Source of the DNA: Candidatus Saccharimonadota bacterium | GTDB lineage: Bacteria > Patescibacteriota > Patescibacteriia > 2-12-FULL-60-25 | Assembly: GCA_022843095.1 (NCBI GenBank) | Contig: JALHOH010000001.1 | Span: 240,001-272,000, forward strand | Reading direction: 5' to 3' | Length of the DNA: 32,000 bases | Made by a program: the position numbers and the translations under genes | Notes under the pieces: generated by a model | The model's input: only the letters and a program-made list of their open reading frames with translations | What the model was told of the DNA's origin: nothing | Databases searched by the model: none | In this document: one piece after another, positions 1 to 32,000 of the stretch | Layout of the letters: the number at the start of each line of letters is the position of its first letter | Numbering within the stretch: the stretch's first letter is position 1

Positions 1-1193
1 CTGGGGAAGTTGTAGTGGTGGAAATACCGCTTTTTAGCTTGGTATTCCATCGTATCCAGCGTTTGTTCCATGCCCGGCGATCCAAGTGTGACGCTCGAAA
101 GCACCTGTGTGGATCCACGCTGGAACAATCCGGATCCATGTGTACGCGGCATCACCCCAACCATCGCGCCCAGCGGACGGATCTCGTCTAATCCGCGGCC
201 ATCGGCGCGCCATTTTTCATCCAAGATTTTGCGGGTGATTTCGGCGTCGACAAACGCATCTACCGTTTCTTCGGCATATTTGCGCTTTTCTTTGCCAATC
301 CCGAGCTCGGCGAGATGAGCGACCAGATCCTGCTTCAGACGTCGAACTGCGGCTTTGCGATCTGCCTTGGTCCGAAGTGGTTCGGCAAACAGCAAACCAA
401 TTTTCGTGCGCAGATAGGCCTCTGCCTTTTCGTGAATAGCGGCGATGTCTGCCTTTTTGGCGGCGTCATCTTCGTCCTTCGGCGCCTGCCAGTTGAGCTT
501 GTTCTTTCCAACTTCTGCGCGGACACGTTCCACGAGGTCGATGATGGGACCGAGTGCAGCGTGCGCAAATTGCATGGCTTCCAGGACGAGTTCTTCGGAG
601 ACGCGCTTTGCGCCCGCTTCCACCATGAGCGTTTTATCCGCCGTTCCTGCCACGACCAAATCCAAATCTCCGCCATCGGTTTCGGCGTAGGTCGGCATCA
701 GGATAAATTTTCCGTCTTTGCGTCCAACACGGACGGCGGCAATTGGACCGTTCCACGGAATATCCGAAATCGCGAGCGCACAGGATGCGCCAATGAGTCC
801 CGGGATATCCGCGTCGTTTTCTTGGTCATGCGAAAACACGGTCGCGACCACGGCGACTTCATTTTTGAATCCGTCCGGAAACAGTGGGCGCACTGCGCGA
901 TCGATGAGGCGTCCGGAGAGAATGGCTTCATCCGTCGGGCGACCTTCGCGCTTGATGAACCGCGAGCCTTTGATGCGGCCGGCGGCATACATGCGCTCTT
1001 CAAAATCGACCTGAAGCGGAAAAAAATCTCCGTCTTCACGAGCTTCTCCCAACGTTGCGGTGCAAAGCACCACCGTGTCTCCAAATTGGACGACACAAGA
1101 CCCGTTGGCTTGCTGGGCAAGTTGGCCGGTTTTGATGGACAGCGTCCGTCCGGCAACCTCCATGGAATATTCTTTTGCGTGCGGAATAGACAT
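1..1193 (-). CDS. pnp: polynucleotide phosphorylase (PNPase), N-terminal ~397 aa; the rest lies beyond the window start
   Basis: Absent from the ORF track because it runs off the window. Reverse-strand translation from the ATG (complement of 1191-1193) reads MSIPHAKEYSMEVAGRTLSIKTGQLAQQANGSCVVQFGDTVVLCTA..FPLQVDFEERMYAAGRIKGSRFIKREGRPTDEAILSGRLIDRAVRPLFP..RADGRGLDEIRPL..RTHGSGLFQRGSTQVL. This is the RNase PH-type N-terminus of PNPase, and the frame stays open to position 1. Confidence 0.9.
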   Translation of the reverse strand, partial: MSIPHAKEYSMEVAGRTLSIKTGQLAQQANGSCVVQFGDTVVLCTATLGEAREDGDFFPLQVDFEERMYAAGRIKGSRFIKREGRPTDEAILSGRLIDRAVRPLFPDGFKNEVAVVATVFSHDQENDADIPGLIGASCALAISDIPWNGPIAAVRVGRKDGKFILMPTYAETDGGDLDLVVAGTADKTLMVEAGAKRVSEELVLEAMQFAHAALGPIIDLVERVRAEVGKNKLNWQAPKDEDDAAKKADIAAIHEKAEAYLRTKIGLLFAEPLRTKADRKAAVRRLKQDLVAHLAELGIGKEKRKYAEETVDAFVDAEITRKILDEKWRADGRGLDEIRPLGAMVGVMPRTHGSGLFQRGSTQVLSSVTLGSPGMEQTLDTMEYQAKKRYFHHYNFP

Positions 1194-1217
1194 AGCGTTA
1201 GCAAATAGTGTGCTCCT

Positions 1218-1254
1218 CCGGAAACGGAGTGCATAGAGGCACCGGCGTTTCCGG
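1218..1254 (-). promoter_or_regulatory. stem-loop in the pnp 5' leader
   Basis: 9-bp stem CCGGAAACG (1218-1226) pairs with CGTTTCCGG (1246-1254). It sits between the upstream terminator and the pnp start. pnp leaders carry a processing hairpin in other bacteria, but function here is inferred only. Confidence 0.3.
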
Positions 1255-1261
1255 ACGAGCA

Positions 1262-1291
1262 GAGGAAAACCATCGCCCAAACGGGCGATGG
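1262..1291 (-). terminator. intrinsic terminator after the NYN-domain gene
   Basis: Stem CCATCGCCC (1270-1278) pairs with GGGCGATGG (1283-1291) around an AAAC loop. A TTTTCC run follows on the minus strand. Confidence 0.6.
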
Positions 1292-1295
1292 TGTA

Positions 1296-1931
1296 TTAAA
1301 AGGTGATCTTGACCTTACGGCCTCCGGACGCGGTTTTTCCGCTCCGGCGTGGCGTCGCAGGGGCATCCGGCGCCGGTTCATGGTGCGCCGGGGCGATCTC
1401 CGGGGTTTCGGCATCCGCGCCAGGGCGTCGCGCACGGCTGTGCATGAGCACATGGGTCGCTTCGGCGGAAAGGTTGGTGAAGGTACTCGCCGTTTCCTTT
1501 AAGCGAGCGTTTGTGGATTCCTCGAAGGCGACCACCTCCGCAAGCACACCGTTCGCCTTCAGGTACTCCACGAGCGGGACAAAATCCCCATCGCCCGTGA
1601 CCAGCACCACGGCATCCACGCGGGGCGCCATCGCCATCGCATCAACTGCCATGCCGACGTCCCAGTCCGCCTTTTTTGCGCCGCTTGCGAATTCTTGAAC
1701 GTCTTTTACTTTGAGTTCAATGCCGGATTTGGTCAGTGCATCAAAAAAGGCATCTTCTTCGCCCGTTTTTGATTTTGCGACATAGGCGACCGCGCGAATA
1801 AGCTGCCGGCCCGCAAGCGCGGCTTCAACGACCGCGCCAAAATTGACGCGTGCGCCGAACAGATGTTTTGCGGAATGGTACATGTTTTGCGTGTCGATAA
1901 AGATGGCGACGCGCTGAAAAGAGTGTTTCAT
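1296..1931 (-). CDS. NYN-domain (LabA/DUF88-like) predicted ribonuclease
   Basis: Translation VAIFIDTQNMYHSAKHL..RAVAYV..ADWDVGMAVDAMAMA..VDAVVLVTGDGDFVPLVEYLKANG..VEVVAFE matches the LabA-like NYN/PIN fold signature (IDxxN, D-V, SGDGDF-like). The C-terminal tail is basic and Pro/Ala-rich. Confidence 0.8.
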   Translation of the reverse strand: MKHSFQRVAIFIDTQNMYHSAKHLFGARVNFGAVVEAALAGRQLIRAVAYVAKSKTGEEDAFFDALTKSGIELKVKDVQEFASGAKKADWDVGMAVDAMAMAPRVDAVVLVTGDGDFVPLVEYLKANGVLAEVVAFEESTNARLKETASTFTNLSAEATHVLMHSRARRPGADAETPEIAPAHHEPAPDAPATPRRSGKTASGGRKVKITF

Positions 1932-2018
1932 ACAGGAAGGGCAAAGGATGCGCCCTCAAGAAAAGAATCAATGAACAATTCAAAGAATAGCAGGTTTTAT
2001 GCGAAAAATCAAGCGAAA

Positions 2019-3200
2019 CTATTCCTGAGGAAGCGAGAAGAACTGCCCGAGTCCCGGCGGGGGAGTCTGCGCGGTACGCGGCGCACGGATGGCGTCGGGT
2101 TTATCGTAACGGAAATTCCATGTTTCACGACGTTCCGCCCGCTTGATTAGGATATTTGTGCAGCCCGTTGCCTGCGCGCGGGCTGATTCTGACGGGCATC
2201 CGGCACCGCGACGTGTTTCTTCGCGGGCGATGCGTTCGGCGCGCACAAGACGTTTTTGGCCAACATGAACGGTGAAGGTGAATTGCGCCATCTGTCGCGC
2301 CGTTTCGGTCATTTCTTGCTGGATCCGTGCCTTGGTTGCAGCTTCATCAAAGGGTTGTTTCGCCCGTTCGGCGCGTGCGCGTTGATCAGCGAGAAGAGCG
2401 AGTGCTGCATTCGACTGATACCGCATCTTGAACGTCACCTCTGTTCCGTTTGCGGTTTTGCGCTCTCGAATTGTTCCGGGATCGACCTCCATCCGATTGG
2501 CGAGTGCGGCAATGACCGCGATGTTTGCGCCAAACTCGCGAAGATCTTTGGGGAGCGGAGGAGCGGCTTGGACGTTGAAGATGGGGTCCACCTTCCCGAC
2601 CCACCAGGCGCCGATCGATCGACGGAGGACGGCTTGATCTCCTCCGGCGCTGCCGTTCCAGATGCCGAGCGGTACTTCGGCGGTTCGTACATATGTTTGC
2701 GATCCGACCTGAACCCATTCGACACGGAGCGGCCGATTGAACATCCGCAATGACGCGCGCACCGGAGCCGGGTAGTCATCGATTCGTTTCCATCCTTCGG
2801 CAAACAGTGGAATCGGAAGTTCACGTTCATTCGTGCGTAATGATTCCAAAACGATGCGACCTTCTGACAGGTAACCCGGTGCGGTCGAGGTCGGGATGGC
2901 GCGTTGTTCTGCACGCACCACGTACGAGCTGATGCGAGCGCCCGTGCCCGGTTCATAGGTACAGAGTCGCAGTCCCGCAGACGTGGCGGGTGTGCACGTT
3001 TCTTTTTCGGCGACCTGTTTTGCGCGTTCCGTGAATTGGGGGGTGGTGGTCGCGTGATACTGCTGGACGTAGGTCACGGCGATCGGAAGCGGCGGGGGAT
3101 CAAGCAGGATCGCGCGAATGGCATCCGAAGAAATGGCGGCCTGTACAGGCGCGGCGATTGCACAGAGCGCGAGGCAGACAAGTAAAGAAAACGCACGCAT
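2019..3200 (-). CDS. secreted hypothetical protein (393 aa)
   Basis: I moved the start to the internal ATG (complement of 3198-3200). This gives a classic signal peptide, MRAFSLLVCLALCAIAAPVQA. The longer ORF-track start would overlap the divergent HD gene start. I recognise no family. Confidence 0.6.
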   Translation of the reverse strand: MRAFSLLVCLALCAIAAPVQAAISSDAIRAILLDPPPLPIAVTYVQQYHATTTPQFTERAKQVAEKETCTPATSAGLRLCTYEPGTGARISSYVVRAEQRAIPTSTAPGYLSEGRIVLESLRTNERELPIPLFAEGWKRIDDYPAPVRASLRMFNRPLRVEWVQVGSQTYVRTAEVPLGIWNGSAGGDQAVLRRSIGAWWVGKVDPIFNVQAAPPLPKDLREFGANIAVIAALANRMEVDPGTIRERKTANGTEVTFKMRYQSNAALALLADQRARAERAKQPFDEAATKARIQQEMTETARQMAQFTFTVHVGQKRLVRAERIAREETRRGAGCPSESARAQATGCTNILIKRAERRETWNFRYDKPDAIRAPRTAQTPPPGLGQFFSLPQE

Positions 3201-3235
3201 AAAGAATACGGTCAGAATACCAGAAAATCCGTCGC

Positions 3236-3264
3236 TTGACCGCTGGAGGGGTGACACGTACAAC
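3236..3264 (+). promoter_or_regulatory. candidate sigma70-type promoter for the HD-domain gene
   Basis: TTGACC (3236-3241), a 17-nt spacer, then TACAAC (3259-3264). GGAGGTG lies 5 nt upstream of the ATG at 3294. Confidence 0.3.
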
Positions 3265-3293
3265 GTGGGCGGCTCACTTCTTGGAGGTGGTGC

Positions 3294-4823
3294 ATGAACT
3301 TTCTCAATCGTTGTCGAAGTATCAAGGATGGCGTGCATCGAACGATTACGCTCACGGCAGAAGAGATGGCCGTGATCGATCATCCGCTGTTTCAGCGGTT
3401 ACGCGAGATCCATCAGACGGGACTCCTGTACCTGGTGGCACCGACGGCAACACACCGTCGGTTCATGCATTCGATCGGTGTCCTGCAGATGGCGCAACGT
3501 CTGTTCGATGCGTTGGGGAGAGGGTCGGAGGCGGCGCAGGCAAAGCTCTACCCCGTATCGGAGGCAGGCGTCGGTGACGCGGTGCGCTTCTCGACCTTTC
3601 CGGAAGAGGTGCTCCGCCAGGTTCAGCGAACGTTACGTCTCGCGGCGTTGGTTCATGACTTGGGACATGGGCCACTCTCTCATGCGTTCGATACGTTCGC
3701 GCCGAAGCGGACGGATGTGGCGCGGTTTCTTTCGGATCCGCGTCTTGCGTCCATCGCAGCGCATGCGCAGGTGTTGCTGGAAGGGAAGGATGGATTGCTT
3801 CGGCATGAAGCGGTGTCCTGCATCCTGTTCGCCACCATCTGGTCTGAACTGGAGGCGGCGCAGAAGATTGGTCCCGATGCATCCTGGATGCCGGCGGCGG
3901 TTGCGGCGATCCTGCTGAATACATCGCCTTCAACGACCGTTCCAGAGATGCTCCGCCCGTTCGTCCCGTTCATTCGGGATTTGGTCGCGTCGGCGCCGGT
4001 GGATGCGGATCGCATGGATTATCTCCTGCGCGATAGCCAAGCCTTTGGCGTGACCTACGGACAGTACGAACCGGATCGCATTCTGAAATCCGCGCTCTGT
4101 GCGCGTGGGCAGGATGATACGGACGGTCGGCCGACCTACCGCGTCGGATGGCGTCAGAGCGGGATGTCCGCCATCGTGCAGTTCGTGTTCGCTCGGTTCT
4201 TCATGTTCCAGCAGATGTATGGGCACAAGACCTATCGCGGGTTCGAGCTCATGCTGAAGCGGATCGCGGAGGTGGCGCGAGAGCGCGGCATCGCCTTCGT
4301 GAATGCGCAGACGCTGGATGAGTTCACCGAACAGTATGAGCGGTTTAGTGATGATGCGTTTCTTCGGACGCTGTCCGGAGAAATGCCGTCACTCGTCGCT
4401 CTTCCAAAGGAGATCACCGTGCTGACGAGACGCATTCGTATGCGTCATCCGTGGAAACGCGTGTACGAGTTCCAGGAGGATCTTTGGGGCAAGGAAGAGG
4501 CGTTGCTCGAGGCGCTTCGCGCATCTGCTCCTGCTACAAAGCTCATCCTCGACATCCGTCCGATCAACGCCATGAAGGACCTGGAGCACGGTTCGCGCGT
4601 GTATCGGTTGGATCCCACCGGACGCTACAGTCGTCGGGCGAGCCGTCTCACGGGAGAACGATCGTGGGTGTCGGAATCTCGACTGCTGGAAGGGTTGAAA
4701 GATCAGCGGTTGGCACGCATCTACCTTCAATCGGATGGGACGTCCGAAGATCGTCTGCGATACCACGCGTTGCGCAAACGGGCGGTGGAAATCGCCTCCG
4801 AGATCTTGCTGCAAACGTGGTGA
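3294..4823 (+). CDS. HD-domain phosphohydrolase, dGTPase/SAMHD1-like (dNTP triphosphohydrolase-like)
   Basis: Motifs THRRFMHSIGV, LVHDLGHGPLSHAFD and VDADRMDYLLRDS are the H..HD..D metal-binding set of the dNTPase-type HD family. There is a strong Shine-Dalgarno sequence (GGAGGTG). Confidence 0.85.
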   Translation: MNFLNRCRSIKDGVHRTITLTAEEMAVIDHPLFQRLREIHQTGLLYLVAPTATHRRFMHSIGVLQMAQRLFDALGRGSEAAQAKLYPVSEAGVGDAVRFSTFPEEVLRQVQRTLRLAALVHDLGHGPLSHAFDTFAPKRTDVARFLSDPRLASIAAHAQVLLEGKDGLLRHEAVSCILFATIWSELEAAQKIGPDASWMPAAVAAILLNTSPSTTVPEMLRPFVPFIRDLVASAPVDADRMDYLLRDSQAFGVTYGQYEPDRILKSALCARGQDDTDGRPTYRVGWRQSGMSAIVQFVFARFFMFQQMYGHKTYRGFELMLKRIAEVARERGIAFVNAQTLDEFTEQYERFSDDAFLRTLSGEMPSLVALPKEITVLTRRIRMRHPWKRVYEFQEDLWGKEEALLEALRASAPATKLILDIRPINAMKDLEHGSRVYRLDPTGRYSRRASRLTGERSWVSESRLLEGLKDQRLARIYLQSDGTSEDRLRYHALRKRAVEIASEILLQTW

Positions 4824-4832
4824 ATACCAAAA

Positions 4833-4860
4833 CCCCCTCCAAACGTGGAGGGGGTCTTTT
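4833..4860. terminator. bidirectional intrinsic terminator between the convergent HD gene and rpsO
   Basis: Stem CCCCCTCCA pairs with TGGAGGGGG around an AACG loop. It is flanked by TCTTTT on the plus strand and TTTTGG on the minus strand. Confidence 0.7.
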
Positions 4861-4865
4861 GATGG

Positions 4866-5126
4866 TTAGATCTTGAGCTTGGCCATCAAGTCGTCGTACT
4901 GCTTGGCATCCGTGCGCTTCAAGTAGCGCATGAGGCGGCGGCGTTCGCCGACCTTCTTGATCAACCCACGGCGGGAAGAGAAGTCCTTTTTGTGCATCCG
5001 GAGGTGCTCGGTGAGCTCCTTCACTTCTTCCGTCAGGATGGCGATTTGCACCTGCGGAGAACCGGTGTCGGTCGCGTGGACCTTGAATTTCTCAATGATT
5101 TTCTTCTTCTTGTCTGGTGACAACAT
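4866..5126 (-). CDS. rpsO: 30S ribosomal protein S15
   Basis: 86 aa: MLSPDKKKKIIEKFKVHATDTGSPQVQIAILTEEVKELTEHLRMHKKDFSSRRGLIKKVGERRRLMRYLKR. This is the canonical S15 sequence. Confidence 0.95.
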   Translation of the reverse strand: MLSPDKKKKIIEKFKVHATDTGSPQVQIAILTEEVKELTEHLRMHKKDFSSRRGLIKKVGERRRLMRYLKRTDAKQYDDLMAKLKI

Positions 5127-5208
5127 AGGAAGAGATAAGCGCGTTCGGCAGGAAACCCCGCCAAAGCGTAATGAATTCGTGGCTTGAACCTACCATTGGA
5201 CGCGAAGG

Positions 5209-5439
5209 ATGGCAAGGGGTACGCTTTTCTCCCGGAGGTTCCTCATGACTGAGCCGAAAACGATTCCCTCCAAGGAGAATCCTTCCCCGGAGACGACGCC
5301 TGCTTCTCCTGCGGAGGTGGGGTGGACGACGGATCTGTTTCCGCCACACGGTGAGCCGAAGACTTCTTCTACGGAGGATGGGTCACAACGCGGAACTGCG
5401 GATTTGCACGACCCTTTTTCTCCGGATTGGCGACTGTAG
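5209..5439 (+). CDS. small hypothetical protein, Pro/Ser/Thr/Glu-rich (predicted disordered)
   Basis: An open frame followed directly by a plus-strand terminator. It has low complexity, no recognisable family, and an alternative start at the MTEPK methionine. Confidence 0.3.
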   Translation: MARGTLFSRRFLMTEPKTIPSKENPSPETTPASPAEVGWTTDLFPPHGEPKTSSTEDGSQRGTADLHDPFSPDWRL

Positions 5440-5461
5440 CCGATCCTCGTTCTTTTTTCTG

Positions 5462-5490
5462 CCCCGCGCCATCCTGGTGCGGGGTTTTCT
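5462..5490 (+). terminator. intrinsic terminator
   Basis: Stem CCCCGCGCC pairs with GGTGCGGGG (one G-U pair), loop ATCCT, then TTTTCT. Confidence 0.6.
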
Positions 5491-5523
5491 AAAAAAGAAC
5501 ACCCCGTTTAGTCGAAACGGGGT
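5491..5523 (-). terminator. intrinsic terminator after the 72-aa ORF
   Basis: Stem ACCCCGTTT (5501-5509) pairs with AAACGGGGT (5515-5523). On the minus strand GTTCTTTTTT follows. Confidence 0.6.
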
Positions 5524-5538
5524 GAGAGGGTGCGGCGC

Positions 5539-5757
5539 TCACGGAAGGAACCGGAGGTCGCGAATGACGACGCTCGTGGGCGGGGATCCACGCATGAGAA
5601 TGAGCGCCGGGTGATTTGGAGAAAGGCGTTGGATCTCGAGAAGGCGCGCGAGGCGCTCCTCGGGGGTCGAGAAGCCTTTCCCGACCACAACCCGAACGGG
5701 CTGGTCTCGATAAAGAGCGGATTGCGTCGTACGAAGTTCTTTTTCGGTGGCTTGCAT
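5539..5757 (-). CDS. small hypothetical protein (72 aa)
   Basis: I chose an internal ATG within the 137-aa track ORF because GAAGGAGAG lies 8 nt upstream. The product starts MQATEKELRTTQSALYRDQPVRVVVGKGFSTPEERLARLLE. The upstream part of the track ORF looks like non-coding sequence. Confidence 0.45.
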   Translation of the reverse strand: MQATEKELRTTQSALYRDQPVRVVVGKGFSTPEERLARLLEIQRLSPNHPALILMRGSPPTSVVIRDLRFLP

Positions 5758-5800
5758 GATCAGGGCTCTCCTTCGTAGAGGGGGTCGAACGCAGATGCCC

Positions 5801-5841
5801 GGCAAACGAAACCGCCCCTGGGTCTTGCGACTCAGGGGCGG
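5801..5841 (-). terminator. 13-bp GNRA-capped hairpin plus a U-rich tract (terminator or attenuator) upstream of the 72-aa ORF
   Basis: On the minus strand CCGCCCCTGAGTC pairs with GACCCAGGGGCGG around a GCAA tetraloop, followed by TTTCGTTT. It lies about 45 nt upstream of the Shine-Dalgarno sequence of the 5757 start. Confidence 0.5.
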
Positions 5842-6030
5842 CACGTGTTGTTGCCTAGGAACGATGGGATTTACCCATGCTCTATCCCCGAGTCGGAAGA
5901 CGTAACGCAAATAAACGTGACCTTCGTCGCGTTCATAAGCGCCATCGTCCAACGTGCTGCGGGCATAGCGTTCGTAACTCTACTGTACGGAAGGGCGGAA
6001 ATACCGTCAAACCGCTCTGATGTGGATAAG

Positions 6031-6060
6031 GAAAAACACCCGAACCAGGAGGTCGGGTGT
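6031..6060 (-). terminator. intrinsic terminator after the 166-aa gene
   Basis: On the minus strand ACACCCGACC..GGTTCGGGTGT forms the stem and TTTTTC follows. It begins 5 nt after the stop codon. Confidence 0.6.
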
Positions 6061-6064
6061 TTGA

Positions 6065-6565
6065 TCAGGTCCCTTTAAGCAGGGCGAACAGATTATGGAG
6101 CGCGGCAAGAAACTCGGGCTCCATGGCGAGCGCCTCGTGGATGCGCTTCGGATGCTGCTCGTAGTGACGCGAAAGTTTGAGCAGCGTTTCCGTGAGTAGC
6201 TCGGAGTCTGCGCACCCAAGTTCGTTCTTGGCGAGCACGGCCAGTAGTTGAAGTGCGCGTCGATTCTGAAACGCCGCAAGCGTCACCGCCGCATTCCGCT
6301 CCTCTTCGAGCTGCGCGCAACGGGTACGAAGCGCGAGAAGCTCCGTTGACTCCTTTGTGGGGAGCGGCGGCGGCCCGGTTGCCACCGTTTTTGGGAGCGG
6401 CGGCGGCGAGGGGGGAGATCCGGTGGCCGTGATGGGTGCAACGGGTGGAGCGGGCACCTCGTTGAAGCCGCGGGTGGTGGCGCGCTTGCGCCCGGTGGGT
6501 TCTGAGCCTTTGGGCGTATCGACCACGCCCCATTTGCTGCCAGAATCACTCGATTTCTTCTCCAT
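6065..6565 (-). CDS. hypothetical protein (166 aa): Pro-rich N-terminal half, helical C-terminal half
   Basis: I chose the MEKKSSDSG start (complement of 6563-6565), which has GGAGG 6 nt upstream. The sequence contains PPSPPPLP and PPPLP tracts followed by a coiled-coil-like segment, LALRTRCAQLEEERNAAV. Confidence 0.55.
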   Translation of the reverse strand: MEKKSSDSGSKWGVVDTPKGSEPTGRKRATTRGFNEVPAPPVAPITATGSPPSPPPLPKTVATGPPPLPTKESTELLALRTRCAQLEEERNAAVTLAAFQNRRALQLLAVLAKNELGCADSELLTETLLKLSRHYEQHPKRIHEALAMEPEFLAALHNLFALLKGT

Positions 6566-6651
6566 GAAAACCTCCAAGGTCCTCCCTATAGATAAGGAGA
6601 AAAAAGGGACAATTGTCAATACTCCCCGAGGCTTGGTACCGTGCCATCACT

Positions 6652-9195
6652 ATGGCGCATCGCCCGATTCATGACATTGAACACAAGTGGCAAGAGGTGT
6701 GGGCGTCCGAGGGGACATATCAGGCCCGCTCTGAAGCACAGGGATCCGGACAGAAGTATTACGGGTTGATTGAGTTTCCGTTTCCGTCGGGAGAGGGTCT
6801 CCACGTCGGACACCCGCGTTCCTACACCGCGATTGATGTCATGACGCGGAAGCGACGCATGCAGGGACAGAATGTCCTGTTCCCGATCGGGTTTGATGCG
6901 TTTGGGTTGCCGACGGAAAATTTTGCGATCAAGCACGGTGTAAAACCGGAAGAAGCAACAAAAAAGAACATCGCCAATTTTACCCGTCAGTTACAATCGC
7001 TCGGCCTTGGATTTGATTGGTCGCGTGTCGTGGATACGACCGATCCAAAGTACTACAAGTGGACGCAGTGGCAGTTTTTACAGTTCTTTCATGCGTGGTA
7101 CGACGAGACGGAAAAACGTGCGCGTCCGATCGCAGAGCTTCCGATTCCTCAAGACATCGTCACGCGTGGAGACGAAGCTGTGCGCGCCTATCGCGATCAG
7201 CATCGCATGGCGTACAAAGCGACAACGACGATCAATTGGTGTCCGCGGTGCAAGATTGGCTTGGCAAATGAGGAGGCGCAGGGAGGCGTGTGTGAGCGGT
7301 GTGGAAATCCCGTCGAACCACGAGAGAAAGCTCAATGGATGATCCGGATCACGAAGTACGCCGATCGCTTGATCGATGATTTAGCGACCGTGGATTATTT
7401 GGACAAAATCAAGGCGCAGCAAATCCATTGGATTGGAAAGAGCGAAGGAGCGTATGTTGATTTCGCGGTCCAAGGCACTTCAGATAAAATCACGGTCTTC
7501 ACAACGCGTCCGGATACGTTGTTTGGTGTGACGTACGTCGTAGTGGCGCCAGAGCATCCATTGCTTGCGGCGTGGATGCGGGACGGTCGTGTTCAAAACG
7601 CAGACGTAGTTGCAGCGTATCAAGAGACGGTGGCGCGTCGCGCAGAAGAAGATCGTGTGGCAGAGGGGAAGGAAAAAACGGGGGTCGCGATTGAGGGTGT
7701 TCTGGCGGTGCATCCGGTTACGGGAGAGACGGTTCCTGTCTGGACGTCGGATTATGTTCTTGGGACGTACGGGACCGGTGCGGTGATGGCGGTGCCCGCG
7801 CACGATACGCGTGACTTTGCGTTTGCAAATACGTTCGGTTTACCCCTGCGCTGGGTCGTGCGGGCGACGGATGGGGGCGTGATGTCAAACGAAACGCCTT
7901 TTGAAGAGGCGGGCATCGCCATGAACTCGGATTTCTTGAATGATCTTCCCACATGGAAAGCAAAGGACGACATGATCTCCTGGCTTGTCGAAAACAAGAA
8001 GGGGGAGAAGGCGACGACGTATAAATTGCGTGATTGGGTCTTTTCGCGTCAGCGCTATTGGGGCGAGCCCATCCCTATCATCCACTGCGCCGCCTGCGGA
8101 TACGTTCCGGTTCCGGATGCTGCCCTGCCCGTTGTGCTTCCAGAGGTCGAAGCGTATCAGCCGACGGATACCGGGGAATCGCCGCTCGCGAACATCCGCG
8201 CATGGGTCGAGGTCTCCTGTCCAACGTGTGGCGGGCCGGCAGAACGTGAAACGGATACGATGCCAAACTGGGCGGGGTCCAGCTGGTATTTTTTGCGCTA
8301 TTGCGACCCACACAATGACACGGCCTTCGCGTCTCCGGAGGCATTAACGTATTGGATGCCGGTTGATCTGTATAACGGCGGGATGGAACACACGACGTTG
8401 CACCTGTTGTACTCGCGATTCTGGTATAAGTTTTTGTGGGACATGGGGCATATTCCGGCGTCGTGCGGAAGCGAGCCTTATGCGAAACGCCGTTCCCATG
8501 GGTTGATCCTTGCGGAAGGGGGAGAAAAAATGTCCAAATCCAAAGGAAACGTGGTAAATCCGGATGAAGTGGTGGCGCAATATGGGGCGGATGTTTTTCG
8601 CGTGTACGAAATGTTCATGGGCCCATTTGATCAGGCGGTGCCATGGGATACGAACGGGATCGAAGGGGTAAAGCGATTCTTGGAAAAAGTGTGGTCGGTT
8701 CTGTCGTCGGACGCCACGCATTCCGATGCGCTGGAAACGGTGTATCATCAAACGCTAAAAAAACTGACGGATGGAATCGAGTTGATGCAGTTCAATACCT
8801 GCGTTTCACAGCTCATGATCCTCACGAACGCTTATCAGGATGCGCAAGGAGTTCCGGCATCCCATCGGGAAGGATATGTGCAGATGCTCGCGCCTTTTGC
8901 TCCGCACCTTGCAGAAGAGCTCTGGCGTGGCGTGCTTGGAAAAACGACGTCCGTGCATGGTTGTGGCGCGGGATGGCCGGTTTATGATCCTGAAAAGACA
9001 ATCGCCGCCACCTTTGAATTGGTGATTCAGGTGAATGGCAAGGTGCGAGATAAAGTGGTTGCGGCATCGGATGTCAGTGAAGAAGAGGCGATTCGGTTGG
9101 CGTTAGATTCAGCGACCATCCAAAAATATCTGGAAGGACGGAATCCGGTGCAAACGCGGTACGTCAAAGGTCGATTGGTCAATATCGTCGTGTAG
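6652..9195 (+). CDS. leuS: leucyl-tRNA synthetase
   Basis: Start chosen at MAHRPIHDIEHKWQEVW, the typical LeuRS N-terminus. HIGH-type motif HVGHPRSY, KMSKSKGN motif, and CPRC/CERC zinc-knuckle cysteines are present. 847 aa. Confidence 0.95.
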   Translation: MAHRPIHDIEHKWQEVWASEGTYQARSEAQGSGQKYYGLIEFPFPSGEGLHVGHPRSYTAIDVMTRKRRMQGQNVLFPIGFDAFGLPTENFAIKHGVKPEEATKKNIANFTRQLQSLGLGFDWSRVVDTTDPKYYKWTQWQFLQFFHAWYDETEKRARPIAELPIPQDIVTRGDEAVRAYRDQHRMAYKATTTINWCPRCKIGLANEEAQGGVCERCGNPVEPREKAQWMIRITKYADRLIDDLATVDYLDKIKAQQIHWIGKSEGAYVDFAVQGTSDKITVFTTRPDTLFGVTYVVVAPEHPLLAAWMRDGRVQNADVVAAYQETVARRAEEDRVAEGKEKTGVAIEGVLAVHPVTGETVPVWTSDYVLGTYGTGAVMAVPAHDTRDFAFANTFGLPLRWVVRATDGGVMSNETPFEEAGIAMNSDFLNDLPTWKAKDDMISWLVENKKGEKATTYKLRDWVFSRQRYWGEPIPIIHCAACGYVPVPDAALPVVLPEVEAYQPTDTGESPLANIRAWVEVSCPTCGGPAERETDTMPNWAGSSWYFLRYCDPHNDTAFASPEALTYWMPVDLYNGGMEHTTLHLLYSRFWYKFLWDMGHIPASCGSEPYAKRRSHGLILAEGGEKMSKSKGNVVNPDEVVAQYGADVFRVYEMFMGPFDQAVPWDTNGIEGVKRFLEKVWSVLSSDATHSDALETVYHQTLKKLTDGIELMQFNTCVSQLMILTNAYQDAQGVPASHREGYVQMLAPFAPHLAEELWRGVLGKTTSVHGCGAGWPVYDPEKTIAATFELVIQVNGKVRDKVVAASDVSEEEAIRLALDSATIQKYLEGRNPVQTRYVKGRLVNIVV

Positions 9196-9199
9196 TACG

Positions 9200-9236
9200 C
9201 ACCCCGCCTGAATGTAGGCGGGGTGTTTCGTGATTT
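9200..9236 (+). terminator. intrinsic terminator after leuS
   Basis: Stem CACCCCGCC pairs with GGCGGGGTG, followed by TTTCGTGATTT. Confidence 0.6.
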
Positions 9237-9245
9237 GGGGGATCG

Positions 9246-9254
9246 CGGTATCCT
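9246..9254 (+). promoter_or_regulatory. -10 box (cGgTATCCT) 9 nt upstream of the galU ATG
   Basis: Same architecture as the TGnTATACT boxes elsewhere in the window. No Shine-Dalgarno sequence lies between the box and the ATG. Confidence 0.35.
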
Positions 9255-9263
9255 GTCGGACGT

Positions 9264-10133
9264 ATGCCTTCTGTCCGCAAAGTGATTATCCCGGTCGCTG
9301 GTCTTGGAACGCGTTTTTTGCCCGCGACCAAAGCGACGCCCAAAGAAATGCTTCCGATCATCGATAAGCCGGTGATCCAATACGTCGTCGAAGAAGCGGT
9401 CGCCTCGGGAATTACGGACGTAATTTTGGTGACGTCGCACGCCAAGCGCCCGGTCGAAGATCACTTTGACGAAAATCAAGCGCTGGAGAATTGGCTCAAA
9501 AAACAGGGGAAGAAAGATTTGCTCGAGCAGGTGCGCGGGATCAGCCATTTGGCAAACTTTGTCTACATTCGTCAGAAAGGTCCGTACGGAAACGCCATTC
9601 CGGTATTGAATGCGGCGCATCTGATTGGAGACGAGCCCTTTGCCGTCCTGTTCGGTGATGATGTATTTGATTGTCCGGGAACGCCGCGACTACGTCAGAT
9701 GATCGATGTCTACGAGCGATACGGTGACCCCGTGATTGCGGCGATCCCGACGGATGATGCGGGCACCAAGAAATACGGGATCATTGATCCGGGGGCGCAG
9801 GTGGGGAAGCGGGTGTATGAGATTAAAGGCGTGGTCGAAAAACCGGGTCCGGCAAAGGCGCCGTCTCGATTAGGGAGTGTTGGCGGATACATTTTGACGC
9901 CGGATATTTTTCAGGAAATCCGGAAACTGAAGCCCGGCGCAGGCGGGGAATACGTTTTATTGGACGCGATCTCGCGCCTCATGAAACGTCGCGCGGCGTA
10001 CGCCTGCGAAATTCAAGGAGACTATCACGACACCGGGTCAAAAATCGGTTGGTTGCGCGCCAACCTGTCGTACGCACTCAAGCGGCCGGACATGGCGTCC
10101 GACGTTCGTGCCATGGTACGATCGTTGCGATAA
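9264..10133 (+). CDS. galU: UTP--glucose-1-phosphate uridylyltransferase
   Basis: N-terminus KVIIPVAGLGTRFLPATKATPKEMLPIIDKPVIQYVVEEA is the GalU signature. 289 aa. Confidence 0.9.
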   Translation: MPSVRKVIIPVAGLGTRFLPATKATPKEMLPIIDKPVIQYVVEEAVASGITDVILVTSHAKRPVEDHFDENQALENWLKKQGKKDLLEQVRGISHLANFVYIRQKGPYGNAIPVLNAAHLIGDEPFAVLFGDDVFDCPGTPRLRQMIDVYERYGDPVIAAIPTDDAGTKKYGIIDPGAQVGKRVYEIKGVVEKPGPAKAPSRLGSVGGYILTPDIFQEIRKLKPGAGGEYVLLDAISRLMKRRAAYACEIQGDYHDTGSKIGWLRANLSYALKRPDMASDVRAMVRSLR

Positions 10134-10142
10134 CCTTCTTCT

Positions 10143-11546
10143 ATGCGCGTCTCTTTTTTCAAACCCCTCGTGGCCGCGGTGCTTTCGCTTTCCCTGTTTG
10201 GTCAGGGGTGTACCAAGGCATTGAGTGAAGAGACGATCTCCGCCTCGCGGTTCATGGAATTGAATGTCTGGGGGGTGATTGATGATCTCCCGGTGTATGA
10301 ACCCGTGTTCTCTGCGTATCAGAAGCAGCATCCAAACATTCAGATCAATTATCGTGCGTTTCGGTTAGAGGAATACGAAGACGCGCTCCTGAACGCGCTC
10401 GCCGAAGATCGTGGTCCGGATGTGTTTTTGATCCATCACACCTGGGTTGGAAAGTACCAGCCCAAACTGGATCCAATGCCGGCGTCCACAAAGGTGGCGT
10501 ATCGTGTCCTTGCGCAGGGGATCAAGCAAGAATTGACCTGGGAATTGCGTACCGAGCCGAACATCACCATGCGGCAGTTCCGTGATGCGTATGCGGACGC
10601 TGTTTTGACCGACATGATCCGCAATATCAATGTCGGGACGGCAGACAAGCCGGATTATCAGGATCGGATCATGGGGATTCCGATCGCGATGGATACACTG
10701 GCGTTGTACTACAACAAAGATCTGTTGAACGCGGCGAATATCCCAACGCCTCCCGAAAATTGGACGCAGTTTTTTGAACACGTAAAGCGCTTGGTCAAAG
10801 CATCTCCAGAAGGAAAGATTTTGCAGGCCGCGGCAGGGATCGGAACCTCGAGAAACGTTGAACGCGGAATCGATTTGTTGCAGGTGCTCATGGTCCAAAA
10901 CGGGACAGAAATGACCAGTAGCGATGGTCGCGTTGCCTTTCATGTCATGCCGCAGACCCTCGCGGATCGGGATGTACCACCAGGAGAACGGGCGCTTGAG
11001 TTCTACACGGACTTCGCGAATTCGGCGAAGGAGGTGTACACCTGGAATGCCGACATGCCGAATTCGCTCGAAGCGTTCATTTTGGGGCAAACGGCTTATT
11101 TCTTTGGCTACGCCTACCATTACGACATCATCAAAGCGCGCAGTCCGCGGCTGAACCTTGGGATCAGTAAGTTGCCGCAAATTAATGAGCAGGCCAAGAA
11201 CAAACCAAACTACTGGGCGTTTGCCGTGTCCAAGAAGTCGAAGCGAAAAGACTATGCCTGGAACCTGTTAAACTTCATGCAGCAACCAGATCAGGCAAAG
11301 GTGATCCTCGAAAACAAGAAAGCGCCGGCAGCACGGAAGGCGTTGCTCTCGGCCCAGTTGGAAGATGAGCGCGTGGGGGTGTTTGCCTCGCAGGTCCTGA
11401 CCGCAGTGTCCTGGTACACGGGGAAAGATCCAGCAACGATGGAGGCGGCATTCCGTGAGTTGATCGATGCGGCGAACGCGGGACAAATCGAGTTCGCTCG
11501 CATCATGCGAACGGCGGCAGAAAAGGTGACGCAAACATATTACTAA
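10143..11546 (+). CDS. ABC-transporter extracellular solute-binding protein (family 1, sugar-type), with a signal peptide and Cys23
   Basis: Signal MRVSFFKPLVAAVLSLSLFGQGC. The length (467 aa) and sequence are typical of carbohydrate-binding SBPs (WGVIDD.., DVFLIHHTW, YYNKDLL, PENWTQF). No permease or ATPase gene is adjacent. Confidence 0.8.
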   Translation: MRVSFFKPLVAAVLSLSLFGQGCTKALSEETISASRFMELNVWGVIDDLPVYEPVFSAYQKQHPNIQINYRAFRLEEYEDALLNALAEDRGPDVFLIHHTWVGKYQPKLDPMPASTKVAYRVLAQGIKQELTWELRTEPNITMRQFRDAYADAVLTDMIRNINVGTADKPDYQDRIMGIPIAMDTLALYYNKDLLNAANIPTPPENWTQFFEHVKRLVKASPEGKILQAAAGIGTSRNVERGIDLLQVLMVQNGTEMTSSDGRVAFHVMPQTLADRDVPPGERALEFYTDFANSAKEVYTWNADMPNSLEAFILGQTAYFFGYAYHYDIIKARSPRLNLGISKLPQINEQAKNKPNYWAFAVSKKSKRKDYAWNLLNFMQQPDQAKVILENKKAPAARKALLSAQLEDERVGVFASQVLTAVSWYTGKDPATMEAAFRELIDAANAGQIEFARIMRTAAEKVTQTYY

Positions 11547-11549
11547 AAA

Positions 11550-11574
11550 GAAGGGCATACGCCCTTCTTTTTTC
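11550..11574 (+). terminator. intrinsic terminator after the SBP gene
   Basis: Stem GAAGGGC, loop ATAC, stem GCCCTTC, then TTTTTTC. Confidence 0.75.
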
Positions 11575-11579
11575 GCGTA

Positions 11580-11588
11580 TGCTATACT
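11580..11588 (+). promoter_or_regulatory. extended -10 promoter TGcTATACT for the pilin-like array
   Basis: TATACT at 11583-11588 lies 11 nt upstream of the ATG at 11600, directly after a terminator. Confidence 0.5.
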
Positions 11589-11599
11589 AGCCGTGTTCC

Positions 11600-13462
11600 A
11601 TGACGCCACTTCGTGTTCACGTATCTCTCCTTATGAAATCCGCGTGGTTCACCGCGATCGGTGCTCTTTGTGCCGCGTTTGTGTTCATCGTGAGCGCCTC
11701 CACGGCGGCTGCGCAATCGGCGTGCATTTATTCCTGCACGAACGGGTCCTCGACGCAGGCGCTGGTGGCGGATTGCGGAACCTGCAAAGCCACCTGCTTT
11801 GCGGGCTGTGCAGGTACGACCGGCGCAAAACCGGCGGCCGGATGTTACGCCTGGCGGTGTGGTACGCAGTCCGAACAACCGAATGGCGACAACTGTCCGG
11901 TGAACCTGTTGAATCAAACGCTTCCGGCAAACATGGGGGATACGGCGGCTGCTATCCAAGATCGTGCCTCAACGCGTCAGGTCCCGACCGGAATGTTTTC
12001 GTGCCGCACGCCGTTGGATGCGGCGGATCAGGGGCAGAATTGTTTGTCACAATCCGTGTGTGGGGGCGGACGTCAGTGCTGTGTGCCGAACGATCGTCGA
12101 ACCTGTGCCCAGGTGCTCGAGGCGACCGCCGCACCGGGATCGTTGACCAGCGTGCGCGACGAACTCACACGCATCGAACGTAGTACCAACACGAATCGTT
12201 CGCAGTTTTATTGTCAGAACCCCCCACGTGATTCCGCGAATCATCGCTGTTATAACCTTGCAACGCCGAACGGATGTCCCGGGCAGGCCGGCGCAAAATG
12301 CTGTGCCCCAGAAGACGCCATCGGTGGTCTTGCGTGCGGAACGGCGGCCGGAGGGGCGGTTGCTTCTCAGGTGACGCAACTGCAGGATCGTTCGCGTACA
12401 CAAGCGAACGAATGGTATTGCCAGCTTGCGCTTGCAAGCAAAGGTATCAACGCCTCGGAGCACTGCCTTGCTACCAACACGTTGTGCCGTGGACAGTACA
12501 AATGCTGCGTGACGCCGGAAGCCCGCACCGCGATGGGATCATCTGCGGGATTGCCCCCGACGACGTCCTGTGTGGAGCGTGCCGCGCGCATGGGGAATCG
12601 GGGTGATGTGGAAGGCGCGGCGGATCTTATCTTGCAACAGGCAAAACAGGCGGCCGGAAATCCGGCAGGTTTTGATGCGCAGTACACGCGTGCCACCGGA
12701 TTTGAATGTTTGCGTGCCTGTATTCCAGCGGATACGCAGCGTTTTTGCGTGGGTGGAGGGAATGGGTGTGATGGCGCCGGCGTGCAGTGTTGTCTGACAA
12801 CGGCGTTTTCACGGTTGCAGGTGGCGACCCCGCAAAATGTCTGTCCCGCAGGAACGACGGGCGGATCCACAACCGGCGGCGCGGGAACGGGCGGAGCCGG
12901 AACGGGAGCGCCGTCCGCAGGGGGTCGTGCCGGAGAGTCTTCTCCGGGCGTTACGGGCCGATTGGTGTTGCCCTCGTGCATCCAAAGTGGAAACTGCGAA
13001 CTGAGTGATATTTTGCGCACCGGTGCCTCGTTTGCGAATTTTATCTTCGAATTGTCCGGCGCCATTTTCCTGCTCATGTTTGTGGTGGGCGGGATCATGT
13101 ATCTGCTCGCAGGTGTGGATTCCAGTTATCCGAAAAAGGGGAAGGAGTTTATTGTGACGAGTGCGATCGGGATGATCATCATTTTTGGTGCCGCCGCGAT
13201 CGTGCGGTATGTGTATGGGACGTTGACGCAGCGCGCCGATCCAACCGAATCCACCTGCGAACGCCAATTTGCGGCAGAAGGGTTCCGCTGCAGCTATGTC
13301 CCCGGAACAACCGCTCAGGAGATTGCACAATCCGTGGACCAGATGGGATGCAAGTCTGAATTGAATTTGTGTAATTTGGACGGACAGGATCGCAATATCC
13401 GGTGCTGCCCGACGTATGGATCCGGTGAACCAACCGGAACGCGTCCTCCCGCAACACGTTAA
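11600..13462 (+). CDS. Cys-rich surface protein (620 aa) with a VirB2/TrbC-like two-helix membrane hairpin near the C-terminus (array member A)
   Basis: Signal peptide ..MKSAWFTAIGALCAAFVFIVSASTAAAQ (alternative start 11633). About 430 aa of Cys-rich ectodomain, then a Gly/Thr linker. The hairpin FANFIFELSGAIFLLMFVVGGIMYLLAG-VDSSYPKKGKEF-IVTSAIGMIIIFGAAAIVRYV is homologous to the C-termini of the next five genes. One further Cys-rich unit follows the hairpin. Confidence 0.75.
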   Translation: MTPLRVHVSLLMKSAWFTAIGALCAAFVFIVSASTAAAQSACIYSCTNGSSTQALVADCGTCKATCFAGCAGTTGAKPAAGCYAWRCGTQSEQPNGDNCPVNLLNQTLPANMGDTAAAIQDRASTRQVPTGMFSCRTPLDAADQGQNCLSQSVCGGGRQCCVPNDRRTCAQVLEATAAPGSLTSVRDELTRIERSTNTNRSQFYCQNPPRDSANHRCYNLATPNGCPGQAGAKCCAPEDAIGGLACGTAAGGAVASQVTQLQDRSRTQANEWYCQLALASKGINASEHCLATNTLCRGQYKCCVTPEARTAMGSSAGLPPTTSCVERAARMGNRGDVEGAADLILQQAKQAAGNPAGFDAQYTRATGFECLRACIPADTQRFCVGGGNGCDGAGVQCCLTTAFSRLQVATPQNVCPAGTTGGSTTGGAGTGGAGTGAPSAGGRAGESSPGVTGRLVLPSCIQSGNCELSDILRTGASFANFIFELSGAIFLLMFVVGGIMYLLAGVDSSYPKKGKEFIVTSAIGMIIIFGAAAIVRYVYGTLTQRADPTESTCERQFAAEGFRCSYVPGTTAQEIAQSVDQMGCKSELNLCNLDGQDRNIRCCPTYGSGEPTGTRPPATR

Positions 13463-13472
13463 TGACTGCTTT

Positions 13473-14324
13473 ATGACATTTCGCGCCTCAATCTTGTGGA
13501 ATGTGGTGATCGGTGTGTTTGCGATGATCGTTGGAGGACTGGGAATGTTTCCATCATCTGCCGCGGCGCAGGTTGCGCCATCCGTGTGCGTGGCTGTTTG
13601 TACAAATGGATACGCCTACACCAATAAGGGCACGTCAGCACCATCCTGTCGTACGTGGATGGATTGTTCTGCGTTTTGTCGTGCACAATGCAGAAATACC
13701 GATCGCGCCTGTGATCGGCAGGGTGGTTCTTCGATCGGTCCGGACGTTGCGGGAACGCCGGAAGGGGTCCGGTGCGTCATCGATCGTCCAACGGTTGTCC
13801 CAGAATCAGTGACCGGGACGCGTGGCACCTGTGGGTACCAATGTATCGGTGGTTTTGCGGATAGTCTGCCAAGCAATACGCCACAGGTTGTGCAGCAATG
13901 TGTGGGAGATAATTGGTGTCAGGATTTGTGCCACATCACCTGTGCCGCGCAGGCAACGGCACGTTGTGCGGGAACGGCGCCGCGGTGTATCGCGACTCCG
14001 GGGCGTCCAACGTCGACCGTTTCTGGTGGAACCGGTGGAAGCGCGGGAACGTCTGCGCGATTGGATAATCCGCTGGGTGTGACAACCTGGCAGGGTCTGA
14101 TTGGAAAACTGATTCGCGCGTTGATTGGGGTCGCCGGTTCGATCGCGCTGGCAGCGTTTGTCTGGGGTGGGGTGTTGTACATGACCGCACGTGGAGAAAA
14201 AGATCAGCTTAAACAGGCAAGAGAAATATTGGTCAACGCCGTCATTGGGCTTGTCCTGATTTTCTTTTCGTACAGTATCATCGCCACCTTTTTGAACATC
14301 TTTACGACGACGGCAACGTCGTAG
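13473..14324 (+). CDS. Cys-rich surface protein (283 aa) with a C-terminal VirB2/TrbC-like hairpin (array member B)
   Basis: Start chosen at MTFRASILWNVVIGVFAMIVGGLGMFPSSAAAQ (signal peptide). Two Cys modules. C-terminus: LIRALIGVAGSIALAAFVWGGVLYMTARGEKDQLKQAREILVNAVIGLVLIFFSYSII. Confidence 0.75.
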   Translation: MTFRASILWNVVIGVFAMIVGGLGMFPSSAAAQVAPSVCVAVCTNGYAYTNKGTSAPSCRTWMDCSAFCRAQCRNTDRACDRQGGSSIGPDVAGTPEGVRCVIDRPTVVPESVTGTRGTCGYQCIGGFADSLPSNTPQVVQQCVGDNWCQDLCHITCAAQATARCAGTAPRCIATPGRPTSTVSGGTGGSAGTSARLDNPLGVTTWQGLIGKLIRALIGVAGSIALAAFVWGGVLYMTARGEKDQLKQAREILVNAVIGLVLIFFSYSIIATFLNIFTTTATS

Positions 14325-14330
14325 CGCGTT

Positions 14331-15344
14331 ATGTTATTCTCCTCCATTCGTCAGGGGATCATCGTGGTTGCCCTCGCGTTGTCACCCGTGCTGGTTCAGG
14401 CGCAAGCCGCCCCGGCTCGTGATCCATTCGAGACGGTCCAGGCGCAAAATTATTGCGTGTTTCGATGTGATACGGGTTCCGCGTCCGGTTCCGCCTCAGA
14501 AGAATATGGAAAGTGGCATGCAGAGGCCATGCCGCAAGATCAGTGTCGGCCAAATTGCAGCACGCGGTGTGATTCAGTCTGTGGACAAGTGACGGTGCAG
14601 GCACCGGGTTCCACCTCGCGCACCACCGCACCGACGCGTCGAGGACAGCCGCGCACGAGTGGCGGAACGGCGGCAGCGCCCGAACAAACCACGGCGCGCT
14701 GTTCACTGAATTCAGGAACAAACACCAACTTGTCGCCGATCTGTGTAAATTACGATCCAATCGGTCAGGCGCAATCAGCACAATCATCAGGCGGACAGGT
14801 TTCGGGAACGCCGGGGATTTGTGTGTTTCGCTGTGCAGGGCAAACGAATTGGCAGGCCGCGCAAATGAATCAGTGCAATCCGCAAGGGTGTCAGTCGCGG
14901 TGTAATTTGATCTGTGGAGGAACGGCCTGCACGGCCGAATCCGCCATGTGTCAGCCATTGCCTGGGGTCGGAAGTCCGAGTTTTCCGCAAACAACGACCG
15001 GCCCGCAAGGAGGATCTGCCCCTTCCGATCAAACCCAGGCGCGCCAAGCGCAGTCACTTGGATTTGGGTTACGTGATCCGCTGGGCGGCGTTTCAATACA
15101 ACGTTTAATTGCCGGACTCATTCGCTTCGTGATCGGGATGATCGGCGCGTTATTCTTGGGATTGTTTGTGTGGTCGGGTGTCCAATGGATGACGGCCGGA
15201 GGCGAGGCGGACAAGGTGAGTGAAGCAAAGCAAACCATGGTGAATGCGACGATCGGGATGATTATCGTCATCGGTGCGTGGACGCTTGTAAGCCTTGTGA
15301 TCGACTATTCCAATGAGGTGTTACGCGCGTCGCAAGGGGGATAA
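14331..15344 (+). CDS. Cys-rich surface protein (337 aa) with a C-terminal VirB2/TrbC-like hairpin (array member C)
   Basis: Signal MLFSSIRQGIIVVALALSPVLVQAQA. Two Cys modules, each beginning CVFRC. C-terminus: LIRFVIGMIGALFLGLFVWSGVQWMTAGGEADKVSEAKQTMVNATIGMIIVIGAWTLV. Confidence 0.75.
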   Translation: MLFSSIRQGIIVVALALSPVLVQAQAAPARDPFETVQAQNYCVFRCDTGSASGSASEEYGKWHAEAMPQDQCRPNCSTRCDSVCGQVTVQAPGSTSRTTAPTRRGQPRTSGGTAAAPEQTTARCSLNSGTNTNLSPICVNYDPIGQAQSAQSSGGQVSGTPGICVFRCAGQTNWQAAQMNQCNPQGCQSRCNLICGGTACTAESAMCQPLPGVGSPSFPQTTTGPQGGSAPSDQTQARQAQSLGFGLRDPLGGVSIQRLIAGLIRFVIGMIGALFLGLFVWSGVQWMTAGGEADKVSEAKQTMVNATIGMIIVIGAWTLVSLVIDYSNEVLRASQGG

Positions 15345-15376
15345 GAATCCGTGTAAGTGTGTGTGTATGGAAAGTG

Positions 15377-15385
15377 TGGTATACT
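15377..15385 (+). promoter_or_regulatory. extended -10 promoter TGgTATACT internal to the array
   Basis: TATACT at 15380-15385. Downstream is a ~45-nt leader ending in the strong Shine-Dalgarno sequence AAAGGAGGTG (15418-15428), 7 nt before the ATG at 15435. Confidence 0.55.
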
Positions 15386-15434
15386 CAGATCACCCAACTA
15401 TGGGATTCCACATGCAGAAAGGAGGTGAGCATTC

Positions 15435-15845
15435 ATGACAGCTCGTATGAAGCAGTTGGTCGGATTTGCCGCCTCCTTGGGGTTATCCCTTTCGATGGCG
15501 ATGCCGGCCATCACGCACGCAGCACTTTCGCAATCCGAAGCCGATAAGGTGTTCGGTATTAGCGCGGTACAAGACAGCGGTTTGAAGCTCGGAGCTGGTG
15601 ACGTTCGCGCAACCGCGGGACGCATCATCAACGTCGCGCTCGGATTCCTCGGAATCATCGCCGTCGTTATCGTTCTTGTTGGTGGGTTCAAGTACATGGT
15701 GTCCGGTGGCAGTGAAGAAAAGACGCAAGAAGCGCGCAACTTGATTTTCGCTGGGGTCATTGGTCTCGCGATCATCTTGTCCGCCTGGGCAATCACGCAG
15801 TTTGTGATCCGCCAATTGATCGACGCCACGCAGAACGCCAGTTAA
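15435..15845 (+). CDS. small VirB2/TrbC-like (T4SS pilin-like) protein, 136 aa (array member D)
   Basis: Signal peptide ..SLSMAMPAITHA, a short mature N-terminus, then IINVALGFLGIIAVVIVLVGGFKYMVSGGSEEKTQEARNLIFAGVIGLAIILSAWAITQFV. It has the best Shine-Dalgarno sequence in the window. Confidence 0.8.
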   Translation: MTARMKQLVGFAASLGLSLSMAMPAITHAALSQSEADKVFGISAVQDSGLKLGAGDVRATAGRIINVALGFLGIIAVVIVLVGGFKYMVSGGSEEKTQEARNLIFAGVIGLAIILSAWAITQFVIRQLIDATQNAS

Positions 15846-15856
15846 TTCTCCATCCC

Positions 15857-16339
15857 ATGAGATTTCGCTTCCGCCAGTTTTTGGCACTCTCCGTTGTCGC
15901 GGCCCTTTGGGTGCCGCAGCTTGCGTTTGCACAGGCGACAGGTGGTACGGCGCCGGCACCGGCGCGGGCGTCAATTACGACCGCGAACACGGGGCTTGAT
16001 GCCGCCGCCGCGAACACGGGTCTTTCCAATGCGTGCCAAGGTGCGCAGGGGTCAGCCTGTGTCGCGCGGATCATGGGCGGCCTCATCAACATTGTGTTGA
16101 GCTTGGTCGGCTTTCTGCTCCTCTTTTATCTGTTGTACGGTGGCATCCTTTGGATGACTTCCGGCGGCGATACGGAGGGGGTGCAAAAGGCAAAAACCAT
16201 GATTCAGAACGCCGTCGTCGGAATGATTATTCTGGGCGCGTCGTTTGCCATCTCCAGTTTCGTGCTGTCGCAACTCGCGACGGCGTTTGGAGAGCCCGCT
16301 GCTTCGGCACCCGAGGCACCGGCCTCTCCGGGACCGTAA
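15857..16339 (+). CDS. small VirB2/TrbC-like (T4SS pilin-like) protein, 160 aa (array member E)
   Basis: Signal MRFRFRQFLALSVVAALWVPQLAFA. Hairpin: LINIVLSLVGFLLLFYLLYGGILWMTSGGDTEGVQKAKTMIQNAVVGMIILGASFAISSFV. The tail is Ala/Pro-rich. Confidence 0.8.
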   Translation: MRFRFRQFLALSVVAALWVPQLAFAQATGGTAPAPARASITTANTGLDAAAANTGLSNACQGAQGSACVARIMGGLINIVLSLVGFLLLFYLLYGGILWMTSGGDTEGVQKAKTMIQNAVVGMIILGASFAISSFVLSQLATAFGEPAASAPEAPASPGP

Positions 16340-16361
16340 TTCTTAAGGGATTATTTCGTGT

Positions 16362-16754
16362 ATGAAGCATCTGAAGACGTCGCTCGCATCCGCCTCGGCA
16401 TTCGTGCTCGGCGTTGCGGCACCGGCGGTTACATTGGCGGCGGGCAATCCGTTCACCAAGGCCGGCCAGTATTCGTCCGACATCAAGACGGCGTCTGGCG
16501 TGCAGGGCTCGGATAACTTGACCCAGATCATCGGCAACATCATCAACGTGTTGCTTGGGTTCTTGGGGATCTTGCTCTTGGCCTACATGTTGTACGCCGG
16601 TTTCCTCTGGATGACGGCCATGGGCGATTCCGACAAAGTGGATGAAGCCAAGACGATCATCAAGAACGCGGTCGTCGGTCTCATCATCATCGCCGCGGCC
16701 TTCGCCATCAGCAACTTCGTGTTGCAGCAATTGGTGACGGTCACGGGTGCGTAA
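16362..16754 (+). CDS. small VirB2/TrbC-like (T4SS pilin-like) protein, 130 aa (array member F)
   Basis: Signal MKHLKTSLASASAFVLGVAAPAVTLA. Hairpin: IINVLLGFLGILLLAYMLYAGFLWMTAMGDSDKVDEAKTIIKNAVVGLIIIAAAFAISNFV. Confidence 0.8.
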   Translation: MKHLKTSLASASAFVLGVAAPAVTLAAGNPFTKAGQYSSDIKTASGVQGSDNLTQIIGNIINVLLGFLGILLLAYMLYAGFLWMTAMGDSDKVDEAKTIIKNAVVGLIIIAAAFAISNFVLQQLVTVTGA

Positions 16755-16779
16755 CCCGTTCGCTGCGCAGCGAAGCATA

Positions 16780-16811
16780 CGATCCTCGGCAACGGGGATC
16801 GTTTGTTTTTT
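16780..16811 (+). terminator. intrinsic terminator ending the pilin-like array
   Basis: Stem CGATCCTC pairs with GGGGATCG (8 bp, one G-U pair), loop GGCAAC, then TTTGTTTTTT. Confidence 0.7.
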
Positions 16812-16816
16812 GTATT

Positions 16817-16846
16817 TGAAAACCCCCTCTGTCGTACCAGAGGGGG
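16817..16846 (-). terminator. intrinsic terminator for the convergent lipoprotein gene
   Basis: Stem CCCCCTCTG (16823-16831) pairs with CAGAGGGGG (16838-16846). On the minus strand TTTTC follows. Confidence 0.6.
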
Positions 16847-16879
16847 TGTTCGCGTCTCTCGGTGTGAGAGACGCAGAGT

Positions 16880-17752
16880 TCAGTACCCGCAGACGTGTGT
16901 CACACCTGCGGGGGTGGTGCTTCCTTGCGCTTCGGTCGTATACGATCCCATCGGGACGTACTGACCGACCGCGTTCCGGAGGAAGCACTGGAACGTGAGG
17001 CTGACACGTCGGCCGGTCATGTTCTCGACCCAGCCGTCGTATCCGAAGGTGTTTGCGGGGTTGCCCGGAGGGGCGCCCCACATCACGTTCCCGAATGCGT
17101 CGGTGATGCCGAGCGGGATACCGCCCTGCATCGGGATCGCGCGTCCGTTCGTGAGCACCGCGACCACGTACTGTGGTCCGATGCGCAAGCGGAGCGGGAT
17201 TTGCGTCACCTGCGTCGGGTCCGGGGGACCCAGCTGGATCTGTCCGACCGGCGCGAGCCCCATCGGGTTCACGCGGCCGAGAAATACCTGCTGCTGCGGG
17301 GGCATTTGGTTGCCCATCGGCATCATGCCGCTGGTCCACGCCTGCGACCCAGGCGGCACGTGTGCCGCCTGCTGCGCCGTGGGCTGCGCATCCTGCGCTG
17401 CCGTGCGCGTCTCTCGACGCGGGAGACGCGGGGCGCTCTCGCCGAGCGATCCGCACCCCTCTGCCGGAATGAGCGCGCGAAGCTCTTCGCATCGCGCGCC
17501 CTGGCACTGGCGCCCCGCCCGCTCGTCGAACCCCGCTTGCGCGAGGTAGCAGGCGCGGACGAGGTTGCTTTGCAGCAACTGCTCGTTCGTCCGCGCCTCC
17601 TCGTCGGCGCGACGAGTCGCCTCGACCAAGCGATCCGGGGAGATGGACTCCCTGGACTCCGTGGTCGGCAGCGTCGCGTTGCCGTTACTGCCCGCACCCG
17701 TCGTGGCGCAGGCGGTGAAGAACAAGAATGCGAGAACCAGGATCGTCTTCAT
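16880..17752 (-). CDS. hypothetical lipoprotein (290 aa) with a Gln/Pro/Met-rich central segment
   Basis: MKTILVLAFLFFTAC is a lipoprotein-type signal (Cys15). The central segment reads SGMMPMGNQMPPQQQVFLGRVNPMG. I recognise no family. The opposite-strand ORF of similar length is Arg-rich nonsense. Confidence 0.6.
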   Translation of the reverse strand: MKTILVLAFLFFTACATTGAGSNGNATLPTTESRESISPDRLVEATRRADEEARTNEQLLQSNLVRACYLAQAGFDERAGRQCQGARCEELRALIPAEGCGSLGESAPRLPRRETRTAAQDAQPTAQQAAHVPPGSQAWTSGMMPMGNQMPPQQQVFLGRVNPMGLAPVGQIQLGPPDPTQVTQIPLRLRIGPQYVVAVLTNGRAIPMQGGIPLGITDAFGNVMWGAPPGNPANTFGYDGWVENMTGRRVSLTFQCFLRNAVGQYVPMGSYTTEAQGSTTPAGVTHVCGY

Positions 17753-17823
17753 TGAACAAAACTTTCTGGGAGCATTGAGGCAGCTCCCTCGCCATATTTT
17801 TGGTTTTGGAAGCTGTGTTACGG

Positions 17824-18621
17824 CTAACGTCGCGGGCGGCGTGAGTGGCGCATCAGGGTGGTGATGTCGCCACGGAGGCGTTGGACTTCTTGCTCCAACG
17901 CGCTGCCACCGGACGAACCCGGCACGTACGCGCCGCCCGTTCCGGACGACACGTTACCGACCACGAACGTGGTCCGGTACCCCATGACGGGTTGCGGCAA
18001 AAGCCCGCAGGTTCCGTCGAGGGAGGGGAGCGGCGATCCTGGGCATCCGCCCATGCCACCGAATCCGCCGTTCACGGCACCTGGCCAGCCGAAGCCGCCA
18101 GTGACCATGCCCGGCATCATGCCCATCCCGCCGAATCCGCCGAGCATCCCCATGCCCGCCCCGTTCCAGAGGAGTTGATTCCCCTGGACGGCGAACTCGC
18201 GTCCGAACTGGCTCATGAGCCAGGCGACGCAGAGCTGCTGAAGCGGCGATGCCCACGGCGCGGTCATGGTGACCGTGTCCGCGCGGGTCTGAATCCCGGA
18301 GCGGATCTGCATCCAGCTTCCGTCGTCCACGTCCAGGCACCGCTGTGCCATGGACGACCCGGTGGTATCCACGTGGGTCACGCCCCCCAGGATCCCGGAG
18401 ACCGAGGTCCCGGATCCGGACGTCGTCCGCACCGTGTTCACGTAACAGCTGCTCACGCTAAGCGCGAGCAGCGCCGTCACCACCACGAACGCGATGCGTC
18501 GCGGCAAGAGTCGCGCGCGCGGCATGCGCTGATTCAGGTGCCACCAGAGAAGAACGGCACACATGCCGTTCAGAATTGCCGCCAGGACAAACAGTCCCGC
18601 GGCGAGATGAGCACTGTTCAT
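17824..18621 (-). CDS. hypothetical membrane protein or lipoprotein (265 aa) with a Gly/Met-rich tract
   Basis: Start chosen at MNSAHLAAGLFVLAAILNG.. (a hydrophobic helix). An alternative start at the complement of 18523-18525 gives MPRARLLPRRIAFVVVTALLALSVSSC, a textbook lipoprotein signal with a VSSC lipobox. The low-complexity tract is GAGMGMLGGFGGMGMMPGMVTGGFGWPGAVNGGFGGMGGCPG. The C-terminus is basic. Confidence 0.55.
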   Translation of the reverse strand: MNSAHLAAGLFVLAAILNGMCAVLLWWHLNQRMPRARLLPRRIAFVVVTALLALSVSSCYVNTVRTTSGSGTSVSGILGGVTHVDTTGSSMAQRCLDVDDGSWMQIRSGIQTRADTVTMTAPWASPLQQLCVAWLMSQFGREFAVQGNQLLWNGAGMGMLGGFGGMGMMPGMVTGGFGWPGAVNGGFGGMGGCPGSPLPSLDGTCGLLPQPVMGYRTTFVVGNVSSGTGGAYVPGSSGGSALEQEVQRLRGDITTLMRHSRRPRR

Positions 18622-18821
18622 GACGTCTCGCTTTCCGGGGCGTTTGCCCCAGGGTTGTTGATTGTCGAAGACCGGAATCCATCTGAGAAACACTCCCAGT
18701 AGGAACGTCGTAGCATACCCGAAAACGGGGATTTTGTCAAGCGTCTCACCACGCCTGTTTTGCCTAAAACTAGAAGAACTTTGTCCTTTTTTGGTTGTTT
18801 TACAGAAAATGTTCAGCACGA

Positions 18822-18850
18822 TTGACAAAATTGCTGTTTTTTGCTATGTT
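18822..18850 (+). promoter_or_regulatory. sigma70-type promoter for the 18944/19946 gene pair
   Basis: TTGACA (18822-18827), a 17-nt spacer, then TATGTT (18845-18850). This is the closest match to the -35/-10 consensus in the window. Confidence 0.55.
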
Positions 18851-18912
18851 CAAACGTCTTCTGGCGACCAGGTGTTGCCAGAAGGCCCAACGTATTTTCA
18901 CAACACACACGT

Positions 18913-18933
18913 TGGCGCCATCGCATGGCGCCA
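18913..18933 (+). promoter_or_regulatory. twin palindromic octamers TGGCGCCA-tcgca-TGGCGCCA (operator-like site or 5'-UTR hairpin)
   Basis: Two exact copies of a self-complementary 8-mer, 13 bp centre to centre. The second copy ends where the Shine-Dalgarno AGGAG (18933-18937) of the ATG at 18944 begins, sharing one A. Confidence 0.4.
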
Positions 18934-18943
18934 GGAGAAAAAG

Positions 18944-19930
18944 ATGGCCAAAAAAAATGGTGATGGGGGTGAGGGAAGCGATTCCCTCTCCGGCGATGTC
19001 GGCCGGGTCGTGATGCGTGTGCTGATGAAACAGCTCGTGTCGCGTCTTTCCGGCGGGTGGACCAAGGATGGATCGATCGTGAAGGATGTATTCACGGCGG
19101 GCATCCCGGAGCTCATCGGCTGGAGTGATAGCTCCGAAGGGGCGCTGCAGGGGGCGGTCGAAGCCTCCTACGAACCCATTCGAGCAAAGCTTTTCAACCG
19201 ATGGGCGCAGGTCGCCAAGACCCGTGGCATTTCACCAGACGAGCCGCTCAAGATCACGGACATCGACCTCCTCGCAGGGGACGATGCGTTGATCAAGAGC
19301 ATCACCGGAGTCATCCGCGACAAGTACGCGGAACTTCGGAAGGAGCAGCTGTCGAATCCTACGCTGGCCCGGCTGGAGAAACTGCTTGGATCGCGTCTAA
19401 AGGTCGTTTGGCGCGCCTACAAGACCTACCTGAAGGATCCGTCCGATGCGGACGTGGATCCGAAGGGCGAGAAGACGCCCGACGAACGCGCGGAGGCCAA
19501 GAAGGAGCTGAAAAGCCGATATGACGAGATCGTCAAAGGCGAGCAGAAGGTTTCCTTCGGTCAGGTGGAGGCGTTTCTCGATCGGTTCCTCGATGACGGT
19601 GACGTAGCCGCGCTGCGAAAGGCGCTGAACAACGTCATCAAGTTCAAAGAAGAACCGAAAGGTAAAGCTGCCTTCGAATCCTTGACCGGGATCAAGGTGA
19701 AGGATCTCCAGAGCGACCCGGGGAAGGTGCTGAAGAATGTGTTCGGTGGCGGCAAAGCCGCAGCCGCGACACGTGAGCTCAAGCACGCGGCCCAGCGTTC
19801 TGACGAGTATTCTCGTCGGTACGCGATCGAGAAAAGCGCGGGGCCGATGGCGCCGGCGCACGAAGAAGATGATCTTCGTGCGCGGTTCTGGCTCGTGCGT
19901 CTCTGGCGCTGGTTGAAAAACCTTTTTTAG
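18944..19930 (+). CDS. hypothetical Lys/Glu-rich helical protein (328 aa) with a C-terminal amphipathic Trp/Arg/Leu helix
   Basis: Start chosen at MAKKNGDGGEG, with AGGAG 6 nt upstream. The track ORF's upstream 94 aa span the promoter. The C-terminus is RARFWLVRLWRWLKNLF. I recognise no family. Confidence 0.6.
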   Translation: MAKKNGDGGEGSDSLSGDVGRVVMRVLMKQLVSRLSGGWTKDGSIVKDVFTAGIPELIGWSDSSEGALQGAVEASYEPIRAKLFNRWAQVAKTRGISPDEPLKITDIDLLAGDDALIKSITGVIRDKYAELRKEQLSNPTLARLEKLLGSRLKVVWRAYKTYLKDPSDADVDPKGEKTPDERAEAKKELKSRYDEIVKGEQKVSFGQVEAFLDRFLDDGDVAALRKALNNVIKFKEEPKGKAAFESLTGIKVKDLQSDPGKVLKNVFGGGKAAAATRELKHAAQRSDEYSRRYAIEKSAGPMAPAHEEDDLRARFWLVRLWRWLKNLF

Positions 19931-19945
19931 GTCAAGGAGAAGAAG

Positions 19946-22030
19946 ATGGCAGACGATAAAAAGCAGAATGCGGCGGACGCCCTCATGGATTGGGTGCCGC
20001 CGATCGCGGGTGCAGCAGCACTCGCGACGAATGCGGAGCTTCGGAACGGCATCGCGCTGTTCCGCAACGCGGGGGTTGGCGCCCTCGTCGAGTTCAAGGG
20101 CAAATGCGAGCGCTGGGTGTGGTGGAACGCCACGGCCCTTGCGCGCGCCTTCGCGAACGCTACGCACATCGCGGCGTGGGTGCTGATTCTGGCAGACGTG
20201 TTCGGCCAATACGCAGCGCTCATGGGGACGCATGGCGTCCGCATGCCGGGGGTGTTGTGGGGGGTGCCGCTCGCGGCGCTCCTCCTCAACATCTTCTGCG
20301 TAATCCTTCCCATCTGGTGGGTGATCCACCGGACCATGGGCACGGAAGCCATTCCGTGGTCGTGGGAGCTCACGGCTGATCTCGCCTTCCCGGCGCGAGA
20401 AGACGCAGAGACTGATGTGGTCTTTGCGCAGCGTCTGCGTGCGCAAGTGCAAGCCTTGCGTGGGCGGATCTGCACGCTCGCACTCGATCTCGCGATCGAC
20501 CCTCGGCGGCGCGTGTGGCGACAGAATGTCGTCACGTGGCTCCAGGGGGAGATCATGCGTCTCGATCCGGCTCTGGCTCCGCCCTTGCCGGTGAATGCGC
20601 CGACGGTCGAAGACGTCGAGCGGTTCACTACGGCGGCGCAGCGTGCGTGGGCGCTACACACGACGACTGCGAGCGATCAGCAGGCACTCGACCTCCTGGA
20701 GGTCGAGCGGGTTGCGCTTGGGCGTCGGCTTCGGCTGATGCACGATGACGCGACGCGTCGCCAGTTTGGCGAACGGGGAAACCCGCTTCTCGCCATGGCG
20801 GTGCTGATCTGCGCCGTCACGGCAAAGGGGGTGCTCGCCATGGAGTGGCGTTCACTCGTCCTGAACTACGTCTGCGATGTGCAGGCGTTGACCTCAGTGA
20901 TCCCGTGGCTCGTGGGGATGGGGGCGCTCGTCCTCTTCTTCATCCTCGGAAAAACGACGGTGGTCGCGATTCATCTGCTGGCATCTGCCGCGGATGCGAT
21001 CGGGATGACTGCGACCGAGTTCTTCCGGGGCCTCGCGGTGGCAGCACCTGGGATCACCTCGGAGAACGTCGACAGCAAGCTTCCGAAGGTCGATTGGAAG
21101 ATCAATCTCATCACCTTCAAATGGGAGTTGATCTTCGACGAGATCTGGTACGCTGGAATCGGCGCAGGGATGATCGTGCTGCATGCGGTGTCGCCGCTTT
21201 GGAGCACGGGAATCTTCGTCCTCGGGATCGGCTCGTCGCTCGGTGTCTATCTGCTGAAGAAGCGAGGCATCGATGTTCTGGGCAAGGAGCAGAATCGAGC
21301 ACATGCGCTGTATTGGATCTTCGGGATCCTGGCAGGCGCGCTCGTATTCTTCTCCCTGCTGAACATGACCTTCGGCTGGTGGACGCGTCCGACGTTTACC
21401 GGTGCGATGGTGGCACTCCAGGGCGGGGAACTGCTCTGGGTCGCGGGAAGCGACATCCTCAAGCTCCTCGCGTTTCCGTTCGTCGGGATCGCGATCGTGC
21501 TTGCGACCCTCGGGATGTGGTTCTTCACGCTCGGGTGGCTCGGTTTCTTTCTCGTGGGCTTTGTCCTCGCGGTTCTTCTCTTCCAACTGGGGCATTGGAG
21601 CCCGGAAGGGAACGCGCGGTGGCTGAAGTACGCGGGGATGACGCTCGCCGGTCTCGCGATGCTCGTCTTGATCGGCGGGCGTGCGCAGCAGATCGACGGA
21701 CGTTCGCTCACGGAGCGCAGTCGGATGGTGGGGGTTGCGTCGGGAGCGATTCCCGCGCCGCCTCCGCCGTCGACCCCTCCGGATGATCAGCGCGGACCGA
21801 TTCGTCACGCGTGGGATCGCATGATGGGAACGGCGCCCTGGATCAACTGGGGATCGTCGTCTTCCGGAAGCGATACCCGTGCGGTGTCGTCTGCGCCGGC
21901 GGCGACCCTGTCGTCGTCACGGCATTCGCAGGAGCGCTACTATCGCCCGGACGAGAATCCTCCCTGCGAGGACCTCGACGGTGACGAAGAGTATCGCGCC
22001 ATGATTCGGCGCAACGGGATGTGTCACTAA
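19946..22030 (+). CDS. hypothetical polytopic membrane protein (694 aa, ~10 predicted TM helices, ~150-aa soluble Arg/Leu-rich insert, Pro/Ser-rich tail)
   Basis: AAGGAG lies 7 nt upstream of the ATG, and the start is 15 nt after the previous stop. There are many long hydrophobic runs (e.g. VLWGVPLAALLLNIFCVILPIWWVI, LLAFPFVGIAIVLATLGMWFFTLGWLGFFLVGFVLAVLLF). The tail contains APPPPSTPP. I recognise no family. Confidence 0.7.
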   Translation: MADDKKQNAADALMDWVPPIAGAAALATNAELRNGIALFRNAGVGALVEFKGKCERWVWWNATALARAFANATHIAAWVLILADVFGQYAALMGTHGVRMPGVLWGVPLAALLLNIFCVILPIWWVIHRTMGTEAIPWSWELTADLAFPAREDAETDVVFAQRLRAQVQALRGRICTLALDLAIDPRRRVWRQNVVTWLQGEIMRLDPALAPPLPVNAPTVEDVERFTTAAQRAWALHTTTASDQQALDLLEVERVALGRRLRLMHDDATRRQFGERGNPLLAMAVLICAVTAKGVLAMEWRSLVLNYVCDVQALTSVIPWLVGMGALVLFFILGKTTVVAIHLLASAADAIGMTATEFFRGLAVAAPGITSENVDSKLPKVDWKINLITFKWELIFDEIWYAGIGAGMIVLHAVSPLWSTGIFVLGIGSSLGVYLLKKRGIDVLGKEQNRAHALYWIFGILAGALVFFSLLNMTFGWWTRPTFTGAMVALQGGELLWVAGSDILKLLAFPFVGIAIVLATLGMWFFTLGWLGFFLVGFVLAVLLFQLGHWSPEGNARWLKYAGMTLAGLAMLVLIGGRAQQIDGRSLTERSRMVGVASGAIPAPPPPSTPPDDQRGPIRHAWDRMMGTAPWINWGSSSSGSDTRAVSSAPAATLSSSRHSQERYYRPDENPPCEDLDGDEEYRAMIRRNGMCH

Positions 22031-22045
22031 TCACGTTCGTTGCGC

Positions 22046-22079
22046 AAAATCCCTTCACACACGGTGGAGGGATTTTTTT
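22046..22079 (+). terminator. intrinsic terminator after the 694-aa gene
   Basis: Stem AAATCCCT pairs with AGGGATTT around a 13-nt loop. The stem runs into a 7-T tract (ATTTTTTTG). Confidence 0.7.
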
Positions 22080-22156
22080 GTGGAAAAAAGTTATCCACGG
22101 TTTTCTGTTGACGCGGTTCTCGCGTGTGCTAACAATGAGGCATGGCACAGCCAAAT

Positions 22157-22220
22157 CGCGACGCGCTCACGTCGTCCGCCCTCCGGGTGGTGTGAGTCGC
22201 GCTCGCGCATTTTTGTTTTT
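22157..22220 (+). terminator. long imperfect hairpin plus T-tracts (second terminator, or the 3' end of a short RNA)
   Basis: CGCGACGCGCTCAC pairs with GTGAGTCGCGCTCGCG (two bulges) around an inner CGCCC/GGGTG stem, followed by CATTTTTGTTTTT. A possible promoter lies upstream: TTGACG at 22108-22113, a 16-17-nt spacer, then TAACAAT at 22130-22136. Confidence 0.4.
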
Positions 22221-22262
22221 CCATTCCCCCCTTCCCGCACCCATGCTTGGCGAGAAGGGGAG

Positions 22263-22300
22263 AACAACAGAGGACCGGCGATAGGCCGGTCCTCTGTTGT
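22263..22300. terminator. perfect 17-bp hairpin downstream of the 64-aa minus-strand ORF
   Basis: AACAACAGAGGACCGGC, loop GATA, GCCGGTCCTCTGTTGTT. The flanking T-tracts are weak on both strands. Confidence 0.5.
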
Positions 22301-22312
22301 TTGAACGCGTGG

Positions 22313-22507
22313 TTACACGTTCGTCGCTTCTTCCCAGAGCGCCAGTTCGCGCATCGCGGCATCCACCTGCGTTTCGACCCCATCCACGTCTAAATCATCC
22401 GATGCCAGAATAAAATGGTTGATGAGTGTCGCGCGGCATTCGGCGCGAGGCCGTACCGAACCGTCTTCGTTTAGACAGAGGGCGCGTAACGAGGCGAGAT
22501 CCTGCAT
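22313..22507 (-). CDS. small acidic hypothetical protein (64 aa)
   Basis: MQDLASLRALCLNEDGSVRPRAECRATLINHFILASDDLDVDGVETQVDAAMRELALWEEATNV. A hairpin lies downstream. There is no clear Shine-Dalgarno sequence and I recognise no family. Confidence 0.35.
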   Translation of the reverse strand: MQDLASLRALCLNEDGSVRPRAECRATLINHFILASDDLDVDGVETQVDAAMRELALWEEATNV

Positions 22508-22554
22508 ATGAAAAAAGCATAGCAAAAAAGCGAGAATATGCGTACCATGCCGAC

Positions 22555-23727
22555 ATGTCTCACACGCGCTGGATCCGCTTCTTGCTGACGCTCCTCCCGG
22601 CGGCCTTGCCGTTGTATGTGGTGCGTTTTTCGGTGGGACCGCTTCCCACGACGGCAGTAGAGGCGTATGTCGTGGTGATCGCTCTCGTCTTCATCGGGAC
22701 GTATCAACGAGCTGCATGGAAACACTTGTGGAATGCGCTGGGTCCCTGGCGTGCGCCGCTTGTTGCGTGGACCGTGGTGACCGGAGTTGCTGCGCTGTAC
22801 GCACCGGATCTATGGAAAGGGATCGGTCTGTGGCGGGCGTTTGTGTTGGAGCCCCTTTTGGTCTTTGGCATGATGCGTGCCGCGCTTGAGGAGCGGGATC
22901 GATCGCATCTCGAGGATGTCGCATGTGCTACGGCGGTTGGAGTCGCGACCTGGGGGGTGATCCAATACCTCACCGGCTGGGGGATTCCGGCGCCATGGAA
23001 TGTGTCGATGGAGGCAGGTCGTCGTGCCACGGGTCCGTTTCCGTATCCAAATGCGCTTGCGTTGTTTGTGGTTCCAATCGCCGCGTATGCCTGGCAACGG
23101 TTGTGGCATGCCGCGTGGATGGATGGTGGGATGAAGCGTTTGGTTCTGATCGTGACGTGGATCATGGGGTGGGTGGCGTGTTTGGTTGCTCAAAGTGATG
23201 GTGGGTTCGTCGCACTCGGAGCCGCTACGGTGTTTGTGATGTTGTGGTATCCGATGGGCCGACGCCTGGTCGTGGTTGGAGGGGTGATCGGATCGCTTGT
23301 CCTAGCGATTGCGCCACCCCTGCGTGAAAAGGTATGGCGTGAGGTCACGTTGCAGGGGTGGTCAGGGACGGTGCGTCGGTATCAATGGCGTGAAACCACG
23401 GACATGCTGCGTGACCATTGGGCGCTTGGCGCGGGGATGGGGGGCTATCCCACGGTGTTTGCGCCGTACCACAAGGCAACGGCGATCGAGATTTTTCAAT
23501 ACCCGCACAACATCTTGCTGAACGTGTGGGTGGAGGCGGGGATTGCCGGGGTGCTTGTGATGACGTGGCTTTTAGGGAAATGGGGACGTGATGCGGGATG
23601 GCGAGGAATGGCGCCGCTCGTGGCTCTGTTGGTGCACGGGTTGGTCGATGTGCCGTTTTTCAAGAATGACCTTGCGATGGCCTGGATGATCCTCCTCCTG
23701 TTGACCACCCGCCCAACCCCACGTTAG
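22555..23727 (+). CDS. O-antigen ligase/polymerase family (Wzy_C-type) integral membrane protein
   Basis: Start chosen at MSHTRWIRFLLTLLPAALPLYVV. About 10 TM helices. An extracytoplasmic loop carries RRATGPFPYPNALA, and the later motif YPHNILLNVWVEAGIAGVLV is typical of the O-antigen ligase family. Confidence 0.7.
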   Translation: MSHTRWIRFLLTLLPAALPLYVVRFSVGPLPTTAVEAYVVVIALVFIGTYQRAAWKHLWNALGPWRAPLVAWTVVTGVAALYAPDLWKGIGLWRAFVLEPLLVFGMMRAALEERDRSHLEDVACATAVGVATWGVIQYLTGWGIPAPWNVSMEAGRRATGPFPYPNALALFVVPIAAYAWQRLWHAAWMDGGMKRLVLIVTWIMGWVACLVAQSDGGFVALGAATVFVMLWYPMGRRLVVVGGVIGSLVLAIAPPLREKVWREVTLQGWSGTVRRYQWRETTDMLRDHWALGAGMGGYPTVFAPYHKATAIEIFQYPHNILLNVWVEAGIAGVLVMTWLLGKWGRDAGWRGMAPLVALLVHGLVDVPFFKNDLAMAWMILLLLTTRPTPR

Positions 23728-23977
23728 CATGCGCAAGCTCGCCTGTTTTTCTTTGAGAAACAGCGACCCTAGAAGTGACGTTCCCCCGGGGGGCCCCGTT
23801 GCTGAGGTCCGCCGATGCAATGGGGTACGCGAGGCTCTTGTCTGGAAGGGGTTAGCGAACGGAGTGAGCGCGAAGGGGAAACCTGGATACAGGTTGCCCC
23901 TCGAAGCGTAGCGGTTGCGCAGACCCAAGTGAGCATCAGATGATGTGAACGAGTGGTCGGCGCAACAACGCGAGCAT

Positions 23978-24068
23978 GGAAAGGTGGCAGAGTGGTCGAA
24001 TGCGCCGGACTCGAAATCCGGTATACCCCAAAAGGGTATCGAGGGTTCAAATCCCTCCCTTTCCGCCA
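23978..24068 (+). tRNA. tRNA-Ser (anticodon CGA), class II with a long variable arm and encoded CCA
   Basis: Acceptor stem GGAAAGG/CCTTTCC. Anticodon stem CCGGA/TCCGG with loop CTCGAAA. Variable arm TATACCC-CAAAA-GGGTATC. T arm GAGGG-TTCAAAT-CCCTC. Discriminator G, then CCA. Confidence 0.9.
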
Positions 24069-24156
24069 AAAACATCCCGCATGTCGCGGGGTGTTTTTGT
24101 AATCCAGCGTTATTCCCAAAATAGGAACAGGTGCGTTATACTTGTTTCAACTCTGT

Positions 24157-24552
24157 ATGCCAAAATCCTCGAAACCGCTCATCCTTGTCGTGGAAGACGA
24201 TCGCTTTTTGATCAAAGCCTTTCAGGCAAAGCTCGCAACAACGTCCTACGAAACTGCAACGGCAAACGATGGTGAAGAAGCGATCGCGTTCTTGAAGCAT
24301 CGCAAACCGGACCTCATGTTGCTTGATATCGTCATGCCAAAAAAGGACGGGTTTGCGGTGTTGGAAGAGATGCAAAAGAATCCGGCTTGGAAAAAAATTC
24401 CCGTCATTATTCTTTCGAACCTCGGACAAGAGTCTGACCGGGAAAAGGGGAAAGCGCTTGGAGCCGTCGATTTTTTGGTGAAAACCGATTTTTCTCTCCA
24501 GCAGATCTTAACGGTTTTGGACAAATACGTTTCTAAAAAGAAGACCGCATGA
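24157..24552 (+). CDS. stand-alone response-regulator receiver domain (CheY-like)
   Basis: ILVVEDD, phospho-acceptor context DLMLLDIVMP, ILSNLG, and DFLVK (conserved Lys). 131 aa with no output domain. Its stop overlaps the pilB ATG (ATGA). Confidence 0.85.
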   Translation: MPKSSKPLILVVEDDRFLIKAFQAKLATTSYETATANDGEEAIAFLKHRKPDLMLLDIVMPKKDGFAVLEEMQKNPAWKKIPVIILSNLGQESDREKGKALGAVDFLVKTDFSLQQILTVLDKYVSKKKTA

Positions 24553-26231
24553 AGGCACTTTCCATTGAACAGCTGGAAAAGCTGTTTGTGGGCGGCGATT
24601 TTTTGAAGCCGACGGAATTTGCGTTGGTGAAAGAGAAGGCGGGCGGAACGGGGATGTCCATCCCGGATGCCGTGGTGGATTTGGGATATCTTTCCGATGC
24701 TCAGGTCGGGCGATTAATCGCGGAAGAGCTCGGGTATCGATTTGTGGATTTATTGAAAACGAAAATCGATCATCCAACGCTGCATTTGTTGCCAGAGGCG
24801 GCCGCCATTTCGCAAAAGACCGTGATTTGGAAGCGGAATGCCGAAGGGGTGTTTGTGGCGACCACGGATCCAGATAATTTGGAGTTTCTGCGGTTGCTTA
24901 AAAAACGCTTTCGAGAACCGGTAATGGTTGCGTTCGCGACGAAGTACGGGATCACGGAAGCGCTCCGGGGGTATCAAAAAGACTGGATTGACCAAATCGT
25001 GGCGCGCTTGGAAAAAATGAAGGTGAATCCGCAGGATGAAGACGTGGTTTCGCTGGTGCAGCTCGTTCTTTCCGCTGCATATGAACAGCGCGCGTCTGAT
25101 ATCCACATCGAGCCGGAGCGGGAAGAGGCGGTGGTGCGATTTCGTATCGACGGTGTCATGCAGGAACGCGTCCGGTATCCCATCGCGTTTCATGAGAAAG
25201 TCGTCTTTCGTATCAAGATTTTGGCGCGATTGCGTACCGACGAACATGCTTCAGCGCAGGACGGTCGGTTTGAGCTGCGTGTGGGGCCAAACCTCCTGAA
25301 CGTCCGTGTCTCTATTTTGCCTATTACACATGGCGAAAACGTCGTGATGCGTTTGTTGTCCGAGCAATTTCAGCGATTGCGCTTGGAAGATTTGGGGATG
25401 CAGGAGGATGATCTAGAGCGGATTAAGCGCGCTGCAGAACTTCCGCATGGAATGATCTTGGCAACTGGTCCGACGGGTTCTGGGAAAACCACAACGCTGT
25501 ATGCCGTCATTCACATTTTGAATCAGCCCGATGTAAACGTGATGACCATTGAGGATCCGGTCGAATACGATATTTCCGGCGTGCGTCAGATTCAGGTGAA
25601 CCCGCGTACAAACCTGACCTATGACGCGGGGCTTAAATCCATCGTGCGCCAAGACCCGGATGTCATCATGGTTGGAGAAATTCGTGATGCCGAAACCGCC
25701 GGGATCGCCGTGAACGCCGCATTGACGGGGCACCTCATGCTCTCGACGCTGCACTCGAATGATGCGCCGACGGCGTTTCCACGTTTGGCGGAAATGGGAA
25801 TTGAGCCGTTTTTGGTCGCGTCTTCGGTGAACGTCATTGTTGGGCAACGTCTGGTGCGACGCATTTGTTCGGATTGCTTGGGGAGTTATCAGCTCTCGGA
25901 AGAAGAATATGAAGCAGTATCACAAGATTCGGCGCTTCTTGCTCTCATCCGTAAGATTGGCGGAAAAAAAGATCTTGCGCGAACGCAGTTTTATAAAGGA
26001 ATGGGATGCACCGCTTGCGGACATACGGGGTATCGCGGTCGAAGCGGGTTGTTTGAAGTGCTGCAGGTCTCTGAATCTTTGCGTCCGCTGATTGTGAATA
26101 AAGCGACGTCGTTGGATATTCGGTCATTGGCGATCAAAGAGGGGATGCGTACGATGGTCGAAGACGGAGTGGAGAAGGTGTTCAAAGGGGTGACTACCAT
26201 CATGGAGGTGTTGCGTGCGACAAAAGCATAA
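24549..26231 (+). CDS. pilB: type IV pilus assembly ATPase (GspE/PilB family)
   Basis: N-terminal T2SSE_N-like domain. Walker A GPTGSGKTTTLYA. Asp/His boxes (IMVGEIRD, LTGHLMLSTLHSND). Tetracysteine motif CSDC..CTAC. Confidence 0.9.
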   Translation: MKALSIEQLEKLFVGGDFLKPTEFALVKEKAGGTGMSIPDAVVDLGYLSDAQVGRLIAEELGYRFVDLLKTKIDHPTLHLLPEAAAISQKTVIWKRNAEGVFVATTDPDNLEFLRLLKKRFREPVMVAFATKYGITEALRGYQKDWIDQIVARLEKMKVNPQDEDVVSLVQLVLSAAYEQRASDIHIEPEREEAVVRFRIDGVMQERVRYPIAFHEKVVFRIKILARLRTDEHASAQDGRFELRVGPNLLNVRVSILPITHGENVVMRLLSEQFQRLRLEDLGMQEDDLERIKRAAELPHGMILATGPTGSGKTTTLYAVIHILNQPDVNVMTIEDPVEYDISGVRQIQVNPRTNLTYDAGLKSIVRQDPDVIMVGEIRDAETAGIAVNAALTGHLMLSTLHSNDAPTAFPRLAEMGIEPFLVASSVNVIVGQRLVRRICSDCLGSYQLSEEEYEAVSQDSALLALIRKIGGKKDLARTQFYKGMGCTACGHTGYRGRSGLFEVLQVSESLRPLIVNKATSLDIRSLAIKEGMRTMVEDGVEKVFKGVTTIMEVLRATKA

Positions 26232-26252
26232 GGGCGAGCCACCTGTTCGGTG

Positions 26253-26261
26253 TGCTATACT
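26253..26261 (+). promoter_or_regulatory. extended -10 promoter TGcTATACT 6 nt upstream of the pilC ATG
   Basis: TATACT at 26256-26261 and ATG at 26268, with no Shine-Dalgarno sequence. This implies a leaderless start. Confidence 0.5.
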
Positions 26262-26267
26262 GACCGC

Positions 26268-27341
26268 ATGCGCTTTACGCGGTTGTTCTTGCAACGCTTT
26301 TTTCATCGCGAGTTGGTGGAATTTTTTAAGAACCTCGCACTCATGGCGGAATCGGGCATTCCGTTGAATGAATCGCTCCATGTCCTCGAAGAACAGGCGC
26401 GTTCCTCTGTATTTCGGAATTTTTTACACGATGTCCGTCGGCAGGTCGAAGAAGGAAGTCCGCTTTCGAAGGCGATGTTGCTGTATCGCGAAGACATCGG
26501 CGACTTGGCGCTCAATGTTATTCGTGCGGGTGAGGTGAACGGGACGCTGGAGCAAAACTTTCGGTATCTCGCCGATATTTTGCAGCGACGTCGTGAGCTC
26601 AAGGAAAAAATTAATGGAGCGTTGCTGTATCCCGAAATCGTTCTTGGACTCGTGTTTTTGCTAGGAGGTGCCATCTCCATCTTCATTCTTCCAAAACTCA
26701 TCCCCTTGTTTCAGTCGTTGAACGTCGCATTGCCACTTTCGACGCGCATGTTGCTTGGGATTTCTGTGTTTCTCCAAGAAAATGCCGCCTTGGTGTTTGT
26801 GGGGATGATCTCGGTGATCGTGTTGCTGATCGGGTTAGCGCGGTTTCATCCGGTCCGGTATGCCCTTCATACCGTCCAACTTCATCTTCCGTACTTTGGA
26901 CGCTTATCGCAGAACTATCAGCTTGCGTTGTTTGCACAAATCTTTGGAACGTTGTTTCGAAGCGGGTTAACCATTCGTGAAACGCTTACGGTGACAACGG
27001 ATGCGCTCACCAATTTTCGCTATCGCGCCGTGTTGCGGCAGGCGGCAAAGCGATTGGTTGCAGGTATTCCATTGGGCGCAATTTTAAGTAAATTCCCGAA
27101 CTTTTTTCCGCAAAACTTGATCGCGCTCATTTCGGTCGGTGAACAATCCGGGAAACTGGATGAATCGTTCAAGTATTTGGCGACCTATTACGATCACGAA
27201 GTGGATGTCCAAACCAAGCGGTTGCCAACCATGCTCGAACCGATCCTGCTTGTGATCATTGGTGTCGTTGTGTTGTTCGTGTCGTTGGCCATTCTTACCC
27301 CGATTTATGAAATTACGAGCGGGATCAATGCCGGGCGATAA
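26268..27341 (+). CDS. pilC: type IV pilus platform protein (GspF/PilC family)
   Basis: Two GspF-type repeats (..AESGIPLNESLHVLEE.. and ..RSGLTIRETLTVTTDA..) and three TM segments. I preferred ATG 26268 over the track's GTG at 26250 because of the promoter position. Confidence 0.85.
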   Translation: MRFTRLFLQRFFHRELVEFFKNLALMAESGIPLNESLHVLEEQARSSVFRNFLHDVRRQVEEGSPLSKAMLLYREDIGDLALNVIRAGEVNGTLEQNFRYLADILQRRRELKEKINGALLYPEIVLGLVFLLGGAISIFILPKLIPLFQSLNVALPLSTRMLLGISVFLQENAALVFVGMISVIVLLIGLARFHPVRYALHTVQLHLPYFGRLSQNYQLALFAQIFGTLFRSGLTIRETLTVTTDALTNFRYRAVLRQAAKRLVAGIPLGAILSKFPNFFPQNLIALISVGEQSGKLDESFKYLATYYDHEVDVQTKRLPTMLEPILLVIIGVVVLFVSLAILTPIYEITSGINAGR

Positions 27342-27780
27342 GCGCGGGGGGTATACGTTGGTCGAGATGGTAATCGTGATCGTCTTGCTTCTTGCGATCG
27401 GCGCCGTGTCGATTGGGGCATTTGTGCAGTTCTATCAAACGTCGCTTGTGGATGATACAAGCCGAACGCTAAAGGATATGTTGCGTCGCGCACGTGCACA
27501 GGCGATGGCGCAGCGGAATAATGCGGCGTGGGGCGTGCGTGTGGTGACCACGACAGACATGGTTGTGTTGTTTGAGGGGAATTCCTATGCGACGCGCGAT
27601 GTTCCGGAAGATGAGTCGTTTGAACTTCCAGGTGACGTCATAGTATCCAGTACCGTGTACGAAGTGGTGTTTTCGCGGCTGTACGGTACCTCAACGGCGA
27701 GCACGACTTGGCAGATTACAAATGGGGGTGTTTCTGATGCTATTCTCATTAATTCCGCTGGGTTGATTCAGTTGCAATAA
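27328..27780 (+). CDS. minor (pseudo)pilin, GspH/FimT-like
   Basis: Start chosen at MPGDKRGG|YTLVEMVIVIVLLLAIGAV, a class III signal with Glu at +5. It overlaps the pilC end by 14 nt. Confidence 0.8.
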   Translation: MPGDKRGGYTLVEMVIVIVLLLAIGAVSIGAFVQFYQTSLVDDTSRTLKDMLRRARAQAMAQRNNAAWGVRVVTTTDMVVLFEGNSYATRDVPEDESFELPGDVIVSSTVYEVVFSRLYGTSTASTTWQITNGGVSDAILINSAGLIQLQ

Positions 27781-27798
27781 GCGTCGTCATCAAAGATT

Positions 27799-27807
27799 TG
27801 GTATACT
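27799..27807 (+). promoter_or_regulatory. extended -10 promoter TGgTATACT 6 nt upstream of the ATG at 27814
   Basis: TATACT at 27802-27807, with no Shine-Dalgarno sequence. Confidence 0.5.
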
Positions 27808-27813
27808 GACCCT

Positions 27814-29250
27814 ATGACCCTGCGTCGGGGTTCTGGATTGGTTGAAGCCGTGATCGCGATCGCGATTTTTGTGGCATCCATTGGGACGATTGCAGCACTC
27901 GTGATCGGGGCGGGGACCGTTCAACGCCGCGGGGTAGAACGTGAAAAAGCGTTGCTTTTGGCAGAAGAGGGGATCGAGGCCGTGCGCTCGATTCGTGATC
28001 GCAGCTGGGCATCGATGGTGACAGGGACGCGCGGGGTTGTGGTGTCGTCCACGAATATGTGGGAGTTTTTTGGATCAAGCGATGTGACGGATGGATACAC
28101 GCGCACGGTTCAGATCGCTGCGTCGGGGACCACGGCCTATCGTGTGACCTCGACCGTTTCATGGGCATTTTCTGGGGCGGTGAGTGGAACGGTATCGCTT
28201 GCAACCGTCCTTTCTGATTGGCAAACCTCCTATGATCCCGGTGGTGGGGATACAGGATGTAGTCCCGCGAATTGGGCGACCAGTCTTCTTCGTGCGACCG
28301 TGAACCTGTCCGGGACGGATGATGCGCTTTCCGTTGCAGCAACGGGATCGCTAGTGTTTGTTGGGCGCTCCATCGGAACACAGGAACTGACGATTGTTGA
28401 TGTCTCAAGTTCCACGGCGCCGGTCGTGTTGTCGACGCTGGACTTGGCGTCCGATAACGCGAATGCGCTCGCACTTTCGACGACAGGGACTTATCTGTAT
28501 GTAGGGGGTGCTGGGACGGAGGTCGTGGTCGTAAACTATGCGAGCACGACGGCTCCTACTGTCGCTGGGTCGTTGAATCTTTCGGGTACAAACGATGTCC
28601 GTGGTTTGGCGGTGAGTGGGACGCATTTGTATGTCACGCGTGATTTTGTCGCTGCAGATCCGGAATTTGTTGTGGTGAACGTCATAAACCCGAATGCACC
28701 TACCTTGCTTGGAAGCGCTCAAGGAAGCGGTGGATTTTGGGGGGTCGCCGCATCCGACATCCCTTCTCAAGGATATGCGTACACGGGTTCCAGTGAAAAT
28801 GGCGCAGAATTTCGGGTTGCAAACGTGATCAACCCCGCCGCGCCCACGATTGCAGCGTCGTTGAACTTTGGGGGGAACGAAAATATGCGTGATGTGGTGA
28901 CTTCTGGAACGATCGCCTTCGCGTCCTCGTTAAGTCGGTTGACGGCTGGTCAGGGTGAAGTTCAGGTGGTGAATGTAAATATTCCTACAACGCCGGTGAG
29001 TTTGGCGCAGATCGAATACGGGGCAAACGTTAACGCCCTTCATCGCGGAGATGGGGTGATCTTTGCTGCGAGCGCGTCCTCTACCCGTGAGTTTTCAGTG
29101 ATTGACGCTACGAATCCGGCGCTTCCTTCGATTATTTCGGGATTAAATTTGACGACTACAGGAAACAATGTGAAGGGGGTGAATTGTCGCGCCTATGTGG
29201 TAACAAGTGGTAACAGCGATGAACTGTATGTTATTGAACCGGGATCATAA
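27814..29250 (+). CDS. minor pilin fused to a seven-repeat LVIVD-type beta-propeller (478 aa), a candidate pilus-tip adhesin
   Basis: N-terminus MTLRRG|SGLVEAVIAIAIFV is pilin-like, with Glu at +5. From about aa 150 there are seven repeats of the form E(L/V/F)xV(V/I)(D/N)(V/A)xNPxxPxxxxSL: ELTIVDVSSSTAPV, EVVVVNYASTTAPT, EFVVVNVINPNAPT, EFRVANVINPAAPT, EVQVVNVNIPTTPV, EFSVIDATNPALPS, ELYVIEPG. Confidence 0.75.
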   Translation: MTLRRGSGLVEAVIAIAIFVASIGTIAALVIGAGTVQRRGVEREKALLLAEEGIEAVRSIRDRSWASMVTGTRGVVVSSTNMWEFFGSSDVTDGYTRTVQIAASGTTAYRVTSTVSWAFSGAVSGTVSLATVLSDWQTSYDPGGGDTGCSPANWATSLLRATVNLSGTDDALSVAATGSLVFVGRSIGTQELTIVDVSSSTAPVVLSTLDLASDNANALALSTTGTYLYVGGAGTEVVVVNYASTTAPTVAGSLNLSGTNDVRGLAVSGTHLYVTRDFVAADPEFVVVNVINPNAPTLLGSAQGSGGFWGVAASDIPSQGYAYTGSSENGAEFRVANVINPAAPTIAASLNFGGNENMRDVVTSGTIAFASSLSRLTAGQGEVQVVNVNIPTTPVSLAQIEYGANVNALHRGDGVIFAASASSTREFSVIDATNPALPSIISGLNLTTTGNNVKGVNCRAYVVTSGNSDELYVIEPGS

Positions 29251-29758
29251 TCGGAAATCGGTCGCTCTTCCCGGATTTTCATTGGCGGAGTTTATTTTAT
29301 ATTTAGGGATTGCAACCACGGTGATTTTGGTTGCGACGGACGTCGTGTTTCGATTGATGGCAACGAAGAATAAACAGGAGTCTTTGGAAGAGGTCACTCA
29401 AAATGGTCGTCTTGCGTTTGAACGCATCATGCTTTCTATCCGAAATGCGTCCAGTGTGACGATTCCGGCAAAAGGGACAACATCAAGCATTCTAGGGTTA
29501 ACGTGGAACGGCGTATCAACGACGTATAGTCTCTCGGGTGGGATTCTGCTCCTGAAAGAAGGGACGCAGGCGACGACGACGTTGACGACGCCGGATGTCA
29601 CCATTCAGGCGTTGGAGTTTCGCAATGTGTCCGCCACCGGGGCGCCTGCCATCATTCGCGTGCGTATCGGTGTTTCGTCAACGAATCCCTCCGGTGACCC
29701 TGATGTTACGGGGGGACAGGAGTATGTGGGAACGGCGACCGTGCGCTCAAAGCCGTAA
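29228..29758 (+). CDS. minor (pseudo)pilin, PilW/GspJ-like
   Basis: MLLNRDHNRKSVALPG|FSLAEFILYLGIATTVILV has Glu at +5. Alternative starts exist at 29207 and 29219. It overlaps the preceding gene. Confidence 0.7.
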   Translation: MLLNRDHNRKSVALPGFSLAEFILYLGIATTVILVATDVVFRLMATKNKQESLEEVTQNGRLAFERIMLSIRNASSVTIPAKGTTSSILGLTWNGVSTTYSLSGGILLLKEGTQATTTLTTPDVTIQALEFRNVSATGAPAIIRVRIGVSSTNPSGDPDVTGGQEYVGTATVRSKP

Positions 29759-29761
29759 ATG

Positions 29762-29770
29762 CGGTATACT
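29762..29770 (+). promoter_or_regulatory. -10 box cGgTATACT 8 nt upstream of the ATG at 29779
   Basis: TATACT at 29765-29770, with no Shine-Dalgarno sequence. Confidence 0.4.
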
Positions 29771-29778
29771 GTGCCCGG

Positions 29779-30186
29779 ATGCTCGGACGTCGTGCGGAAC
29801 CTGGGTTCGTCGCCCTCATGAGCGTGCTCGTGTTGGTTGCGATTGCGCTCGGTGTTGGGGTGGGGCTCATGTTGCGTGCGATTGGTGAGGGGAGCCTGCA
29901 GCTCACAACAGAGGCGTCGATCCGTGCCCGACAAGCTGCGACGGCGTGCAGTGAAGAGGCGGTCTATCAGTTAAAGTTGGACACGGCGTACGCAGGGAAT
30001 CAGACGCTCACGTTATCGGATGGGACCACCTGTCGCATCGGGGCTATCACAGGGACGGGGAATACGAATCGGACGATCACGACAACCAGTACCGTGACAG
30101 GTGCATCCTCGAAGGTGTTTATAGATATTGCCACGGTGAATCCGTTAACCTCGGTCACTACTTGGCAGGAACGTACCGATTTTTAG
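29779..30186 (+). CDS. minor pilin, PilX/GspK-like (lacks Glu at +5)
   Basis: MLGRRAEPG|FVALMSVLVLVAIALGV has a hydrophobic pilin-type N-terminus without Glu5, as in GspK/PilX-class subunits. 135 aa. Confidence 0.65.
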   Translation: MLGRRAEPGFVALMSVLVLVAIALGVGVGLMLRAIGEGSLQLTTEASIRARQAATACSEEAVYQLKLDTAYAGNQTLTLSDGTTCRIGAITGTGNTNRTITTTSTVTGASSKVFIDIATVNPLTSVTTWQERTDF

Positions 30187-30189
30187 TGT

Positions 30190-31239
30190 ATGGGTTTTAT
30201 CCAGCAACTCTTCGGCGCCCCAAAAGCCTTTGCCATCGAGGTAAAGGCGGAATTGGTGCGCTTGTTGGTGCTGGAAGGCGGAACTGGAAGTTGGCGCGAG
30301 CTATTGTTTGTCGAGCGCGCACTTCCAGAAGGAACGATCGTCAATGGAGAAATTAAGGATGTAGAGGTTCTCGCGAATGAAATACGGGCGGCTGCGCAGG
30401 GGCTTCCCGCGGAGAAGAAATTGCGAAAAATCGTGACCGCCTTACCAGAATCGCATGTGTTCATGGCGCACGTGAGTATTTCGCGCGAGGTAGATAAAGC
30501 CGATGTTGCGGGGGCGGTATTCATGCAGGCAGCAACGAAACTCCCGATAAACCTTGAACAATGCGCGTGGGATTATCAGCCGGTCGGCGACGAGAATGAA
30601 GAAAAGCAGGTGCTGTTTACTGCGGCAGAGACGCCGTACTTGGAGGCGTTAGAGCAAGCCGTTGCGCTCGCTGGGTTTGAGCTTGCCGTCGTCGAGCCGG
30701 AATCGCTTGCGTGGACTCGGGCCTTGATTCACGGCGTCGCGCTTGATGATTCGACGGCGGTGCTGATTTGCGATGTCGGACACCATGGGGCAAATGCGGT
30801 CATCGTGGATAAAGAAGGGATCGAGCGGTCAATTTGGCAGGCAGCTGGTTCGGCGGCGTTGTTGGAGGTGGTAAAAAAGAAGGTCAAAGTCAAAAACGCG
30901 GAAGGCGTCTTGTGGGAAAAGGGGATGCAAGATGATGCGGTGGCGAAGGTGGTCGGAGAATGGATGGATGCGCAGTGGGCAGATCTGGCGGCAGAGGTCA
31001 CACAGTATGAATCAGCAAGCCGACGCGCGGTAAAGGGGATGTGTTTTACCGGGGAAGGATCACGTGTCCCGGGTCTCAAAGAGCGATGGTCAAAGCGATT
31101 GGGGAAGGAGATTTTTACGGATTGCATCCCCCCACTTACTCCCGCCCATCTGACGCCGGAGTCTGCTGCTGTGATCGTCGGACTTGCGATGCGAGCGAAT
31201 AAGTTATCCACAGGACTTAATTTCATTGTCCCGACATAG
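30190..31239 (+). CDS. pilM: type IV pilus assembly protein PilM (actin-like ATPase fold)
   Basis: The N-terminus FAIEVKAELVRLLVLE..GTIVNGEIKDVEVLANEIR and later blocks (VVEPESLA.., LICDVGHHGANAVIV, CFTGEGSRVPGL) fit the PilM/FtsA-like family. Confidence 0.8.
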   Translation: MGFIQQLFGAPKAFAIEVKAELVRLLVLEGGTGSWRELLFVERALPEGTIVNGEIKDVEVLANEIRAAAQGLPAEKKLRKIVTALPESHVFMAHVSISREVDKADVAGAVFMQAATKLPINLEQCAWDYQPVGDENEEKQVLFTAAETPYLEALEQAVALAGFELAVVEPESLAWTRALIHGVALDDSTAVLICDVGHHGANAVIVDKEGIERSIWQAAGSAALLEVVKKKVKVKNAEGVLWEKGMQDDAVAKVVGEWMDAQWADLAAEVTQYESASRRAVKGMCFTGEGSRVPGLKERWSKRLGKEIFTDCIPPLTPAHLTPESAAVIVGLAMRANKLSTGLNFIVPT

Positions 31240-31248
31240 GCAAAAGTG

Positions 31249-31257
31249 TGTTATTAT
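31249..31257 (+). promoter_or_regulatory. extended -10 promoter TGtTATTAT upstream of the first major pilin gene
   Basis: TATTAT at 31252-31257 lies 25 nt upstream of the ATG at 31283. No Shine-Dalgarno sequence is visible. Confidence 0.35.
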
Positions 31258-31282
31258 TTAAGTATTCATTTTGAACACTACT

Positions 31283-31735
31283 ATGCGTCGCCTTCATGCC
31301 TCGTCCGGTTTCACCCTCGTTGAGCTTCTGCTCGTGATCGCCATTATTTCCATTCTTGCGGCGATTACGATCATCGCGATTAACCCGGCGCGGCAGTTGG
31401 CGCAGGCGAATAACGCGCAGCGTCGTTCCAACGTCAACACGATTTTGAACGCGGTGAACCAATACATGATTGATAACCGCGGAACCATTCCGACATACGT
31501 GTCGACGAGCGCCGTTCAGGTGTGTCGCACGACCGCGGTTTCGACCTCCACCTGTACGGATCTTTCCGTCCTTACGGCGAGCGAACTCTACCTTTCATCA
31601 CTTCCTGAAGATCCAACCGTTGCAAGTGGAAACCACACGGGATACACCATTCGGAAGTCGACGAGCTCTAATCCGCGTGTGACGGTTGCAGCCCCGGCAG
31701 CAGAATTGAGCGAAACCATTTCCGTTACGCGGTAG
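31283..31735 (+). CDS. pilA: type IV major pilin (PilA-like), paralog 1
   Basis: MRRLHASSG|FTLVELLLVIAIISILAAITIIAINP is the canonical prepilin leader and N-methylation motif. I preferred this start over the TTG at 31271 by analogy with paralog 2. The C-terminal region contains two cysteines (..VCRTTAVSTSTC..). Confidence 0.85.
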   Translation: MRRLHASSGFTLVELLLVIAIISILAAITIIAINPARQLAQANNAQRRSNVNTILNAVNQYMIDNRGTIPTYVSTSAVQVCRTTAVSTSTCTDLSVLTASELYLSSLPEDPTVASGNHTGYTIRKSTSSNPRVTVAAPAAELSETISVTR

Positions 31736-31750
31736 CCAACGATTGAAGAA

Positions 31751-31779
31751 AAGAACGCGCGCTCAAGGCGCGTGTTCTT
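31751..31779 (+). terminator. 12-bp GC-rich hairpin after pilin 1 (no T-tract on the plus strand)
   Basis: AAGAACGCGCGC pairs with GCGCGTGTTCTT (one G-U pair). An A8 run follows, which could instead act as an UP-like element for the next promoter. Confidence 0.45.
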
Positions 31780-31795
31780 GCATTCAAAAAAAATG

Positions 31796-31804
31796 TGGTA
31801 TACT
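31796..31804 (+). promoter_or_regulatory. extended -10 promoter TGgTATACT 9 nt upstream of the ATG at 31814
   Basis: TATACT at 31799-31804, preceded by an A-tract, with no Shine-Dalgarno sequence. Confidence 0.5.
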
Positions 31805-31813
31805 GGTTGCGAT

Positions 31814-32000
31814 ATGTCCTCACGTCGCCACTTCTCCTCTGGGTTTACGCTCATCGAGCTCTTGCTCGTGATCGCGATCATTGCGGTGCTTGCGTCCATC
31901 ACCATCATCGCCATTAACCCCGCCCGTCAGCTTGCGCAGTCGAATAACGCTCAGCGTCGTTCCAACGTGAACACGATTTTGAACGCTATCAGTCAGTACA
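31814..32000 (+). CDS. pilA: type IV major pilin, paralog 2 (partial; continues past the window end)
   Basis: Manual translation: MSSRRHFSSG|FTLIELLLVIAIIAVLASITIIAINPARQLAQSNNAQRRSNVNTILNAISQY. It is nearly identical to the N-terminus of paralog 1. It is absent from the ORF track because it is truncated by the window. Confidence 0.85.
   Translation, partial: MSSRRHFSSGFTLIELLLVIAIIAVLASITIIAINPARQLAQSNNAQRRSNVNTILNAISQY

Follow-up and report, generated by a model that had tools for sequence, protein, structure and literature searches.

We found that six + strand genes in a row (A to F, 11600-16754) encode VirB2-like proteins of the T4SS_pilin family and form a conserved operon in which three members, A, B, and C, carry large, fast-evolving Cys-rich outer domains. 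The genes are flanked by two strong terminators and lie in what we call the window, the whole 32-kb stretch of DNA analyzed. The tandem pilin array is itself already known: VirB2-like arrays, defined as 2-11 pilin genes in tandem or with one non-pilin gene between them, occur in 383 Patescibacteria assemblies (PMC12102498), and the array of Southlakia epibionticum ML1, which has six pilins and lies in a T4SS locus, is essential for epibiotic growth (PMC10633639; review PMC12857230). Hence, the copy number, called unusual in the first-pass annotation, falls within the published range. What appears to be new is the conserved operon version with its three ectodomain-bearing members; neither this version nor the Cys-rich pilin architecture is described in the literature searched. 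In published Patescibacteria papers, VirB2 is taken to be a small protein, and no adhesin was found for the T4SS/pilin systems of this phylum (PMC12102498, PMC10633639, PMC12857230); A to C are candidates for the host-binding adhesins that these systems seem to lack.

Family assignment of the six proteins

Each of the six proteins has an N-terminal hydrophobic segment with an AxA-type site at its end, followed by two hydrophobic helices (hydropathy). An HMM built only from D, E, F, and their orthologues found the hairpin in A (E = 1.7e-11), B (2.8e-18), and C (9.6e-23), and since a short-protein HMM detects it there, the shared module is real and not due to chance. The earlier proposal of a common C-terminal module holds for the signal peptide and hairpin, which all six have, but not for position, as the hairpin of A is not C-terminal.

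Running the Pfam profiles proposed as a check, we found PF18895 (T4SS_pilin; gathering cut-off 26.6 bits) matches all six proteins (E = 3e-10 to 2e-5), five of them above the cut-off: A scored 29.1 bits (aa 477-538), B 33.8, C 33.8, D 35.9, and F 40.3, with E just under it at 25.1. The profile also matches all 24 short orthologues tested, E-types included. Hydropathy, alignment, and AF2 models of A and B give the signal peptide, two hydrophobic helices, and short charged loop of the PF18895 architecture. AF2 places a two-helix hairpin in both A and B (pLDDT 81-90), and A to F are predicted to form helical hairpins. Hence, as judged from their sequences, A to F belong to the VirB2-like T4SS_pilin family; these matches and the Patescibacteria relatives bear out the core of the first-pass annotation (VirB2/TrbC-like pilins of the T4SS_pilin family in a CPR organism).

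The gathering cut-off of PF04956 (TrbC/VirB2; 27.9 bits) was reached by none of the six: B scored 24.2 bits (E = 4e-5), A 19.0, and C 14.9, all sub-threshold and in the correct register, and D to F had no match. This profile matches only 2 of the 24 short orthologues at E < 0.01; some CPR relatives match both PF18895 and PF04956 (P0022 has 51 bits on TrbC), and P0159 and P0163 carry precomputed PF04956 annotation. With hhalign, 24 CPR pilins aligned to three annotated VirB2/TrbC proteins over 56 columns in the correct register (probability 23%, E = 8.7e-4). A PDB sequence profile search of the pilins gave nothing significant, and a Foldseek fold search returned only generic helical hairpins (E > 1), with the conjugative pilin 8dfu at rank 7 (E = 2.7).

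Like VirB2/TrbC/TraA (Agrobacterium T-pilus, F-pilus, RP4 TrbC), the six proteins have a long signal peptide, two helices, a short charged loop, and both ends outside the cell, and their profiles are weakly similar, in the same register. In contrast to these pilins of diderm T4SS, they fall below the PF04956 cut-off, belong to a monoderm host, comprise several co-conserved paralogues rather than one major pilin, and include large ectodomain fusions. They also resemble the Mbov_0395/MMCAP2_0565 proteins of Mycoplasma ICEs, which have two helices and about 80 aa and come from T4SS of wall-less or monoderm cells: with NCBIfam NF045849 (Mbov_0395 pilin-like conjugal transfer protein; cut-off 40 bits), F scored 48.6 bits, D nearly reached the cut-off (38.5), E, C, and B scored 27.2, 25.4, and 18.5, and A had no match. 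However, the Mycoplasma proteins are single-copy, lie inside an ICE beside conjugation genes, and have no ectodomains, and the array here has no mobile-element hallmarks.

Operon layout and conservation

Six consecutive same-strand genes between a terminator-promoter pair and a terminator had been described, and we located the ORFs, both terminator hairpins, and the -10-like element (Table 1). None of 200 shuffles folds as well as the upstream terminator (RNA folding), which sets the pilin operon apart from the gene for a solute-binding protein (SBP). The motif TGNTATACT occurs five times in the window, every copy on the + strand, versus 0.08 expected. For A, an alternative start, M12 at 11633, aligns with the orthologue start and is possibly the true one; the mechanical ORF of B (302 aa) begins at 13416. 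The C-D gap of 90 nt has a second promoter-like element and a strong ribosome-binding site, which have to be added to the earlier description.

Table 1. Coordinates of the pilin operon and its signals in the window
Feature	Start	End	Strand	Details
Upstream terminator	11545	11572	+	Intrinsic; belongs to upstream SBP gene; -17 kcal/mol, z = -5.6, then T-run
Extended -10 promoter-like element	11580	11588	+	TGCTATACT; upstream of gene A
Gene A	11600	13462	+	620 aa
Hairpin of A	13001	13234	+	aa 468-545
Post-hairpin 6-Cys module of A	13256	13408	+	aa 553-603
Gene B	13473	14324	+	283 aa
Hairpin of B	14079	14321	+	aa 203-283
Gene C	14331	15344	+	337 aa
Hairpin of C	15093	15341	+	aa 255-337
Internal extended -10 promoter-like element	15377	15385	+	TGGTATACT; C-D gap; motif enrichment
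Ribosome-binding site of gene D	15417	15428	+	GAAAGGAGGTGA
Gene D	15435	15845	+	136 aa
Gene E	15857	16339	+	160 aa
Gene F	16362	16754	+	130 aa
Operon terminator	16775	16812	+	Intrinsic; hairpin at 16775-16806 with stem of 10 bp, then T-run; -19.4 kcal/mol, z = -6.9

The same operon, in the order A-B-C-D-E-F and with one-to-one orthologues at the same position, is found in L003 and most of 14 related loci with enough flank, and six members are present in 12 of these 14. Carriers are mostly Candidatus Uhrbacteria (GTDB class ABY1), plus other Patescibacteria genomes and MAGs, and the upstream context is constant (LeuRS, NTP-transferase, orphan SBP). Hence, by sequence comparison, the six-member orthology appears fixed in most of the 14 loci.

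Six adjacent PF18895 genes whose nearest relatives are Patescibacteria agree with the published definition of a VirB2-like pilin array. As in the Patescibacteria arrays of Quinonero-Coronel et al. (2025), we found PF18895, the same phylum, divergent tandem paralogues, and a monoderm cell, and as in the Southlakia array (Wang et al. 2023), there are six pilins. Unlike published Patescibacteria arrays, the array here is away from virB4, beside the LeuRS, NTP-transferase, and SBP genes; its order and membership are fixed across the clade; and three members have 160-420-aa Cys-rich ectodomains, one with an additional post-hairpin module.

Cysteine-rich ectodomains of A to C

In A, the signal peptide (aa 1-39) precedes an ectodomain (aa 40-455, 34 Cys) with one CX3C...CX3CX3C module and four aromatic-x-C...C...C...CC modules, a CX5C loop (aa 460-466), the hairpin (helices 468-505 and 510-543, AF2), and a 75-aa tail that contains a fifth 6-Cys module (tail pLDDT 91-95, AF2). 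An HMM of this tail also picks up N-terminal modules in homologues. B consists of a signal peptide, a 16-Cys ectodomain with two CX3C...CX3CX3C modules, an NPLG motif, and a C-terminal hairpin, modeled by AF2 at 206-238 and 243-282 (pLDDT 86-90, versus below 50 for the ectodomain). In C, the signal peptide is followed by an ectodomain that has 16 Cys, two CX3C...CX3CX3CX3C modules, and linkers of low complexity, and then by a C-terminal hairpin; the motif of C is DPLG, and most orthologues have NPLG. Modeling gave no usable fold for the ectodomains of B and C (pLDDT below 50).

The ORFs of A, B (302 aa), and C contain 43, 17, and 16 Cys, respectively. The mature outward-facing parts have an even number of Cys in every case (A 36 + 6, B 16, C 16, E 2), and none of the six hairpins has a Cys. 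Moreover, homologous 6-Cys modules flank the hairpin on both sides, and the module after the hairpin of A indicates that both ends of the protein face outward. Hence, the predicted topology has both ends outside.

Relative to the closest relative, the ectodomains are 31-34% identical and the hairpins 55-77%, and the Cys are largely kept: 39/43 in A (orthologue P0002, 42% identical), 12/16 in B, and 16/16 in C (orthologue C2). Across the clade, the A to C ectodomains cannot be aligned, a pattern that marks them as hypervariable. The architecture of a Cys-rich ectodomain plus hairpin recurs in hundreds of unannotated protein clusters, the largest homologues having up to 845 aa and 62 Cys ahead of the hairpin, and a fusion of the hairpin to PKD repeats (adhesin-type fold) occurs in a different lineage. 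Hence, the Cys-rich grafts that had been called unusual are present in A to C but are widespread rather than unique to this window. Variable ectodomains with kept Cys, and the PKD fusion elsewhere, suggest an interaction surface.

Gene D and expression signals

D, E, and F are short pilins; D and F have no Cys, and E has a Pro/Ala-rich tail and a conserved Cys pair just ahead of helix 1. Conservation is highest in D: its hairpin is 74-82% identical across 14 loci, and those of the other five members are about 42-60% identical. A closely similar -10-like element precedes the D orthologue at the corresponding position in 13 of 14 sequences compared, counting the window; most loci have TGNTATACT, and a few differ from it by one base. 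The ribosome-binding site GAAAGGAGGTGA of D is identical in 13/14 sequences examined, with GAAAGGGGGTGA in L021; in the 25 nt ahead of each of the other five genes, no AGGAGG-type site can be seen. These motifs, promoter-like elements included, mark the putative expression signals of the operon. Its high conservation, a conserved promoter-like element of its own, and the only strong ribosome-binding site among the six genes make D the likely major subunit.

Proposed function and alternatives

We give an even chance to our preferred reading, in which A to F together build a single heteromeric pilus of the VirB2 (T4SS) type, or a pilus-like structure on the cell surface, with adhesin-bearing minor pilins. 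In a Patescibacteria cell (class ABY1, Uhrbacteria-like), Sec would export each protein, the signal peptide would be cleaved, and each pilin would insert into the membrane as a helical hairpin, its short G/D/E/K loop facing the cytoplasm and both its ends outside the cell. The major shaft subunit would be D, possibly with E and F, and A, B, and C would be low-abundance minor pilins whose hairpins co-assemble with the shaft. As a 416-aa ectodomain on every subunit misfits a tightly packed pilus, we assume A to C are only sparse or terminal; their disulphide-rich, fast-evolving ectodomains would be displayed outside or at the tip and may bind the host cell surface. A VirB4-type T4SS with its genes at another site in the genome would drive membrane extraction and polymerization into a filament. 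Analogues of this role of A to C are VirB5, TraG-type tip proteins, PrgB (Gram-positive T4SS), and type IV minor pilins/PilY1, low-copy parts that lend a filament or channel binding specificity; however, there is no sequence or fold relationship to them, and the adhesive domain here would be fused directly to the pilin hairpin instead of sitting on a protein of its own.

The window was correctly described as having no VirB4/VirD4 ATPase: the Pfam scan gave no match to VirB4, VirD4, VirB6, or VirB3 in it. In the eight related loci that have full flanks, none of the four was found within 10 kb; 10 large ORFs scanned downstream of the array in four related loci had no Pfam match to any of them; and the conserved upstream neighbors are housekeeping genes. 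The adjacent ORFan block, suggested as assembly machinery, shows no sign of this role, as it has no Pfam/NCBIfam matches and is not conserved in related loci. Two related genomes with the same array are marked VirB4-positive in Table S1 of PMC12102498, and the fetched flanks around their arrays contain no VirB4. Neither in the window nor in the related flanks are the pilins encoded with VirB4 and other parts, as a T4SS component would be. With no T4SS genes near the array, the T4SS link depends on the family to which the pilins belong and on statistics from the literature, in that pilin arrays are near virB4 in many Patescibacteria and the family is statistically linked to virB4 (PMC12102498, PMC10633639).

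The lack of T4SS genes near the array in any related locus also suits surface anchors with no filament, which we regard as doubtful but credible. The hairpin would then be a membrane anchor only, A to C would be adhesins or coat proteins in the cytoplasmic membrane, D to F would be small membrane partners, nothing would be polymerized, and no T4SS would be involved. Ectodomains as huge as those of some homologues (845 aa, 62 Cys; one with PKD repeats) are hard to pack in a pilus, and a VirB2-type pilus has never been seen on any Patescibacteria cell and is called a possibility only (PMC12857230). However, anchoring leaves unexplained why three ectodomain-free members are strictly conserved and why D is the most conserved with the strongest expression signals, and it is at odds with the link of the family to virB4 elsewhere in the phylum and with Southlakia arrays being essential within the T4SS locus (PMC12102498, PMC10633639).

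A to F might instead be six alternative major pilins for antigenic variation or host-range switching, a role already proposed for Patescibacteria arrays as a whole by analogy with Bartonella and Anaplasma VirB2 paralogues. In agreement, the paralogues are divergent (20-45% identity within the array), as in arrays generally (mean 25%, PMC12102498), and the ectodomains evolve fast. We consider interchangeable variants unlikely, though, since the one-to-one orthology argues against them, the division into three architectures (A; B and C; D to F) is fixed, no near-identical DNA repeats able to drive recombination were found, and two promoters with polycistrons are apparent rather than one-at-a-time expression.

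A membrane channel or small-molecule conduit, in which the hairpins oligomerize as a pore unrelated to T4SS and might take up host-derived solutes with the neighboring orphan lipoprotein, is highly improbable. In its favor, the SBP_bac_1 gene immediately precedes the A-type gene in 17 related loci, the window ORFs scanned include no ABC permease or ATPase, and the hairpins weakly match small membrane-protein families (Pfam). Against it, these matches are far under their cut-offs, the SBP gene is closed off by a strong terminator of its own, array L022 of a different lineage lacks an SBP, and the family-level evidence favors pilins.

Type IV pilus (T4P) pilins, which are marked by an N-terminal methylation motif and a single N-terminal hydrophobic helix, were rejected for A to F, as N_methyl (PF07963) matches none of the six. 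Separately, the window contains a T4P cluster, and its genuine T4P pilin at 31271-31735 does match N_methyl.

The A-F operon and its expression signals

We found that the pilin-family genes A-F lie, as the first-pass annotation proposed, in a six-gene, same-strand array bounded by terminators, both of which folded (see the table below). Five copies of an extended -10-like motif, TGNTATACT, occur in the window, every one on the + strand, versus 0.08 expected. Only D is preceded by a strong ribosome-binding site, GAAAGGAGGTGA, and both this site and the -10-like element 5' of D are kept in 13 of 14 sequences (window counted). The start of A is ambiguous between ATG 11600 and Met12 (11633), where the orthologue alignment begins, and a Shine-Dalgarno sequence was found at neither; because ATG 11600 lies just past the -10-like element, its use would give a near-leaderless transcript. 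Recent tandem duplication of A-F was rejected, since no long DNA repeats were found between the genes and the paralogues, which are mutually 20-45% identical, predate the species split. Directly beyond the operon terminator lies another strong hairpin; as a T-run follows it on the - strand, it probably terminates the convergent gene.

Coordinates of features in the window and, where a locus is named, in related loci
Feature	Position	Strand	Details
SBP_bac_1 lipoprotein gene	10143-11546	+	lipobox-like GQGC
Terminator hairpin after preceding gene	11545-11572		upstream boundary; RNA fold -17 kcal/mol, z = -5.6
Extended -10-like motif TGNTATACT	11580-11588	+	12 nt 5' of the ATG of A
Genes A-F	11600-16754	+	A 620, B 283 (from ATG 13473), C 337, D 136, E 160, F 130 aa
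Second TGNTATACT copy	15377-15385	+	inside 90-nt C-D gap
Terminator after F	16775-16806		downstream boundary; -19.4 kcal/mol, z = -6.9
Hairpin beyond operon terminator	16822-16847		-20.3 kcal/mol
Convergent gene	16880-17752		
ORFan block	16880-22030		G+C 60-67% vs about 56% elsewhere; 290-aa lipoprotein (-), 334-aa Gly/Met-rich membrane protein (-), 422-aa Lys/Glu-rich protein (+), 694-aa polytopic membrane protein (+)
Type IV pilus (T4P) cluster	24142-31735	+	response regulator, PilB-type ATPase (T2SSE), PilC (T2SSF), LVIVD-repeat protein, PilM, N_methyl pilin
Two more TGNTATACT promoter-like motifs	26253, 27799	+	in T4P cluster
~540-aa polytopic protein, locus L017	12347-13978		immediately downstream of array
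~540-aa polytopic protein, locus L011	17608-19221		
L022 cluster (GCA_021733565.1, JAKFZD010000033.1)	1324-12808		43% G+C; 11 genes, ten hairpin proteins
L022 protein with two tandem hairpins	1660-2304		
L022 708-aa protein	6094-8220		hairpin aa 81-156, then about 550 aa of PKD repeats

A shared hairpin of the T4SS_pilin family

By hydropathy, each of A-F has a hydrophobic signal peptide with an AxA-type end site and two more hydrophobic helices. The first-pass annotation had given all six a signal peptide and a C-terminal two-helix, VirB2-like module (the hairpin); the shared parts stood, and the C-terminal placement fell for A, where a 75-aa tail comes after the hairpin (aa 468-545). An HMM built from the short proteins alone matched A (E = 1.7e-11), B (2.8e-18) and C (9.6e-23). 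The VirB2/TrbC-like, T4SS_pilin identity given there was also right: PF18895 (T4SS_pilin) matched all six proteins, five of them above the gathering score (protein E, 25.1 vs 26.6), and 24 of 24 short orthologues tested from related loci. The assignment of A-F to this family is secure.

The TrbC/VirB2 profile PF04956 matched A, B and C below threshold, on the same residues and with the appropriate portion of the model, and some relatives match both profiles alike. NCBIfam NF045849 (Mycoplasma ICE "Mbov_0395 pilin-like conjugal transfer protein") matched B-F, with F over the cut-off. Annotated genuine VirB2/TrbC genes from MPF_T plasmids served as a comparison set, and profile-profile comparison of the CPR short pilins with them gave E = 8.7e-4 and a probability of 23%, with the signal-peptide end and helix 1 in register; this likeness is suggestive, not decisive. 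AF2 predicted two-helix hairpins in A (468-505 and 510-543) and B (206-238 and 243-282) with pLDDT 81-90. Searches of the PDB with the sequence profile and with the fold returned nothing significant, the conjugative pilin 8dfu of Aeropyrum pernix standing at rank 7 of the fold search (E = 2.7) amid generic helical hairpins. All six proteins lack the type IV pilin N-methylation motif, which the genuine T4P pilin encoded further along the window has, and the T4P machine of the window is separate from the T4SS-type pilins A-F.

Cysteine-rich domains beside the hairpin

In the mature outward segments, the Cys counts are all even (36 before and 6 after the hairpin in A, 16 in B, 16 in C and 2 in E), and the hairpins of A-F contain zero Cys. 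The Cys-rich outer parts of A, B and C (the ectodomains) are patterned in two ways: type 1, CX3C...CX3-5CX3CX3C, is present once in A and twice each in B and C, and type 2, aromatic-x-C...C...C...CC, is present in A four times before the hairpin and once after it. In the AF2 model of A, the type-2 module closest to the hairpin on its N-terminal side folds as beta-alpha-beta (pLDDT about 80) and the tail as a helix plus beta-alpha-beta (pLDDT 91-95); the model of the B ectodomain, with pLDDT below 50, was unusable. An HMM of the tails of 80 homologues also picks up N-terminal modules, for example in the homologue P0017 (E = 1.8e-5). The presence of one and the same disulphide-rich module before and after the hairpin is direct sequence evidence for two outward-facing ends, as in the topology of VirB2. 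There were no Pfam or NCBIfam matches outside the hairpin and no PDB sequence matches to the Cys-rich parts, and Foldseek with the A model gave nothing at E < 1.

Gene order is conserved across related loci

The nearest relative, Logan contig L003, is syntenic and has six genes in the same order, with one-to-one orthologue identities of 42% (A), 45% (B), 45% (C), 69% (D), 51% (E) and 56% (F). Between the two, ectodomains are 31-34% identical vs 55-77% for hairpins; Cys are kept at 39/43 positions in A, 12/16 in B and 16/16 in C.

With the A-type hairpin (7 close hairpins) as query, scanning genomes at one per species yielded 18 loci, mostly from Candidatus Uhrbacteria or other Patescibacteria MAGs, a lineage that corresponds to GTDB class ABY1 (Table S1, PMC12102498). 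We found the same array in all 14 loci with enough flank: it has six members in twelve of them and seven in L020, and the L019 contig stops past the fifth gene. An A-type gene comes first, followed by two Cys-rich genes with a C-terminal hairpin and then three short genes; long Cys-rich and short members, whose co-occurrence had been put forward as a check, are found together in all 14 loci. The A-type genes encode a Cys-rich N-terminal part and the hairpin, to which 13 of the 14 loci add a tail of 6-12 Cys (mostly six). Classification on hairpins alone recovers the A-B-C-D-E-F order in most loci. Hairpin identity between loci is 74-82% throughout for D and about 42-60% for the other five, and the B and C ectodomains are unalignable clade-wide, being too different in length and sequence. 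The TPA MAG records L004, L005, L014, L016 and L019-L021 are titled 'uncultured Gammaproteobacteria bacterium' though they carry the Patescibacteria-type operon and synteny; these titles are probably mislabelled.

Long hairpin proteins are widespread

Word-indexed homologue searches were sparse (A found itself and one other, C itself and one weak match, and the B/C profile 6). Exact-protein look-ups gave no record for A, the protein P0001 or the last ORF of the window, and placed F on short Logan contigs only. When a profile of A and its orthologue was searched exhaustively against 1.84 billion cluster representatives, 7,757 matches reached E <= 1e-3, and 481 of them E <= 1e-10. The hairpin is present in 148 of the best 149 matches, and 121 of the 149 reach 200 aa or more. 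In 114 of the 148 hairpin proteins at least six Cys precede the hairpin, and in 80 the tail has six Cys exactly. Nineteen of the best 149 are 820-1,012 aa long, with 59-70 Cys in all except P0022. The latter, a Cys-free single polypeptide of 820 aa, contains eight tandem T4SS_pilin domains (223 bits), matches TrbC above the cut-off (51 bits) and, judged by these domains, looks like a poly-pilin. Another Patescibacteria lineage holds the L022 cluster, where a 1,003-aa PKD protein without a hairpin adjoins the hairpin proteins.

Neighbouring genes and assembly machinery

Upstream synteny (LeuRS, NTP-transferase and the orphan SBP_bac_1 lipoprotein) is kept in up to 17 loci, and in loci with full 10-kb flanks the upstream neighbours are housekeeping genes. 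Both here and in 17 related loci, the gene directly 5' of the A-type gene is that of the solute-binding protein; the window ORFs scanned yielded neither an ABC permease nor an ATPase. As the solute-binding protein gene has its own terminator, a functional link to the pilins would be tentative.

A Pfam scan confirmed that VirB4 and VirD4 are missing from the window, and neither these nor VirB6 had a match there or in the downstream ORFs that were scanned at related loci. Two array-bearing genomes, GCA_001791275.1 (L009) and GCA_002786495.1 (L007), are listed as VirB4-positive (Table S1, PMC12102498). The genes downstream of the array are variable ORFans across loci. An earlier suggestion that the adjacent ORFan block could be the assembly machinery did not hold, and such ORFans were ruled out in this role, as they are without family matches and not conserved: the four in the window have no Pfam or NCBIfam match and no BLAST counterpart in related loci. 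This block may be a lineage-specific insertion. The sole downstream family kept in 8 loci (L017, L011 and six others) is absent from the window; its members are polytopic membrane proteins of ~540 aa for which Pfam gave no match.

A putative heteromeric pilus

We give about an even chance to the reading that A-F form a heteromeric VirB2-type pilus or pilus-like structure. It would be assembled by a T4SS encoded elsewhere in the genome, with D as the major subunit, perhaps together with E and F, and with A-C as minor pilins displaying variable, disulphide-stabilised binding domains.

As the main alternative, the hairpin could serve just as a membrane anchor for surface proteins, with no filament. 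T4SS genes are absent nearby and the ectodomains are very large, which speaks for an anchor; against it, three ectodomain-free members are strictly co-conserved and D has expression signals of its own, and we consider an anchor possible but rather unlikely. The antigenic-variation model proposed for Patescibacteria pilin arrays generally, by which A-F would be spare variants, is argued against by the fixed order, one-to-one orthology and three fixed architectures; the fixed order argues instead for a multi-subunit structure, at least in class ABY1.

Extending the heteromeric pilus, a tentative and somewhat doubtful proposal is that VirB2-type hairpins are a general display module in Patescibacteria, that the operon encodes a heteromeric filament of fixed composition, and that A-C, as adhesin-pilins, provide the host recognition so far missing for the epibiotic T4SS. 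In this reading the displayed parts would be large extracellular domains at either hairpin end, disulphide-rich here and of PKD repeats in the L022 lineage. If true, this would define a new class of pilus subunit, in which the binding domain is built into a conjugative-type pilin.

Relation to published pilin arrays

Using PF18895, PF04956 and other profiles on 3,035 Patescibacteria genomes, Quinonero-Coronel et al. (2025) counted 441 arrays, each of 2-11 pilin genes, across 383 assemblies; within-array identity averaged 25%, and a pilin gene was near virB4 in 1,135 of 1,948 assemblies (PMC12102498). In Southlakia epibionticum, Wang et al. (2023) reported that the pilin series within its T4SS cluster is essential (PMC10633639); this series comprises six VirB2-like pilins according to a 2025 review (PMC12857230). 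Hence, neither a pilin array in itself nor this copy number is new, and the first-pass view of the locus as unusual held only in part. These publications handle VirB2 as a small protein and report that adhesins were not detected, and no mention of pilin-ectodomain fusions was found in the literature searched. Ectodomain-bearing pilins, a module flanking the hairpin on either side, and a clade-wide, fixed six-gene operon uncoupled from virB4 all appear undescribed.

Patescibacteria depend on host cells, and in the sole genetic study a T4SS and a pilin array were essential for epibiotic growth. Where the survey reported no adhesins, this locus supplies three testable candidates, pilin-family proteins with fast-evolving, disulphide-stabilised outer domains that are co-conserved, in fixed order, with three plain pilins. 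The long homologues tested are without another Pfam domain, and most fall under the PF18895 cut-off. Because many long Cys-rich relatives are missed by cut-off-based annotation in this way, pilin censuses probably undercount the long Cys-rich class.

Follow-up and report, generated by a model that had tools for sequence, protein, structure and literature searches.

Three neighbouring genes in this stretch of DNA carry between them five copies of a cysteine-rich module, which raises the question of what the module is and what it would do for the proteins that bear it. The window, that is, the whole 32-kb stretch that was analysed, had been annotated before from its letters, and scanning the gene translations with a regular expression for CX3C...C-x(2-5)-C-X3-C-X3-C gave exactly five matches, bearing out both the five copies and the cysteine spacings given for them. 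The starts of the copies were likewise all correct in the first-pass annotation; three of the ends, however, overshoot the sixth cysteine, 13712 being the seventh cysteine of B copy 1, and 13988 and 14951 the eighth of B copy 2 and C copy 2. For B, residue 1 had been set at ATG 13473; reading in frame, the first ATG is 19 codons further upstream, at 13416, an alternative start that gives 302 aa and overlaps gene A, and this 302-aa numbering is used for the modules of B below. From first to sixth cysteine, the copies located by the regular expression are:

nt 11723-11809, + strand: copy A, residues 42-70
nt 13587-13691, + strand: copy B1, residues 58-92 (302-aa numbering)
nt 13830-13943, + strand: copy B2, residues 139-176 (302-aa numbering)
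nt 14454-14582, + strand: copy C1, residues 42-84
nt 14820-14915, + strand: copy C2, residues 164-195

Direct reading confirmed that the identical pentapeptide CVFRC opens both copies in C, and a six-frame scan found no further copy of the six-cysteine pattern elsewhere in the 32-kb window.

The six-cysteine pattern is real, but it is not the whole unit. In a cysteine map of all five copies, two more cysteines follow the six each time, at a less fixed spacing, and the unit is therefore an eight-cysteine module:

nt 11723..11860, + strand: module A1, Cys 42, 46, 59, 62, 66, 70, 82, 87
nt 13587..13775, + strand: module B1, Cys 58, 62, 78, 84, 88, 92, 99, 120 (302-aa numbering)
nt 13830..13988, + strand: module B2, Cys 139, 143, 162, 168, 172, 176, 184, 191 (302-aa numbering)
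nt 14454..14744, + strand: module C1, Cys 42, 46, 72, 76, 80, 84, 124, 138
nt 14820..14951, + strand: module C2, Cys 164, 168, 182, 187, 191, 195, 200, 207

Measured from first to last cysteine, three copies are compact at ~45 residues, and the two with insertions span 63-97; in C1 a long insertion precedes the last two cysteines. Module A1 scores 38 bits against the module HMM.

The pattern had not been recognised as a named domain, and profile searches agree: Pfam gave nothing on the ectodomains of A-C at E<=10, NCBIfam at E<=0.1 had no hit over the module regions, and profile searching of the PDB was likewise empty at E<=10, while Foldseek of the predicted module against the PDB gave no significant match (best E = 1.6). 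Among 1.84 billion protein representatives, a profile search retrieved, besides B and C themselves, just one genuine ortholog of C. Judged from these sequence searches, the module appears to be very rare, lineage-specific and without a name. The ortholog (P0004, locus L119) is 39% identical to C overall. The first-pass annotation had staked its module on cysteine positions being held in orthologs, and 16/16 are kept here, all eight of C1 and all eight of C2, compared with identities of 28% for the non-cysteine module residues, 25% for the linkers and 59% for the pilin part; were cysteines conserved at no more than the 28% of the other module residues, all 16 would survive with a probability of ~1.4e-9. 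Ortholog identities are 72% for D, 54% for E and 59% for F, and the gene order B-C-D-E-F is likewise conserved. Against a strain variant (L001, 92.6% DNA identity), dN/dS is 0.05 for gene B and 0.03 for the B ectodomain. The modules are conserved in their cysteines and are under purifying selection.

These values also bear on whether the pattern is a domain at all, rather than chance in cysteine-rich low-complexity sequence, a mis-called frame or a ribosomal peptide precursor of the sactipeptide/SCIFF type. The linkers flanking the modules are indeed low-complexity, and C-X3-C-X3-C spacing occurs in sactipeptide precursors (PMC3132745). In 5000 shuffles of each protein's own residues, however, the observed two copies were reached in 0/5000 for B and in 0/5000 for C, so the pattern is not a by-product of cysteine richness; for A, the mean was 0.0034 matches and the observed single copy was reached in 0.34% of shuffles. 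The low dN/dS of B and the intact cysteines of the C ortholog point the same way, as does the silence of NCBIfam over the module regions; Pfam scans of the window's larger ORFs found no radical-SAM gene, and the modules belong to membrane proteins of 283-620 aa with signal peptides. We regard a non-domain origin as next to negligible.

The carriers themselves are informative. Their genes, and the features of gene A that lie outside the module, are arranged as follows:

11600..13462, + strand: gene A, 620 aa (ORF and PF18895)
11996-12082, 12206-12304, 12413-12508 and 12701-12793, + strand: A's second type of Cys module, in four copies with the pattern [FWY]xC...C...C...CC (regular expression)
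13256..13408, + strand: fifth second-type module of A, Cys 553-603, after TM2 (Cys map and hydrophobic segments)
13473..14324, + strand: gene B, 283 aa from ATG 13473 (ORF; PF18895 at 33.8 bits)
14331..15344, + strand: gene C, 337 aa, PF18895 at 33.8 bits over aa 255-323
15435..15845, + strand: gene D, 136 aa, short, Cys-free, PF18895 pilin-like
15857..16339, + strand: gene E, 160 aa, 2 Cys, short pilin-like, PF18895 at 25.1 bits
16362..16754, + strand: gene F, 130 aa, short, Cys-free, PF18895 pilin-like
16779..16812, + strand: terminator-like hairpin, 10-bp stem and T-run, closing the A-F unit

The six genes lie on one strand with tight spacing, a strong terminator-like hairpin stands 3' of F, and the hydrophobic stretches of each product comprise a signal segment at the N terminus and two helices towards the C terminus. 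The PF18895 cut-off of 26.6 bits is exceeded by A (29.1 bits, aa 477-538), B, C, D and F, with E just under it. On this evidence, A-F are assigned as a six-gene operon of VirB2-like pilin paralogs, E being below the cut-off. The genome is probably that of an ultra-small Patescibacteria bacterium, an indirect assignment: its best LeuRS matches reach only 53-54% identity and are divided between Patescibacteria and Bacillota. The first-pass annotation was written without this PF18895 pilin identity of the carriers.

The three leading genes of the operon bear the modules, in N-terminal extensions that are exported. In A (hydrophobic segments 10-43, 476-509 and 515-543), the signal peptide is followed by one eight-cysteine module, the four second-type modules, a low-complexity linker, the pilin hairpin and the fifth second-type module, which, judged by topology, would also be extracytoplasmic. 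In C, the order is signal peptide, module C1, an S/T/P/G/Q-rich linker, module C2, a linker and the PF18895 hairpin. The extracytoplasmic placement proposed earlier for the modules holds: each carrier opens with a Sec-type signal peptide, which has an AxA-like site and lacks a twin arginine, and the modules come between it and the two-helix pilin hairpin.

How might such a module fold? The i/i+4 spacing had suggested a disulfide-stapled helical hairpin of the twin-CX3C type, in which CX3C and CX3CX3C would form antiparallel stapled helices, as in small Tim proteins or in alpha-hairpinins, a known CX3C...CX3C helix-loop-helix family (PMC11591084). The spacing in both segments and the connector of 12-25 residues do resemble the twin CX3C motif. 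AlphaFold2, run on two modules with input alignments of seven sequences only, instead gives strand-strand-helix-strand for both: for C2 at pLDDT 85 (five models, 80-85; E3-7, E16-20, H25-35, E47-50), and for B2 at low to moderate confidence, pLDDT 66 (models 40-66; E3-10, E23-28, H31-43, E49-59), the order of elements agreeing between the two runs. The first cysteine is placed in strand 1 and the second in a strand in the B2 model or two residues beyond the strand end in the C2 model; a second strand then precedes a single helix, which covers the C4-X3-C5-X3-C6 segment only (the sixth cysteine lying one residue past its end in the C2 model), and the eighth cysteine falls in the last strand. 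The residues between the first two cysteines (VFR, IYR, IYS, VAV and GYQ) are beta-branched or aromatic, a strand-favouring type that speaks against a first helix; there are eight cysteines rather than four, and the empty Pfam search extends to Tim10/DDP and CHCH. The hairpin is thus very unlikely, and the module is predicted to be an eight-cysteine alpha/beta mini-domain.

What the cysteines do is a separate matter. Direct reading makes disulfides plausible, as each module has exactly eight cysteines, and neither a twin-arginine motif nor His partners are present. Across the window and related loci, 36 of 39 Cys-rich pilin-like extensions have an even cysteine count (binomial p = 1.8e-8). Eight cysteines also make two sets of four and would fit two Zn(Cys)4 sites, a point counted against disulfides: the thiolates could coordinate two Zn, some other metal or a cluster in an extracellular metal-stabilised or metal-scavenging domain. 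The cysteines are the only invariant residues of the modules, which would suit such a role, and anoxic water, a habitat of many Patescibacteria, is less favourable to disulfides. Metal binding nevertheless seems unlikely to us. The modules have neither CXXC knuckles nor His, their spacing does not fit the ferredoxin motif CX2CX2CX3C, Sec-type export argues against a pre-assembled cluster, and no metal domain was matched in the PDB or Pfam. Related extensions carry 6, 10 or 14 cysteines, even yet not multiples of four, a multiple of four being reached in only 25 of the 39.

The cysteines might also reshuffle and pair across subunits, which would polymerise the pilin-like proteins covalently and yield a tough filament or surface layer; minicollagen cysteine-rich domains polymerise through disulfides in this way, with a similar CX3CX3C... 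spacing (PMC4863159). The carriers do belong to a polymer-forming family, and several Cys-rich paralogs are co-encoded. AlphaFold2, however, predicts that each module folds compactly by itself, the confidence being good for C2; the even count per module permits full intramodule pairing; and D and F, short paralogs that are the likeliest to supply the bulk of the subunits, are Cys-free. Intermolecular cross-linking is, in our judgement, unlikely.

We therefore favour, at a probability of roughly 0.5, the reading that the modules are disulfide-stapled, fast-evolving display or adhesion elements carried by pilin-like anchors; we infer the disulfides and how they pair, as well as incorporation into a pilus and a role in adhesion. 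In such a scheme, A-C would be exported by Sec and their signal peptides cleaved, and the pilin hairpin, in which a short charged loop joins TM1 to TM2, would serve as the anchor and leave both protein ends on the outside. Each module would fold as strand-strand-helix-strand, its eight cysteines forming four intramodule disulfides that pin the helix by its CX3CX3C face to the strands bearing the first two cysteines and the eighth. The outcome would be a rigid, protease-resistant core with surface residues free to diverge. The S/T/P/G/Q-rich linkers would hold the modules off the membrane, or outside a filament made mainly of the short Cys-free paralogs D-F, and in that position the modules would mediate contact with, or adhesion to, a host cell. 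N-terminal extensions of 200-450 residues might not pack into a VirB2-type filament; instead of pilus subunits, A-C may be surface proteins anchored in the membrane. MdbA-like thiol-disulfide oxidoreductases and VKOR are reported to be enriched in genomes of the candidate phyla radiation (10.1101/335083). The 32-kb window showed no thiol-disulfide oxidoreductase, VKOR, VirB4, VirB6 or VirD4, so the scheme presumes that both the oxidising enzymes and the secretion apparatus are encoded at other sites in the genome.

Among known cysteine-rich units, small Tims and plant alpha-hairpinins share with the module a CX3C followed after 12-25 residues by a CX3C-containing segment, but the module is not predicted to fold as a helical hairpin, has eight cysteines where they have four, and gives no profile match; A-C are bacterial extracytoplasmic proteins fused to a membrane anchor. 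Minicollagen domains (CX3CX3CX3CX3CC; PMC4863159) are likewise short extracellular modules with consecutive CX3C spacing in a polymer-forming protein; they are eukaryotic, ~20 residues long, with six contiguous cysteines and no strand-strand-helix-strand prediction, so that the likeness is one of pattern only. The CSab fold of defensins and scorpion toxins is, by predicted secondary structure only, a similar small disulfide-rich alpha/beta unit, with i/i+4 cysteines on one helix face predicted against strand cysteines. Its order is (strand-)helix-strand-strand, and its helix and strand motifs are CX3C and CXC, where the eight-cysteine module has CX3CX3C and CX3C.

The closest setting is that of the Patescibacteria VirB2-like arrays (PF18895 T4SS_pilin / PF04956 TrbC), of which passages of 10.1101/2025.01.22.634366 document 2-11 divergent genes, a range that includes the six tandem divergent paralogs here, with their signal peptide and two-helix hairpin; a predicted pilin series in a T4SS cluster is essential in Southlakia epibionticum, according to passages of PMC10633639. 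Unlike those systems, A-F have no virB4 or virB6 within the 32-kb window, and unlike pilins of ~130 aa, A-C reach 283-620 aa because of their Cys-rich N-terminal extensions (in A also C-terminal), which the passages of the two sources do not mention. In ~15 of 23 related arrays, one or more longer, Cys-rich 5' genes precede short Cys-free members, and different Cys-rich extensions with even cysteine counts are common in the leading genes of related metagenome arrays. Two such extensions (L083 and L084), like the modules of A-C, lie N-terminally in a 5' array gene between signal peptide and PF18895-like hairpin; they hold two copies of CxC...CxxCxxxC...C, with even cysteines and a strand-like pair followed by a CxxCxxxC resembling CGTCKATC of A, and differ from the A-C modules in cysteine number and spacing. 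The module HMM detects neither these nor other Cys-rich pilin extensions at E<=10, and the sole sequence support is a BLASTP alignment of L083 module 1 with A module 1 (E = 1e-3, six-sequence database), so any homology would be tentative. Taken together, the modules most likely represent one lineage's variation on a theme that is common, and not a system of a new kind.

The five copies of a cysteine-rich module that the first-pass annotation had read in proteins A, B and C, the leading products of a six-gene operon (A-F) of VirB2-like pilin paralogs, were all reproduced by open reading frame (ORF) translation and a regular-expression scan.

Module copies, first to sixth cysteine, located by regular-expression scan
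nt 11723-11809, module A1, the copy in protein A
nt 13587-13691, module B1, first copy in protein B
nt 13830-13943, module B2, second copy in protein B
nt 14454-14582, module C1, first copy in protein C
nt 14820-14915, module C2, second copy in protein C

The coordinates first assigned contain these copies, and the longer ends given for three of them reach further cysteines (residue numbers for B were counted from the ATG at 13473). What has to be revised is the description as a six-cysteine module: every copy holds eight cysteines, six at the spacing C-x3-C-x(12-25)-C-x(2-5)-C-x3-C-x3-C and two later at variable distance, with a length of ~45 residues from first to eighth cysteine in the three compact copies. 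This eight-cysteine pattern occurs five times in the window and twice in an ortholog of protein C, and a local module HMM gives 38-80 bits per copy. Shuffling the residues of protein A reached the pattern (one copy) in 0.34% of 5000 trials, and two copies were reached in 0/5000 for each of B and C; the pattern is therefore not a by-product of cysteine richness. The other reading frames of the window yielded no further copy. Chance, frame error and a peptide precursor were all excluded as the origin of the module.

The ortholog of C, here C', lies on a contig of 2794 nt (locus L119, GC 0.60) that carries the end of a B-like gene and then C', D', E' and F' in window order, with amino-acid identities of 58% for the B tail, 39% for C, 72% for D, 54% for E and 59% for F. 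A lack of conserved cysteine positions in orthologs had been named as what would count against the module; we find that 16/16 cysteines are kept between C and C', while the non-cysteine module residues are 28% identical, the linkers 25% and the pilin part 59%. Were cysteines kept no more often than this 28% background, all 16 would survive with a probability of ~1.4e-9. Closer to hand, the DNA of a strain variant of B (L001) is 92.6% identical, yet only 9 residues differ; dN/dS is 0.05 overall, falling to 0.03 in the ectodomain. Conservation at these two distances argues that the modules are real and translated, that purifying selection acts on them and that their cysteines form a fixed framework. 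Both C modules indeed open with CVFRC (14454-14468 and 14820-14834), as first annotated, and both modules of the ortholog open with CIYRC, so that the copies have changed together between species. At the nucleotide level the two C modules are alike only over the 15 nt encoding CVFRC, and an extended gene conversion tract between them was accordingly rejected.

The carriers belong to a known class of pilin-like proteins, encoded as follows.

Genes and associated features of the array
11600-13462, gene A, PF18895 match, 620 aa
within 11996-12793, four copies of a second cysteine module of protein A, before the pilin hairpin
13256-13408, fifth copy of that second module, after TM2
start 13416 or 13473, gene B, PF18895 match, 302 or 283 aa
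gene C, PF18895 match, 337 aa
15435-15845, gene D, PF18895 match, short ORF
15857-16339, gene E, PF18895 just below cut-off, short ORF
16362-16754, gene F, PF18895 match, short ORF
16779-16812, terminator-like hairpin, 10-bp stem with 6 GC pairs and a T-run, 25 nt after the F stop

Against a cut-off of 26.6 bits, PF18895 (T4SS_pilin) scores 29.1 for A, 33.8 for both B and C, 35.9 for D and 40.3 for F, and 25.1, slightly under the cut-off, for E. All six proteins also give weaker Pfam matches to TrbC/VirB2, and NCBIfam contributes for the pilin anchors nothing more than sub-threshold likeness to the Mbov_0395 pilin-like conjugal transfer family. By the measure of a small mature subunit (~70-130 aa) that could pack into a filament, D, E and F are of suitable size (130-160 aa) and the much longer A, B and C are not. 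Intergenic gaps are 6-90 nt, with an overlap if B starts at 13416; this start makes B 19 residues longer, creates a 47-nt overlap with gene A and corresponds to the NCBI-derived 302-aa product, whereas that at 13473 lies 11 nt past the stop of A and gives a conventional signal peptide. The hairpin after F, graded strong, faces a convergent gene.

All six proteins carry an N-terminal hydrophobic signal segment with an AxA-like site and no twin arginine, followed by two C-terminal hydrophobic helices with a short charged loop between them, e.g. MTAGGEADKVSEAKQ (hydropathy and direct reading). Since standard VirB2 topology puts both termini outside, all modules, including the post-TM2 module of A, would be extracytoplasmic, in line with the first reading. 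The second module of A, [FWY]xC-x(10-19)-C-x(5-8)-C-x(5-10)-CC, is distinct from the eight-cysteine module, and with its fifth copy after TM2 protein A displays cysteine modules at both outward-facing ends. Motifs of the form 'C..G..CC' akin to it occur in a pilin-like protein of a separate locus (L085).

Genes for LeuRS, a GalU-like nucleotidyltransferase and a solute-binding protein occupy the upstream side of the array, and its downstream side holds a Wzy_C protein together with a response regulator and a type IV pilus cluster (PilB, PilC, PilM and several pilins with N-methylation motifs).

Features downstream of the array
16880-17752, minus strand, ORF in a GC-rich stretch, no significant Pfam or NCBIfam match
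17824-18828, minus strand, ORF in the same stretch, no significant Pfam or NCBIfam match
18662-19930, plus strand, ORF in the same stretch, no significant Pfam or NCBIfam match
19946-22030, plus strand, ORF in the same stretch, no significant Pfam or NCBIfam match
22426-23727, Wzy_C protein (O-antigen ligase family), separating the pilin-like array from the type IV pilus cluster
24142-31735, type IV pilus cluster with response regulator, PilB (T2SSE), PilC (T2SSF), PilM and an N_methyl ORF

The pilus cluster also holds four ORFs whose hydrophobic N-termini are pilin-like, one of these ORFs having LVIVD repeats. The Wzy_C domain is carried by pilin O-oligosaccharyltransferases such as PilO/TfpO and PglL, and the S/T-rich linkers of A-C would be plausible candidate substrates of the Wzy_C protein. 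GC reaches up to 0.67 in the stretch holding the four unmatched ORFs, one of which is lipoprotein-like (LFFTAC) and another a 694-aa polytopic membrane protein that might be a divergent VirB6-like component. VirB4, VirB6, VirB3 and VirD4 gave no Pfam match within the window. This does not disqualify the pilin identity, since a survey of CPR assemblies with VirB2-like pilins places such a gene near virB4 in only 1135/1948 (10.1101/2025.01.22.634366).

To obtain a view of the fold, AlphaFold2 modeled modules one at a time from an alignment of seven rows, the five window copies and the two ortholog copies. The B2 model (mean pLDDT 66, five models 40-66) has strands at residues 3-10 and 23-28, a helix at 31-43 and a strand at 49-59; the C2 model (mean pLDDT 85, five models 80-85) has strands at 3-7 and 16-20, a helix at 25-35 and a strand at 47-50. 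Both runs share the order strand-strand-helix-strand, and the placement of the cysteines is consistent: the first lies in strand 1 and the second within it or just past, the third immediately precedes the helix, the fourth and fifth are helical, the sixth sits on the helix or barely past its end, and the eighth is on the final strand. The module is thus modeled as an alpha/beta mini-domain. The disulfide-stapled helical hairpin proposed at first pass, which we rank third among the rival explanations, finds its helical cysteines in the CX3CX3C half only; both runs put the first CX3C in or beside a beta-strand. The earlier structural interpretation was only partly right. Against the PDB, Foldseek returned no match for the B2 model and a best E of 1.6 (TM below 0.5) for the C2 model; against BFVD, searched with the better model only, the best E was 0.42, and neither database gave a match at E<=0.001. 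Because small domains are hard for Foldseek, a new fold is not established by these searches.

That the module matches no named domain, none having been recognized at first pass, holds across Pfam (whole proteins and ectodomains alone at E<=10), where nothing fell on the module regions, NCBIfam, whose matches left them uncovered, a PDB sequence profile search at E<=10, and Foldseek, where no match was significant. Word-indexed searches with the B ectodomain, a B/C/ortholog alignment and the ortholog's ectodomain recovered self or near-self clusters only. An exhaustive search of the five-copy profile against 1.84 billion cluster representatives gave four matches: B, C, P0003 and P0004. The last, matched over two stretches at E = 1.6e-4, is C', a genuine ortholog of C; P0003, a 1622-aa tandem-repeat translation, was judged spurious as a module homolog. 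Protein A was not recovered, hence single-copy members may be missed.

A LeuRS scan of 185,579 species genomes, meant to find syntenic relatives, gave best matches only 53-54% identical, the top ones scattered over Magasanikiibacteriota, Saccharibacteria, other Patescibacteria and Bacillota. None of the 80 genome loci taken from it holds the module by regular expression or local HMM (apart from an Fe-S-like ORF in L010, the expression matched just one junk ORF, in L039), and the same two methods found no eight-cysteine module in 35 metagenome loci with pilin arrays retrieved by a pilin-alignment scan. As far as seen in these profile, word-indexed, regular-expression and local HMM searches, the module appears restricted to the source organism (with its strain variants) and a single related species. 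On indirect grounds, the genome is probably that of a member of the Patescibacteria, given the LeuRS matches, the array itself and the metagenome pilin relatives: arrays of 2-11 VirB2-like genes are described as a hallmark of this group in 10.1101/2025.01.22.634366, and the closest metagenome relatives of the pilin domain sit in the same kind of array.

The layout of these arrays is a more interesting lead than the module itself. Across the 35 metagenome loci, arrays typically open with one to three longer genes bearing cysteine-rich extensions (4-28 cysteines, either N-terminal or C-terminal to the hairpin), and short, mostly cysteine-free members come after them, an arrangement found by crude regular-expression detection in ~15/23 arrays with at least three members. 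Cysteine patterns vary from array to array. The best pilin-domain matches (L083 and L084) have two N-terminal 'CxC...CxxCxxxC...C' units resembling the layout of CIYSC...CGTCKATC in protein A; homology with the module is not claimed, as BLASTP was suggestive but weak and the module HMM gave nothing at E<=10. In another locus (L090), ORFs at 7160 and 9863 encode giants of 897 aa and of 2525 aa (146 cysteines in the larger), in which a signal peptide and pilin-like hairpin come first and huge cysteine-rich C-terminal regions follow, illustrating the reach of a pilin anchor plus cysteine-rich extension. We found no paper joining Patescibacteria, pilin and cysteine-rich, and the available parts of the two array papers (10.1101/2025.01.22.634366, PMC10633639) do not mention such extensions.

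Cysteine counts bear on how the modules may be held together. The best-supported reading is a disulfide-stapled mini-domain carried by the leading products of a VirB2-like pilin operon, apparently with four putative disulfides; the eight-cysteine, predicted alpha/beta unit is repeated and diversified in their exported extensions. Metal binding, raised at first pass as a metal or cluster site, is the first-ranked rival. Among 39 extensions drawn from loci L082-L116, the window and L119, crude regular-expression detection counts an even number of cysteines in 36 (p = 1.8e-8) and a multiple of four in only 25, a parity that favors disulfides over Cys4 metal sites as a general rule. Ranked second is cross-linking, in which the disulfides would join separate molecules. 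A scan of the window for a thiol-disulfide oxidoreductase or VKOR found none; MdbA-like oxidoreductases and VKOR are reported to be enriched in CPR genomes (10.1101/335083), which makes extracytoplasmic disulfide formation plausible in Patescibacteria.

The invariant cysteines, low identity elsewhere and low-complexity linkers lead us to envision the stapled module as a rigid core whose surface varies and which is held off the membrane or filament. Patescibacteria are obligate or likely episymbionts. From this biology, and from the essentiality of a VirB2-like pilin series in Southlakia, the one genetically tractable species of the group (PMC10633639), we infer a role in host-cell contact. We consider it unlikely that the long array leaders are undescribed modular 'capped' pilins, in which the conjugative-type hairpin would serve as a generic anchor or polymerization handle and fast-evolving, disulfide-knotted mini-domains of new folds would decide to which host cell the episymbiont attaches, the strand-strand-helix-strand module being one of those so fused. 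If the extensions are surface-exposed, rapidly diverging parts of the apparatus, they are concrete candidates for setting host specificity, and if this is true they would offer a way to predict host range from metagenomes. A compact module with no detectable relative of solved structure may also interest disulfide-rich scaffold work.

Taken together, these results make the module a new and very rare domain family, though its kind is familiar: lineage-specific, extracellular, cysteine-rich repeats on a carrier class already known. By itself, another such domain is unsurprising. It was compared with established cysteine motifs. SCIFF/sactipeptides are short precursors beside a radical-SAM maturase, whereas the carriers here are membrane proteins of 283-620 aa; TIGR03973 gave no NCBIfam match covering the module regions, and Pfam scans of the window's larger ORFs no radical-SAM match. 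Ferredoxin-type Fe-S motifs, CX2CX2CX3C(P), are cytoplasmic or Tat-exported, and their spacing is missing from the module; neither Fer4 (Pfam) nor twin-arginine signal peptides were found in A-C. Twin CX3C/small Tim (PF02953) and CHCH proteins, whose families were absent from the ectodomains in Pfam at E<=10, place two CX3C (or CX9C) motifs on antiparallel helices, whereas the first CX3C of the module is predicted to be strand-associated. In the cysteine-stabilized alpha-beta fold, a CX3C helix is bonded to CXC on the C-terminal strand and precedes a two-stranded hairpin; the eight-cysteine module instead combines CX3CX3C and CX3C motifs in the predicted order strand-strand-helix-strand.

Follow-up and report, generated by a model that had tools for sequence, protein, structure and literature searches.

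A terminator-bounded block of four genes beside a VirB2-like pilin array: a candidate envelope module, possibly of foreign origin

VirB7 proteins are about 50 amino acids long, and FtsA and MinD are peripheral proteins with membrane-targeting C-terminal amphipathic helices. Arrays of VirB2-like pilin genes are present in 383 patescibacterial assemblies, and in some patescibacterial classes few or no homologues of VirB6 were reported, a pattern explained by extreme divergence (PMC12102498). The CPR-enriched protein families without known function are mostly membrane or extracellular and have been linked to cell-cell interaction, and an outer membrane is thought to be missing from CPR cells (PMC6744442). 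Here we describe, in the genome of a poorly sampled lineage of Patescibacteria (CPR), a block of four genes, ORF1 to ORF4, that directly adjoins six PF18895 genes forming a VirB2-like pilin array. The window is the whole 32,000-nt stretch of DNA that was analysed. The block may be a co-regulated, lineage-restricted envelope module, possibly acquired from a higher-GC, unsampled source and distinct from any recognisable set of type IV secretion (T4SS) genes; we give this reading a probability of roughly 0.45.

Layout, promoters and reading frames

The first-pass annotation placed four genes in this region, in two pairs that diverge from a control region of ~320 nt. All four are present at the proposed positions and on the proposed strands (Table 1), and the spacer (18622–18943) is 322 nt long. 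The block is organized into two divergent two-gene operons with terminators at both ends. The terminators and the convergent orientation set it apart from the pilin array. Two strain SNPs (16779 and 16795) are located inside the left hairpin cluster. On the other side, a host-like Wzy gene sits between the block and a tRNA-Ser(cga), the distance of which had been given correctly.

Table 1. Positions of the genes and signals of the block and its borders
Feature	Position	Strand	Remarks
Left boundary, three-hairpin cluster	16779–16874		flanked by pilinF (+) and the ORF1 3' end (-)
Hairpin and T-run, pilinF terminator	16779–16802		follows pilinF (+)
Two further hairpins	16818–16851, 16853–16874		would serve the minus-strand operon
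ORF1	16880–17752	-	290 aa, predicted lipoprotein, signal MKTILVLAFLFFTA followed by C
ORF2	17824–18621	-	265 aa if started at ATG 18621, 233 aa if at ATG 18525
Control region, mirrored twin promoters	18705–18857		both 10/12, perfect -35
Minus-strand promoter	TTGACA 18740–18735, TATGCT ending 18712	-	
Plus-strand promoter	TTGACA 18822–18827, TATGTT ending 18850	+	
Structured 5' leader of ORF3-ORF4 operon	18856–18943	+	MFE -39.7 kcal/mol
ORF3	18944–19930	+	328 aa, predicted all-helical, strong Shine-Dalgarno, LLR +0.30
ORF4	19946–22030	+	694 aa, polytopic membrane protein, strong Shine-Dalgarno, 16 nt past ORF3
Right boundary, intrinsic terminator of ORF3-ORF4 operon	22046–22079	+	13-bp stem, then T7
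tRNA-Ser(cga)	23978–24068		1.9 kb from block

Each operon has a predicted sigma-70-type promoter; the two promoters are near-identical and mirror each other, which points to co-regulation of the operons. The control region contains an inverted repeat with 40-nt arms (18705–18744 and 18818–18857) that are 73% complementary. The two promoter sites are the only matches to the 29-nt pattern TTGACAAAATN4GTTTTN4TATGNT, against 0 expected. The 5' leader of the plus-strand operon folds with a z-score of -4.3, and 0 of 200 shuffled sequences fold as well. It forms a 13-bp hairpin (18856–18886) and a second hairpin (18912–18934) that abuts the Shine-Dalgarno sequence AGGAG (18933–18937), and has no Rfam match.

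Codon-position composition and codon-usage scores both speak for the four reading frames. Third-position GC periodicity tracks all of them in the frame plot, and every rival overlapping frame has a negative codon log-likelihood ratio (LLR) and an Arg/His-rich shadow composition. The LLR is positive for ORF1, with all frames that overlap it negative, and is +0.115 for ORF2 compared to -0.343 for the antisense ORF 17845–18702(+). The block could nevertheless be an artefact, either an assembly chimera or, for some ORFs, spurious frames resulting from high GC: the public protein collection holds the antisense ORF instead of ORF2 and contains no protein in the ORF1 frame, and the host-gene codon model assigns just ~0 bits per codon to ORF1 and ORF2. 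Against this, an assembly made independently from a different sequencing run (L071) crosses the pilinF-ORF1 junction with 99.2% identity, and the gene caller selects the ORF1 strand on an independent Logan contig. The strain SNPs fit the ORF1 frame, with five of six at codon position 3 and four of these synonymous. Signal peptides, promoters, Shine-Dalgarno sequences and terminators are also coherently placed. The artefact explanation has thus largely been refuted already, and we find it scarcely credible. The stop-free antisense ORFs of 285–426 aa that had been described on both strands were found; high GC3 is expected to give rise to such ORFs.

Predicted proteins and the search for relatives

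Both minus-strand genes carry lipobox-type signals, in line with the lipoprotein or membrane signals ascribed to them previously. Behind the signal of ORF1 come a charged helical segment, a linker rich in Pro, Gln and Met, and a C-terminal domain; the mature protein contains six cysteines. The start of ORF2 at ATG 18525 yields a predicted canonical lipoprotein signal, MPRARLLPRRIAFVVVTALLALSVSS followed by C; the protein has a Gly/Met-rich low-complexity region and four cysteines past the lipobox. ORF3 lacks a signal peptide and cysteines, and 33% of its residues are charged (K 10.7%, E 7.3%, D 8.2%). Its C-terminus, LRARFWLVRLWRWLKNLF, forms an 18-residue cationic Trp/Leu-rich amphipathic helix with a hydrophobic moment of 0.50, which may be a membrane-docking element. 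Composition and moment agree with the original description of a Lys/Glu-rich helical protein with an amphipathic C-terminus. ORF3 contains neither a P-loop nor another nucleotide-binding motif. About 10 hydrophobic segments were found in ORF4, as expected for the ~10-TM, 694-aa protein that had been proposed. It can be divided into two transmembrane segments (about residues 75–127), a charged helical insert of ~150 aa (128–280), ~8 further transmembrane segments (281–578), and a Pro/Ser-rich tail of 116 aa with a cysteine pair at its end. The AF2 models of ORF3 and ORF4 are too poor for fold comparison: pLDDT is 47 for ORF3 and 45 for ORF4, and the latter model gave Foldseek TM-scores of ≤0.10.

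The impression that the proteins resemble no known family was corroborated for ORF1, ORF3 and ORF4 in large databases. Searches of Pfam, NCBIfam, PHROGs, PADLOC, PDB, plasmids and phages returned nothing above cut-offs for the block proteins, and no relatives were found in IMG/VR, INPHARED phages or PHROGs. No homologues are present among 15 billion proteins, the large-database scope being ORF1, ORF3 and ORF4. Among 5.8 billion proteins, ORF1 has no homologue, and ORF3 matches only its own sequence. ORF4 matches only itself in the same collection (word index) and among 1.84 billion representatives (exhaustive phmmer), and has no Pfam match even at E ≤ 10 and no tblastn match in plasmids or phages. 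ORF2 has no match in Pfam, NCBIfam, PHROGs, PADLOC, PDB, plasmids or IMG/VR. The lineage is barely sampled, with the closest pilB match 60% identical, and the orphan status could therefore reflect sampling and fast evolution. No close relative was found in which presence or absence of the block could be compared.

Composition and origin of the block

The GC content is 62.5% in the block (16817–22079) and 55.7% in the remaining window, and the block is the GC maximum among all 5.26-kb windows of the stretch. This bears out the claim of a GC-rich block. The spot counts of about 67–77% behind that claim hold at 17.3 and 18.1 kb, where 60-nt lines have GC of 0.68–0.72, and were slightly too high at 21.4 kb (0.60–0.67); the maximum for a 60-nt line in the block is 0.77. 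The 47–55% given for leuS, the SBP gene and pilB matches their averages of 0.52–0.54. GC3 is 0.84, 0.82, 0.72 and 0.78 in ORF1 to ORF4, compared to 0.55–0.69 in the Pfam-confirmed genes of the window, with the exception of pilinF (0.84). GC1 and GC2 are also elevated in ORF1 (0.66 and 0.54) and ORF2 (0.63 and 0.56). Leucine codon choice in the block is shifted from TTR to CTS, with TTR used in 16/167 cases versus 250/633 in the rest (Fisher test, p=4.5e-15) and in fractions of 0.07–0.18 across the block genes. NNC/NNY is 0.73 versus 0.46 (p=5.7e-18), and NNG/NNR 0.73 versus 0.49 (p=3.2e-9; both Fisher test). The dinucleotide delta* peaks over 17001–22000 (97 versus 29–83 elsewhere in the window). 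The tetranucleotide z-score correlation between the block and the rest of the window is about 0.6, like that of any other segment. Genes at 315–4823 share part of the leucine-codon shift (low TTR), and the genome is therefore heterogeneous beyond the block.

The GC3 and codon change runs through all four genes irrespective of strand and ends abruptly at the borders, and acquisition or exchange would explain it best. The block may have been acquired from, or exchanged with, a higher-GC unsampled source, such as another patescibacterium, a mobile element or a phage, and would have diverged rapidly afterwards. A lateral origin is plausible, if unproven. The foreign island suggested by the first-pass annotation stands as far as the anomaly is real, terminator-bounded and accompanied by the dinucleotide peak; it is not backed by the tetranucleotides, by an integrase or by att sites. 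As the annotation had remarked, no integrase domain is present in any gene scanned; the genes scanned include no mobility genes (integrase, transposase), and no att-like direct repeats flanking the block were found. The tRNA-Ser is not directly adjacent to the block, which speaks against import, and recent import is doubtful, since donor homologues should exist somewhere, yet the 15 billion proteins contain none. In a relative (L001), a tRNA and then defence genes (GmrSD, AAA_21) are located upstream of the T4P cluster, which suggests that this region is a variable hotspot.

Alternatively, the genes could be native, vertically inherited, fast-evolving and highly expressed surface and envelope genes, with GC3 raised by translational codon selection or local GC-biased conversion, and with the lack of homologues due solely to sparse sampling of the lineage. 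The host-like tetranucleotide signature, the perfect -35 boxes and strong Shine-Dalgarno sequences, the 60% identity of the nearest relative in pilB, the lack of mobility genes, and the mostly synonymous ORF1 SNPs, which point to purifying selection, are consistent with this explanation. So is the C-ending bias of the short pilins D and F (NNC 0.79–0.82), which are native according to Pfam and paralogy, as is the high GC3 of pilinF. However, the bias of these pilins is probably caused by high expression, and because they keep a host-like leucine TTR of 0.50–0.56, the block bias differs from theirs in kind. Its altered first-position choice in leucine codons (TTR 0.10 versus 0.39) looks like compositional background rather than expression-linked selection. 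The elevated GC1 and GC2 of ORF1 and ORF2, the sharp coincidence of the borders with terminators, and the SNP density of the ORF1 part, which exceeds that of the neighbouring pilin region ~4–6-fold (6/322 versus 2/673, p=0.016), also disagree with native inheritance, which we consider a serious but unlikely alternative.

If the block is an envelope module, the minus-strand operon would export ORF1 and ORF2 as lipid-anchored, disulfide-bonded surface proteins to the outer face of the membrane. The lipoboxes and even cysteine counts of ORF1 and ORF2, and the absence of cysteines from ORF3, argue for export of the former two and a cytoplasmic location of the latter. The plus-strand operon would make a membrane complex, in which polytopic ORF4 may be a platform or conduit and cytoplasmic, charged helical ORF3 may dock beside it via its C-terminal amphipathic helix. 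The common promoter architecture would cause all four proteins to appear together, a pattern more in keeping with a single surface or host-interface structure than with four unrelated genes. Their physical association is suggested by gene arrangement only.

Comparison with described systems

The block had been proposed to encode the envelope-spanning partner of the pilin array, with a VirB6/TrbL-like ORF4. It could be extremely divergent machinery for the VirB2-like pilins, in which ORF4 corresponds to VirB6/TrbL/PrgH, ORF1 and ORF2 are VirB7-like, and ORF3 is a cytoplasmic scaffold. The likeness lies in a large polytopic protein with a Pro-rich tail and two lipoproteins beside PF18895 pilin genes, and the scarcity of VirB6 in some patescibacterial classes has been put down to divergence (PMC12102498). 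However, the block proteins match no TrbL/VirB6 or other T4SS profile at E ≤ 10 (Pfam), the 32,000-nt window contains no VirB4 or T4CP ATPase, linked VirB3 and VirB8 are missing, and ORF3 has no P-loop. ORF4 differs from VirB6/TrbL/PrgH in having ~10 TM segments over a length of 694 aa and a charged insert of 150 aa, and ORF1 and ORF2, with 230–290 aa, are 5–6 times the size of the small VirB7. Co-occurrence with pilin arrays was not borne out either: no homologue of ORF1, ORF3 or ORF4 is found in any other genome, including next to the hundreds of other pilin arrays. Transcription and codon usage of the block are separate from the array, since ORF1 and ORF2 converge on it across three hairpins and the codon usage is unlike that of pilins A–E. 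We found no positive evidence for this correspondence and regard it as improbable.

Even less probable is that the block is what remains of a prophage or another mobile element without its former integrase, such as a lysis or spanin-like cassette. The atypical composition and the possible hotspot upstream of the L001 T4P cluster would fit such an origin, as would weak matches of the ORF1 N-terminus to an Rz-like spanin (phrog_456, E=0.025) and LysC (PF23793, E=0.068). As in Rz/Rz1 (LysC) spanins, a lipoprotein signal precedes a charged helical segment. Both matches, however, are below curated cut-offs and cover the signal peptide and the biased charged segment. Moreover, ORF1, at 290 aa, carries an additional C-terminal domain and has no holin or endolysin context, phage collections and PADLOC yielded nothing for the block proteins, and spanins act on the outer membrane, thought to be absent from CPR cells (PMC6744442).

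ORF3 resembles FtsA and MinD in that an amphipathic helix follows a soluble, Cys-free body; the likeness is functional only, as ORF3 shares no sequence or domain kinship with them and no nucleotide-binding motif. The block as a whole can be compared to ORFan genomic islets. It differs from them in lacking an integrase, a transposase, flanking direct repeats and an adjacent tRNA, and in its host-like tetranucleotides. It shares with them the sharp break in GC, GC3 and codon usage, the absence of homologues, predicted envelope or surface products, a tRNA nearby, and a variable region upstream of the T4P cluster in the nearest relative.

Composition and reading frames of the block

The block is organized into two divergent two-gene operons, with ORF1 and ORF2 on the minus strand and ORF3 and ORF4 on the plus strand. 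Its GC content of 62.5% is the maximum among all equally long windows, and the rest of the window has 55.7%. The GC3 values of ORF1, ORF2, ORF3, and ORF4 are 0.84, 0.82, 0.72, and 0.78, respectively, whereas those of Pfam-confirmed genes range from 0.55 to 0.69, with the exception of pilinF, the pilin gene adjoining ORF1, with 0.84. The TTR share of leucine codons is 0.10 in the block and 0.39 in the rest of the window (p=4.5e-15). The corresponding values are 0.73 and 0.46 for the C-ending share of two-fold pyrimidine codons (p=5.7e-18), and 0.73 and 0.49 for the G-ending share of two-fold purine codons (p=3.2e-9). The GC-rich character that the first-pass annotation had assigned to the block is therefore borne out by GC, GC3, and codon choice. 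Its spot counts of 60-nt lines were about right, as we measured 0.68–0.72 at 17.3 and 18.1 kb and 0.60–0.67 at 21.4 kb, and the lower GC that it had described in leuS, the solute-binding protein gene, and pilB corresponds to measured means of 0.52–0.54. The long antisense ORFs that it had listed in the block are present and are explained by the high GC3.

The GC-richest codon phase follows the third position of each of the four proposed frames throughout the entire block, and ORF1 and ORF2, read on the minus strand, resemble pilinF, ORF3, and ORF4 in their base frequencies at each codon position. The codon log-likelihoods of all four ORFs are positive, and those of every overlapping rival frame are negative. 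The antisense ORFs were rejected as genes because of their negative log-likelihoods, reverse-complement shadow pattern (A1 of approximately 0.07–0.09), and Arg/His-rich composition. A public protein collection sourced from NCBI contains a 285-aa antisense ORF in place of ORF2, and zero proteins in the frame of ORF1. The 285-aa entry looks like a mis-call of an antisense shadow frame caused by the locally high GC3, and the codon-position statistics favour the minus-strand genes. In GC3-rich stretches of moderate-GC genomes of Patescibacteria (CPR), gene callers can choose the antisense shadow frame, as exemplified by this entry.

In Logan assemblies of two other sequencing runs (SRR31730576 and SRR30163052), the same species is represented by contigs with 99.2–99.5% identity to the window. 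One of them, L071, crosses the junction of pilinF and ORF1, and gene calling on this contig placed ORF1 on the minus strand. Five of the six L071 SNPs within ORF1 are at codon position 3 (four synonymous and one M>I), and the sixth is a conservative I>V substitution. Since this independent contig spans the left junction, an assembly chimera at this position is ruled out. The SNP density is 6/322 in ORF1 and 2/673 in the neighbouring pilin DNA (p=0.016), which corresponds to an approximately 4–6-fold rise upon entering ORF1. In the pilin genes, the same-species contigs differ by seven synonymous SNPs and one non-synonymous SNP. The end of another of these contigs, L070, coincides exactly with the left border of the block. 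The contig with a variant of pilB, L072, ends before reaching the block, and exact-protein look-ups of ORF4, ORF3, a putative 64-aa ORF, and the Wzy protein provided no further strain contigs over the block.

Coordinates of the block, its control signals, and its surroundings within the window
Feature	Position	Strand	Description
Left-end genes	315–4823		hyp297, NYN, hyp454, HD (n=4); TTR share of Leu codons 0.08–0.24, GC 56–59%
Pilin array	11600–16754	+	six T4SS_pilin genes (PF18895, E from 1e-6 to 3e-10)
Contig L070	15021–16810		same species
Contig L071	16207–17201		same species
Left border	16779–16874		three hairpins between pilinF and ORF1 stop
Block	16817–22079		ORF1–ORF4
ORF1	16880–17752	−	290 aa
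ORF2	17824–18621	−	start best placed at 18525
Antisense ORF	17845–18702	+	285 aa
Inverted-repeat arms	18705–18744, 18818–18857		40 nt each, enclosing promoter-like sites
ORF3 5′ leader	18856–18943	+	two strong hairpins, z = −4.3; second abuts Shine-Dalgarno
ORF3	18944–19930	+	328 aa
ORF4	19946–22030	+	694 aa
ORF4–Wzy spacer	22031–22554		524 nt; z = −8.7 over 22031–22320
Right border	22046–22079		13-bp stem and T7 terminator
Promoter-like site	22108–22136		in ORF4–Wzy spacer
Long hairpin and T-run	near 22140–22220		in ORF4–Wzy spacer
Perfect 17-bp hairpin	22263–22301		in ORF4–Wzy spacer
Putative 64-aa ORF	22313–22507	−	acidic
Contig L072	about 23905–29170		same species

The four proteins and their control signals

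The translation of ORF1 has the lipobox LFFTA|C at Cys15 and six further cysteines. In ORF2, RARLLPRR and a hydrophobic core lie ahead of the lipobox ALSVSS|C at Cys59, which is best placed behind the start at 18525; the protein contains four further cysteines and a Gly/Met-rich region. Both lipoboxes, with the invariant cysteine of bacterial lipoproteins (Lgt/Lsp substrates), agree with the PROSITE PS51257-type pattern, and the lipoprotein or membrane signals noticed earlier on the minus-strand genes can be specified as lipobox-type. The even cysteine counts of ORF1 and ORF2 would fit extracytoplasmic disulfide-bonded proteins; MdbA-like oxidoreductases are enriched in CPR genomes (PMC6744442).

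ORF3 is free of cysteine, 33% charged, and predicted to be all-helical. Its C-terminus, LRARFWLVRLWRWLKNLF, has a hydrophobic moment of 0.50 and a mean hydrophobicity near zero, in line with the amphipathic C-terminus of a charged helical protein described in the first-pass annotation, and the helix is a predicted membrane-docking element. ORF4 begins with two transmembrane segments, followed by a charged insert of approximately 150 aa, about eight more transmembrane segments, which agrees with the expected total of about ten, and a Pro/Ser-rich tail of 116 aa. The most likely picture is that of two surface lipoproteins, ORF1 and ORF2, and a membrane complex of polytopic ORF4 with peripheral ORF3, in which all four proteins would be made together from twin promoters.

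The divergent control region, previously estimated at about 320 nt, measures 322 nt and contains a promoter-like site on each strand, both with a perfect TTGACA box and positioned inside the arms of an inverted repeat. Both sites match the 29-nt pattern TTGACAAAATN4GTTTTN4TATGNT, which is absent elsewhere in the window and has 0 occurrences expected by chance. The mirrored promoter pair is the best evidence that ORF1–ORF4 constitute one co-regulated unit. The likeness of the two divergent promoters reaches past the −35 and −10 boxes, and mirror copies of this kind suggest a shared regulator site or promoter duplication. ORF3 and ORF4 have AGGAG-type Shine-Dalgarno sequences and are separated by a gap of 16 nt. 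The structured leader of ORF3 may be a translational control element; the tRNA alone was matched in an Rfam scan, which provided no family for the leader. The spacer between ORF4 and the Wzy gene is also highly structured. It includes a promoter-like site, two hairpins, and the putative 64-aa ORF, which is without a Pfam match or record, and may harbour an unannotated small RNA or small protein gene.

The earlier statement that the four proteins resemble no known family was upheld by the profile searches, as ORF1–ORF4 gave nothing above noise in Pfam (to E=10), NCBIfam, PHROGs, and PADLOC. ORF4 matched itself alone both among 5.8 billion proteins searched with a word index and among 1.84 billion representatives searched exhaustively with phmmer. 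The large-database search with ORF3 gave no match besides itself, and that with ORF1 gave zero matches, itself included. Chance-level matches alone were obtained in a sequence search of the PDB, and there were no matches in tblastn searches of plasmids, phages, and every retrieved locus, or in IMG/VR scans of ORF1–ORF4. Paralogy was found neither between ORF1 and ORF2 nor between any block protein and the other proteins of the window, pilins included. As the sole hint, the N-terminus of ORF1 has sub-threshold matches to Rz/LysC spanins (E 0.025–0.068) that cover the signal peptide and a biased segment. The spanin assignment was rejected at 13.5 bits for PF23793, for which the cut-off is 27, and E=0.025 for phrog_456, and a lysis-cassette context was rejected in view of the absence of holin and endolysin nearby. 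Single-sequence AF2 models, made with no homologues for alignment, have pLDDT values of 45 for ORF4 and 47 for ORF3, too low to use; the best Foldseek match of the ORF4 model in the PDB had E=0.6 and a TM-score of 0.09, values that carry no meaning, and all TM-scores were at most 0.10.

Surroundings and origin of the block

The window is a chromosome segment of the Patescibacteria (CPR) type, and its proteins derive from a contig of 683,555 bp. NYN and HD-domain genes, leuS, a nucleotidyl transferase gene, and the solute-binding protein gene are followed by the pilin array and the block, and then by a Wzy_C/O-antigen-ligase-like gene, tRNA-Ser(cga), a response regulator gene, and a type IV pilus cluster (pilB, pilC, and pilM). 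The first three pilins (620, 302, and 337 aa) have large Cys-rich N-terminal extensions, and the last three are short, with 130–160 aa. PilinE shares 56% identity with pilinF. The strong C-ending codon bias of pilinD and pilinF may mark highly expressed subunits. Relatives were sought with pilB as the anchor in GTDB representatives and JGI metagenomes, from both of which the source genome is absent. The nearest pilB, 60% identical, belongs to a groundwater MAG named 'Patescibacteria group bacterium' (locus L001), which has the pilus cluster in common with the window; the region upstream is not syntenic and contains neither the pilin array nor the block. At positions 4484–7892 of L001, it carries tRNA-Ala and, after it, two defence genes, for a GmrSD restriction enzyme and an AAA_21/AbiEii-like ATPase, which suggests that the neighbourhood is variable.

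Lateral acquisition of the block, put forward in the first-pass annotation as a foreign island, is plausible but unproven. Every gene of the block, on either strand, shows the compositional shift, whose borders are sharp and set by terminators, and the dinucleotide delta* peaks over the block, at 97 compared with 29–83 elsewhere. The first-position shift of leucine codons is absent from pilinD and pilinF, whose C-ending bias looks expression-linked, and there are more SNPs per nucleotide in ORF1 than in the adjoining pilin DNA. However, the tetranucleotide z-score correlation of the block with the rest of the window, proposed as a check of foreign origin, is as high as anywhere. The TTR share of leucine codons is also low in the left-end genes, so compositional heterogeneity in this genome extends beyond the block. 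No integrase or recombinase Pfam domain was detected in any scanned gene, and the repeat search of 15800–24600 gave short, chance-level repeats and no att repeats. The tRNA-Ser is 1.9 kb from the block, as stated before, and lies beyond the host-like Wzy gene rather than adjacent to the block. The searches for block proteins provided no donor homologues.

Relation to the pilin array and to known systems

VirB2-like arrays of 2–11 genes occur in 383 patescibacterial assemblies, often near virB4, and in some patescibacterial classes VirB6 is difficult to detect (PMC12102498). Adjacency to such an array is the sole argument for the block being its partner machinery, which we consider very unlikely. 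The VirB6/TrbL-class likeness previously suggested for ORF4 found no backing: an hmmscan against Pfam-A gave no TrbL/VirB6 (PF04610) match at E<=0.1 or E<=10, and no T4SS channel was matched in NCBIfam or by tblastn against 72,556 plasmids at E<=1. Pfam scans of 30 ORFs of the window detected no VirB4/TrsD/T4CP domain, and there is no virB4 within the 32 kb. The block and the array are convergent across terminators and differ in codon usage, and other pilin arrays have no relative of ORF1, ORF3, or ORF4 beside them. None of ORF1–ORF4 matches the T4SS_pilin profile (PF18895). It is a long shot that the block encodes a hitherto unrecognised platform on which the array is assembled and which its sequence does not reveal, with ORF4 as a VirB6 analogue, ORF3 as a cytoplasmic scaffold docked to the membrane, and ORF1 and ORF2 as two lipoproteins at the surface; a host-contact organelle would in that case be co-regulated by the twin promoters. 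If so, this would be a patescibacterial lineage in which the canonical membrane parts of a T4SS are undetectable.

The four lineage-restricted envelope genes of the block form a genuine module under common regulation, in a CPR lineage that is sparsely sampled. Patescibacteria rely on contact with a host, and orphan genes for surface and membrane proteins are the likeliest seat of lineage-specific host-interaction functions. A four-gene module without relatives (among approximately 15 billion proteins for ORF1, ORF3, and ORF4) offers structure prediction or proteomics a small, concrete target. Its value is modest unless structure prediction ties ORF4 to pilin assembly, and as known now, it resolves no open question on T4SS or pilus assembly.

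VirB6/TrbL and PrgH-type T4SS channel proteins are genetically linked to VirB4, the signature ATPase, and to VirB3 and VirB8 of the inner membrane, whereas the window gave neither the profile match nor the VirB4 linkage. The block shares atypical base composition and codon usage with tRNA-linked integrative genomic islands, but no integrase or recombinase was detected, and it is not inserted at the 3′ end of a tRNA between direct repeats. It is a further example of a familiar thing, an atypical islet of orphan genes.
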